A DNA stretch of 64,000 nt from Vairimorpha necatrix (Eukaryota). The stretch spans positions 248,001 to 312,000 of the forward strand of contig CP142731.1 of NCBI GenBank assembly GCA_036630325.1. The letters run 5' to 3'. Made by a program: the position numbers and the translations under genes. How positions within the stretch are numbered: position 1 is the stretch's first letter; each line of letters opens with the position of its first letter. Below, one piece after another: positions 1-64,000 of this stretch. The notes under the pieces were generated by a model. It saw only the letters and a list, made by a program, of their open reading frames with translations. It searched no databases and was not told the origin of the DNA.

Positions 1-12242: not shown

Positions 12243-13164
12243 AATTTTCTTATATAAGTAATATTTATAATTTTATTTGTTGGTTTATTATAAAAGTAGA
12301 TTTTTGAAGAAAATCTCTTTTTATAATAAACCAAAAATTAAAAAAAATTGAAAAAATATTGAGGGCAAAAGAGATACAACACTTTAAATGATTATTATAA
12401 CTACATTTAAAATTAATTTTTGTATACAAGCATATATTTATTTGTTATTTTTAATGTAATAAGTGCTTAGTAATTTTTGTCTCTTCTTTGCTCCTCCTTT
12501 ATTTTGCACTTCAATTTTGGGGTTCGAAAAAATAAAGTAAAACCCTCAGAGGGGGGGGGGGTATTTCGGATCCCAGCTCCTAAATTCTATACGTTGTATA
12601 AAAAAAAATATAAATCGTTATAATATCTCCATAAATACGGAACACTGATATTAAAAAGGCTTATTTGGGATTTTGCTATCATAGAATTACCTATCATAAA
12701 CTTGAAAATTTTTAAATGATTAAAAAATGATCGTAAAAAATTATTAAATTATTTTTATCTAATTTGTAATGCCTGTCAAAAGATGAATAATATAAAAATG
12801 TGGATAAGATTTCTGTAATTGCAAAAACATAATATTATTATGTCTTTTTTAATAACAATTAATAACCAATATCTATTTTTATAAGGTTAAAATTTTCCAG
12901 GTTTTTTATATCAATCCTTTAAAATATATTAATCATTCTTATATTTATAAAATATTTGTAATAAACTGTTTTAATGTTGATGCTTTAAATATAACACTAA
13001 AAAACTTTCTATTAATATTAGATAAATACTTATTATGTAAATATATATTTTTATATAATTATTCAAATTGATACCTGCCAAATAAAAGTTTCTATCATTT
13101 TACATGTCAAAACATTTCTTAGAGATTGGAAGCCTGTACTAACTTATAACTATATATAACTATA

Positions 13165-13382
13165 TGAGGTCGTGCACAGGGATGTGTCCCGTCCTGAGGT
13201 AGTTCTCTAGGATGCTGTGGCACTTGGATACATCGATCCCTGTAATATAATCCTTAGTTGGAAAAGATTTATTTATTTTCTCTTGATTGCTCTTGAAAGG
13301 CATGGGGTTAAAAAATTATTTCTTTAAATATTTTTGAGGAACAAAATATTTGAAAGATAATTTTACGTGTGGTAATACCACA
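13165..13382 (-). repeat. 3' LTR of element A
   Basis: Direct repeat of 16981-17198. Confidence 0.96.
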
Positions 13383-13393
13383 TTCTGCCTCTC

Positions 13394-16300
13394 CTATAAT
13401 TTGACGTCCATTATGTGCGTCATGTGGCGGTCTCCTTCTAGTCTAATCCACCTTCCCTTCCGTCCTATCTCCGTGACTCGTTTCTTCCTTTTAAATTTCT
13501 TACCTAATTTTTTGGCGTGATGGTCTTTGGCATATACTAAATCTCCTATGTTGACTTTGCATGGTGGAATGATGTATGGTCGCGATTTTACCGTGGTTTT
13601 GTTGTGTAGGGGATCGAATACAGAGAACTGCTTGATGGCTGCAAGGGGCGATGTTCCTATGGTGCGATTATGGTTCATGTTTATTGTATCCTCGATGTCG
13701 GCGAGGATTGGCCGAATGTTTCTTTTCTTGTTTATTGCTAAGATAAACGCAATGGTTTTGTTTAAAGATTCAGATATTCCATTGGATCTCGGACTGTAGG
13801 TTGGAATTAGTGTATGAGTGATCTTTGCATTGTCTAAGTATGTTTTAAGTTCTCTACCAATGTACTGTTTTCCGTTATCAGATATGATTTGTTTTGGTTT
13901 GCCGTAATCTCTTTCCCACTGGGTTAAGGCCTCTATGACTTTACTTGCTCCAACATTGTAATAGAAGTATAATCTTGTAAATCTAGAATATATGTCTGTG
14001 ATGGACAAGATATATCCTGCCTCCTTTTTCCCCTTATGAATGTAGTCATTTAATTTAAAAGGTCCGAAAATGTCGCTGCTTATTTTTTCAAATTTATGGT
14101 TGGCAGATATATGGGGTCCTTTAGTCTCTATTCCGTTATTTCGTGGTTTATATCTTTTACAAGTTTCACATTTTGATATTATATCCTTTAAGTTTTGAAT
14201 GATGTTTTTTACGTAGACTATATTTTTCAAGTTGTTATACATCGTGGTAATGCCCCGATGACCAAATAACACGTGATTGTTCTTTAAAAACATTTTTGTT
14301 TCGGCATCCTTTAGGATGATTCTACCCTTTGAATCCAGTAAATATTCTCCGTCTCTGTAGTGGCTTGCCTTTTGCAAACTTGCGATGTATTCTTTTATTT
14401 TAGGGGTTTCCTCTTCAGTGATTGCAAAGCATCTTGATAAGTTGTCGGCTATTACGTTTTCTTTGCCATCTACGTGAAAAAGGTCGTAATCAAATTCATT
14501 CATGTTTAGCTTCCATCTTAGTATTCTTGAAGTTTCTTTATTGCATCCCATTACACAGTTTTTACTGTCTGTGTAGACTTCTATGTAAGATCCCTGTGTA
14601 ATTTTTCTAAAGTGAATCATTGATAGCAATATTGAGAGATACTCTTTTTCTACTATTGTATAATTAAGTTCCGGTCCTCCAAATTTTTTGCTATAATAGC
14701 CTATGATTCTATCTTCTTGGTATAATACACTTCCCATTCCCAACTCACTAGCATCGCAGTTGAGTTTAAATTTCTTTTTAAAGTTGGGAAAACATAATTT
14801 ATGATTTTGGCGGATATGAAGTTTCATCCTTTCAATCTCTAATTTCATTTCTTGGGTGAGTGCTTTGTTTTTGTTTTCTTTCTTTAGTAGATCACTAATT
14901 GCATGTAGTTTCATTGACAAATCAGGTAGAAATTTCCTGTACCAGTTCATGACTCCTAATAGTTTTTGTACATCTTTTAGTGTTTTGATTTCCTTGTAGA
15001 AGATTTTGTTTTCTAGATAAGACTGTTTTGGGTAAATTCCATCACCTTTTACGACGTATCCTAATACTTCTACTTCTGATTGAAAGAATTTTGATTTTTC
15101 AAAATTAATTTTAATGTGGTGTTCAAATAGTCGTTGAAGTACTTGTAATAGGGTCGCAGTATGTTCTTCTTTGGTCTTGTTGAAAATAATTATGTCGTCA
15201 ATGTACACAAAGATGTTACTTATTTCTTCTAGCATGTTTGAGATTTTTCTTTGGAAGATCTTCGGCCCCGGTTTTATCCCAAAAGGTATTCTTTTATATT
15301 GGTATTGTTTTCCTAACAAGAAAAATGACGTGTACTTTTTGCTATTTTCTTCTAAAAGAATTTGGTTAAACCCATTTTTTAAATCAATTTGACTAAAATA
15401 TAAATTTTCTCCCATGAGTGTAATTGAGTCTTCAATGTTTGGAATGTTCCATATGTCGTCTCCAATGTATTTGTTTATCTCTCGATAATCTACGACCAGT
15501 CGTAGTTCATTAGTCTTCTTTTTTTCCTTGAAAAAGGCCGGACTCGTGATATGTGATTCGCTTTTCTCTATTATGTTTTCTTTAAGTAGTCTATTTACTT
15601 CGTCTTTGGCCCTTTCCAGAAATTTAAACGGAACGCTGTAATTTTTTGGCTTCATATTTTTCGGTTCCTTTATTATTTTAAACTCTACTTTTAAGTTGTT
15701 AATGTGACTAAAATTGTTGTTGTTCTGTTGGTAAAACTTTAAATATTTAATTATTTCATCTTCTTGAACGACACTACATATATTGTCCATTAACCTATCC
15801 TCTAGTATTTCGTCGATGTTTTTTCTCGCATTTTTTAGAACTACGATGTCGTTATCCAACACGATTGTACGATCCTTATAATTTAAAATAGCATTGTATG
15901 AAGTAAGAAATTCGTTTCCTAACAAAAATTCTATCGGTGCATTGTCTAATATCTTAAAGTTAATATGGTAATTTTTTCTGTTTGGTAGAGTGACGTTGAT
16001 TAAAGCTTGTTTGCTTATGATCCTGTGAGTACCATCTCCAAATATAGTTCTTAGTGGCTTGCAGTCCTCTACTGATAGATCAAGGCTTTTTATTACATCA
16101 CTTCGTACATAGTTGCGGTGTGATCCAGAATCGATTAATAGATTTATGTTGTTTCCTTGGGTAGTACCTTCTAATATCAGTTCTAAGGGTTCATGTTCGT
16201 TCTCTTCACGTAATATCATTGTTTTGTTTTCTTTTTCCTTAATGCCTTTATTGTTGTTAAGGAAATAGCAATCTTTACTATTGTGGGTATTATTCCTATG

Positions 16301-17119
16301 GTGAGTGCACCATTTAGTACTTGAGAGTGGAGCTTTAGTTTGGGGGGTTTTTTGAGGTAGCATCATTTTCTTACTTCTCTCACTATGCACTAAGAGTCCC
16401 GATTCTATTCTTTCTAGGTGAAGAATGATCTCTCGTAGTGTTTTATTGTGTATCCCGGCTTTATATAGTTCCATGTCGGTATATGGCTCTAACCCTCGTA
16501 AGAAGATTTCTTCTGTTCTTCTATCAGTTTCGACTTTGCTCATGTGTCCCAGAAAGCTATACACCTCGAGATCTTTGGTTATCTTATTGAAGTATTCTTT
16601 CACAGTTCTGAAGTTACTCTGCTTGATGTTCTCCAGTTTATTTAGGTATAGTCTTTTGTTTTCAAGGGGATACTTGATAGCAAGTAATTCCTTTTTCAGT
16701 TGCAAGTATGAAGTACTGTCTAGTTCCTCCTTGTAGTATTCATCTAGTATGAGGCTATAAGCAATTAGTCCCATCTGTGAGTCATTCCAGCTATTACATT
16801 TAGATAAGTGTTCAAATCTTTTAAACCATGAAAGCTCTAATTCTTGTCGTACGTCAAAGATTTTCTTAATTCTTTCTTGAATTTTTTCTTCAGTTCCAAG
16901 AACCTGCATGGTGAACTGGGCGTATTCATCACTTCTGTGTTTATCTGAGTTGTTTGCACTTGTTGTCGTTGAATTCAACTTGAGGTCGTGCACAGGGATG
17001 TGTCCCGTCCTGAGGTAGTTCTCTAGGATGCTGTGGCACTTGGATACATCGATCCCTGTAATATAATCCTTAGTTGGAAAAGATTTATTTATTTTCTCTT
17101 GATTGCTCTTGAAAGGCAT
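13394..17119 (-). CDS. Gag-Pol polyprotein (gag, CHHC knuckle, protease, RT, RNase H, integrase), intact
   Basis: WCTHHRNNTHNSKDC; LLIDSGS; YIDD; NCDAS/ADNLSR; H..H..CETC; SDNG; domain order PR-RT-RH-IN. Confidence 0.96.
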   Translation of the reverse strand: MPFKSNQEKINKSFPTKDYITGIDVSKCHSILENYLRTGHIPVHDLKLNSTTTSANNSDKHRSDEYAQFTMQVLGTEEKIQERIKKIFDVRQELELSWFKRFEHLSKCNSWNDSQMGLIAYSLILDEYYKEELDSTSYLQLKKELLAIKYPLENKRLYLNKLENIKQSNFRTVKEYFNKITKDLEVYSFLGHMSKVETDRRTEEIFLRGLEPYTDMELYKAGIHNKTLREIILHLERIESGLLVHSERSKKMMLPQKTPQTKAPLSSTKWCTHHRNNTHNSKDCYFLNNNKGIKEKENKTMILREENEHEPLELILEGTTQGNNINLLIDSGSHRNYVRSDVIKSLDLSVEDCKPLRTIFGDGTHRIISKQALINVTLPNRKNYHINFKILDNAPIEFLLGNEFLTSYNAILNYKDRTIVLDNDIVVLKNARKNIDEILEDRLMDNICSVVQEDEIIKYLKFYQQNNNNFSHINNLKVEFKIIKEPKNMKPKNYSVPFKFLERAKDEVNRLLKENIIEKSESHITSPAFFKEKKKTNELRLVVDYREINKYIGDDIWNIPNIEDSITLMGENLYFSQIDLKNGFNQILLEENSKKYTSFFLLGKQYQYKRIPFGIKPGPKIFQRKISNMLEEISNIFVYIDDIIIFNKTKEEHTATLLQVLQRLFEHHIKINFEKSKFFQSEVEVLGYVVKGDGIYPKQSYLENKIFYKEIKTLKDVQKLLGVMNWYRKFLPDLSMKLHAISDLLKKENKNKALTQEMKLEIERMKLHIRQNHKLCFPNFKKKFKLNCDASELGMGSVLYQEDRIIGYYSKKFGGPELNYTIVEKEYLSILLSMIHFRKITQGSYIEVYTDSKNCVMGCNKETSRILRWKLNMNEFDYDLFHVDGKENVIADNLSRCFAITEEETPKIKEYIASLQKASHYRDGEYLLDSKGRIILKDAETKMFLKNNHVLFGHRGITTMYNNLKNIVYVKNIIQNLKDIISKCETCKRYKPRNNGIETKGPHISANHKFEKISSDIFGPFKLNDYIHKGKKEAGYILSITDIYSRFTRLYFYYNVGASKVIEALTQWERDYGKPKQIISDNGKQYIGRELKTYLDNAKITHTLIPTYSPRSNGISESLNKTIAFILAINKKRNIRPILADIEDTINMNHNRTIGTSPLAAIKQFSVFDPLHNKTTVKSRPYIIPPCKVNIGDLVYAKDHHAKKLGKKFKRKKRVTEIGRKGRWIRLEGDRHMTHIMDVKL

Positions 17120-17198
17120 GGGGTTAAAAAATTATTTCTTTAAATATTTTTGAGGAACAAAATATTTGAAAGATAATTTTACGTGTGGTAATACCACA
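16981..17198 (-). repeat. 5' LTR of element A (contains the CCCC-ATG start of gag)
   Basis: Direct repeat of 13165-13382; the ORF start at 17119 lies inside it. Confidence 0.96.
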
Positions 17199-17274
17199 CT
17201 ATAAAACAGTAAAATAAGTAAAAATGAATTTTAATAAAAAAATTTCTATAATTTGAAATCTAAAAATTTTACCC

Positions 17275-18403
17275 ATGAAAAAATTTATACAAGGTATCAC
17301 TAATTTATCAATCAAATTCCTAGATATCATGTTATCGGGGGATAGTCAAATAACATCAAATCAGGCAATATCTCCATATTCATTTTCTCAAGTCTTTGGT
17401 ATTCTTTCAAATGATCAAAATCATGTCTCAAAGAAAAGATATATGAATAGGCTAGGATTTAAATCTCAAGATAATAAGTTTAATGAAAATTCAAAAGAAT
17501 TCAATGAGAATTTGGTTGAAGACAATAAGAACAGAAAGAATATTTTTTTAGTAAAAAACTTTTTACTTCATCGAAACGATGTCAAAATCAATGAAAATAC
17601 TGAAAAAATAATTAATGAATTCTACAATTCAACAGTAACTTCATATGATCCATATGATACTGAACAAGAATTAAAAAAAATTAATGAAATGGTCGCCGGG
17701 GCTACATATGGAAATATAAAGGAAGCTTTGAAATCTATTATTCCTAGAACTACTTTATCAGTAGTGAATACTCTTTATATGAAATATGAATGGTTTAATC
17801 AATTTGATTATTCTAGTCATGAAAATTTTGTTTCGTTTTCTGGACAAAATAGGCAAGAGATGATGTATAAAATATCAAAATTTGATGTGTATCAAGATGA
17901 TACTAAAATGGCGGTAAAGATGCATTTTAAAGATTCAAATTTCAGTTTTGTGGCTGTAATGCCAACAGAATTAAGAAAATGGAAAAAAAACAATTAAAAA
18001 ATTATGTGATGAAAAAGAATTAGATAAAATATTGACAAAAATGAAATATAAAAATATAGAATTGATTTTTCCTAAGTTTAAAATTGAATCAGAATCCGAT
18101 CTTAGTGATTTTTATAAAGAATTACGAATCGAGAACTTATTAAAAACCACGACATTTGATAGTTTAATAGAAAATTTAAATTTCAAAAAATTAACTATCA
18201 AACAGAAACTTAGTCTTGATATTAATGAAGGGGGAATATCTATTCAAAATTCAATTCCTCCCGCTATCACCAACAGCATTTTAGAGAATGTCGAAGTTTT
18301 TAAATTCAATACCCCTTTTTTATGGTTCGTAATAAAACATGATGCTAAGAATAATACTAACACGCCTATTATTATGGGAAAGTATACTGGACAAGAAAAA
18401 TAA
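17275..18403 (+). pseudogene. Serpin, frameshifted in an A8 run (or a sequencing error); non-inhibitory-looking loop
   Basis: 17275-17997 and 18032-18403 join into one ~375-aa serpin if one A is removed from 17983-17990; ISPYSF, FPKF, DINEGG, FNTPFLWFV. Confidence 0.88.
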
Positions 18404-21163
18404 ACTATTAATTTTACTTTTTTTTATAAAGCGTTAATTATAGTCGTAGATTTTATTGTAAAATAACCAGGATAAGTCTAAATTTTTTTAATCTTTGTTT
18501 TTGTTAATTTACAGAAAATTTACTGTAAATAAAATCTCGTAAAACGTTTAAAATTATTTATAAGTTTCATATTAAACCTATTATTTCTTTGAAATAGATT
18601 TCAAGGTTATCAATAGCAGTTTATGGCCCAAGTAAGACAATTGTGCAATTTTTTACAACATGGGAAAACTGCATAAATTCTGATTAGAAATGAAATCAGA
18701 ATATATAAATCATAAATTCTACTTATTTTTGTTTTACTTTAGCAACAAACTAAAGATTTTTAAAAAAATGTATTTTATAAGTTAGAACATATGCCAAATT
18801 CATTTTTGTAAATAAATTTGCATTGTTTACTTTAACTATTGTTAAACTACTTATAACACTTGCAAACGAAATATTTATTTTTATGATGCTTTATACTACT
18901 TTTTTCCAATTTTTTTGAGCTAAAATTTTCAAATATATGTATTACTTCATGTATATAATTCAATCCCATTACTTTTTATCATATGACTACCAGAAACCTT
19001 CTTATCCTGTTTTTCATACAATAACTTTTGACAATTATATTCCCTTGAATAGGCACAAACTAACAACTTAAGTGAACAAATTAGATACAGAAAATCTGAT
19101 GTTCAGTATTATTTTAGCAGTTGAAAATTATAGATACCATTACAACATTGTAAATAACTAAAAAAATCATATTGTGAGTTAAACGAATTAATGTACTAAT
19201 TTCCTGCGATTTGTTGCAATCTCTGTTCGCTATGCAATTTTACGATTTTTTTCTGTCTTAAATGGGGCATTCTACCTCATAAGCTCTTGTATTCACCTTT
19301 ATACCTTTTTTCAGAGCATAAATACATTTAGAAAAATGCAAATTGAGTTATAGATCGTGATGAATATTTTGTCATTCTAACCCTTTAACGTTGTGTAATT
19401 TAAAGAAGTATACAACAATAAGAATCATTTTCTTATATTTATATATAAAAAATAAGTTATCTTTCAATGTAAAATAAATTTATACACATACTTAAAGTAT
19501 TACTATGAATACATTTAGTTTAAACTAATATCCTAGCAAAAATCTTGGTATCTTCAAATTTTTAACTTATCAAGTCTCATCTATAATATTATGTATATAT
19601 TTATTTTTTTCTTGTTTTTTTTTGGACAAATTTCATCTCACGTAGGAATATGAGAGCGTTGACTATTAGTAGAACATCATTTAGCCTTAGAATGTATATT
19701 GTTTAAATTGCTAGTCTGTACACTATTTATTCTAAACAGTATCGAAATGTAACGAGAATATATATTTATGTTTAGTAACAACGGCTGTGAGCTATATAGC
19801 GTTTGTAAGACAAAGTAGGAAATTATGCAAAATCGTTAAAAGAATTAGAAAAGCAAATAACATAAGATAACGAGCTGCATTCTCACAAGGGACAGATACT
19901 TTCAATTTCTCTGTCTAATCAACCTCTTTCATGTAAGAGTCTAGTGTAATTATCATTTTGAAATTAATAAAATAATGCTTTTCACATGCTAGCTCAACAA
20001 TGAAACCTTTATTATTATAACGAGAATTCTCTGTTCAAGTTATTTATAAAAGTATATACGTAAAAAAGTGAATTTAAAAAAAATTAAATATTCGATTCTA
20101 TAATGAGTCTACGTTCGAAGTTTATAATTCTACATGTAAAAAAAAAAAATTATTTTTTTAATAATATTAATTTTTATTTCCATGAAAATAGCCATTGTAT
20201 TGAATTTTAAGTGCTCGGTGAGAGATTTACGTTTGTAATTATTTTCATCAAATGAAGTAAATTTTGAAATTTGTCATTTACATTAGATTATATTTAAAGT
20301 TACGTTTTTATATAGGTTAAATTTTTTATTTATTCTCATAGTTTCTTGTGCACTTATTAGTCGTAAAGAACTTTTGTGTACATTTAATTTCCAAGTTATA
20401 ATGCTTAAAAGTATTATAATAGTAACCCTGTAGGAAATTGTTGTAATACCATAAGTAAATTTCCCAAAAAAAATAACGAGAGGAGTGATAATATTCTATT
20501 TTAATATATATACTTTTATAATGTGTCAATGCTTGAATTAAAACTTATATTATACTGGCGAATAACAATAGGCCTATCGTTTAATTAATTATCGTTAAAG
20601 ATCTTGTGACATTTTTTACCAAAAATTTAGAAAAGTGATGGTTTTTTTTCTGTTTCGCTTTTATAATTTCATTGATTCAATATATTCAATTATAAAAACT
20701 TAAAAAATATTAAATTAAAAATAATTAATTATTCTAATTTTTTAATTTTTTCTTGAAGAATATCATTTTTGCTACATACATAATCTAATCACAAATTATA
20801 TGTTAGGCCCAGTTCCAAAACATATTATTTATATTATGTCTTTCTTCCACAATTGCTCGCCAAACGAATATACACAATCGATTAATATAGTGTTAGTCGT
20901 TCCAATTAAAAGTTTCTTTCTAGCTATTTTTTATTTAGCTGAGCAAATTTTGCTTACAATTGTACCTATTGAATTTTTATATTCTTTAGGAACAAAAAGT
21001 GCAACCTGAGAAATATTTATTATTCTTTAATAATTGAAATTCATGTCTCAGTAAACGAGAATAAGTCGAACGATTTTCTTTAATCAATATTTTTAAAATC
21101 TAGAAAACGCGTGACATCAAATTAGTTTTTAATATTTTATACTTTGTGCGTGTTAAAGATAAT

Positions 21164-21886
21164 TGTAAGTTGGGGGTTAATTTATTGCATATATTCTTAA
21201 CATCCCCGCGCTAAATATAGAACTGAGTGATGTAATTATCTTTACAACTTACTACGCCTACTACTTGGCTCTTAAAATAAAAGTTCATTTTTATGTTAAC
21301 TGACCATGGGCTGCGCTTTGCTACATCGCATCTTACTATCCCTTCTAGTACTGGTCTTCGCGGTACTTTTTTCCCCTGTTATAATACATAAAGTTCATGG
21401 GCATGTGGTTAGTCTTTACTCATGTCTTCTCAACAATGAAATCGAATTTTTTCCGTCTATCTCATTCTTCGATAACAACACAGTTTCTTTTTGATTTTCT
21501 TCTCTTTTTAAAGCTCTCCGGATTTTTGAACACTGGTAGTTCAGCTATTTTGCCACGTTAGTTAATGTGAATAGTGAGATTACCACTACACTCTATCTCG
21601 ACAACTCTTATGCCAGATCTTATTACAGTCAATACTGTTTCTTAATAATTCTTCATTGCACCTCAACATCTTCACCTATCCGGGTCCCTCGAATGACGCA
21701 AGCACTCTTCTCTTCTGTTTTCAACCAACCCACCCCATTCTAAAATTACTGCATTTTTTACGTCCCATGCCTTGGCGAAATTTACAACCTCTTTTTTGTT
21801 TATTTTTGGGCTCAATAATTTTATTTTTACCATGTAAAAGAGAAATGTAAGTTAAGGGTTAAATTTATAAATAATTATTCTCAACA
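21164..21886 (-). mobile_element. Decayed, internally deleted LTR retroelement with ~40-bp LTRs
   Basis: Diverged TG...CA repeats at 21164-21202 and 21846-21886; PPT-like GCGGGGA abuts the 3' copy; purine-rich interior with a GIVR..SPW RT-like relic; no TSD. Confidence 0.55.
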
Positions 21887-23208
21887 GTGCAAAGTTTAAA
21901 CACCAAACCAAATTCTTATAGGGTCTTTCCTTTATATACCAATCATATACACTGTAGTCGTTTGATTGCATTCAATTCTATATTTGTTTTTAAACTGACA
22001 TTCATGTAAATTAAACAAGCTTATAAGGACAGCACCATAAAAATGAAAAAGCGATTTTCTACAAATACAACAAAGTTCTATATTAATTTATAATGTCAAA
22101 TTTCAGACCGCATCCAAAATAACAATCAAATTGATGAACATCTCGATTTAGATATTCTCAAATAATAAAAAATGTCTGTATACATAATTCTTTGTGTTTA
22201 CGCTAGAGTTGTCTCACATACGATTTTTTGGAACTGTTCGTAATATGTGTTAAATAGTGAATAAGATTTAATATTTAAATGCACACAAATAAACAAATGT
22301 TTTTTTTTTATATTTTGCACAACAAATTTATACAATAAAACAGATTTTAAAGCAAAAATAACATCTCTATATGACATCATGAAATTTAAAACTGTATTCA
22401 TCAGTATAATTATATATTTCATCTTTTGATATACATCGCTTGTTTTTTTTTGGTTTATAGTATCAGTTTACTATTGGTGAAATTAAGATTATTGATCATA
22501 TGAATCAATGTTTTTTTTGTAAATACATAAAAAGGCTAATAAGAATTGGTTTAAAGATTTTTAGAAATTTACAGTTTTTATTGGACTATGCAAGAAAATC
22601 AAAACTTATTTTTCCTTATGCAACGCTATTACATTTAGTAACCATTTTTTTACACAATCAATCGATGTGACATAGATACCCTTTATAATTTTTTAATATA
22701 ATATAGTTTTATTTCAAAATCAAAAATATCTGTCCTTATAGAAAAATCATCACATGGTTTAATTTAATTAATTTGAATGATTCGCGACAAAAAAATTGAC
22801 GTTTGATGGAGTTGACATGTACACATTGCCTTGAAAGAATTTTTGACACCATTGGAATCTGATTCCTAATTTCATATTCAAGCTAAAGATTTTTAAACTA
22901 TGAAATTTTTAAAAATTAATTAATGTATATAATCTCATTAATAAATTAAAAGTCATATTTTTCTTTTAAATTAAATGTCTGTATTTTTGTAATTTTGCCT
23001 AAATAATTTGTATTAATAATTTCTTTGTATATGTGCATTATGAAATTTATTTTATGTGTGGTTTCAGGTATGAGAAATAATATTCTATTATAAAGTTTAT
23101 GTAGTTTTAGTCATAACCAATGCAATACATTATGCTTGCATTTTACTTTTGTTTTAGATTAATATTTTTATTTGCGCACTCATATGCTAAAAAAAAAAAT
23201 TTACCCTT

Positions 23209-25374
23209 ATGAATTTTTTTAAATTTTTTTTTAAGACCAACTATTTAAATATATACGATGCATTAAATATCTCTTTAAGGCATAAAGCAGAAAATAAAGA
23301 TTATTATATGCTTGACTTTGACGCGCAATACTGGAGAGTATGGATTCATTATAGCAATGAAGATAATATAATAATAGGACAAATAACTGAAGATCCGACT
23401 AGTACTTATAGTACAAAAGTAAAGAAAACTTTTTATATCGATTGTGATAACAAATCAATAAAATTAATTTCGATGGAGCTTGAAGATAATGTAAAAAATT
23501 GTAATCGAATATTTTTAACAGATTATAAATTGTTGGTGTATGAACGAGAAGATATTCTAAATTACTCATTAATGAAAAATCTAATAGAGCATATTAGAAA
23601 TACAAATCAAAAATTTAAAGAAGTACATTATGAATATATTTTAGAATTCGACAATGATACAAGCCCAATTTTTTTAATAACTAAATTTGATATTCCATAT
23701 AATGAATTTGAGATAAATATGATTAATCAACCTTTCTACATAATCCAAAAAAACAATACAAAATATATCAGAATTACGATAAATTTAAGAAACTTTTATT
23801 TTTTGTTTGAAATTAATTGCGAAGATATTTTTTCTGCGCTCAAATCTTTACCAGAACATAATGATGATCTTTCAAAATATATATTAGAATTATATAAGTT
23901 CGTAGATATCGATTCCAACAAAAAGTTTTCAAAGAATGATAATTTTGTTCCATATTTTACCGATTTTATAATTAGCTATGGTGGATTAAAACTCGAAACA
24001 AAACAGGATGAAATTGTTTTTAGTCAAACATTTTGTAGTGAAACTTATTTTTTTGAAGATAATTCAAATGAGTGCACCCACGTTAGCGACAAAATCTGCT
24101 ACGACGAATTTAGAAAGATCTTAGAATTTATCTGTAAAATTAAAGTAAAAAAATTTCAAGGAGCTGAACTATTATACAGACTTTTAAAAAAGCATAATAA
24201 GATAGAACTGATTTTATTAAGAATTCTAAATTCTGTTACTGGTTTAAATATATTTTTTCTGCAACTTGGTAATTTATTAGAAGTATTGGAATTAGATGTT
24301 ACAAGAAACCGTGAAAAATACAATACAGATAAAAACAACTTTGTAAAGAGAATTGCATATTTATTATCTTCTAATCATAGCTTTCCTTTTTATCTAATCA
24401 AAATTTGCTTATTCTTAGAGGTTGAAAAAATGCTAAATGAATCAGAGATTGAAAACGATACAATACTCACAACTTTATATAGAATTAATCTATTGTTATC
24501 ACAAAACAATGAATTTGTAGATTTGATGAATGTTTATGACTTTATAAGTCTTTATATGGAAGAAACAAGAAAATTTAATATTGATTTTGAAGAATATGCA
24601 TTAAAAACAGCATCATTGTTTCAAAAATCTGATAATTTCACTATAATAAAAAAATCAAACAAATTTACTTTTAATAAATATGAATTTTGTGAAGAGTTAG
24701 GATTTGATATACATAAAGTAAAAAAAAATTCAGAAATTTTTCTAAAGAGATTAGTTAAAAACATATCTAATTCGGGGAGCAAAGAGCATGATAAGCTACA
24801 AATATCAGATTACAAAAAAAAATTTGAAAAAAAGGTACTAAAATGCTGTAGAAAATACTGTGATAAATTAATAAGCGAAATTAATATTGAAGATGCAAAT
24901 AACGAAGATGAAATGAAGAAATACAAAAGAAACCTAAAAAGCACTTGTAAGTTTGGAATAAGAAAAATTTTAAAATCTTCTGAAATACAAATATTGCGAG
25001 GTGATATGGAAGAAGCTCTACAAAAACATAAAGTAAGAATGTGGACCAATGTAAAAGAACAAGTTAATAAATTAGAAATGTCAATATATGAATATTTATG
25101 TTATAAATATATAAATAAGATAGATAGAGAGTTTACAGCACATTTAACACTTTATAAGGAGAAAACAAAACAAAAGAATGCGAATGAGTTAAAGCAAAAT
25201 CTCATAAAAAAATTTGAAAACATGATAATCAATGGAGTAGAGGATAATAATCTCGAAGGCAAAATCATGGATACTAAATCAAAAATGTCAGAAGAAGAGT
25301 TATTACAATGCATTTCAGAGGGAAAAACAGCTATTGATCTATTAGATAAATTGATAGACATTATAAAGCAATAA
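23209..25374 (+). CDS. Hypothetical protein, 721 aa, Lys/Glu-rich helical C-terminus
   Basis: Long ORF in AT-rich DNA with a CCC motif before the ATG; no motif recognised. Confidence 0.85.
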   Translation: MNFFKFFFKTNYLNIYDALNISLRHKAENKDYYMLDFDAQYWRVWIHYSNEDNIIIGQITEDPTSTYSTKVKKTFYIDCDNKSIKLISMELEDNVKNCNRIFLTDYKLLVYEREDILNYSLMKNLIEHIRNTNQKFKEVHYEYILEFDNDTSPIFLITKFDIPYNEFEINMINQPFYIIQKNNTKYIRITINLRNFYFLFEINCEDIFSALKSLPEHNDDLSKYILELYKFVDIDSNKKFSKNDNFVPYFTDFIISYGGLKLETKQDEIVFSQTFCSETYFFEDNSNECTHVSDKICYDEFRKILEFICKIKVKKFQGAELLYRLLKKHNKIELILLRILNSVTGLNIFFLQLGNLLEVLELDVTRNREKYNTDKNNFVKRIAYLLSSNHSFPFYLIKICLFLEVEKMLNESEIENDTILTTLYRINLLLSQNNEFVDLMNVYDFISLYMEETRKFNIDFEEYALKTASLFQKSDNFTIIKKSNKFTFNKYEFCEELGFDIHKVKKNSEIFLKRLVKNISNSGSKEHDKLQISDYKKKFEKKVLKCCRKYCDKLISEINIEDANNEDEMKKYKRNLKSTCKFGIRKILKSSEIQILRGDMEEALQKHKVRMWTNVKEQVNKLEMSIYEYLCYKYINKIDREFTAHLTLYKEKTKQKNANELKQNLIKKFENMIINGVEDNNLEGKIMDTKSKMSEEELLQCISEGKTAIDLLDKLIDIIKQ

Positions 25375-26349
25375 AAATAAAATTTTTATGATAATTTATT
25401 TTCAAATTAAAAAGATCATGTATAGAAAACAAATTATATCATGTTTTTACTTTTAAAATTTGATTTTCAGATCATTATATTATAGTCTTGTTTGAGCATT
25501 TTTTCTTGAAATACTTAATATTATAATTTTCTATAATCACAGCCGCTTTCGTGTTTGTAATTGTTTCTTTAAATGAAGGCAATTTAATATCTAAAATTAT
25601 CCTGTAATCCCTTTATTGTATATACCTATCCGAAGTATCTACTCTAAAATATTTACTATCATCATCAGATATATAAAAGAATTTTTTCACCCTGTTTTTG
25701 TGATTCTTATATATATATATCTATGTGTTTGAATCTTACTATGTTTATAACAATAAAAATATAAATTAATGTTTACAATTGAAAATGTTAGGCACGTATA
25801 CTATATGTTAATAAGTTTCTATACAATATTCTATGTTTCAATAAACTTGGTTCAAAAATATCGTCGGTATCTGTTTAAAATTTTAACCTTTCCACAAAAA
25901 ATTACAAAAACATTAAACCAATAAAGATTTCAGATATAAGTGTCAAAAATTGAACTTAAAAACATTTAATGCTTTCAATCCGAATTATATTGAGTAATTA
26001 CATTCAAAAGGTTTTATCAAGTTAAATTTAAAGCTGTTTTTTTTTTTTGAAAAATTACATCTCTTTCTTTTATTTAAAACCAACAATAATTAAAAACAAG
26101 AAAAACTACATAAATACATATCTCCTGTTTTCAAAACGGGAAAGCATACGCTATTACGTAAAAATTGAATTATGAAATTCAATATATCATAAAGAAATAC
26201 GTGTTTTAAAAAATATTAAAATTATCTTTTAGTGAAAAAATCGAAATTTTTACTTAAATTGTAATTAATTTTTGTAAAATAACTATAAAAATTTCGGCCT
26301 TTAAAGTGTATTTCTTGAGCTTTTTCTAAAGTATTATGTTTATACAAGC

Positions 26350-27830
26350 AAATGAAAGTTTACCTGATATAATGTTAGTACAATTATGGAAAGCATCAAA
26401 AAAGAAGAATGTGCACCACTTGATATTAATGATGAATATCATAGCGTAACTTTAAAATATTCGGGTGGAGGAAAAATATATAATATGTTCTACGTTGTAC
26501 ACAACAACGAATTTGAACATTTTTTTAAAAAAATAAAAACGAGTGATTTGCAATAACAACACCATCAAAGACATTATATTGGAAATTAGAGGAACAATTT
26601 TGTAAATCTCAATTATTAACAGCTCAAAGCCATTTAATTTGATATACAATAAAGATGAATTAGAAAAAGTCGTTGAAAAATCTAAAGGTACTATCAAGAA
26701 CAATAATATAGAAAAAATCGAAAAATTAAAACCAAAAGAAAAAAAGAAAAGGGCCGATTTAATTTTGAACATATTTGTTACGAGAAATCATATATTAAGG
26801 AAGCATATAATGAAATTACAAAAATCCAATATGCTACCAAACATAATCTACGTATTTCAGAGTCTGTCATTAGTATCTGATCATTGCATTAGATTCAGAA
26901 TAAGTATAAAAAATATATATTATTTTTTCAAATAAAATATTCGTAAATGAGCAAACTTGACAAAAGTAATTTCACTTGATAAAAAATGGTCTGATGCTCT
27001 TTCCTCGGTCTGTGATTCTTTATGCAAAGGTGGTGATGTCGATTTGCCATTTATATGATATGCCAAAAGATATGTTAAGAGCAAGCTATCAAAAAGGATT
27101 CTATGATGCAAAAAAAAATAAGGCATAATGAAGACGAAAATCAATTAAAATACGATTCTTGGAACTATTATCTCACATTAAGATGTAATTTAGCTTACGA
27201 CAAAATGTACACCAATTCAAGCGATCAATGTCGCAAGGAAATTGATAATTTATTATCTAGGATCTCTGCCATACTTTTTACTAATAATTACGAAAACATT
27301 GAAGAGTTTAGTCATTTACTCAAAGAAACAGATTCTATGGATTTTACAATTCGACGAATGTAAATGATAAGAATTTGGAGTTAAAAGGATTACTGACACA
27401 TATTTTATAAAAAAAAGTATAAATAACGAAATAAACTTAATTTACTTTTTGGAAATAAAAAAAACATATGAATACAAAATAAAATTCATCATATATATGA
27501 TTTATGACCATTTAACCCGTCAAATATCATTTATTTGTCCATAAGTCAAAATATTTTTTTTTGATTGAAACAGAGAGATTATTAAAAAAAACTAATGAAA
27601 TTGATTACATTGAGGATTATTTTTTCCAAACACTTAAAGACCTGAAAAACAAATTGGGTCTAATTACAATATGAATATAACCTGCGCGAGTAATCATAAA
27701 GAAGGTATTAATTTGCTGGGATATATGACTTTTATGATTTTAAAATTGAATGAACTCCTGCAAAATCTCTTATACATAATTTATGGCACTAATATCATTA
27801 TTTACGAGATCGAAAATAAGCCCAATGTTT
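26350..27830 (+). pseudogene. Probable decayed gene of unknown family
   Basis: Successive short + strand ORFs (26639-26935, 27103-27363) with coding-like purine bias; boundaries approximate. Confidence 0.35.
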
Positions 27831-29944
27831 AACTTCAGTACTAAAAAAATATGAAATGTTTGAAAAAGATAAGATTATGAATGCATGGACTAAGACCCTT
27901 TAAAGGTAGAAAAAGCCAACAAAAAATTAGAAACGAGGTAGTCGGTTGTCATATGAAGCGATTACTAAGAAAAGAAAATAAAAGAACATCTTTTTGTTCC
28001 CTTGAACACATATTAAATTTAAAATTTTTTTATCGTAAATTTATTTTTTTAAGAAAAAATTATGTTTTTTCTTTTACAAAAAGCTATTCGAAGCATAAGA
28101 ACACGCTGAACGGCGATTATGTTATAAAAAAAATTATTAGTTAACACTGTTATTTGTATTCTTTTATTATAGAGTTATGTTTTTCTAAAACAACGCTTTT
28201 AGTTGAATAAAAATTGTAGTATATATCAAACGCAAATATAATTAGTAATATGATACCATGTAAAAGCTATTTACATGCACTCTTAGACATTTTATAACTG
28301 TTAATACGTCTTGTATAATATAAAAAAAAATTTACTCATCTAAAATTTTATGAAATTGAAGAAGCAGCAAATATAACAAATTTTACTTTAATTCAATATT
28401 TTCTTTATATTATTAATAGCTTGTTTTTTATAAAAGTATTTACATATATCAACACGTCTTTGTAAAACTATTTCTTCGGGTTAATTAATAATTTATTTTG
28501 TCGATAAATTCGCAATAGTTTTAAATATAAGGAAATTATTTATGTTGTTCTTATAATTACCATTTTAATGTCACCAACAAAATGCTTTATCTATTGATAC
28601 TATGTTTTGATGCATCAAAGAATAGTAAATTAAATTATTACTAGTTATACAAGAGTATTGTTGTTTTTTTCTGAATTTTATGTCATGTTTTTTTTTAGAA
28701 ACTTAACTAGTAGTATAGAATCTACACTTTTAATATGTTAGTTTTGGTGATATAAAATATATTTATCAATTTAACCAAGATGTTCAAAAAAAATTTTCCA
28801 GAAATTAGGTCATCCCTGGGTTAAAAGCATTTGTATTCTTATGGAACATTAAAGCCTTTTAATAGACGCTGTAAATAACAAAGAGGATAAAATATTATAT
28901 TTTTTAATTTTGAAAAATACAAAACATGTCCAATTAATTTTATAAACAATTTGGAGGTGTAAATGGAGAAAAAAATCTAAGCAAAATATCAACATCTGAA
29001 GTCAACAAAAATGTTTGTTCTATAATAATAAATATGCAGTAGAGTTAAAGAAACTTTTTCCTTGATTTTTTTTTTCTAGAGTAGTCACGGGTATTTTTTT
29101 TTAAGGTATATACTGAAGGCTCCCCAATTATATCATATCACAGAGTCAAGTTTATACAAAGTATAAAATAGATTGTACAAAAAATTTTATTTATGTAATT
29201 CATTTCATATTCGTATAATAATCTAAATCAAAAAATTCAAATTGGATAAGAAAAATATATTGTTTGTATATCTTTTGAATATACTCTTTGCGCACTACAA
29301 TAAAAAAGCTAATAATAAAAAACCAATCTTATTTGTAAATAAATAAAATATTTTTTCTTCTTGTATGTTAAAAAAATATTCTGTTAAAATGTGTTATTAT
29401 TTTTGTACAGCAATCCAACATATGAGTAACTAAAAATAAGAACATTTTTTATTTTGTACTTTTTTGTAAGATCACGTACAAAGCCATATGATGGCATACC
29501 TGGTATGACTTGGAAATTGTAAATTTTTATTTGGTATTGTTATCTTAATTTAAAAGACTATATTTCGGCAGGAGAAAATACTTTAAACGGAAGAGTTTTT
29601 AATGTTTTTTCATGTTCGATTATACATTCCAGGTCGATTTTATGAAATGTCCATATAAGGCAAACACTATACGAACATAAATATTTGTTTTAATAGTCAA
29701 AATCTTTAATTTAAACAAATATGCGCTGGAAGTTATCAACACAATTTTTAGTTTGCATGGTTAATTTTGTATGCACAACGCGAACAATTTTTTTGTTTTA
29801 TGTTTTAGCTATTAGCAATTATATTATTGTTCGATGATAGTTGGTGAAATTAATAATTCAACTTATAGATTTTTAGATTTACAAATCTATATCTATCTAT
29901 ATATTTAATGGTCTTATATCTAAAATACTTGCATTGTTTGCAAC

Positions 29945-30239
29945 CTTTATTTCTTTATTATTTAAATATATTTATTGGGTTAATATTGCCTCAATGTTGT
30001 TTACAATTAGCACATATAATCACAGAGTTGCTTATGGAAATTTATTCTTCATAGATTATTGTTTCTGTGTTTTATCAATTCATTCAAGCTCTATCGATAC
30101 ACTGCTGTCTTTTCTACACACATAATTTATTCATCAGTTATTTTTCCAACTATGCACTTACAGCTATAGCCATTTCTTCTCTTGTAACATCTTCTTAGTC
30201 GTATCCTCGGCGTCGATCTAAGAAAATAGACCCTCATCT
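29945..30239 (-). mobile_element. Decayed 3' fragment of an R4-like LINE
   Basis: ~30151-30235 aligns by eye with ~8852-8936 (RRRGYD...AVSA coding segment). Confidence 0.7.
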
Positions 30240-30595
30240 AAAAAAAATATTTTTATTTGATACCATACAAAATTTGCTTTTGCATTACAATATATATAAT
30301 TTGTTCGGGTATAATATTCGGCCTATTAATTACTTTTCACAAGATACGCTTACAGTCTCATCTGGCAGTTCCAGGACTTCCTTCTGAGATTCACTCATTG
30401 GGCTCTCGAAGACACCTTTCTGATCTGTATCAAACCCATGTCTGGCTGACATATTTAGGCTTTCTAAAGTCATTTTAAGGACTCTTGACTGTATATATGC
30501 TTCCGTTCTGGGTTCTAATCTGAGCACTTTGATATGCGTACGGTGAAAATTAGTTACTATTCCATCCCACGTCATCACATAAGGAATAATGCATT
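30240..30595 (-). mobile_element. 5'-truncated 3' fragment of a second R4-like LINE subfamily
   Basis: Encodes IIPYVMTWDGIVTNFH...EAYIQSRVLKMTLESL, homologous to 8696-9445; ends AATAAA then T8 on the sense strand. Confidence 0.85.
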
Positions 30596-32892
30596 ACATT
30601 AAAAAATCATTTATAAGAAGAACATTAAAATTAAACAGACATATTTGTCAAAAAAATTCAAGAAGAAATGAAATTGCTATTTTATTCATATGTTCTACTA
30701 AACTACAAGACAAGTTAAACTATAAAAAACTTTTGCATTCTCATAGGTGAGCTTAGCTATAAGATTTACACGTATGCTAACTATTTAGATTTTATATGTT
30801 TTTAGAACGCCCGTACTTTGCTTTTGTGGAGATATTCAAATAAAAAAAAACTAAAACTATTCAATACTTATAGTGATACATCATTACTTTAAGTCAAAAT
30901 AAAAAAAATTAATATCTCATACAGCGTTTTTTAGTATTTTGATCTTTTCGGCTGATCAGACTCTTTTTCATTTATATATTTTGTCTTTTTAACATTTTTT
31001 TACAAAAATGAGGAAAACATAAAATTAATAAGAAAAAAATAAAAAGTATAAAAAGGCACATAAGTGAATGTAAAATTTTTAAAATATCATATAACATAAA
31101 AAATCGATATAAATGAAAAGAAAATTTTTGTAATCTATATAGAACAAATAATTGAGGAGGAAACAATATCTAAAACATACCTTTCCTCTGAGATTCCATT
31201 AAGTTTCTATAATGAATAATTAGATAGGACATTAACACAATATATTACCTTACAGCAATTTGTGGAACATCGAATTTGGCGTTCTTAAAAAACATAATAA
31301 TTTCATTAAAGATGCATTCATATAAAATACAATCTAACTGGTAATACGAATGTATTTGTCAAAACCAACCAATAAAAAAGAAGAAAAAAACAATATAATA
31401 GAGACCATCAGATGGTGGAAGTTTTGATATTTAGCCAAGATTGAATTGCATAACAATGAAAGAGTTTAATTATATACATTTAACGATAGTAAATAAATTT
31501 TCCCTTGGTTAAATATTAAAAAATATATGAAAATGAGGAAATGATTGTTTTTTTCTCTTGTTAGAGAGTATATATGACATTAAAAAGGGGTATATTTATC
31601 AATCATTCGACCATTGAAGACATCGTTAATACAGAAAACGCTGTGTTTATAGATAGCATTTGAAGAAAATGACCATTGAAAAAAAGCATTTTTATCTGGC
31701 GCAAAGATTAAACAAAAATTAGTAGTAAATCGATAGATAAGTATTAAAGCCAAGATACACTTTTATTTTTTTAGTATCAATATTAGCATTGTAGAATTTA
31801 CTAAATCTCACATCGTTTATTTCGTTCTCTTCATCTTGGTTTTATAGTTTTAAGAAAAAAAATAAAACATGAAGGGTACGATCTCGTGGATAAAAAGAGT
31901 CAGATTGTTTGACTATTCCATCACATTTATTCTTAAATTGAACAATAATGATAGAGTTCTGCTCAGTTAACTTTTTAAAATTAATCGTTGTACTTTTTAA
32001 TGTAATTTTGTTTATATTTTTTTTTGAAAAAACTAAATTTGGTCAAAACATTATGAAAAGAGAAAGTACATAAATTTATAGGGAAACAATTTTACAAAAA
32101 TTAATGAATCATTTAGTAATTAACTTAGTGAATTCTTGTAGTTAGTTTAAACAGTTTATTTAATTTTGAACACGGCATCTTTCTCGCTAAAAAAATTTCA
32201 AACGTTTTTTCTACTTCTAAAATCATCAATTTTTTTGTGTAGGTTTCTCAATTTTGTTTTTTTCTTTTACTTGAAAATTTGTAAACTAGATTTAATGAAT
32301 TATTATAAATTAAGTATTAGTGATCGTTTATATTTTCTAAATTTTTAAAATATAAAAAAGTAATTTGTAATGAATCATTGTTTATTCATTAATTATTTTT
32401 TTGGTGTAATAAAATCGCATAAAATTCAAAAAATATAAGTTTATGATGAAGATCACATAAATAAATTTGAAGAAATACCTTTTTTTAGTATTCTATTCCA
32501 TCTAAAAATATCACAACAAAATTTGACTTATAATCTCTTATATATAATCTGATGTGAAGTGTGTTTTTATAACAATATCTAAGCATCTAATGTTTAAATG
32601 TTTTTTTGTAATGTAATAGCTTTGTTTTTTATATAGGGTCAATTTTCATAATGTCATATGTCTTTTTATGAGTTTATTTAATAATAATGCTTCAATAAAT
32701 TGATTATTGAGAAAATCCTCATTGTCTATAATAATTTATGTATTGGTCTAATTAAAATAATTCTACAGTTTATTAAATACTTCTACATATAATTTTTCAT
32801 ATTGCTGAAATGAACTCATTTTTCTGAATCAGGTCTTTTCGCGTGAAACAAACGCCATATGCCCTTCCGTTTGATGCGAATTTTTTTTTTTA

Positions 32893-33511
32893 CATGACCG
32901 TTTAGAACCCGCTTTGGATAATGAAACCGCTTTGAAAATTAAATGACCCCTTTCAAAAATGGCCAAATTGGCAAAAACAATGTTTGTTGAGGCAGATGAG
33001 CTTTTAAGTGATAAAATGAATTTATGCGTGGAAAACAAAGAAAAGTTTATTTTGGTAACATTTGATGCTGAATCAGCGTGCGCCTTGCTCGTTTTTTGTA
33101 ACTAATGGAAACTGCTATTTCCTTGAGGTAATAGAAGATAATGTACAACTTGTTTATTTAGATCTCCAATCAATAAGTAGAACATAAACCACATTAGACA
33201 AGCAAAGGGAGGGAGCACAGATCTTTGATCCACTCATCAAATCTGTAAACACTAGCGATTTTGAGACACAATACCAAACAATTTAGTTAATTATGGCTCA
33301 TTTCCAAAAGAAATATTTGATCTAGACATGGAATAACCCGGGACGAACACTATAAGTAACTTATACAGTCCCTCTGGGCTTCACAAATCCTCAAAATCAA
33401 CGGCAAATCATCTCCTTTTATTATTTAAAATAAATCGTTAAGTCTATTTTTTGATTATTTTTTATTTTTGTTTTTTTTTTAAATTTTCAAAGCGGGTTCC
33501 AAACGGACATG
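32893..33511. mobile_element. TA-flanked TIR element (Tc1/mariner-superfamily-like deletion derivative)
   Basis: TIR CATG(A/T)CCGTTT(A/G)GAACCCGCTTTG at both ends, each flanked by TA; no intact ORF. Confidence 0.7.
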
Positions 33512-33867
33512 TACCATTTTTTTATATAAAGTGCAATTCCAACATTTTTTAACTTTGTTTTGAAAAATTTAAATTTATAGGAAAAAATTACTATAAAACA
33601 ACTTTGTGGTTGTATGTAAATAGTAAAAAATTATAATATATAACGTATAAGATATAATATACAAGTTATAAATCTTTATATAGTTTAGACACCCATTTAC
33701 TAATTTTTAGTTGAAGTCTTTTTTAGAATTTTTTTGTGTGGGGTTAAAAAATTCTAATAATATATTCTGACGATTCCTTAGAGCTGAGTTTTATCAAAAA
33801 AACAAATAAAAGAAAAATGCGTGTATCAAGAATATACATGTATAATGTCAAAATGAGGGATTATATT

Positions 33868-34095
33868 TGTGGTATTACAACCACATGTAAAATTCCATTT
33901 TCCCAAAATGGAATTTCTTAAATATTTTTTTTAAAAAATATTATTTTTCGACCCCAACAAAAAGAAAGAAGTAGATGCAGAAAAACAACAATAAACATTT
34001 TTTAAATAATAAACAAACAAGGCCCAAGGAGCCGTTTACAAGTAGTTTGCTAGAGGCCTACTTTCAACGAGGGTTCATCCCTCGTGACCACCTCA
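33868..34095 (+). repeat. 5' LTR of element B
   Basis: Direct repeat of 37696-37923; contains the gag start at 33975. Confidence 0.96.
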
Positions 34096-37000
34096 AGTTG
34101 AATTCAACGAGGAAAACTCATATCAAAGATGAAAAGAAAGAAAAAGAACATACAGAATTTGAAAAAAATATACAAGGAACTGCAGTTAAGAGCAAAGTAA
34201 AAATTTATAACATTTATGATATTCAACAAGATTTAACCATAAATCAACTCCAAAAATTTGAGATGTTAGCTAAAGCAAATGATTGGAATGACGAACAAAT
34301 GGCTTTGATTTACATGGATTGTATACACGATCCAAGAAAAGATTATTTACCATCAGATTCTTATATTGCATTAAGAAAGTCACTGTTGAATTTTATTTAT
34401 CCACCGGAACAAAAAAGACATGCGATACGTGAATTAGATAATACAAGCCAAATAAGTTATTTTAGTATCAAAGAATATAAAGAAACAATCGAGGAAAGAC
34501 TTAACAGTTATTCATATTATAATGATCTAAAAAAAAGAGAAGCTCTGCATAAAATGGAAGAAGTATTTTTAAAGGGACTAGGAGATTTCACACATTTAGA
34601 ATTAACAAGACAAAATATAAGTAAGGAAATTTATGAAATTTATAATTACCTTGTTCTAATAGAAAATGAAATTTTAACTAAAGTCGAGAAACCCAATACC
34701 CATTATGAAAAAGAAAATTTTGATTATAACAGAAATACTCAATTTAATAACCCGAAATGGTGCTCACTTCATAAGAGTAACTATACTCATGATACCAGGC
34801 GTTGTTACGCCTTACATAATAAAAAAAGATTGCCTGAATTTGCAGATCACAAGGATAAAAATATGATTATTAAACAACGTAGCCAATGTCCAGAAGACAT
34901 TACTGTAATAGGAAAAATAGGTAATAAGGATGTGAAAATGCTATTAGATAGCGGATCAAGGAGAAATTATATTACTAAAAGCGCAGTTAATGAATTTAAT
35001 TTAAAGAAAGAAGAATGTGCTAGAATTAAAACCATTTTTGGAAATAATGAAACAGCAGAATCCAATGAAATGGTCAATACTGTTGTTACGATAAAAGAAA
35101 AACCTTTTGAAGTAAAATTTTGCGTTTTAGAAAAATTACCCGTTAATTTTGTTCTAGGGAACGAATTTCTTGACATGCATTGTGCAAAGTTAGATTACGC
35201 CGAAGGAACGGTAGAATTAGATGGACTACGAATTGACATGGTACATAAAGAGGGAAATGCTGAGGAATTGCTAGATAAAGAAATAGTTAATAAATTATGT
35301 CAGGTTAGCGAAAGCGAAGAATTTAATAAACTATTAGACTTCTATATTAAAGAAAACAAAAAATTTACCTCTATGAAAACAAACCTAGCTTCGTTTAATG
35401 TAATACAACCAGTTTTAAAAACAAAGAAGATTACCTATACAGTTCCATTTAAATATATTGAAAAGGCGAAAATGGAAATTAAAAGACTTTTAGATGCAGA
35501 TATAATTGAAAAGAGTTCTTCTGATATAATAAGCCCTGCATTTTTTATAGAAAAGAAAAATAAATATTTACGTTTAGTAGTAGATTATAGGGAAGTAAAT
35601 AAAGCTTTACAAGATGACCCATGGATATTGCCCAAAATTGAGGATTGTCTAACAATAATGGGATCTAACAAATTTTTTACGCAGATTGATTTAAGTAACG
35701 GATTTAATCAGATAAAAATAGATGAACAAAGCAAGAAATATACATCGTTTTTTTTATTAGGACAACAGTGGCAATACAAGAGAATTCCCTTTGGAATTAA
35801 GCCCGGTCCAAAATTATTTCAAAGAAATATTTCAAACATTTTAGGAGATTTCGATAATGTATTTGTTTTCATAGATGATATTGTGATTTATAATAAAACA
35901 AAAGAAAGTCATTTAATTTCCGTAGAAAAAATACTAGAAACTTTATATAGCAAAAATGTCCAAATAAATTTCGAAAAATCGAAGTTTTTTTAACCAGAAA
36001 TTGAAGTTTTGGGTTACAAAATAAATCACGAAGGAATTTTTCCAAAAACTAATTATTTAAATAATAGAATATTCGAGAAAGAAATAAGAACGAAAAAGGA
36101 TTTACAAAAACTGTTAGGAGTGATAAACTGGTACAGAAAGTTTATTCCAGATCTTTCGATAAGGATTAATAAATTTACAGATATGTTAAAAAACAAGAAT
36201 GAAAATAAAATTAAAATAACGACCGAAATGAGAAAGGAAGTTGACAGAATTAAAGAGTGGATTTTAGGTAATCATATGTTATCATTTCCCGATTACAATA
36301 GTAAATTTACATTACACGTTGACGCGAGCGAAATAGGTTTAGGAAGTACACTAACACAAAAGGATAAAATCATTAGATATTATAGTAAAAAATTTTCCGG
36401 TCCAGAATTAAATTACAGTATTGTTGAGAAGGAATTTTTGGCAATTGTTTTATCTATGCTCAATTTTAAAAACATAATCCAAGGATCTTATGTAGAGATT
36501 TATACTGATAGTAAAAATTGTATCTATGAAAATAAAATCGAAACATCAAGAATTAATAGATGGAAATTGTTGTTAAATGAATTTAGTTTTTCACTAAATC
36601 ATATAGATGGTAATAAAAATTGTATGGCAGATAATCTATCAAGAAATTTCATTGGAATCGGAAATAATGAAAACAATAATCACGAAGAAATTATTAAACT
36701 AAACCAAGAATGTTGTCTCAGAGACAAAAACGGTAACTTTATATTTGATAAAGAAAAGCGCTACATAGTTAAATTTAACCAAGTAAAAAAATTTATATCA
36801 TTTATGCATGAATTTGGACTTCATAGAGGAATTTCTACCCTATATTACAATATAAAGCGCTATTACTATATAAAACGAATCTTTAAAGAAATAAGAAATA
36901 CCATTAGCAAATGTAAAATTTGTGGAATTTATAAAAATAAGCATCCTAAAAAATATATCACTGGCAATATAGTAGCACAAAGAAAATTTGAAAAGGTAAG

Positions 37001-50623: not shown

Positions 50624-51286
50624 TTAAGGTATTTGATCACAGGCCTCCCTAAATAACAATTCATAAGCATTAGATTCCAAAAAATAAGTAGTCTGGACAC
50701 CTCTATCCCCGCCATCGTCTTCTTTTAATGATACTGGGTTTTTGATGGGACATCCTGCTGCGGCCATAAGTGCATTAGCAAAAGTGAGTTCGAATTTTGA
50801 TCTTTCTGGTTCCACAAAAGTAGCAATACGACGAACACATGAAAGATTATCACCTTGTATTAAAAGTGGTACTTCCATATTCGCGTTACTAAAATGTTCA
50901 TAATATGTTGAAGACGGACAATTAAGAAATGTTATTATATTATTTTTAGTATTCATATTGTGTATTGCTTGTAAATGAGTAGCTATTATATCAATATTTT
51001 GTCCACATTCGTCAATGTCTATCCCTTTGGGCGGTTCAGTCAATACATTAATTGAGAATTCGATTGGCGAATATTTATTTGTAGCATCACTTAAAGCTCT
51101 TTGGTTTAGATTGTTTTCGAGCTTTTCTTTCACTTTGTTCATTGCTGTTTCTATATCCTCCATTCTTACTGAATATGAATCCTTCCCTCTTTCGCTGATA
51201 TAAATGTCTACAGGGACTTTCATTACATTTGTATTCTGAGCTTTTATTAATCTACTTAATAAAATAATACTTAGAACAGTTATCAT
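50624..51286 (-). CDS. Secreted Cys-containing protein, possibly spore-wall type
   Basis: Signal-like MITVLSIILLSRLIKA, 220 aa, 5 Cys; the family assignment is inference only. Confidence 0.8.
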   Translation of the reverse strand: MITVLSIILLSRLIKAQNTNVMKVPVDIYISERGKDSYSVRMEDIETAMNKVKEKLENNLNQRALSDATNKYSPIEFSINVLTEPPKGIDIDECGQNIDIIATHLQAIHNMNTKNNIITFLNCPSSTYYEHFSNANMEVPLLIQGDNLSCVRRIATFVEPERSKFELTFANALMAAAGCPIKNPVSLKEDDGGDRGVQTTYFLESNAYELLFREACDQIP

Positions 51287-51405
51287 TGTTTTTCAAAATC
51301 TAAAATATTTTTTATATTTCTAATTGAAACATGTTTCAATTAGTTTAAAAGAAGTTTCATAATTAATTTTTTATTGGTTAAAAAAAAATAAAAAAAATTT
51401 TTTTT

Positions 51406-52086
51406 TTATTTTTCTAATATTTCTTTATTAGCCAATCTTCCTTTTTCGTATTCACTTTTAAATTTCTCAGTATTTTCACTGGTATCAAATTTCACCAAAT
51501 AAAATTTTTTTTTGTTTGTTTCATCGTCCACAGTATCTTCAGTTGTGCACCAAACCCACCCATTATTTATATTTTCATTTTTTATTAATTTATGCCTTGG
51601 GTTTATATAATGATTACATCCGAATCTCATAATACTTTCTCTTATCATTACAACTTTGATCATCTCTGTTTCTTTTTCTTTATTTATCATTATGTCTCCA
51701 GGTCCTCTTTCTTCAAATTTCTTTTTTTCTTTATTAAAAATGTAGAGAAGACATTTCGATTTAAATAAAACTTCGTCTTTTAGATTAGATTCAATAAATT
51801 TCTCTTGTAATCCTTTTAGTTCCAAATCTTCTGAAGCAACAACTGGCTCATCATTTTTTTTTGTAATTGTAGAAGTTAAGAAAGAAGATTGTTTTCTAAT
51901 TGGTCCATTAGTTTGTTTTTCTTCCTCAACTTTTTCTTTATTTTCTTCCTTAACTTTCTCTTCTTCTTTAGTTTCTTCCTTGATTTGTTCTTCGTTTTTC
52001 ATTAATTGTTCGCTTTTCTCATTTTTCAAATGTTGTTCGCTTTCTTCATTTTTCATTTGTTTTTCGTTTTCCGTTGTGGTGCTCAT
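51406..52086 (-). CDS. YRB1: Ran-binding domain protein (RanBP1/Yrb1-like)
   Basis: DEVLFKSKCLLY...FEERGPGDI...VVMIRE...CNHYI...WVW; charged repetitive N-terminus; CCCC motif upstream. Confidence 0.85.
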   Translation of the reverse strand: MSTTTENEKQMKNEESEQHLKNEKSEQLMKNEEQIKEETKEEEKVKEENKEKVEEEKQTNGPIRKQSSFLTSTITKKNDEPVVASEDLELKGLQEKFIESNLKDEVLFKSKCLLYIFNKEKKKFEERGPGDIMINKEKETEMIKVVMIRESIMRFGCNHYINPRHKLIKNENINNGWVWCTTEDTVDDETNKKKFYLVKFDTSENTEKFKSEYEKGRLANKEILEK

Positions 52087-52212
52087 AAATTAAGGGGTCA
52101 GTAAATATCAAAATCTTAAAGTTACAATATTTTCTTTGCTTATTTTTCCTGTTTTTTTAATTGGTCACTTTTCTTACATTTATTTTTAAAAATTGAAAAT
52201 TCGTATTAAAGT

Positions 52213-53298
52213 ATGGATTTATTGACAGTTAAATTACAAAATGTACAATTAGATTTAAAAAACAGGAAGATACAAAGTAAGAAGAAGGAAATTAATTCAA
52301 CATTAAAAAGATTTTATTTTTTTAATATAGAGAAATATCAATATAATCTTAATAAGATTCGTTTAGTATTAAAAATTAACGACATTTTAAATAAATTAAA
52401 AACGAAAGTCAACAGTAAAGAAAATGTTAATCTTTCTTGTAAAATTCTAAAGAATAATATTTTGAACAGATTAAAGACATTTAAGAAGATAATAAATTTA
52501 AAAAAAGACAGATTTCAAAAAGACGCTAAATATAAATTAGAGAAAAAGATCAGCAAAAAATTGAGACTCTTATTAGAAGATATTGTAAAGAGAAGTGAAG
52601 GGTATATTTCAAAAGACGAAACGAATGAGACCAAGGAGATGTACGAAATGAGCAGTCTAGATTTTAATTTAGGAAATGCAATTAGTGAAAAATCAGAGAC
52701 ACAATACAAAGACAACTTGGCATTTCCGCATCTTTTCAATGAAGGCAAATGCCATGTAAACAACATGACAAAGAAAGATGAGACAACAAAAGATGACCGA
52801 AATATTATAGACAGATTAAAGGATAATACATCAGAATATAATATTAATACAATAATAAGAAACAAATTAGATGATAAAATAACAATAAACAAAGTAGAGA
52901 AACCAGATTATAAAAGTAAATTACAAAGGGTAAATAAATTTATAAAAAGCAGATTAGAAAAATTTAATAGAGCCATATTCAGAAATCTGTATAAATCTCT
53001 AAAAGGCCTCTACTCGGATATAGTAAAGTTAAATATCTTGACTACTCTAAAGGAACTACAATATTACATCAAAGGTAAAGAAAAATACACTAAAAGGGCA
53101 CCCAATAATACAAAACTGGCTTATGTATTGAAGAAAGGGAATGTAGAATCAGACAGAAGATTCTTACTTATGATAAATGACACGTTGAAAGATATTGAGA
53201 AATATAAAGATCCTATAATAGTGAGAATGGGAATACAATTTATTTTAGCGAAAAGATATGTAGAAGAATTAATTTATTTAAAAGATCAAAATGACTAA
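52213..53298 (+). CDS. Hypothetical basic/coiled-coil protein
   Basis: 361-aa ORF divergent from the RanBP1 gene. Confidence 0.75.
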   Translation: MDLLTVKLQNVQLDLKNRKIQSKKKEINSTLKRFYFFNIEKYQYNLNKIRLVLKINDILNKLKTKVNSKENVNLSCKILKNNILNRLKTFKKIINLKKDRFQKDAKYKLEKKISKKLRLLLEDIVKRSEGYISKDETNETKEMYEMSSLDFNLGNAISEKSETQYKDNLAFPHLFNEGKCHVNNMTKKDETTKDDRNIIDRLKDNTSEYNINTIIRNKLDDKITINKVEKPDYKSKLQRVNKFIKSRLEKFNRAIFRNLYKSLKGLYSDIVKLNILTTLKELQYYIKGKEKYTKRAPNNTKLAYVLKKGNVESDRRFLLMINDTLKDIEKYKDPIIVRMGIQFILAKRYVEELIYLKDQND

Positions 53299-53342
53299 AA
53301 AAAGAAAAATTATTTGTCTCTATTCAGGATCTTAAAAAAATG

Positions 53343-53457
53343 AAATTGAAAGATTGTAAAAAAATAAAATTTGAAATCGTAAATATCTTAGTTAAAGAAA
53401 TCAAATTGAAAGATTGTAAAAAAATAATATTTGAAATCGTAAAATATCTTAGTTAAA
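53343..53457. repeat. Two-copy ~60-bp tandem repeat
   Basis: AAATTGAAAGATTGTAAAAAAATAA-ATTTGAAATCGTAAATATCTTAGTTAAA at 53343 and 53403. Confidence 0.85.
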
Positions 53458-53657
53458 CCCCCAAATTTAAAAGATAAAAAATTGCACTTTACAATGTAAA
53501 ATTCATAAGTTTAAAAAGTTGACTTGACTACTTTAAAATAAACAAAAGAAGACATACTTTTTGGCACACTATTTAAATAAAGCTTAAAAAAGAGAATAAA
53601 AATTTTGCATTTTTTAATAAGACATTTTATTTTACATTTTTTTATTTTTCCCTCTTT

Positions 53658-54818
53658 ATGGAATCTCCAAATTTAGATTTATACTTTGACGATGAGAATT
53701 TGTTTGTTTTAAGAAACAAAATCTTATACAAATATGACCACACTGCTAATCTAATAGACCAACGCCCATGCGACTACATAATGATCAAAAAATTTATAAA
53801 CCACTATTATTTCTATGATGGATCAAATATTTATAAATCTTCCGATTTACATAACAATTTAGAAAACATTACTGAAAATTTATTAAAAGACAAAATTATA
53901 ATAGATTTCTATATCTATAATGATATCTTATATTACATTACTTTGGTAAATGATTCTTTATTTTACAATGATATGCCAATAATGGCATATTCTTGGTATG
54001 ATAAATATTTATTTTATTCTACTAATAATGGTACATATAAAGTAGACTTGGAATCTGATACTCACCAATCTGTAAATGATGTGTCGGCTACATTTATTTG
54101 TGCGACAAAAAATGTATTGATTTATTCTAGATTTTCTAAAATTTATATAGACACCGGTAAAAGTATCAGATCAGTACATAGACATGATAATTCTATTACA
54201 AATTTGTTTGTAAATGGGAATAATCTTTACGTCATGACTGACGACATTAAACTTAGCATTTTAGATATTTATAAAGATAATTTAAGGAATATTAATGAAT
54301 ATATTAGCACTAATAAGAAAATAATAAGATTTAAAGACTACATTGTTTTGCTAAATGAACTAGAATTGGTCTTTTATAATATCGAAGAATCAAAAGACAA
54401 TATTTTATATTATTTACCAAATACAACAAGTCTAAATATAACAAATGAAGAAGTAGAAGAAATGCATAGCGTCATTATAGAGCCAGTTTATTATCACGAT
54501 GACAAATTTACTGATATGAAAATGTATAAAGATATTATAATCCTGACTAATAATGAATATATCTGCAGTGTGTATAAAATCAAGAGATCTTTAGGCATTT
54601 TTTATACGGGGAAAAGTATTTGTGTAGTGTTCAGAAATAGAGTGGAGGTTTATAAAATGATTAATGGGAAATTGACATTTATGAGAAAACTTAAAAGTAT
54701 AAAACAGCAAATAGACGATATTATAGAGAAAGAAGATGTGTATTACTATGTTTCAGGAAAAAATCTGATTAAAAATGGCCTGATAAATCTGGTAATAGAC
54801 ACGGAATATAAAAAATAA
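53658..54818 (+). CDS. Hypothetical protein, probable divergent WD40/beta-propeller
   Basis: 386 aa of short beta-strand-like segments; SVHRHDNSITNL resembles a WD40 GH region; CCC before the ATG. Confidence 0.7.
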   Translation: MESPNLDLYFDDENLFVLRNKILYKYDHTANLIDQRPCDYIMIKKFINHYYFYDGSNIYKSSDLHNNLENITENLLKDKIIIDFYIYNDILYYITLVNDSLFYNDMPIMAYSWYDKYLFYSTNNGTYKVDLESDTHQSVNDVSATFICATKNVLIYSRFSKIYIDTGKSIRSVHRHDNSITNLFVNGNNLYVMTDDIKLSILDIYKDNLRNINEYISTNKKIIRFKDYIVLLNELELVFYNIEESKDNILYYLPNTTSLNITNEEVEEMHSVIIEPVYYHDDKFTDMKMYKDIIILTNNEYICSVYKIKRSLGIFYTGKSICVVFRNRVEVYKMINGKLTFMRKLKSIKQQIDDIIEKEDVYYYVSGKNLIKNGLINLVIDTEYKK

Positions 54819-55261
54819 ACAATTTATAAATTAAAGACTTTTCAATTTTATATATAAAAAACAACAAAATATTTATTTAGCATAAAAAGGAAAGAAAATT
54901 TAGAAAGCATAAAAAATAAAATGCAAAATAACAACATTAAAAAAAACACAAAAGATCAAAGATAAACAAGTTTTAAATATATAAAAAGATTACAGTTTCC
55001 TGTGGTATTGTCATTTGCAAGAAAAATACAAAGTAATCATAAAAATTGCACTAAACGTTGGTGGGTCATGTCATTTTTTTTCAAAAAATACATATTTTAA
55101 ATAGTGTATAATACGGCATTAAACATTCTTACAATGCAATAAACACATTTAGTTATAAAGTTTTGACTTTTGAAGATATTTTAAGCGCGTGTATTGGCGT
55201 AAAAAATTCGACTCACAATATATAGTTGATAATGGCAAAAAAAAATTTATTTTTCTAGGCA

Positions 55262-55957
55262 TTAAATTAGATGAATGTTCTTTTGTTGCACAAAATTGTC
55301 AAGTTTTTTCTTGACAACCTTTGGTAATTTACTTATGTCCTTTACAATCGGCCTTTTAGTCGTAAACGGCGTAGAATTCTTATTGTTCTTTTCATCAACG
55401 ATAACTTTAATTTTATGATGTTTCTTTGTATTAAATAATTGTCGAACAATATCTTCACAGTCTTTATCTGTTGTCAAATCTTTGTCATTATTGACCATGT
55501 TCATTGTATTTTTTACTTTATAAAATTCATTAATATTAGCATATTTTAATATCGACAACAAATCACGATTTACTAAATATTCCATAAAAGTCCATTCAAT
55601 CGGGTATTCTGTGAAATGTGGTAGACTAGAAATATACTGTAAAACGAAAGTTTTAAACTCAGCAAATAATTCTCTTTTTTTAATATTATTATTGGCTAGT
55701 ACATTATCTAAATTTTTTTTTATTTGTGGATTCTTACAAAAATTTAAGAAGTATTCTCTAACTGCTTTGTTAAAATGATTATGTTTAATATGGCGAAGTT
55801 TATGTTTTTTTTGATCCAGGTCTGTATTTATAAAAACATTTTCATTGGGCGACAATGGAAACGTTTTCTCAATGTTTTTAGTTTGTTCTTTGGCGATGGG
55901 AAGGATAGAGTTGCGTACAGTACAAATATGAACAATAAAATATAAAAAACAATACAT
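55262..55957 (-). CDS. Hypothetical secreted protein
   Basis: 231 aa, hydrophobic N-terminus, CCC motif 2 nt before the ATG. Confidence 0.78.
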   Translation of the reverse strand: MYCFLYFIVHICTVRNSILPIAKEQTKNIEKTFPLSPNENVFINTDLDQKKHKLRHIKHNHFNKAVREYFLNFCKNPQIKKNLDNVLANNNIKKRELFAEFKTFVLQYISSLPHFTEYPIEWTFMEYLVNRDLLSILKYANINEFYKVKNTMNMVNNDKDLTTDKDCEDIVRQLFNTKKHHKIKVIVDEKNNKNSTPFTTKRPIVKDISKLPKVVKKKLDNFVQQKNIHLI

Positions 55958-58232
55958 ATGGGTATTAATTGTTCGTTAAAGTAAATTTTGTTGTGTGTTA
56001 TGACGCGTTTAAATTCAATGACACTGTATTGAGTAAATAGTTTAATTTAAGGTAAAGGTTATGACCATTTAGAACTCTTTCTATGCTGTTCTAGCAAAAT
56101 CTATTATTGAGTTTTTTAAGATCTATACTTTACTATCCCAATTCAACTTTTGTCTTCAATAGCTAGTTCTTATAGTCGAAATTTTAACTTAATTTTTCGA
56201 TAGAAAGACGACTGGTCTAAAATATTATACTTGTGAATTATACCTACAGTTTTTTAAGTCTTTTCGTGAATAAAAATCCATAATTCGAAGAATATCTCGA
56301 CGAAGATACAAAAAATTCTGTTTATTTTGATTCATACCTCGATTTAAGCTTATACTTTCTATTATTGAGTGAAAAAAATTTAAAATAAAGTGCCGCCCGA
56401 ATAAAATGTTCTTGTTAACGGGGGTTCAGTCATTGCAAAAATCTACAAAAAATTGATCAATTATTCATAAATTTACGCATTTATATATGAGCTAAGATTC
56501 GTATTAAATTGTATCAATAATAAAATTTATTTTAAAGTTATTTACTTACAGATAGTTCTATGATAATGTTTCAAACGTCCATATTGAACCTTTTATGAAT
56601 GTTCAATCATCTTGTGATTAGTTAAAATTTAATATTTGTTATTTTCATTATTGATAATATCAATGTAATCGATTAACCATTCATAATAAAATATTCTAAT
56701 CAGACCAATCTATTGATAAACATATATGTATTAAAAAATTATCATAGTTTACTAAAAAATTTTTATTTGAAATGTAAATATTATTGTTTTTAGATAGTAT
56801 ATTATCAATTATGAATTAGTAATTTCTTTTTATACTAAAAATGCAATCTCTAATCATATTAATTAAAAAACATTGAAAACATCGAAACATACCATAATAA
56901 TATCATATTATGCTTTTTTATGTAAACCAAATCCCTCAATTTAAATGAACCATTTGATCTGTTTGTTTATTGTCTCAGTAATAAATAATTTAAGCTAAAA
57001 GAAACTAAAATACATAAAAAATTTACATGGGAATTGGACAAAAAATTTGTTAATTATAAAAGCCGTATCACATTCAATGCACATATGTTGTATGATTTTG
57101 CGAGTCAATAAAGAACTTTGCTACTTTTAAAATACAAATTATTAAATCTATCTAGGTGTACGTATTCCCGTGATTTTTTTCCCAATTACGCCTAGCTCTT
57201 ATTAAATTATAATATGCTAACACAAATAGTATATAACAAAAGTGGATCGTAAACCTCGTGAAAAAATATAAAATACTATAGACTTCTTGATCTTATTTCG
57301 ACATCATTATACTAAACGAATTGAAAAATATAATCTAAAGTAACTTATTTTTTTTTAATCTTAAAATCAAAATTTTATGATTAAACTCTTAACACATTGT
57401 TTGTAACAATTTAACTGGATGTTGTTTGTTTGATTATCTCTTAAATGCTTGAAATTTTTAATCAATATAGATGATCCGTTTTTTTTATTTTATTAATTTG
57501 TCTTTAACATGGCAATAATCATTTGAAATTAAACGAAAAAGGTATTATATGACTCACAAGAATCAACCATTAGCAGTAAAAAATAACAAAATATGTATTT
57601 ATCCTTAAAATAACGCAACTAAATTCATACATAAAAATTATAAAAATCTTGTGACTAAACACATGGACAATTATAAAAAAATGTTGTAACCAAAGCCGCT
57701 TGTGCCGATAAATGTAAGATTTAGATTTTATTTATATCTAAAAAATACAAATCATGAGTTTTTACGACACTTTTTATAAAAAGAAAACACGAAGTGGATT
57801 TGTGAATTTGTTCTATAATTATTTATAATCTTTTAAAATTTGAATTAAATGAGACAAATAAATAGCTTTTAAAAGTGGAATATAAAAAAAATAATTACAA
57901 AAACTACTATACATCAACAGCTAGCTTTTCAAAATGATATACTTTGGTTCATAAAAATAATAATCTTTAAATTATTTGCATTTTTTAATAAAAATAAAAC
58001 TTAAATGTTTTCTTAATTAATTTAATATTTACTTTCATATATATTGAATCTTAGTATGAGAAACTATACATTCAAAAGGTATTTTACGTAGACAAGTCAT
58101 TTGATTATCTTTGAATATTTATAACAATTAATCGTTTTTTTTGACAGTTACAAAAGTATACTTTATTGAGGGGTGATGTTTTTGACATCAATAATATAAA
58201 TGTGAAGATCGTTAAAAATTTAACTTTAAAAT

Positions 58233-59009
58233 ATGATTTATTTTTTCTTTATCATATCTGATTATGAGTACTCTTCAATTATTTAATTCTCAGAAATTTA
58301 ATCATAAAACGGCTGTATTAAAGTTAAATACTGTCACTCTTCCAGAAATCTTTTCTGTAGAACTTTACATCTCAGAAGACGAAAATGTATCCAGAATCCA
58401 TGCAAAGAATTTAATGAGTCTCTAGATGACAATATTTTTGATGACATGGATAATTTGGTAAATTTGCACTGCAATTATAATCGACTGAATACTATGATTT
58501 TTTACAACAAATTTATTCCGTTTAAGGTAAGATTGCCAAAGTGTTATAAAAGATATAGATTCGATAATAATTGAATTTAAACAAATTCATCTTGTGGTTA
58601 ATAGTTTTTGTGCTTCAAGAGTACATTGTGACTAGTAAAAAATAGAATGACAAGCTAATTTTTGAAAATAATATTAACCTATGACGACGATTGTGATAAA
58701 TTTGACTCTTATTTTGAAATTAGGTTTTTGAAAAGTACTGACGATAAAAAATTTAACAATATCAAAACCGAACAGGAAATCATATCCCGTACTGAAAATG
58801 ATAAAATAAAAAATATAGAAACTCAACAAAATAAAGATGATACAACTAATAAAAACTCGGAGATCAAAAACAATTCTGATAGTTCCGAAGCGAATACAAA
58901 ATCAGGGAAAGAGATCCCCAGTGATAATGGATCAAATATCCCATATATTTTCATTGGTTCGTTGCTAACTATATTTATTTTTTTTTTATTTACAAATAAA
59001 TATTCTTAG
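58233..59009 (+). pseudogene. Decayed type-I membrane protein gene
   Basis: ORF 58662-59009 ends in a low-complexity stalk plus a TM-like segment (IPYIFIGSLLTIFIFFLF); the upstream coding-like sequence is broken. Confidence 0.45.
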
Positions 59010-60696
59010 AAGTTTATTTAAATGTTATTTTCATATTGATACAAAAGCCTAAATGTGTATGACGCATAATGACACAACGCGGGACTCATTTTTTAAAATA
59101 AATATACGTTATAATGAGGAGAAACAAACAAATTTAGATTGTAATATTTATTAAATCGTATTTTTTTTTGTGTCACATCAAATTACAGACTGAGTAATAT
59201 CTTTAGAGCTGTTATTTTATTTTTATTTGTTTTTCCAAAATGTTATCTATTTCGTTTTAATTTTTTCTGTAGTTGTTCCTACATGGTTCTTTTTAATATT
59301 TTGACTATATGTCTATAATGATCAAAACAATGTGCTATAGCAGTTTTTTTTTCTAATATGTTCTTTTCTCTAATATCAGACGACATACAAAAAAAGTATA
59401 GTAAGCATTTTAAAAGAATATAGATAAGATAAAACATTAACATGTGCTTTTTATAATAACATTAGTGTTTTTGTTTGTTTTATGTAAATGGGAGCTATTT
59501 GGTCGGTTTTCGATTCGAACTAAGAAGAATACGATTGTGAAACTTAAAAATTTTTAAATAGAAAAAATTTATGACGAGAAATATCTAAGAAGGTAAAAGC
59601 GTACATCAAGACGATCACGCCGAAGAAGACGCTAGAAAGCATTTTTCTGGATTATCGAAGAAAAGAGATTAAGCCGATGTGAAAATGAGTATGGAGCCTA
59701 GAAGTTACCTACAAGCAAGAGACGCTAACGCGGAACCTATTCTCGTGAAATCAAAATATAAACTACATTAAGCATACCCCAATATAAATCATTCATTTAT
59801 GGCGAAATATTCTACGATATAAAAAATCTGTATGCTATCTAAATTTTAGAAACCACAATTAAAGTATGATTTGTCCGGGTAATTAAAGGTGTGCTTCTAA
59901 ATGATTTTTTATATTTGAAATCTTCGAAACAAATTTCAACATAAATATTAAAAAAAAGAAAATTAAAAAGAATAAATTCTAGTACGACCATTTATTAAAA
60001 TTTATATTATGCTTCTTTTTTTAACATTGTTTTAGAAATAATATAACCAAAAAAATAATATATAGTATTTATTTTTATAATTGCTTTCATTGTATGGAAC
60101 TTTTTGTATTCAAATGAAAGGCAATTTTTTCTTGTAATTCTATTAAATAGATTACAAAAAATAATAGCAAACATATTTGTACAACGCGTAATGTAGATTC
60201 GATTCTTTAATTCTTAAAATAATATGCGAAATATGAAGATTAGCAGTCAATGCATAGTGTATCCAAACCCCCATTAAATACATATATAGTTAGAATATTT
60301 TATCATTAAAAATACTTATACTAGAGTAATTTACTGTAAATTGAGATAAAATTGTTTTTTTGGTACTGCTTGTATTTATGAAATTATATCAATTATAAAT
60401 TCTTATCCAAAGGTAATCTTTCAATTTTCTTAGATTATAGAAATACCACCAAAAAAACATTTAACTAGATATATAAAGAATGTATTAAAAAATTTAATGA
60501 TGCGTTATATTTTACTTAGATTAACTAAAGGGATTATAGCTTTTTCGTAAAAAATCAGCATTTTTATTAAGTAGTTATGTGATATTAATTATTTATACTT
60601 TAATTTTTTTCTTAATATATTGATTTTAAGTATAAATTCCTATGATCACGCTTTATTTTCTTCTATTAAAAATCGGAAGATGAATATGTCATAAAA

Positions 60697-60734
60697 TGTT
60701 AACCATTTATTTATTAAGGGTTCTAAACCCTACA
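60697..60734 (-). repeat. 3' LTR of element C (38 bp; contains the ORF stop)
   Basis: Identical to 63734-63771; bounded by the PPT and the TSD. Confidence 0.93.
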
Positions 60735-63700
60735 TCCCCCCTCCAGACGGGTAGTCTCTCCATCTTCTAAACAACTCTTCCTTATCTCTTTCAAATCATA
60801 ATGCCTCTTTTTAACAATTTTACCATCCAGTAGTCTCACAATATATGAATCATTTTCACTTATAGCTACGATCCTTCCGCGACCCGTGAATCTTCCCTTG
60901 TCTGTTTTCGCACGTGTACCTAAATTTTCTCTCCTAGCGATTCTTACCTCTTGGCCTACTGTAAATGTCTCTCTGTGTCTTCTCTTGAACCGACCAGCAT
61001 ATTTTCCATTTTCATCATTTTCAATTATAACTTCAGCAGTTTGATCTCTCCACGCTTCCATCGGCGTACATTTTATTGCTGTATGTAGTGTATTATTATA
61101 TCCTTTGATTGCTCTTTCTATCTTTTCAGAAATATTCCCATCATTTTGCTTTATCAATGTCTCTCTTATAGTTCTGATGCATCTCTCGATTCTACCATTA
61201 CTCCTATGAGCTTCTAAGCCCACTTTCCTATGTTTAATATCATTAATACTACACCATTCTTTAAATCTATTACTTACAAACTCTTTTCCGTTGTCTGTCA
61301 CATATTCCTCTGGAAATCCATCTTCCCTTATCCACTTTTGTAATACCTCTATAACTTCACTACTCTCTTTACATCTCAAATTCGAACCCCACAACCTTCT
61401 AGTAAAGTAATCAATACCCAGTAACACATACCTATTCTCTCCACCTATGTCCATTAAATCCAACGCCACTTTCTCCAATTTCTTTCTAGTTACTACGAAA
61501 TCACATCCTCCTGTGTTTTTCCTATTGTTAATCCCACATATTTCACAATTCTTAATTACATTATTAATATGATCTTTCATACCAGGCCAATACCATCTTT
61601 GTTTAATGTTATAATAAGTGCCTTTGACACCTCTATGGTTTAACTCCTCATGTACTCTTGTTATTTCATGTTCTCTACTATCTAGGCTCAATATCTCTTT
61701 CACCTCACCTGTGGAAAATTCCCAATACTGTTTACCGTCCTTTTCTTTAATATGTTTCTGCTTTTTTCCCAAAATTTGTTTTTCGATCACTTCTTTTCTC
61801 TTGTTGTCCTTTTCTTTTTGTTCATCCGAAACTTCTACCTGATCATACTGCCTACTTAACGCATCTGCATCTGTCATCAACTCCCCTTTCACATACTCTA
61901 TTGTAAAGTCAAACTCTTGTATCTGTTCTACCCATCTGTTTATTCTGTTATTATTGAAGTATGGCTTATTTCTGATCTCTGCTAATGCTTTATGATCCGT
62001 CATCAAATGAAATTTCCTTCCTCTCAAATCACTTTCAAACTTCTTTATTCCAAAAAACACCGCCAACATCTCCTTCTCACTTATCGTATATCTTCGCTCG
62101 GTAGGAGTCAACATTTTCGATGCCCATTGTATCGGAATCCACTCACCCTCTTTATTTTCTTGTAATAGAATTGCTCCGATCCCCGTATCACACGCATCAG
62201 TTCTTACTCTAAATAGCTTTTTTCCGTCCGGAATCTTCAACTTTTTCATATCTCTCAAGCCTTGCTTCATATCCTCAAAAGCTCTTTCCATATCCTCCGT
62301 CCAATTCCACTTAACATCTTTCTTTAAAGCCTCAGTAAGCCTTACTGTTCTATACGCATAGTTGGGAATAAAGTCTCTAAACCAACCAGTTAGTCCTAAA
62401 AATCTTCTTAACTCTCTAACATTCTCAGGTTTTCTATATTCCAATGTCTCCTGCTTTTTAATCTCATTCGGTCCCATGACCTCCCCATTAATTGTTACTC
62501 CCAGCAACATCACCTCATCTTTTTTGTATTGTATCTTTGTTTGGTTTATTCTCAACCCACACTCTTTAAACTTTTTAATTACCCTCTCTAGTAACTCGTC
62601 ATGCACTCTTACGTCTTTACCATGAATAACTATATCATCCATATATACTTCCACGCCTTTACCTCTGAATTCATCTAAAACTCTGTTCATTACTCTCTGC
62701 ATTATATGAGGCGAATTCTTAAACCCCATAACCATACTATTCCATTCGTATACTCGACCATTCACTTCAAATGCTGTTTTGTGCTTATGGTGCTCCTCAA
62801 TCTCAATATGATAAAACCCTTCTTTTAAGTCGATAACCGTAAATACTTTTGACCCCTGTGTGGCTCTCATAATATCCTTAATTAACGGTAGTGAGTACGG
62901 GTCCTTGTCAACCAAATCGTTTAACGCCATCAAATTGCTTACCAATCTTACGTCCCCATTTGGGTTTTCAAGTGCTCTTATTGGACTCCTCCACTCACTT
63001 TTGGAACGTCTTATAACCCCTCTATTTTCCAACTTATTCAAGTACTCCTCAAATTTCACCCTAAGGTAGTATGGCACATTCTGCCCTCTTTTCACAACCT
63101 TTTCACCTTGCTTAGTATTTATTGGACACTTCTCTCCTGTGAGATATTTTATCTTTTCTTCTGATTCTTTAAAAACTTCCGGATACTTTTCAATTAAATT
63201 TTCTAACTTATTTACTGTTTTACATCTTTTCCCTTCATTGTTGATAATTGGTTCTTTCTGTAAAACTTGTTCCTTTTTAATTTTATATTTTTCCCTACCA
63301 GCTACACTTTCATGACATTCTCTAGCGTAATGCCCTTCTTTCTTACATATAAAACATTTTGTAGTTTCTCTGATTTCTCTTCTTTTCCTATACATCCTAA
63401 GATTTTCTTTTCTTTCTTCCCTAAACTCTTTCAACACTTTATCCATAATCTCTTTAATCATTTCTTGTCTTTCTTCTGACTCTCTCTCAAATTCTGCTCC
63501 TTTTTGTAAGCCTTTATAAATTTCCTCCCAACTGCTCCTTCCGTCACAAAAATTTTCAAAAATATAATCCTGCAAGTTCGCAGATGCCAAATCCATAACA
63601 TCTTTCCACTCAACTTTCTCAACTTTCAATATTAACTTTAGTCTCTTATCTATCCTAATTGCCTCTTTCTCTAATGTTCTAGCCTCTTGACTACGGGACT

Positions 63701-63743
63701 CTCTTGTTTCCCTGTTCATCCTTGTGTTCGCCATGTTAACCAT
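60723..63743 (-). CDS. Short Gag-CCHC-RT-RNase H-integrase polyprotein with no recognisable protease
   Basis: CFICKKEGHYAREC; YMDD; TDAC/TDH/DADALSR; HEELNH..CEIC; TDNG; ERCIR. Confidence 0.95.
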   Translation of the reverse strand: MVNMANTRMNRETRESRSQEARTLEKEAIRIDKRLKLILKVEKVEWKDVMDLASANLQDYIFENFCDGRSSWEEIYKGLQKGAEFERESEERQEMIKEIMDKVLKEFREERKENLRMYRKRREIRETTKCFICKKEGHYARECHESVAGREKYKIKKEQVLQKEPIINNEGKRCKTVNKLENLIEKYPEVFKESEEKIKYLTGEKCPINTKQGEKVVKRGQNVPYYLRVKFEEYLNKLENRGVIRRSKSEWRSPIRALENPNGDVRLVSNLMALNDLVDKDPYSLPLIKDIMRATQGSKVFTVIDLKEGFYHIEIEEHHKHKTAFEVNGRVYEWNSMVMGFKNSPHIMQRVMNRVLDEFRGKGVEVYMDDIVIHGKDVRVHDELLERVIKKFKECGLRINQTKIQYKKDEVMLLGVTINGEVMGPNEIKKQETLEYRKPENVRELRRFLGLTGWFRDFIPNYAYRTVRLTEALKKDVKWNWTEDMERAFEDMKQGLRDMKKLKIPDGKKLFRVRTDACDTGIGAILLQENKEGEWIPIQWASKMLTPTERRYTISEKEMLAVFFGIKKFESDLRGRKFHLMTDHKALAEIRNKPYFNNNRINRWVEQIQEFDFTIEYVKGELMTDADALSRQYDQVEVSDEQKEKDNKRKEVIEKQILGKKQKHIKEKDGKQYWEFSTGEVKEILSLDSREHEITRVHEELNHRGVKGTYYNIKQRWYWPGMKDHINNVIKNCEICGINNRKNTGGCDFVVTRKKLEKVALDLMDIGGENRYVLLGIDYFTRRLWGSNLRCKESSEVIEVLQKWIREDGFPEEYVTDNGKEFVSNRFKEWCSINDIKHRKVGLEAHRSNGRIERCIRTIRETLIKQNDGNISEKIERAIKGYNNTLHTAIKCTPMEAWRDQTAEVIIENDENGKYAGRFKRRHRETFTVGQEVRIARRENLGTRAKTDKGRFTGRGRIVAISENDSYIVRLLDGKIVKKRHYDLKEIRKSCLEDGETTRLEGGCRV
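63721..63733 (-). promoter_or_regulatory. tRNA primer-binding site of element C
   Basis: TGGCGAACACAAG directly follows the LTR-terminal CA; TGG is complementary to the tRNA CCA end; cognate tRNA not identified. Confidence 0.75.
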
Positions 63744-63771
63744 TTATTTATTAAGGGTTCTAAACCCTACA
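63734..63771 (-). repeat. 5' LTR of element C (38 bp)
   Basis: Identical to 60697-60734; bounded by the TSD and the PBS. Confidence 0.93.
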
Positions 63772-63848
63772 TAAAATAAAAAATTCATAATTTTTTTTCT
63801 ATATATTACTATTAATACATATTCTAAAATTTATTTAACTAAAAAAGT

Positions 63849-63967
63849 AATTACGGCCATATCTACTGTAAAGCACCGGAACTCGTCAGCTCTCCGAAGT
63901 TAAGCCAGTAAGAGCCCCGTGAGTACTGAGATGGGAGACCGCTCGGAAAAGCAGGGTGCTGTAATTT
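63849..63967 (+). rRNA. 5S rRNA: 5S ribosomal RNA
   Basis: TACGGCCATA..., GAAGTTAAGC (box A), AGTACT..ATGGGAGACC (box C); terminal helix AATTACGGC/GCTGTAATT; T4 terminator; ~119 nt. Confidence 0.95.
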
Positions 63968-64000
63968 TATTAAAAAATGAAATCTTAAAAACAATTGTTA

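Follow-up and report, generated by a model that had tools for sequence, protein, structure and literature searches.

Two pairs of direct repeats delimit two LTR elements, A and B, in the window, by which we mean the whole 64-kb stretch of DNA that was analyzed, and both are young Ty3/gypsy LTR retrotransposons of 4 kb. The window, which is 27% GC, also holds lipin and serpin genes and a 5S rRNA gene; no tRNA gene was found in it, and a weak gag-like signal at 42650-42950 (minus strand) looked like noise when the sequence was read. The LTR boundaries of A and B were set by the identical LTR pairs and by 5-bp target-site duplications (TSDs), and the features of the two elements are as follows.

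13160-13164 and 17199-17203: TSD of element A, TATAG, 5 bp, read from the sequence
13165-17198, minus strand: element A, defined by its LTR pair and TSD
13165-13382, minus strand: 3′ LTR of element A, 100% identical to the 5′ LTR
13383-13394, minus strand: polypurine tract (PPT) of element A, GGAGAGGCAGAA, adjoining the 3′ LTR
13394-17119, minus strand: single gag-PR-RT-RH-IN open reading frame (ORF) of element A, 1241 aa (P0001)
16968-16979, minus strand: 12-nt perfect palindrome of element A, GTTGAATTCAAC, in frame as K-L-N-S-T
16980, minus strand: spacer of element A, a single A between the LTR-terminal CA and the palindrome, the LTR end being set by the TSD
16981-17198, minus strand: 5′ LTR of element A, 218 nt, TGTGG...CCTCA, one of an identical LTR pair
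33863-33867 and 37924-37928: TSD of element B, ATATT, 5 bp, read from the sequence
33868-37923, plus strand: element B, defined by its LTR pair and TSD
33868-34095, plus strand: 5′ LTR of element B, 228 nt
33975-37685, plus strand: gag-pol frame of element B, with one TAA at 35991-35993 (Q in A)
34096, plus strand: spacer of element B, again a single A
34097-34108, plus strand: 12-nt palindrome of element B, again GTTGAATTCAAC
37684-37695, plus strand: PPT of element B, AAGGGGGCAGAA, adjoining the 3′ LTR
37696-37923, plus strand: 3′ LTR of element B, 100% identical to the 5′ LTR

In each element the ORF starts at an ATG within the 5′ LTR, just 3′ of an ACCCC motif (17119-17117 in A, 33975 in B), and continues past the LTR end; in A it runs on through the palindrome. 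Pfam places a protease (residues 317-413), RVT_1 (533-689), RT_RNaseH (755-876), Integrase_H2C2 (939-993), and rve (1028-1110) in P0001, and PR-RT-RNase H-IN is the domain order of Ty3/gypsy elements (Metaviridae). The TG...CA LTRs, the TSDs, and the polypurine tract are likewise those of Metaviridae; a tRNA-type primer-binding site (PBS; TGG...) is found in neither A nor B. A tRNA-complementary PBS is usual, but not obligatory, for Ty3/gypsy elements. Among named proteins, "reverse transcriptase, partial [Hamiltosporidium magnivora]" comes closest to that of A (52% identity, with 63% of A covered), and a microsporidian is therefore a very probable host.

The place next to the 5′ LTR is occupied instead by a palindrome: in A and B alike the LTR ends in ...ACCTCA and is followed by the spacer A and then by GTTGAATTCAAC. 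The original prediction had described this junction as one with no TGG after either 5′ LTR, with 21 identical nucleotides across it in elements that have otherwise diverged, and with a perfect 12-bp palindrome 1 nt from the LTR end, and our measurements bear this out. There is no TGG within 10 nt of the 5′ LTR end in either element. An alignment of A with B across the 5′ LTR and early gag has 280 identical columns out of 486 (57.6%), and its longest unbroken match is the 21-nt ACCTCAAGTTGAATTCAACGA, the runner-up being 9 nt. Both palindromes lie where they were predicted to lie, next to LTR ends that the TSDs fix. The window holds exactly two copies of GTTGAATTCAAC, and still two when up to one mismatch is allowed (0.37 expected); at least two such matches arose in 5 of 100 shuffles. 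The 5S rRNA of the window, read by eye, is without the site. Perfect palindromes of at least 12 nt number 57 in the 64 kb, approximately 1 per 1,100 positions. Since 12-nt palindromes are not rare in a window of 27% GC, one palindrome alone is little proof, and the case for the site rests on position and relatives, that is, on a fixed offset from the LTR end in all seven elements of the family.

The first relatives were obtained from a contig scan of prokaryotic genomes, and more from a gag search of the same bins. Five relatives lie in contigs of prokaryotic genomes and represent retroelement contigs mis-binned into bacterial MAGs; their DNA comes from three bins, which limits their phylogenetic independence. 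Five more MAGs gave no further gag relative. The layout CA, 1 nt, 12-nt perfect palindrome is present in every family element with DNA (A, B, and the five relatives), the LTR ends being proven by TSDs in A and B and read in the other five from the terminal CA and the pattern of PPT and LTR start. The LTR of the relatives starts TGTCGT...ACGAC, just after a G-rich PPT, and the ORF starts within the LTR in L162, L250, and L251, the last with a CCCC-ATG start. The palindromes of the relatives are given below; with that of A and B, there are six different palindromes across the seven elements.

L162: TATGACGTCATA
L168: ATTGATATCAAT, 16 nt with its flanks
L244: ATTGAATTCAAT
L250: GCTGATATCAGC
L251: GATGAATTCATC

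When the seven sites are aligned, all 42 pair cells (6 pairs in 7 elements) are complementary. Pairs 1-12, 2-11, and 6-7, three of the six, change on both sides (9 cells), the outer two and the center pairs switching identity (G-C, A-T, T-A; T-A, A-T, C-G); the pairs T-A, G-C, and A-T are invariant and form the half-sites TGA..TCA in 7/7 elements. No column shuffle out of 500 matched the observed pairing or covariation score, and the paired share falls to 20-57% when the register is slid. The central pair (6-7) consists of neighboring bases, always AT, CG, or TA. Contigs of a single bin, G001, hold L162, L244, L250, and L251, and with them four different palindromes; the pattern CANNNTGANNTCANNG has 12 matches in G001 versus 21 for a control pattern, with perfect palindromes only at three element sites. 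In L168 the ORF begins after the palindrome, and because the site is located outside the ORF, it has been kept there without coding constraint. Another palindrome in L168 (228-237), inside the RT/RNase H coding region, is unrelated. L172, a distant gag relative, has a classical site, ...CA TT TGGTAGCACCG, and for this reason we regard the palindrome as a derived replacement of a tRNA-type PBS.

The protein relatives allow the same comparison at the level of the peptide. With residues 1-310 of A's gag as the query, HMMER detected 213 relatives (E<=1e-3), and among the best 150 of these 213, on which the peptide comparison drew, many start in the N-terminal part that the LTR encodes and have ..Y[LF]..G..P.. 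in common, after which comes a short motif where A has LKLNST. The variants at this place are LNS, MNS, LIS, MIS, LSS, MSS, LTS, LNL, and VNL. After LNS (TTG AAT TCA) the codon of the next residue can begin with A (K, T, I, M, N, R, S), and after MNS (ATG AAT TCA) it can begin with T (F, Y, L, S). The center residue is limited to N, I, S, and T, for which AAT, ATA, AGC, and ACG are possible, the four codon forms with a self-complementary center. At the HMM-aligned site the peptide permits a palindrome of at least 12 nt in 41 of 43 sequences (41 relatives, A, and B), a count of representatives of 50%-identity clusters that are mutually related and therefore not independent events. The background in the same proteins is 1,505 palindrome-compatible positions out of 47,772 (3.15%), and when the residues that come next were permuted between the 43 sequences, 5,000 trials averaged 17.0 compatible sequences (sd 2.9) and peaked at 28 of 43. 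The two misses, P0038 and P0021, result from slips in the alignment; six residues upstream both carry a VNLSS that is compatible. Judged from the codons that these peptides permit, the pattern is far from what conservation of the peptide would lead one to expect. For P0020, the protein of L244, the peptide (KLNSM) predicted a palindrome, and the DNA has one, ATTGAATTCAAT. The covariation that the original prediction proposed to look for among relatives is thus present, in that the peptide varies and the palindrome is kept via compensatory changes. The opposite outcome, with the peptide alone kept and synonymous changes breaking the palindrome, is not what the relatives show, 41/43 being palindrome-compatible.

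Other searches returned no family members. A word search with the gag region in a set of 5.8 billion proteins gave no match in the near length class. Viral contigs yielded 0 relatives with P0001 as the query; alignment A4 found 80 loci in them, with 2 weak partial gag matches (L087 and L082) and 0 matches to the model of the N-terminal motif. In metagenome contigs alignment A4 also found 80 loci, all of them distant (22-32% identity), with 4 weak gag matches and the motif in none. Contigs of four sequencing runs, aligned to 16000-35000 of the window, had no match at the two palindromes among the matches listed.

The comparisons show that the site is real and functions at the nucleotide level, and the covariation indicates that intermolecular base pairing constrains it. 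Because the adjacent central bases cannot pair within a hairpin, the partner would be a second molecule of the same sequence. The duplex of 12 bp has a computed energy of -14.0 kcal/mol versus -1.1 kcal/mol for a mini-hairpin; in the predicted fold the palindrome lies in this kind of structure, a mini-hairpin of 4 bp, and not in a loop. Minus-strand synthesis must begin next to U5, or the LTR is not regenerated. Because its start must adjoin U5, and no other conserved element is there, we read the palindrome as the PBS, and the alignments support pairing at the position of a PBS. Since the site is self-complementary, its counterpart on another genomic RNA can be read as the primer. We infer that the pairing supplies the primer, and that it does so through RNA-RNA pairing between genomes, a cut, and use of the cut end as the primer. 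Our main reading, to which we would assign a probability of roughly 0.55, is that the palindrome may be a tRNA-independent, self-complementary PBS and that these elements prime themselves in trans within an RNA dimer.

Under this proposal the palindrome would be the PBS of a microsporidian Ty3/gypsy lineage that gave up its tRNA primer. The site on one sense-strand genomic RNA would pair with its counterpart on another copy, resulting in a 12-bp RNA duplex starting one base after U5, a length that we take to be close to that of the 11-bp primer duplex of Tf1. One RNA of the dimer would then be cleaved where the duplex ends on its 3′ side (the enzyme presumably being the RT/RNase H of the element, by analogy with Tf1), and extension of the new 3′-OH along the partner, through its spacer, U5, and R, would give minus-strand strong-stop DNA; an uncut partner, serving as template, would solve the completion of the second strand transfer. 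Dimerization and the start of reverse transcription could then even be fused in one 12-bp element that pairs, is cut, and primes on its partner, a tentative suggestion that we hold at somewhat less than even odds. Two considerations count against the model in its simple form. A cut 3′ of the site would sever R-U5-PBS from the rest of that genome, and the model would further require plus-strand synthesis to halt once the 12-nt RNA had been copied. In addition, positions 13-17 form a weaker, partly covarying pairing with the U5 end, beginning at the C of the terminal CA (1-6 of 7 cells per pair), in which the A of CA and the spacer bulge out as two unpaired bases; the simple trans-dimer model does not account for this flanking pairing, which may mark the site of initiation or cleavage.

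The original prediction had offered three modes of priming, and they fare differently here. The covariation of the central pair is in favor of pairing between two packaged RNAs and, for the same reason, speaks against a simple fold-back; a fixed host RNA ending ...CGUUGAAUUCAACU is difficult to reconcile with four palindromes in G001.

Covariation that demands intermolecular pairing would also be explained if the palindrome were only a dimer-linkage or packaging signal (DIS) by U5 and another primer were used. This is the main rival, and we consider it unlikely, if less so than the alternatives below. Palindromes drive retroviral RNA dimerization, and the resemblance is to a self-complementary sequence in the 5′ leader that pairs genomic RNAs. 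In mouse mammary tumor virus (MMTV) such a palindrome even lies within the PBS and affects packaging, and substitution mutants showed no direct pairing by the PBS palindrome (PMC4264320). Viruses with a DIS still use a tRNA primer, and their classical palindromes, of 6 nt, are exposed in hairpin loops and are additional to a PBS; in the A/B family we find neither a loop-exposed palindrome nor a separate tRNA PBS. Nothing else is conserved after U5 in 7/7 elements, A and B have no TGG, and the offset from the LTR end is fixed at one base, a requirement of a priming site but not of a DIS. A constraint at the level of DNA is considerably less probable. The invariant TGA/TCA of all seven elements look like half-sites, such as a dimeric protein (a host transcription factor or the integrase) would recognize in a two-fold symmetric site; TGACGTCA is present in L162, and cores of this kind presumably resemble bZIP sites. 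The outer two and the center pairs, however, change freely yet stay complementary, which base pairing explains and sequence-specific contact does not, and the fixed offset from the LTR end would be left without explanation.

We give about as little weight, or marginally less, to the idea that an ordinary PBS, palindromic by chance, binds a host RNA (a fragment from inside a tRNA, a CCA-less tRNA, or a piece of snRNA or rRNA). Priming by half-tRNAs and by internal tRNA sequences is known in Copia-type and some fungal elements (PMC6317226, PMC5445492). With a host RNA as the primer, the sequence would stay constant and its symmetry would not be maintained, whereas there are six palindromes with symmetric compensatory changes, four of them in one bin, and several palindromic host RNAs would be needed per genome; reasoning from standard tRNA geometry, a loopless perfect 12-mer palindrome would fit no tRNA arm. 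Pairing in cis, either with the element's own 5′ end as in Tf1 or with a downstream arm as in the GalEa hairpin, has a similarly small probability in our estimation. Self-priming is a known tRNA-free route in Ty3/gypsy elements (Tf1/sushi and Tcn1; PMC6317226), and the GalEa palindrome adjoins the LTR (PMC5445492). In 7/7 elements, however, a complement of at least 8 nt to the site is absent from the 260 nt upstream and the 160 nt downstream, and complements of 6-7 nt occur in these intervals in 4/7 elements, in inconsistent places; such a partner, moreover, would not need a palindromic site. The original prediction, which had seen no perfect complement near the presumed transcript start, agrees with this result, the 260 nt upstream containing scattered matches of 6-7 nt only. 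The last alternative, that conservation reflects the N-terminal peptide of gag and nothing else, we regard as close to negligible. In its favor, A and B both read the site in frame (LKLNST), and relatives conserve neighboring motifs such as Y[LF]..G..P; against this, the variation (N, I, S, T; L, M, V) is exactly that which preserves the palindrome, the synonymous sites of A and B at LKLNST are all identical, and the palindrome of L168 is non-coding.

Most LTR elements prime on tRNA 3′ ends, and fission-yeast Tf1 self-primes from its own 5′ end; to our knowledge, host tRNA (whole or half) and Tf1-type fold-back are the only established priming solutions. In all LTR retroelements and retroviruses, it is the mode of priming that sets the replication strategy. 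We know of one earlier report of a palindrome replacing the PBS, in the fungal GalEa Copia elements, where it was given without a mechanism. With the A/B family the idea extends to Ty3/gypsy, an unrelated superfamily, and to microsporidia, an unrelated host group, and the covariation of the adjacent central pair points to pairing of two RNAs and hence to a mechanism that is defined and testable. If self-priming in trans within an RNA dimer is correct, it would constitute a third, dimer-dependent start of LTR-retroelement replication beside tRNA priming and the cis priming of Tf1, and a fused site for dimerization and priming may also explain the GalEa palindrome in fungal Copia elements. Our literature search, which drew largely on papers outside the subscription journals, found no description of such a site in microsporidian elements; an earlier one, for instance in older work on Nosema LTR elements, may exist.

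The closest precedent for the site proposed here to prime in trans is GalEa, a fungal Copia group described in 2017 with a Conserved Hairpin Site and no tRNA-type PBS (PMC5445492). Its 9-bp sequence is palindromic when the last A of the LTR is included, and the variants CTGATCAGT and CTAATTAGT keep the symmetry; a complementary second arm, CHSeq2, lies 12-41 bp downstream and forms a hairpin. The authors saw no Tf1-type complement and presented the site without a mechanism (PMC5445492). GalEa shares with the A/B family a palindrome by the 5′ LTR in place of a PBS, symmetry-keeping variants, the lack of a Tf1-type complement, a single large ORF, TGT...CA LTRs, and 5-bp TSDs (PMC5445492). It differs in being Copia, with IN before RT, whereas A is Ty3/gypsy, with RT then IN. 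The GalEa palindrome is 10 nt long including the last A of the LTR and is accompanied by the CHSeq2 arm, whereas that of the A/B family is 12 nt, follows a one-base spacer, and has no complement of at least 8 nt in the 160 nt downstream (7/7 elements); unlike that of GalEa, the A/B-family site is usually within the gag reading frame.

Elements of the Tf1/sushi group, Tcn1, and TAR draw their primer from the 5′ end of their own transcript (PMC6317226). Like Tf1/sushi, the A/B family would be independent of tRNA and would use its own RNA as the primer, with a PBS duplex of ~11-12 bp, a primer that covaries with the PBS, and RNase H cleavage by the element, the last proposed here by analogy. The difference lies in the partner. 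The Tf1 PBS is not palindromic and pairs by fold-back with the first 11 nt of its own transcript, whereas the A/B-family site pairs with itself and so needs a second molecule; a PBS matching the first ~11 nt of the presumed transcript was not seen, there being no complement of at least 8 nt in the 260 nt upstream in any of the seven elements.

For elements listed as having no PBS, the layout supplies a rule of annotation: CA, 1 nt, and a 12-nt palindrome with TGA..TCA. We take the placement of the site to resemble that in Ty1 of yeast, where, too, the gag ORF begins in the 5′ LTR and the PBS lies in coding sequence. The Ty1 PBS is complementary to the initiator tRNA-Met.

Every LTR in the family to which elements A and B belong, both of them Ty3/gypsy retrotransposons of about 4 kb, opens with an inverted repeat that takes up its first 15-30 nt (such as TGTGGT-ATT-ACCACA or TGTCGT...ACGACA), and the form of this repeat is conserved family-wide. 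Also within the LTR is a CCC(C) motif directly followed by the gag ATG. The positions in A, B, and relatives from prokaryotic genome bins (L162, L168, L250, and L251) are as follows.

LTR structures in the family
Window 17184-17198, minus strand: inverted repeat, A
Window 33868-33885, plus strand: inverted repeat, B
L162 3924-3950: inverted repeat
L168 1597-1617: inverted repeat
L250 57-86: inverted repeat
Window 17117-17130, minus strand: CCC(C)-ATG region, A
Window 33955-33977, plus strand: CCC(C)-ATG region, B
L251 about 1945-1960: CCC(C)-ATG region

AATAAA lies no more than about 30 nt from the gag ATG in A, B, and L162. Together with the CCC(C)-ATG arrangement, this points to a very short R region and to a promoter of the microsporidian type, for which CCC(C) before the ATG is a motif. 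In B, a TAA (35991-35993) interrupts RT where A encodes Q, even though B's two LTRs do not differ at all, which would mean either that a copy already defective was recently inserted or that the mutation arose very recently.

Contigs L161, L162, L168, and L172 and contigs C178, C226, C351, and C370 of bin G001 are LTR retrotransposons of eukaryotes, whether complete or partial. They are assigned to bacterial MAGs, with titles that name Clostridium, Anaerovoracaceae, and Cyclobacteriaceae; since these are eukaryotic elements under bacterial names, the contigs represent binning contamination. Three of them (L162, L168, and L172) are permuted assemblies with a single LTR and overlapping ends.

Two further ORFs with reverse transcriptase domains and one RNA gene lie in the window.

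Window 10188-12242, minus strand: 684-aa ORF, RVT_1 its sole domain
Window 60723-63743, minus strand: 1006-aa Ty3/gypsy-like ORF (RT-RH-IN), within 60696-63772
Window 63849-63967, plus strand: 5S rRNA gene (Rfam RF00001, 92.7 bits), the only Rfam match in the 64 kb

The first, some 900 nt from the 3' LTR of A, may be a non-LTR retroelement. In the second, gag and PR are not recognisable. Perfect 40-nt direct repeats flank it (60696-60735 and 63733-63772), unusually short if they are LTRs. About 77 nt separate this third Ty3/gypsy-like ORF, repeats included, from the 5S gene, and targeting of Pol III genes is a possibility.

Intervals 21100-21700, 25500-26800, and 29950-30600, where summed contig depth in sequencing run X2 reaches thousands with many internal joints, are multi-copy repeats common to both organisms carrying the window's sequence. 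The longest palindrome containing G/C in the window is a perfect 24-nt one, CTAATTGAAACATGTTTCAATTAG (51320-51343). Protein-coding genes include the following.

Window 2011-3831, plus strand: lipin/Ned1/Smp2 phosphatidate phosphatase
Window 6265-7401, plus strand: serpin
Window 46923-48116, plus strand: serpin

What the first reader, a model, noticed from the sequence alone, without database searches (positions are those of the whole stretch)
60697..63771. Intact Gypsy retrotransposon with only 38-bp LTRs and a wall-to-wall ORF
Seen: two identical 38-bp TG...CA repeats whose edges are fixed independently by a 5-bp TSD, a TGG PBS and a G-rich PPT. The 1006-aa ORF opens in the 5' LTR (ATG GTT AAC A|TG GCG), runs through the PBS and PPT, and stops inside the 3' LTR, so about 98% of the 3,075 bp is coding. 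The 38 bp hold a hairpin (AGGGTT-TAG-AACCCT), the CCC motif seen before host start codons, and overlapping AATAAA signals. Established: LTRs are normally about 100 bp to several kb, because U3-R-U5 must supply promoter, poly(A) site and strand-transfer homology. Inference: a recently active, extremely miniaturised lineage exploiting the very short promoters and UTRs of microsporidia, with an R region of perhaps under 25 nt. Standard LTR finders would miss it.
Basis: partly seen in the sequence, partly recalled or inferred. Interest (0 to 1): 0.93.

Follow-up and report, generated by a model that had tools for sequence, protein, structure and literature searches.

The report
Retrotransposon with tiny 38-bp LTRs
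A complete, recently mobile retrovirus-like jumping gene in a microsporidian parasite has terminal repeats of only 38 bases and no protease, and its relatives share this stripped-down design, showing how little sequence such an element may need to copy itself.

Summary
Window 60697-63771 (minus strand) is a 3,075-bp LTR retrotransposon. It has identical 38-bp TG..CA repeats, a 5-bp TAAAA target duplication, a TGG primer-binding site, a G-rich polypurine tract and one 1006-aa ORF covering 98.2% of it.

The ends are confirmed independently. One contig of another public run skips exactly 3,080 bases (element plus one TAAAA), which is an empty site. Contigs of two runs leave the element at 63771/63772 into unrelated flanks.

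The tiny LTR is a lineage trait, not a one-off. Relatives at 36-67% protein identity have LTRs of 38, 39, 66 and 67 bp, while two other gypsy-type families in the same window have 218 and 229 bp.

The LTR carries ACCCTT, a motif published for Nosema promoters, 11 nt before its first ATG. It also carries two AATAAA signals and the ORF's stop codon. The A|TG at the LTR/PBS junction is in frame.

The hairpin is no better than chance and is not conserved. No RNA data exist, so U3/R/U5 (R of at most about 21 nt) remain inferred. I file it as a new variant of Ty3/gypsy-type elements.

The parts
60692..60696 (.). Target-site duplication, left copy (TAAAA)
   Evidence: Read directly. It is identical to 63772-63776. 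The empty-site contig in run X2 skips 3,080 = 3,075 + 5 bases.
60697..60734 (-). 3' LTR, 38 bp. Sense strand: TGTAGGGTTTAGAACCCTTAATAAATAAATGGTTAACA. It holds the ORF's last three codons and the stop (TAG, LTR nt 10-12), ACCCTT (14-19) and AATAAA (20-25, 24-29).
   Evidence: A homologous 38-bp 3' LTR is found in L081.
60735..60758 (-). Polypurine tract GGAGGGGGGA (60735-60744) within a conserved 24-nt block, GAGACTACCCGTCTGGAGGGGGGA.
   Evidence: The block is conserved at the DNA level next to the 3' LTR in L081, L001 and L003, even where it no longer codes (stops in L001).
60723..63743 (-). Single ORF of 1006 aa: a gag-like helical N-terminus with a CCHC knuckle, then RT, RNase H and integrase. 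No protease.
63315..63356 (-). CCHC zinc knuckle (aa 130-143)
   Evidence: Pfam zf-CCHC. Retroviral nucleocapsid chains match aa 122-144. C130, C133, H138 and C143 are invariant in 15 sequences.
62490..62963 (-). Reverse transcriptase (aa 261-418)
   Evidence: Pfam RVT_1, E 9.8e-31. Y367, D369 and D370 are invariant. Fold matches to CaMV, Ty3 and MoMLV RT.
61911..62303 (-). RNase H (aa 481-611)
   Evidence: Pfam RT_RNaseH and RT_RNaseH_2. D516, E556 and D583 are invariant.
61227..61676 (-). Integrase: H2C2 zinc domain (aa 690-741) and DDE core (aa 766-839)
   Evidence: Pfam Integrase_H2C2 and rve. H698, H703, C733, C736, D762, D817 and E853 are invariant.
63720..63733 (-). Putative primer-binding site, TGGCGAACACAAGG, directly after the 5' LTR. 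Its TG completes the in-frame ATG formed with the last A of the LTR.
   Evidence: TGGC follows the LTR in L001, L082, L002 and L087 too. The primer tRNA was not identified and the length of the site is not known.
63734..63771 (-). 5' LTR, 38 bp, identical to the 3' LTR. The first in-frame ATG is at LTR nt 29-31.
   Evidence: Contigs of runs X1 and X2 diverge at 63771/63772.
63772..63776 (.). Target-site duplication, right copy (TAAAA)
63849..63967 (+). 5S rRNA gene, 77 nt from the element's 5' end and facing away from it. This is context, not part of the element.
   Evidence: Rfam RF00001, 92.7 bits.

Best explanation
This is a genuine, recently transposed copy of an ultra-compact LTR retrotransposon. 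It belongs to a protease-less branch of the Ty3/gypsy-type elements found in microsporidia.

Shown:
- The mobile unit is exactly 3,075 bp.
- It was inserted by a DDE integrase that made a 5-bp duplication.
- Its LTRs are 38 bp.
- Tiny LTRs (38-67 bp) and the absence of a protease are shared by the clade.

Inferred mechanism:
- The 38 bp hold the whole U3-R-U5 function because microsporidian promoters and UTRs are minute.
- LTR nt 1 to about 19 act as U3. This part holds the last codons and stop of the ORF, and the ACCCTT core-promoter motif.
- Transcription starts between about nt 18 and 28, and translation starts at the ATG at nt 29, or at the junction ATG at nt 38-40.
- The AATAAA signals at nt 20-29 direct 3'-end formation at or just beyond the end of the 3' LTR.
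- R (plus any U5) is therefore at most about 21 nt, which would still allow minus-strand transfer.
- A tRNA primes at TGGCGAACAC..., and the conserved GAGACTACCCGTCT-GGAGGGGGGA block primes the plus strand.
- The Gag-RT-RNase H-IN polyprotein either works unprocessed or is cut by a protease supplied from elsewhere.
For: Structure and mobility
- The 38-mer occurs twice; none of 100 shuffles gave two matches.
- TSD, PBS and PPT are read directly.
- One X2 contig skips 3,080 bases, which is element plus TSD.
- Loose ends at 63771 (X1) and 63772 (X2) run into two different flanks.
- In X1 the two element contigs have word depth 60-65 with 1 other letter each in 1,665 and 1,411 nt. The flank contig has depth 3.6 with 17 other letters and 5 gaps in 343 nt. 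The element contigs break inside the LTRs, at 60706 and 63751.

Lineage trait
- L081 (67% identity): a homologous 38-bp 3' LTR after the same PPT.
- L001 (51%): 39-bp LTRs, 38 of 39 identical, with TSD TTATA.
- L082 and L002 (38% and 36%): 67- and 66-bp identical LTRs.
- Window and L082 lie in one clade of 26 rows (SH-aLRT 99) that excludes the protease-bearing rows.
- The same window holds two other families with 218- and 229-bp LTRs.
- 17 Logan contigs that encode relatives of 996-1090 aa are only 3,035-3,432 nt long.

Coding capacity
- The RT, RNase H and IN catalytic residues are invariant in 15 sequences at 45-68% identity.

No protease
- No Pfam protease hit at E up to 0.01 or up to 10 on the N-terminal 199 aa. 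The same library finds a protease in both other families.
- None of the 51 best homologues has a protease family on record.
- The model shows only a disordered linker (aa 148-177) between the knuckle and RT.

Promoter logic
- ACCCTT is a published Nosema upstream motif. Such CCC motifs lie within 20 bp of start codons and just upstream of transcripts (PMC11592040, passages).
- E. cuniculi 5' UTRs are under 7 nt (PMC2803860, abstract and passages).
- In this window 11 of 25 ORFs of at least 100 aa have CCC within 15 nt upstream of the ATG. Examples are TTTACCCTT|ATG at 23209 and GACCCCTTAATTT|ATG at 52086.
- L001, L082 and L002 also carry ACCCTT 3-8 nt before an ATG in their LTRs.
Against: - There are no RNA data of any kind, so TSS, poly(A) site and R are unmeasured.
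- The primer tRNA was not identified. No tRNA gene lies in the window or in the 7 loci scanned.
- Without a protease, autonomy is uncertain.
- The window copy carries N instead of K at codon 728 against all four runs laid, and at codon 260 against three of them (X1, X2, X4). K260 is nearly invariant in the family alignment. This particular copy may therefore be impaired.
- Two of the three relatives with both ends (L082, L002) show no TSD. They come from short-read metagenome assemblies that may join flanks of different copies.
- The order of AATAAA and ACCCTT differs between sublineages, so one U3/R/U5 layout may not fit all.
- The read evidence is Logan contigs only. Depth is not a copy number, and the tool marks what lies between the two sides of the empty-site joint as 'not known'.
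- The whole genome was not available, so there is no census of copies or solo LTRs.
Confidence: 0.72

Rival explanations
1. Helper-dependent element. The 3-kb family is mobile but not autonomous. It relies on the aspartic protease, and perhaps the capsid, of the co-resident 4-kb gypsy-type families. Its LTRs serve only as integrase ends plus a minimal R.
For: No protease in the element or its clade. Protease-bearing families with identical LTRs lie in the same 64 kb. The gag-like part is short: helices at aa 15-127 plus one knuckle, with no capsid family matched.
Against: The clade is old (down to 36-45% identity) and keeps RT, RNase H and IN active sites and its own gag-like N-terminus. Long-term dependence on an unrelated family (27% identity) for cleavage sites would be fragile. 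Co-occurrence with protease-bearing families in other genomes was not tested.
Confidence: 0.3
2. The LTR has no promoter of its own. Transcription comes from neighbouring host promoters or read-through, and the ACCCTT/AATAAA content is a by-product of AT-rich coding and target sequence.
For: Only 13 nt lie upstream of ACCCTT inside the LTR. Transcriptional overrun is reported in E. cuniculi (PMC2803860, abstract). ACCCTT occurs 17 times in the window on both strands, and most occurrences are not at ORF starts.
Against: An RNA that starts upstream of the LTR would give a strong-stop cDNA ending in flank sequence, with no match at the 3' end. ACCCTT followed by an ATG recurs in the LTRs of L001, L082 and L002 although the LTR sequences otherwise differ. 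L082 and L002 also have TATAAATA about 20 nt upstream of ACCCTT.
Confidence: 0.1
3. Assembly artefact: true LTRs of normal length were collapsed or trimmed to 38 bp.
For: Repeats are a classic source of misassembly. No long reads were available here.
Against: The ORF reads through both junctions. Contigs of independent runs reproduce the interior and stop or diverge at the same ends. The empty-site joint skips exactly 3,080 bases. Relatives from unrelated assemblies have the same architecture.
Confidence: 0.02
4. One-off relic: a dead copy whose LTRs were shortened by deletion.
For: The window copy has two private amino-acid changes at conserved lysines.
Against: Both LTRs are identical and the ORF is open. 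Many near-identical contigs exist in four runs. LTRs of 38-39 bp occur in relatives at 51% and 67% identity.
Confidence: 0.02

Closest known systems
Microsporidia-specific Ty3/gypsy groups with a single gag-pol polyprotein (Parisot et al. 2014, PMC4202319; Nbr elements of Nosema bombycis, Xu et al. 2006, which was not held)
   Same: Microsporidian host, RT-RNase H-IN order, one polyprotein ORF. Homologues are named from Nosema granulosis, Vairimorpha necatrix and Enteropsectra breve.
   Different: In the passages I saw, the main text of Parisot et al. gives no LTR lengths and never uses the word 'protease'. Its supplementary tables, which may list LTR sizes, were closed. Whether this clade is one of their three groups was not tested.
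Ty3 of yeast and other canonical Ty3/gypsy (Metaviridae) elements
   Same: TG..CA LTRs, 5-bp TSD, a TGG PBS next to the 5' LTR, a PPT next to the 3' LTR, a CCHC nucleocapsid knuckle, RT-RH-IN order. Ty3 RT is among the best fold matches (4ol8, 26% identity).
   Different: LTR of 38 bp against 340 bp for Ty3 (recalled). No protease. No recognisable capsid domain. The whole element is 3.1 kb against about 5.4 kb (recalled). The ORF starts and stops inside the LTRs.
The two 4-kb gypsy-type families in the same window (13165-17198 and 33868-37924)
   Same: Same genome, 5-bp TSDs (TATAG, ATATT), identical LTR pairs, ORF starting inside the 5' LTR behind a CCC motif.
   Different: Their LTRs are 218 and 229 bp. 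A protease is present. The PBS region is not TGG-type (AGTTGAATTCAACGA). Only 27-28% protein identity.
TRIM/SMART miniature LTR elements (recalled; LTRs of roughly 100-250 bp)
   Same: Extreme shortening of an LTR element.
   Different: Those are non-coding and non-autonomous. This one is 98% coding and keeps RT, RNase H and IN.
Retroviruses with very short R regions (MMTV, R of about 15 nt, recalled)
   Same: A precedent that strand transfer can work with under 20 nt of terminal redundancy.
   Different: Their LTRs are still hundreds to more than a thousand bp, because U3 is long.

Membership tests
Ty3/gypsy-type LTR retrotransposon (Metaviridae) | Pol domain order RT - RNase H - integrase | tested here: met
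   Pfam: RVT_1 at 261-418, RNase H at 481-611, Integrase_H2C2 at 690-741, rve at 766-839.
Ty3/gypsy-type LTR retrotransposon (Metaviridae) | Catalytic residues of RT (YxDD), RNase H (DED) and integrase (HHCC, DDE) | tested here: met
   All are invariant in the alignment of 15 sequences.
Ty3/gypsy-type LTR retrotransposon (Metaviridae) | Direct terminal repeats with TG..CA ends, flanked by a 4-6 bp target duplication | tested here: met
   38-bp identical repeats with TAAAA on both sides. Empty-site joint of 3,080 bases.
Ty3/gypsy-type LTR retrotransposon (Metaviridae) | LTR long enough for separate U3, R and U5 (usually quoted as about 100 bp to several kb; recalled) | tested here: not met
   38 bp here. 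Relatives have 38, 39, 66 and 67 bp.
Ty3/gypsy-type LTR retrotransposon (Metaviridae) | PBS complementary to a tRNA 3' end, next to the 5' LTR | tested here: inconclusive
   TGGCGAACACAAGG abuts the LTR. No tRNA genes were available to compare. No self-priming complementarity was found (at most 4-5 nt).
Ty3/gypsy-type LTR retrotransposon (Metaviridae) | Polypurine tract next to the 3' LTR | tested here: met
   GGAGGGGGGA directly before TGT of the 3' LTR. GGGG followed by TGT is invariant in the six 3' ends aligned, with A between them in five of the six.
Ty3/gypsy-type LTR retrotransposon (Metaviridae) | Aspartic protease between Gag and RT | tested here: not met
   No protease family was found, whereas the same scan finds one in both other families of the window. 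None of the 51 best homologues has one on record. A D[ST]G motif lies upstream of RT in only 2 of 40 sequences with the RT landmark. The model shows a disordered linker there.
Ty3/gypsy-type LTR retrotransposon (Metaviridae) | Gag with capsid and nucleocapsid | tested here: inconclusive
   The CCHC knuckle is present. The N-terminal 127 aa are helical (pLDDT about 75-80 with the alignment). No capsid family or solved capsid matched by sequence. The single-sequence model was too poor to search.
Ty3/gypsy-type LTR retrotransposon (Metaviridae) | RT/IN relatedness to Ty3/gypsy sequences | tested here: met
   More distant homologues are named Ty3-G Gag-Pol, transposon 17.6 and Tf2-9. Ty3 RT is fold match rank 2. 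A formal phylogeny with reference Metaviridae was not made.
Microsporidian single-polyprotein Ty3/gypsy groups (Parisot et al. 2014) | One ORF for gag and pol; microsporidian host | tested here: met
   Single 1006-aa ORF. The window encodes MICSWaP spore wall protein and serpins. Named homologues come from three microsporidian genera.
Microsporidian single-polyprotein Ty3/gypsy groups (Parisot et al. 2014) | Placement inside one of their three groups | not testable with these tools
   Their consensus sequences are in supplementary files, which were closed.
TRIM / non-autonomous miniature LTR elements | No coding capacity | tested here: not met
   98.2% of the element is an open, conserved ORF.

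The most novel reading that the evidence does not exclude
This may be the smallest self-sufficient LTR retrotransposon design yet seen. It is 3.07 kb, all promoter, poly(A) and strand-transfer functions are packed into 38 bp (R of at most about 21 nt, U5 close to zero), and a Gag-RT-RNase H-IN polyprotein works without any retroelement protease. On this reading proteolytic maturation and a long U3 are both dispensable for LTR retrotransposition, and a whole, widespread microsporidian clade has been invisible to LTR finders that demand LTRs of 100 bp or more.
Probability: 0.4. Interest if true: 0.85.

Novelty: new variant of a known kind. Interest (0 to 1): 0.74.

Why it matters
LTRs are textbook-defined as U3-R-U5 units of a hundred to several thousand bases. 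A naturally successful clade with 38-67 bp LTRs sets a far lower bound on the cis sequence needed for transcription, 3'-end formation, two strand transfers and integration. It also gives a compact natural system in which R can be mapped and mutated.

The loss of the protease across the clade asks whether Gag-Pol processing is really obligatory for LTR elements.

There is a practical side. As far as I recall, LTRharvest and LTR_FINDER default to a minimum LTR of 100 bp. Such settings would not call these elements as LTR retrotransposons, so repeat annotations and insertion-age estimates for microsporidian genomes probably miss or misfile them. The proteins already sit in databases under generic names, and some are mis-binned into bacterial MAGs.

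Tried and rejected
- Whole-genome search for other copies and solo LTRs: no genome is held for this window.
- RNA evidence: no RNA holder is listed among the 15 holders, so nothing can be said on expression.
- Viral-contig scan: no relative found.
- Hairpin as a functional element: rejected. It has z -0.24, and it is weak in L081 and absent in L001 and L082.
- Tf1-like self-priming: rejected for lack of complementarity between the LTR and the PBS region (longest 4-5 nt in 4 elements).
- Hidden protease in another frame: no second ORF of 60 aa or more lies anywhere in 60000-64000.
- tRNA or other Pol III genes beside relatives: none in 7 loci. The position next to 5S rRNA is a single case.
- TSDs in L082 and L002: none found. 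They may be chimeric metagenome contigs.
- L003 and L087 give only one end each. L083, L004 and L006 give none.
- The single-sequence fold of the N-terminal 199 aa had mean pLDDT 48, so it was not searched.
- Of the 103 loci fetched, only the 9 named above were examined. The rest are mostly 22-30% identical or short fragments of other lineages.
- Literature: Xu et al. 2006 is not held.
- Searches for short LTRs in microsporidia: 'microsporidia' with 'short LTRs' gave 0, and 'LTRs as short as' gave 0. 'Shortest LTR' gave 9, none microsporidian by title. Six phrase variants gave 21, none microsporidian by title.
- 'Lacks a protease' with gypsy gave 0. 'Nosema bombycis' with 'long terminal repeat' and 'Nbr' gave 0.
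- Supplementary tables of Parisot et al. 2014, which may list LTR lengths, could not be seen.


Full report
**Observation**

The element lies on the minus strand. The 38-mer TGTTAACC...CCCTACA (plus strand) occurs exactly twice in 64 kb, at 60697-60734 and 63734-63771, allowing up to 3 mismatches. None of 100 shuffles gave two matches. The exact repeat runs to 40 nt, because one base on each side happens to agree.

The TG..CA reading gives a perfect 5-bp duplication, TAAAA (60692-60696 and 63772-63776). In element orientation the LTR is TGTAGGGTTTAGAACCCTTAATAAATAAATGGTTAACA. TGGCGAACACAAGG follows the 5' copy, and GGAGGGGGGA precedes the 3' copy.

The only ORF of 60 aa or more in 60000-64000 is 60723..63743 (-), 1006 aa, which is 98.2% of the 3,075 bp. 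It opens at LTR nt 29 and has a second in-frame ATG made of the last A of the LTR plus the TG of the PBS. It stops at TAG, nt 10-12 of the 3' LTR.

**Independent confirmation of the ends**

No whole genome is held, so I laid Logan contigs of four public runs on 60000-64000.

- One contig of X2 (depth 6.7, 84 letters on the shorter side) joins 60689 to 63770 and skips 3,080 bases. The eight letters CATAAAAT fit on either side, so the join can equally be read as 60696 to 63777. That is the element plus one TAAAA: an unoccupied site, not a solo LTR, which would skip 3,037. The tool marks what lies between the two sides as 'not known'. The contig differs from the window's flanks at four letters and one deletion, so it may be an allele, another strain or a paralogue.
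- Contigs of X1 and X2 follow the element up to 63771 and 63772 and then run on into two different sequences. These are other insertions with the same end.
- In X1 the two element contigs (60706-62370 and 62341-63751) have word depth 60-65 and one other letter each. The flank contig has depth 3.6 with 17 other letters and 5 gaps in 343 nt. Both element contigs break inside the LTRs.
- X3 (bat gut metagenome) and X4 (freshwater metagenome) hold mostly 99%-or-better identical pieces (X3: 11 of 13; X4: 6 of 6).

Depth of contigs is not a copy number. Together, though, these results fit a young multi-copy family and exclude longer LTRs that would include the flanks seen here.

**What it encodes**

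Pfam finds a CCHC knuckle (aa 129-144), RVT_1 (261-418), RNase H (481-611), Integrase_H2C2 (690-741) and rve (766-839). It finds no protease. The same scan finds protease families in both other gypsy-type elements of the window.

A search of 5.8 billion proteins gave 174 hits (120 listed). The 51 best (E of 1e-111 or lower, 34-73% identity) are mostly about 1,000 aa long, and none has a protease family on record. Named ones come from Nosema granulosis (3), Vairimorpha necatrix (3) and Enteropsectra breve (1). Two come from MAGs labelled Clostridium, presumably mis-binned.

In an alignment of the window protein with 14 of these, the following are invariant: CCHC, Y367/D369/D370, D516/E556/D583, H698/H703/C733/C736 and D762/D817/E853. 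The stretch between the knuckle and the RT N-terminus is variable and gappy.

In the 35 sequences that have both landmarks, the spacing from the knuckle to the RT landmark is 101-180 aa. A D[ST]G motif lies upstream of RT in 2 of the 40 sequences with the RT landmark. It lies in the first 300 aa of 3 of the 12 without that landmark.

The AlphaFold model built from the alignment (mean pLDDT 73.4) shows helices at aa 15-127, the knuckle, a disordered linker at 148-177, and then RT. There is no beta-rich domain where a retropepsin would sit. The best fold matches are CaMV, Ty3 and MoMLV reverse transcriptases. The N-terminal 199 aa match only nucleocapsid knuckles by sequence.

**The tiny LTR is a clade trait**

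Of the 103 related loci fetched, I examined the nine closest.

- L081 (67% identity, one end): the same PPT block, then TGTTGGGTTATTAGCCCCTATTAAATAAATGACTAACA (38 bp, alignable with the window LTR), then unrelated flank.
- L001 (51%, degraded ORF): 39-bp LTRs, 38 of 39 identical, TSD TTATA on both sides, PBS TGGCACCCAGTC.
- L082 (38%, open ORF of about 1,100 aa) and L002 (36%): identical LTRs of 67 and 66 bp with TGTT..ACA ends and PBS TGGCACCC. Neither has a TSD.
- L003 and L087 give one end each, with the same junction motifs. L083, L004 and L006 are internal fragments.

A quick ML tree of 39 rows puts the window element and L082 in a 26-row clade (SH-aLRT 99). The window's 218-bp-LTR element and all 12 outgroup rows fall outside it. 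The rows were 24 of the first 54 hits, 12 of hits 52-106, L082 and two window elements.

By contrast, the two other families in this window have 218- and 229-bp identical LTRs with 5-bp TSDs. Circumstantially, 17 Logan contigs that encode relatives of 996-1090 aa are only 3,035-3,432 nt long.

A 14-nt block, GAGACTACCCGTCT, upstream of the PPT is conserved at the DNA level even where it no longer codes, as in L001 where it contains stops. It is therefore probably cis-acting.

**How it probably works (inference)**

The window is microsporidian: it encodes MICSWaP spore wall protein, three serpins, lipin and RanBP1.

- In Nosema, the motifs TTTTTTTACCCC or ACCCTT lie within 20 bp of the ATG and just upstream of transcripts (PMC11592040, passages).
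- In this window, 11 of 25 ORFs of at least 100 aa have CCC within 15 nt upstream of the ATG, for example TTTACCCTT|ATG and GACCCCTTAATTT|ATG.

The LTR carries ACCCTT at nt 14-19, 11 nt before its first ATG. L001, L082 and L002 also have ACCCTT 3-8 nt before an LTR ATG, and L082 and L002 add TATAAATA about 20 nt upstream.

I therefore place the transcription start at about nt 18-28. With AATAAA at nt 20-29, the 3' end would form at or just beyond the LTR end. That leaves R plus U5 at 21 nt or less. From memory, retroviral R regions of about 15 nt exist, so this is feasible. None of it is measured.

No self-priming complementarity exists, and the primer tRNA could not be sought because no tRNA genes were available.

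How a polyprotein without a protease matures is open. It may work unprocessed, a protease may be supplied by the 4-kb families, or a host enzyme may cut it.

**Weak points**

- There is no RNA evidence, since no RNA holder is listed.
- There is no census of copies or solo LTRs.
- The read evidence is contigs only.
- TSDs are missing in two relatives.
- The window copy differs from the sequence seen in the runs at two codons. At 61560, all four runs read K where the window has N728. At 62964, three runs (X1, X2, X4) read K where the window has N260. K260 is nearly invariant in the family. This copy may therefore not be the most active one.

**Novelty**

The coding part of the family is in public databases under generic names. 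Microsporidian Ty3/gypsy elements with a single polyprotein are published (PMC4202319, passages; restated in PMC13174016, passage).

I found no statement of LTRs this short, or of a missing protease, in ten full-text searches or in the passages read. Xu et al. 2006 is not held, and supplementary tables that may list LTR lengths were closed.

The usual lower limit of about 100 bp, the 77-bp Mag LTR and the 100-bp defaults of LTR finders are recalled, not checked here. I file the element as a new variant of a known kind.

Noticed in passing
window 13165-17198 (-) and 33868-37924 (+): Two further gypsy-type elements of about 4 kb, only 27-28% identical to the finding. They have identical LTR pairs of 218 and 229 bp, 5-bp TSDs (TATAG, ATATT), a protease domain and an ORF that starts inside the 5' LTR behind CCCC. 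The sequence after the 5' LTR is AGTTGAATTCAACGA rather than TGG. The second element's ORF is split in two (672 and 500 aa).
   Followed up: partly
window 63849-63967 (+): A 5S rRNA gene lies 77 nt from the element's 5' end, facing away from it. The 4-kb element at 13165-17198 likewise ends 76 nt before a divergent serpin ORF (17275). With two cases this may be chance, or it may be integration into gene-upstream regions.
   Followed up: no
window 61560 and 62964: The window copy reads N where the runs read K: codon 728 against all four runs (X1-X4), and codon 260 against three (X1, X2, X4). Both are third-base changes. K260 is nearly invariant in the family alignment.
   Followed up: partly
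window 60000-60553 compared with 60706-63751, in runs X1 and X2: The intergenic flank differs by about 5% between the window and the organisms of runs X1 and X2, while the element is about 99.9% identical. This points to very recent spread of the element relative to the divergence of these strains or species, or to transfer between them.
   Followed up: no
L081, L083, L082, L087 (genome contigs): Contigs carrying this microsporidian retroelement family are filed in bacterial MAGs (labelled Clostridium, Erysipelotrichales, Turicibacter). They are presumably AT-rich eukaryotic contigs that were mis-binned.
   Followed up: no
window 6265-7401, 17275-17997, 46923-48116; 10188-12242 (-); 50624-51286 (-): Three serpin genes, one of them truncated; a non-LTR reverse transcriptase ORF; and a microsporidian spore wall protein (MICSWaP) gene. 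This is a transposon-rich stretch with a serpin expansion.
   Followed up: no
window 60745-60758 (-); L081 2700-2713; L001 and L003 3' ends: A 14-nt block, GAGACTACCCGTCT, just upstream of the polypurine tract is conserved at the nucleotide level across relatives, in frames that code differently or not at all. It is probably part of an extended plus-strand primer signal.
   Followed up: partly

Follow-up and report, generated by a model that had tools for sequence, protein, structure and literature searches.

A Ty3/gypsy-type retrotransposon with a short Gag and no protease of its own in the microsporidian Vairimorpha necatrix

Introduction

In the textbook account, LTR retrotransposons and retroviruses need a protease of their own and an excess of capsid protein. 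Tf1 of fission yeast, in which Gag, protease, reverse transcriptase (RT) and integrase are encoded in a single frame (Gag-PR-RT-IN), keeps and needs its protease and self-primes from the 5' end of its own RNA. The protease-less retroelements include the non-LTR elements, with their coiled-coil ORF1p (some carrying CCHC knuckles) and ORF2p, the DIRS/Ngaro elements and the hepadnavirus polymerase. For microsporidia, a passage in PMC4202319 describes specific Ty3/gypsy groups as single-polyprotein elements, and the consensus sequences in the supplement of that paper may include members of the family reported here. According to PMC2474625, 'nearly all' of the Nosema bombycis elements of Xu et al. 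(2006) have five domains, and this wording implies that an exception of the present kind may already be in print. In the literature collection that we searched, neither gypsy elements lacking a protease nor LTRs as short as those reported below were described.

The element analysed here, Element C, is a Ty3/gypsy-type element of 3075 bp (~3.1 kb), located on the minus strand at positions 60697-63771 of the window, that is, the whole 64-kb stretch of V. necatrix DNA that was analysed. As in Ty3/gypsy elements (Metaviridae), a CCHC knuckle is present and the order of RT, RNase H and integrase is that of gypsy; the repeats are of the TG..CA type, the target duplication measures 5 bp, TGG follows the 5' LTR and a purine tract precedes the 3' LTR. 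It departs from them in lacking an aspartic protease and in having a Gag of ~130 instead of ~300 aa. Its LTRs measure 38 bp, compared with 218-229 bp in Elements A and B of the same window and 58-176 bp in the loci L020, L030 and L026. Like A and B, it has one polyprotein frame starting inside the LTR, and it resembles Tf1 in using a single frame for all proteins, which sets Gag:Pol at 1:1; unlike Tf1, it has neither a protease nor a primer-site complement in its LTR. With the protease-less retroelements it shares the absence of a retropepsin, and its predicted long helix followed by a knuckle ahead of the RT resembles a cis-acting RNA-binding chaperone, whereas its LTRs, DDE integrase and integrase-typical target duplication, and the lack of a non-LTR-type endonuclease, set it apart from non-LTR elements. 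Two other identities were considered and rejected: DIRS/Ngaro, given the presence of rve and Integrase_H2C2, no tyrosine recombinase match and plain direct repeats, and a non-autonomous TRIM/LARD element, given the intact RT, RNase H and integrase.

Results

Organization of the single reading frame

All positions are those of the window, and all features of Element C lie on the minus strand. A single ORF, identified by frame reading at 60723-63743, encodes a 1006-aa protein (P0001), in line with the unbroken frame reported in a preliminary description of the locus made from the sequence alone. From its N-terminus, P0001 comprises a helical part (aa 1-128), the CCHC knuckle, a charged spacer, the RT, the RNase H and the integrase, and its Pfam matches (E ≤ 1) are zf-CCHC, RVT_1 (261-418), RT_RNaseH (508-611), Integrase_H2C2 (690-741) and rve (766-839). 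Pfam and alignment place the RT, consisting of an N-terminal part and RVT_1 with YMDD, at aa 177-418 (62490-63215) and the integrase at aa 690-900 (61044-61676), while the RNase H region, from Pfam, spans aa 481-611 (61911-62303). The gypsy Pol order RT - RNase H - integrase is thus present with its catalytic residues. H698, H703, C733 and C736 form the zinc-binding HHCC of the integrase and D762, D817 and E853 its DDE core; these residues, together with YMDD and the RNase H acidic residues, are invariant in 12 out of 12 aligned relatives.

Terminal repeats and priming signals

The 5' terminal repeat (63734-63771; TGTAGGG...GTTAACA), established by repeat comparison and direct reading, and the 3' terminal repeat (60697-60734), established by repeat comparison, are identical. 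The preliminary description had recognized this identity but had missed both the 38-bp size and the start and stop codons inside the repeats. The identical stretch is 40 nt long, within which the TG..CA core takes up 38 nt. The 5' repeat contains the first ATG (63743-63741), two AATAAA that overlap each other and a CCC motif; a second ATG, found family-wide, begins with the final base of the repeat, an A. The TAG stop (60725-60723) sits in the 3' repeat. The flanks and the empty-site joint described below define a target-site duplication, TTTTA, with its upstream copy at 63772-63776 and its downstream copy at 60692-60696.

Directly after the 5' repeat, a primer-binding-site-like stretch, TGGCGAACACAAGG (63720-63733), recognized by its TGG start, encodes M-A-N-T-R. 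Family N-termini of the form x-[HYND]-M-[AG] are compatible with ..C A|TGG C/G.. at the junction between repeat and primer site, and TGG also stands directly behind the 5' repeat in L003 and L020. At the opposite end, comparison of loci revealed a conserved nucleotide block, GAGACTACCCGTCTGGAGGGGGGA (60735-60758; codons ..ETTRLEGG..), which ends in the purine tract GGAGGGGGGA (60735-60744) adjoining the 3' repeat. Both this tract and the primer-site-like stretch fall within the reading frame. The block is kept in all four clade loci that hold the 3' end (the window, L006, L003 and L004). L003 has the same layout as Element C, with 39-41-nt repeats and a 5-bp duplication, TTATA, on both sides, and L006 has a 38-nt 3' repeat preceded by the same block; no target-site duplication was seen in L020.

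Searches for a primer were negative. ARAGORN recognized no tRNA gene in either the window or the scanned loci. Complements of the primer-site-like stretches, taken from the window and from L020 and run as patterns against the G001 and G002 assemblies, matched no more often than controls and never in a tRNA. On reading the sequence, the complement of the primer site, as used in self-priming, is absent from the LTR of Element C. No 5S or tRNA genes were found adjoining L001-L004, L006 and L007; an apparent 5S/tRNA resemblance in the L003 flank was not confirmed. Microsporidian genes are described in PMC2803860 as having 5' UTRs of <7 nt, a CCC-like motif ahead of the start codon and AAUAAA. Internal AATAAA is not depleted in Element C (6 observed against 4.5 expected), and the AATAAA of the LTR therefore has no special statistical support.

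Recent mobility

A contig in the public run X2 joins position 60689 to 63770, omitting 3080 nt, which equals the 3075 nt of the element plus 5, and thus represents an empty site. In addition, contigs in runs X2 and X3 exit Element C at 63772 into two other flanks. None of the 21 public runs listed with matching sequence was an RNA run, and the four compared here supplied contigs. The empty site and the alternative flanks agree with recent mobility, and Element C has apparently been mobile recently.

The N-terminal Gag remnant and the knuckle

The N-terminal Gag remnant (aa 1-128; 63360-63743) was delimited from its predicted structure, composition and weak capsid likeness. Its 128 aa before the knuckle match the Gag of only ~130 aa given in the preliminary description, and the pre-knuckle length is 99-164 aa in 21 aligned family members. 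Helices are predicted at residues 14-37, 46-52, 55-65 and 72-127, with aa 14-127 modelled as all-helical and pLDDT at ~90 or more from residue 21; the 129 residues ahead of the knuckle include 0 prolines and 3 glycines. This part evolves fast, with a mean pairwise identity of 24%. A stretch of 128 aa is too short for a two-lobed capsid, and no N-terminal capsid lobe was recognized. Retrotrans_gag and Ty3_capsid appear neither among the Pfam matches of P0001 (E ≤ 1) nor among the 25 most-matched of 57 Pfam families for 52 proteins.

Profile and model comparisons suggest that the remnant bears a weak likeness to the C-terminal lobe of the Gag capsid. Positions 51-150 of a profile of 21 N-termini align to HIV-1 Gag 304-410 (5o2u; E 1.8e-10), with 'AS..LK.FI.E' falling on helix 9 'ASQEVKNWMTE', the score deriving mostly from the knuckle. 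Residues 22-88/97 of the model superpose with Z 5.4 on the Arc C-lobe (4x3x_A; 63 residues aligned at rmsd 3.0) and with Z 5.0 on MOAP1 (7lgc_B), both Z values being within the stated noise of the tool for helical models. Foldseek yielded 0 matches for the N-terminus at E ≤ 0.001 against PDB and BFVD, with the knuckle alone superposing on retroviral nucleocapsids, and in the VIA wide search the highest Z was 6.2, with 0 chains reaching Z ≥ 8. When the N-terminal profile was compared by hhalign with P0046 and with the L026 Gag, for which Pfam gives a PNMA match, only the N-terminal part of the RT or the knuckle aligned. Gag-like clusters (DUF7041, Retrotrans_gag) of the protein atlas were reached only at 0.84-0.86, below the lead threshold. 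In a search of representatives with the N-terminal profile, the full-length matches were short fragments, the others were multi-knuckle proteins, and none joined this N-terminus to a protease. A predicted two-copy complex of aa 1-150 lent no support to self-association and is not evidence either way.

The nucleocapsid-like CCHC zinc knuckle (aa 130-143; 63315-63356), assigned from Pfam, alignment and structure superposition, lies where the preliminary description had put it, and C130, C133, H138 and C143 are invariant in 12 out of 12 aligned relatives.

Absence of the aspartic protease

A retropepsin (D-[ST]-G, ~90-100 aa, beta-rich) between Gag and RT was not found in Element C. Pfam lists no protease family for P0001 at E ≤ 1, no D[ST]G motif lies upstream of the RT anchor, other sense-strand frames offer only stop-to-stop stretches of 42 and 55 aa, and no protease is apparent in the predicted fold. 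No retropepsin occurs in any of the three structure-match lists (Foldseek PDB, Foldseek BFVD and VIA wide), and the all-helical prediction for aa 14-127 and the predicted disorder of the spacer reveal no cryptic protease fold. The claim of the preliminary description that the knuckle and the RT have no protease between them is therefore confirmed by profile, motif, frames and fold, and Element C really is an element without its own protease and with a short Gag.

The slot that holds the protease in relatives is occupied by a charged spacer of 33 aa (aa 144-176; 63216-63314), delimited by hhalign and the model. About 35 charged residues had been counted between the knuckle and LIEKYPEVF; the charged spacer stands, but LIEKYPEVF occupies aa 181-189, and the part alignable with the RT N-terminus in relatives begins at aa 177. 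In hhalign, residues 177-210 of P0001 fall on 295-326 of P0046, directly after the protease of that protein (199-287).

A protease-less clade

The absence is common to the family. All 34 near-full-length relatives of P0001, ~36-68% identical to it in the alignment, lack a protease, with 0/34 clade members carrying one at the junction, and there is no private deletion in Element C. Neither of the two findings that the preliminary description had named as refuting it, a protease at this junction in sister copies or a cryptic protease fold, was obtained. Named members of the clade come from Nosema, Vairimorpha and Enteropsectra, and dozens of relatives keep open frames of ~1000 aa. Of 52 proteins scanned, three gave a match to a protease family (E ≤ 0.1), namely P0046, P0047 and P0051; the A3 alignment puts their identity to P0001 at 31-35%, and the DTG and I-[IL]-G motifs are intact in P0047 and P0051. 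In a FastTree tree of 50 rows, the 34 protease-less rows form one clade (SH-like support 99) nested inside protease-bearing rows, and for this reason a single loss of the protease suffices. Some family copies have been binned into bacterial MAGs.

Discussion

The analysis established the anatomy and its conservation throughout the family, a protease loss placed once on the tree, a duplicated target site and an empty insertion site. On this basis, we tentatively propose that Element C, as an intact and recently mobile copy, belongs to a streamlined Ty3/gypsy-derived lineage whose polyprotein works as an uncleaved cis-acting fusion. We regard this as quite possible, if still a little short of probable, and favour it over cleavage by proteases of the host or of co-resident elements. 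The preliminary description had put forward two options, an unprocessed Gag-RT-IN fusion and a protease or capsid borrowed in trans from other elements or the host, and its interpretation is supported in part. On our reading, the lineage began with a clean loss of the aspartic protease, which lay between the nucleocapsid knuckle and the RT, and Gag was cut down to ~130 helical residues and one knuckle. The LTRs shrank to 38-41 bp, and the frame therefore extends into both of them, beginning in the final bases of the 5' LTR and ending in the initial bases of the 3' LTR. Needing no protease of its own, the 116-kDa product would act as a single Gag-remnant/knuckle/RT/RNase H/integrase protein, in which the knuckle and the helical part may bind the encoding RNA (cis preference) and the disordered spacer may serve as a tether. 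Given that a 1:1 Gag:Pol ratio cannot build an ordinary shell, reverse transcription and integration would take place in a ribonucleoprotein instead of a closed capsid shell. The transcript would probably start and end inside the 38-bp LTR, via short microsporidian signals (CCC, AAUAAA and a very short 5' UTR), and the R region would thus be only a few bases long.

The ~1000-aa frames and invariant catalytic residues kept by divergent relatives suggest long-term function without a protease and were counted in favour of the proposal. Counted against it were the fast evolution of the N-terminal part and its fold without a significant match, the negative searches for a primer tRNA and the undepleted internal AATAAA, as well as the co-resident protease-bearing elements, which may provide help in trans. 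Retroviral and Ty polyproteins, moreover, are poorly active before cleavage, which also counts against an uncleaved protein.

The alternative that survives best, although we consider it rather unlikely, is that host proteases cut the polyprotein at the exposed spacer, and perhaps also at the linker between RNase H and integrase, making an own protease dispensable. The spacer has properties that would suit such a role: it is modelled at low confidence (pLDDT ~50) and predicted to be disordered, its length varies between 26 and 75 aa with a mean pairwise identity of 20% (12 relatives), and 31-51% of its residues are charged (21 relatives). A basic K[KR]x[KR] patch also occurs in its last 25 residues in 10 out of 21 members, compared with 3.7 expected from shuffled spacers, but this patch may equally be a nuclear import signal, and no conserved cleavage motif could be defined.

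It is unlikely that the family instead borrows a protease, and perhaps a capsid, in trans from co-resident Ty3/gypsy elements and is partly non-autonomous. Potential donors are at hand, since the proteases attributed to A and B in the preliminary description were recovered at aa 317-413 (with LLIDSGSH) and aa 313-399, respectively, in elements of the same 64-kb window whose ORFs likewise begin inside the LTR. In the G001 assembly, the closest relative of Element C, L018 (69% identical), co-occurs with the four protease-bearing elements L024, L026, L030 and L032. However, co-residence was found in two out of two assemblies only and is expected anyway in transposon-rich genomes, A and B are only ~27% identical to Element C, and conservation is lowest at the junction where a foreign protease would act. 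The RT, RNase H and integrase of the clade, furthermore, are intact across deep divergence and several host genera, which is atypical of non-autonomous elements. Finally, that Element C is decaying, privately deleted or equipped with a divergent protease missed by profiles is very improbable: protease profiles are insensitive in fungal LTR elements, as a passage in PMC3248453 indicates, but the absence extends to 34 out of 34 near-full-length clade members, the slot offers only 33 aa with no other sense frame of >55 aa, aa 14-127 are helical at high confidence, with 0 prolines and 3 glycines among the 129 residues ahead of the knuckle, and the intact frame, the identical repeats, the target duplication and the empty site speak against decay.

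A broader reading may be considered, which we hold to be possible but doubtful: the family would be the smallest self-sufficient type of LTR retrotransposon so far (3.1 kb), having given up protease and shell and copying itself as one uncleaved protein that binds its own RNA in cis, with a 38-bp LTR acting as promoter, start, stop, polyadenylation signal and integrase substrate. Under microsporidian genome compaction, it would have converged on the ribonucleoprotein strategy that non-LTR elements use. A protease-less lineage that is diverse, long-lived and apparently still mobile, with a one-knuckle Gag stub and 38-bp LTRs, would lower the minimum for integrase-based retrotransposition, and the Element C family would offer a compact, one-gene, 3-kb system for asking if an element can do without cleavage and a capsid shell. 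LTR-finding programs usually demand repeats of ~100 bp or more, and elements of this kind would consequently be annotated just as stray genes. In databases, the relatives bear the names of stray genes of the 'reverse transcriptase' or 'endonuclease' type.

Element C and its landmarks

Element C has the canonical LTR-retrotransposon landmarks, the primer-binding site among them being putative, in compressed form, with nothing but the open frame between the LTRs. The frame (60723-63743, minus strand) encodes the 1006-aa polyprotein P0001 and is enclosed by a single direct repeat, perfect over 40 nt with a spacing of 3037 nt, in agreement with the identical LTRs of the preliminary description. 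The 38-nt core of this repeat, on the sense strand TGTAGGGTTTAGAACCCTTAATAAATAAATGGTTAACA, begins with TG and ends with CA, and TTTTA lies on both flanks of the element. TGGCGAACACAAGG directly follows the 5' repeat, and GGAGGGGGGA directly precedes the 3' repeat. The 5' copy contains the first ATG of the frame, and its last A together with the TG of the adjoining TGG makes a second in-frame ATG; the TAG stop is inside the 3' copy. Within the repeat, CCC occupies positions 15-17 and AATAAATAAA positions 20-29, with ATG at 29 and 38. From the positions of the repeat and the frame, the element measures 3075 bp (60697-63771). Its sense strand is 66% purine, with C at just 9.6%; the window is AT-rich (G+C 22-39% in 2-kb steps). 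The lipin gene of the window (2098-3831), with identities of 73% to the Vairimorpha apis lipin and 59% to the Nosema granulosis lipin, places the host among the microsporidia of the Nosema/Vairimorpha group.

Pfam profiles placed a weak CCHC knuckle (aa 129-144), RVT_1 (aa 261-418), RNase H (aa 481-611), an integrase zinc domain (aa 690-741) and the integrase core (aa 766-839) in P0001, but no protease family, even at E<=1. The earlier account of aa 1-198, in which a short Gag and knuckle run into the reverse transcriptase (RT) with no protease motif between them, was right in all details checked.

Absence of the protease across relatives

A protein search returned 51 relatives (P0002-P0052) with 31-74% identity to P0001 in their common alignment, many of them carried by contigs of 3.0-3.2 kb; the named sources are N. 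granulosis, Vairimorpha necatrix and Enteropsectra breve. Precomputed family annotation of these relatives included no protease family in any of them. In our own domain scan of all 52 proteins (E<=0.1), RVT_1 and RNase H were matched in every protein, rve in 44 and zf-CCHC in 25, while gag-asp_proteas was matched in only three, P0046, P0047 and P0051, which share 31-35% identity with P0001. The DTG and I-[IL]-G motifs are intact in P0047 and P0051, and P0046 has DRG. Peptidase_A17 was matched in 4 of the 52 (best E 0.029), counted per protein irrespective of position.

A FastTree phylogeny (937 columns, 50 rows) was built from element A, 12 outgroup proteins with a protease chosen from the results of the protein search, and those 37 of the 52 proteins that reach 850 aa, the 15 below this length being omitted. 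The 34 rows without a protease formed a single clade with SH-like support of 99, whose successive sisters were P0046 with P0047, then P0051, then element A. On this tree, one change of state would suffice to account for the protease loss. Sister copies with a protease would have pointed to a private loss in this copy, and that explanation is ruled out by the absence of the protease throughout the 34-row clade. P0043 and P0044 (~37% identical in alignments, 40-42% by BLASTP) form a sub-branch of this clade that also lacks the CCHC knuckle and has a longer N-terminal part, with more than 300 aa ahead of the RT anchor.

No room for a hidden protease

A passage in PMC3248453 warns that missing protease matches are usually profile failures, a warning addressed here by tests of slot, frame, motif and model. 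The RT anchor motif was found in 39 of the 52 proteins, 32 of which have a knuckle upstream of it, at a distance of 101-179 aa (107 in element C); the other seven are three N-terminally truncated proteins and P0043-P0046. Two of the 39 have a D[ST]G ahead of the anchor, and in neither is there space for a protease after it. In hhalign, residues 177-210 of P0001 paired with residues 295-326 of P0046, immediately after the P0046 protease (199-287), so the protease slot of element C is reduced to a 33-aa spacer (aa 144-176). The longest frame in the other sense frames of the element is 55 aa.

Residues 1-210 were modelled with AlphaFold from an alignment of 21 N-termini (mean pLDDT 78.3). The model comprises helices at 14-37, 46-52 and 55-65 and a 56-residue helix at 72-127; averaged over blocks of ten residues, pLDDT is 87-98 across residues 21-140. 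The knuckle follows, and then the spacer at low confidence (pLDDT ~50). The 129 residues ahead of the knuckle contain no proline, three glycines and 50% E/K/R/D/Q, against 23% E/K/R/D/Q in the element A protease. With a helical N-terminus and a low-confidence spacer, the model revealed no cryptic protease fold, and there is no room for a hidden protease in element C.

Miniature LTRs in the family

Repeats of similar size were found in relatives. The metagenomic locus L003 (match segments 40-54% identical, frame broken) has repeats of 39-41 nt of the form TGTTG...TGACA, with TTATA on both sides and TGGCACCC after the 5' copy. L006 (67% identical) has a 38-nt repeat at its 3' end, preceded by a 24-nt conserved block; this block, GAGACTACCCGTCT..GG.GGGGA, is common to the window, L006, L003 and L004. 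The relatives' N-termini, x-[H/Y/N/D]-M-[A/G], are the expected product of ..NNC A|TG GCN/GGN, and their C-termini, such as ETTRLEGG or GGDVV, correspond to the translated purine-tract block continuing into TGT. By these sequences, the miniature LTR is a trait of the family. Protease-bearing relatives have LTRs of intermediate size, 58 nt in L020 (229-286 and 3535-3592; P0051 lineage), 75 nt in L030 (262-336 and 3777-3851) and 176 nt in L026. L020 also has an ATG at the LTR/TGG junction and its stop in the 3' LTR; its flanks showed no matching target duplication.

In the window, elements A (13165-17198, minus strand) and B (33868-37924, plus strand) are gypsy elements of ~4 kb with identical LTRs of 218 and 229 nt, respectively, and both encode a protease, as had been described. 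Their frames also begin within the 5' LTR, and that of element B is broken into parts of 672 and 500 aa despite its identical LTRs.

Nature of the short Gag

The profile of the 21 N-termini matched HIV-1 Gag (5o2u, E 1.8e-10), positions 51-150 aligning with residues 304-410, a stretch spanning the capsid C-terminal domain and the first knuckle. Ty3 Gag (6r22, E 0.003) and the copia VLP protein (8vvw, E 3.6e-6) were matched as well. The conserved 'AS..LK.FI.E' paired with HIV helix 9, and the knuckle supplied most of the profile score. Foldseek of the N-terminal model against PDB and BFVD gave no match at E<=0.001. In the VIA structure comparison, the Arc C-lobe (4x3x_A, 7r24_A, 7r1z_A) and the CA-like C-terminal domain of MOAP1 (7lgc_B) were among the tied rows at Z ~5, all covering model residues 22-88/97, within the noise stated for helical models. 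As a lead, the Gag stub may consist of a single C-terminal-type capsid lobe, a long helix and one nucleocapsid knuckle.

Signs of mobility

Between 26 and 92% of the sampled words of element C were present in four public sequencing runs. One contig of run X2 links 60689 to 63770, skipping 3080 nt, that is, the 3075 nt of the element and one 5-bp duplication. This contig (depth 6.7) has 8 ambiguous letters and three more flank differences, the letters between its sides being 'not known', and it is consistent with a related haplotype or strain in which the site is empty. At exactly 63772, contigs of X2 and X3 pass from the element into two different sequences, as copies inserted elsewhere would do, and contigs of X1 break within the repeats (60706, 63751), as expected of a repeated 38-mer.

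Classification and proposed mode of action

By RT phylogeny and landmarks, element C is a Ty3/gypsy derivative. It lacks the protease, a defining feature of that group, and probably a second one, the two-lobed capsid. Our literature search found no account of gypsy lineages without a protease, nor of LTRs as short as these. In the available text of PMC4202319, microsporidian gypsy elements are described as encoding one polyprotein and the word 'protease' is nowhere used. An excerpt of PMC2474625 reports five domains in 'nearly all' Nosema bombycis elements, so an exception of the protease-less kind may already be in print, the original N. bombycis paper having been outside the search.

Those steps of the cycle that show in the sequence, through the integrase ends, target duplication, purine tract and TGG, are canonical. 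Transcription would begin and end inside the 38-bp LTR; microsporidian genes, according to PMC2803860, combine an AAUAAA signal and 5' UTRs of <7 nt with a CCC-like motif immediately ahead of the start codon. The 116-kDa product would work with no protease of its own. A closed shell is unlikely, given a stub-like Gag that is produced 1:1 with Pol. Our preferred model is a ribonucleoprotein acting in cis, in which the RNA would be held by the knuckle and helices, themselves tethered to the RT by the spacer. Alternatively, the polyprotein could be cleaved by host proteases, or the element could use proteases from co-resident elements; both the window and assembly G001 contain such protease-bearing elements. 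The spacer end carries a basic patch in 10 of 21 members, where 3.7 would be expected; this patch may serve as a nuclear import signal or be an exposed site of cleavage.

Other observations

The 5' edge of element C lies 77 bp upstream of a 5S rRNA gene (63849-63967, plus strand; Rfam 92.7 bits) in divergent orientation, a single case that recalls the Pol III-gene targeting of Ty3; no 5S or tRNA gene was found beside the relatives at L001-L004, L006 and L007. A 684-aa frame (10188-12242, minus strand), with RVT_1 at aa 449-669 as its sole match, is another retroelement, perhaps of the non-LTR type. Two metagenome-assembled genomes labelled Clostridium sp. (G001; L006 and L018) and Turicibacter sp. 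(G002; L007) contain 51 and 14 matches to the polyprotein, respectively. The sequences concerned seem to be eukaryotic contigs placed in bacterial bins, making the 'bacterial' reverse-transcriptase annotations from them misleading. In L001 (50-310) and L002 (1092-1352), a fragment matching part of RNase H (aa 500-587) lies in frame and directly upstream of a near-full-length copy beginning at aa 86; such an arrangement is either chimeric or nested.
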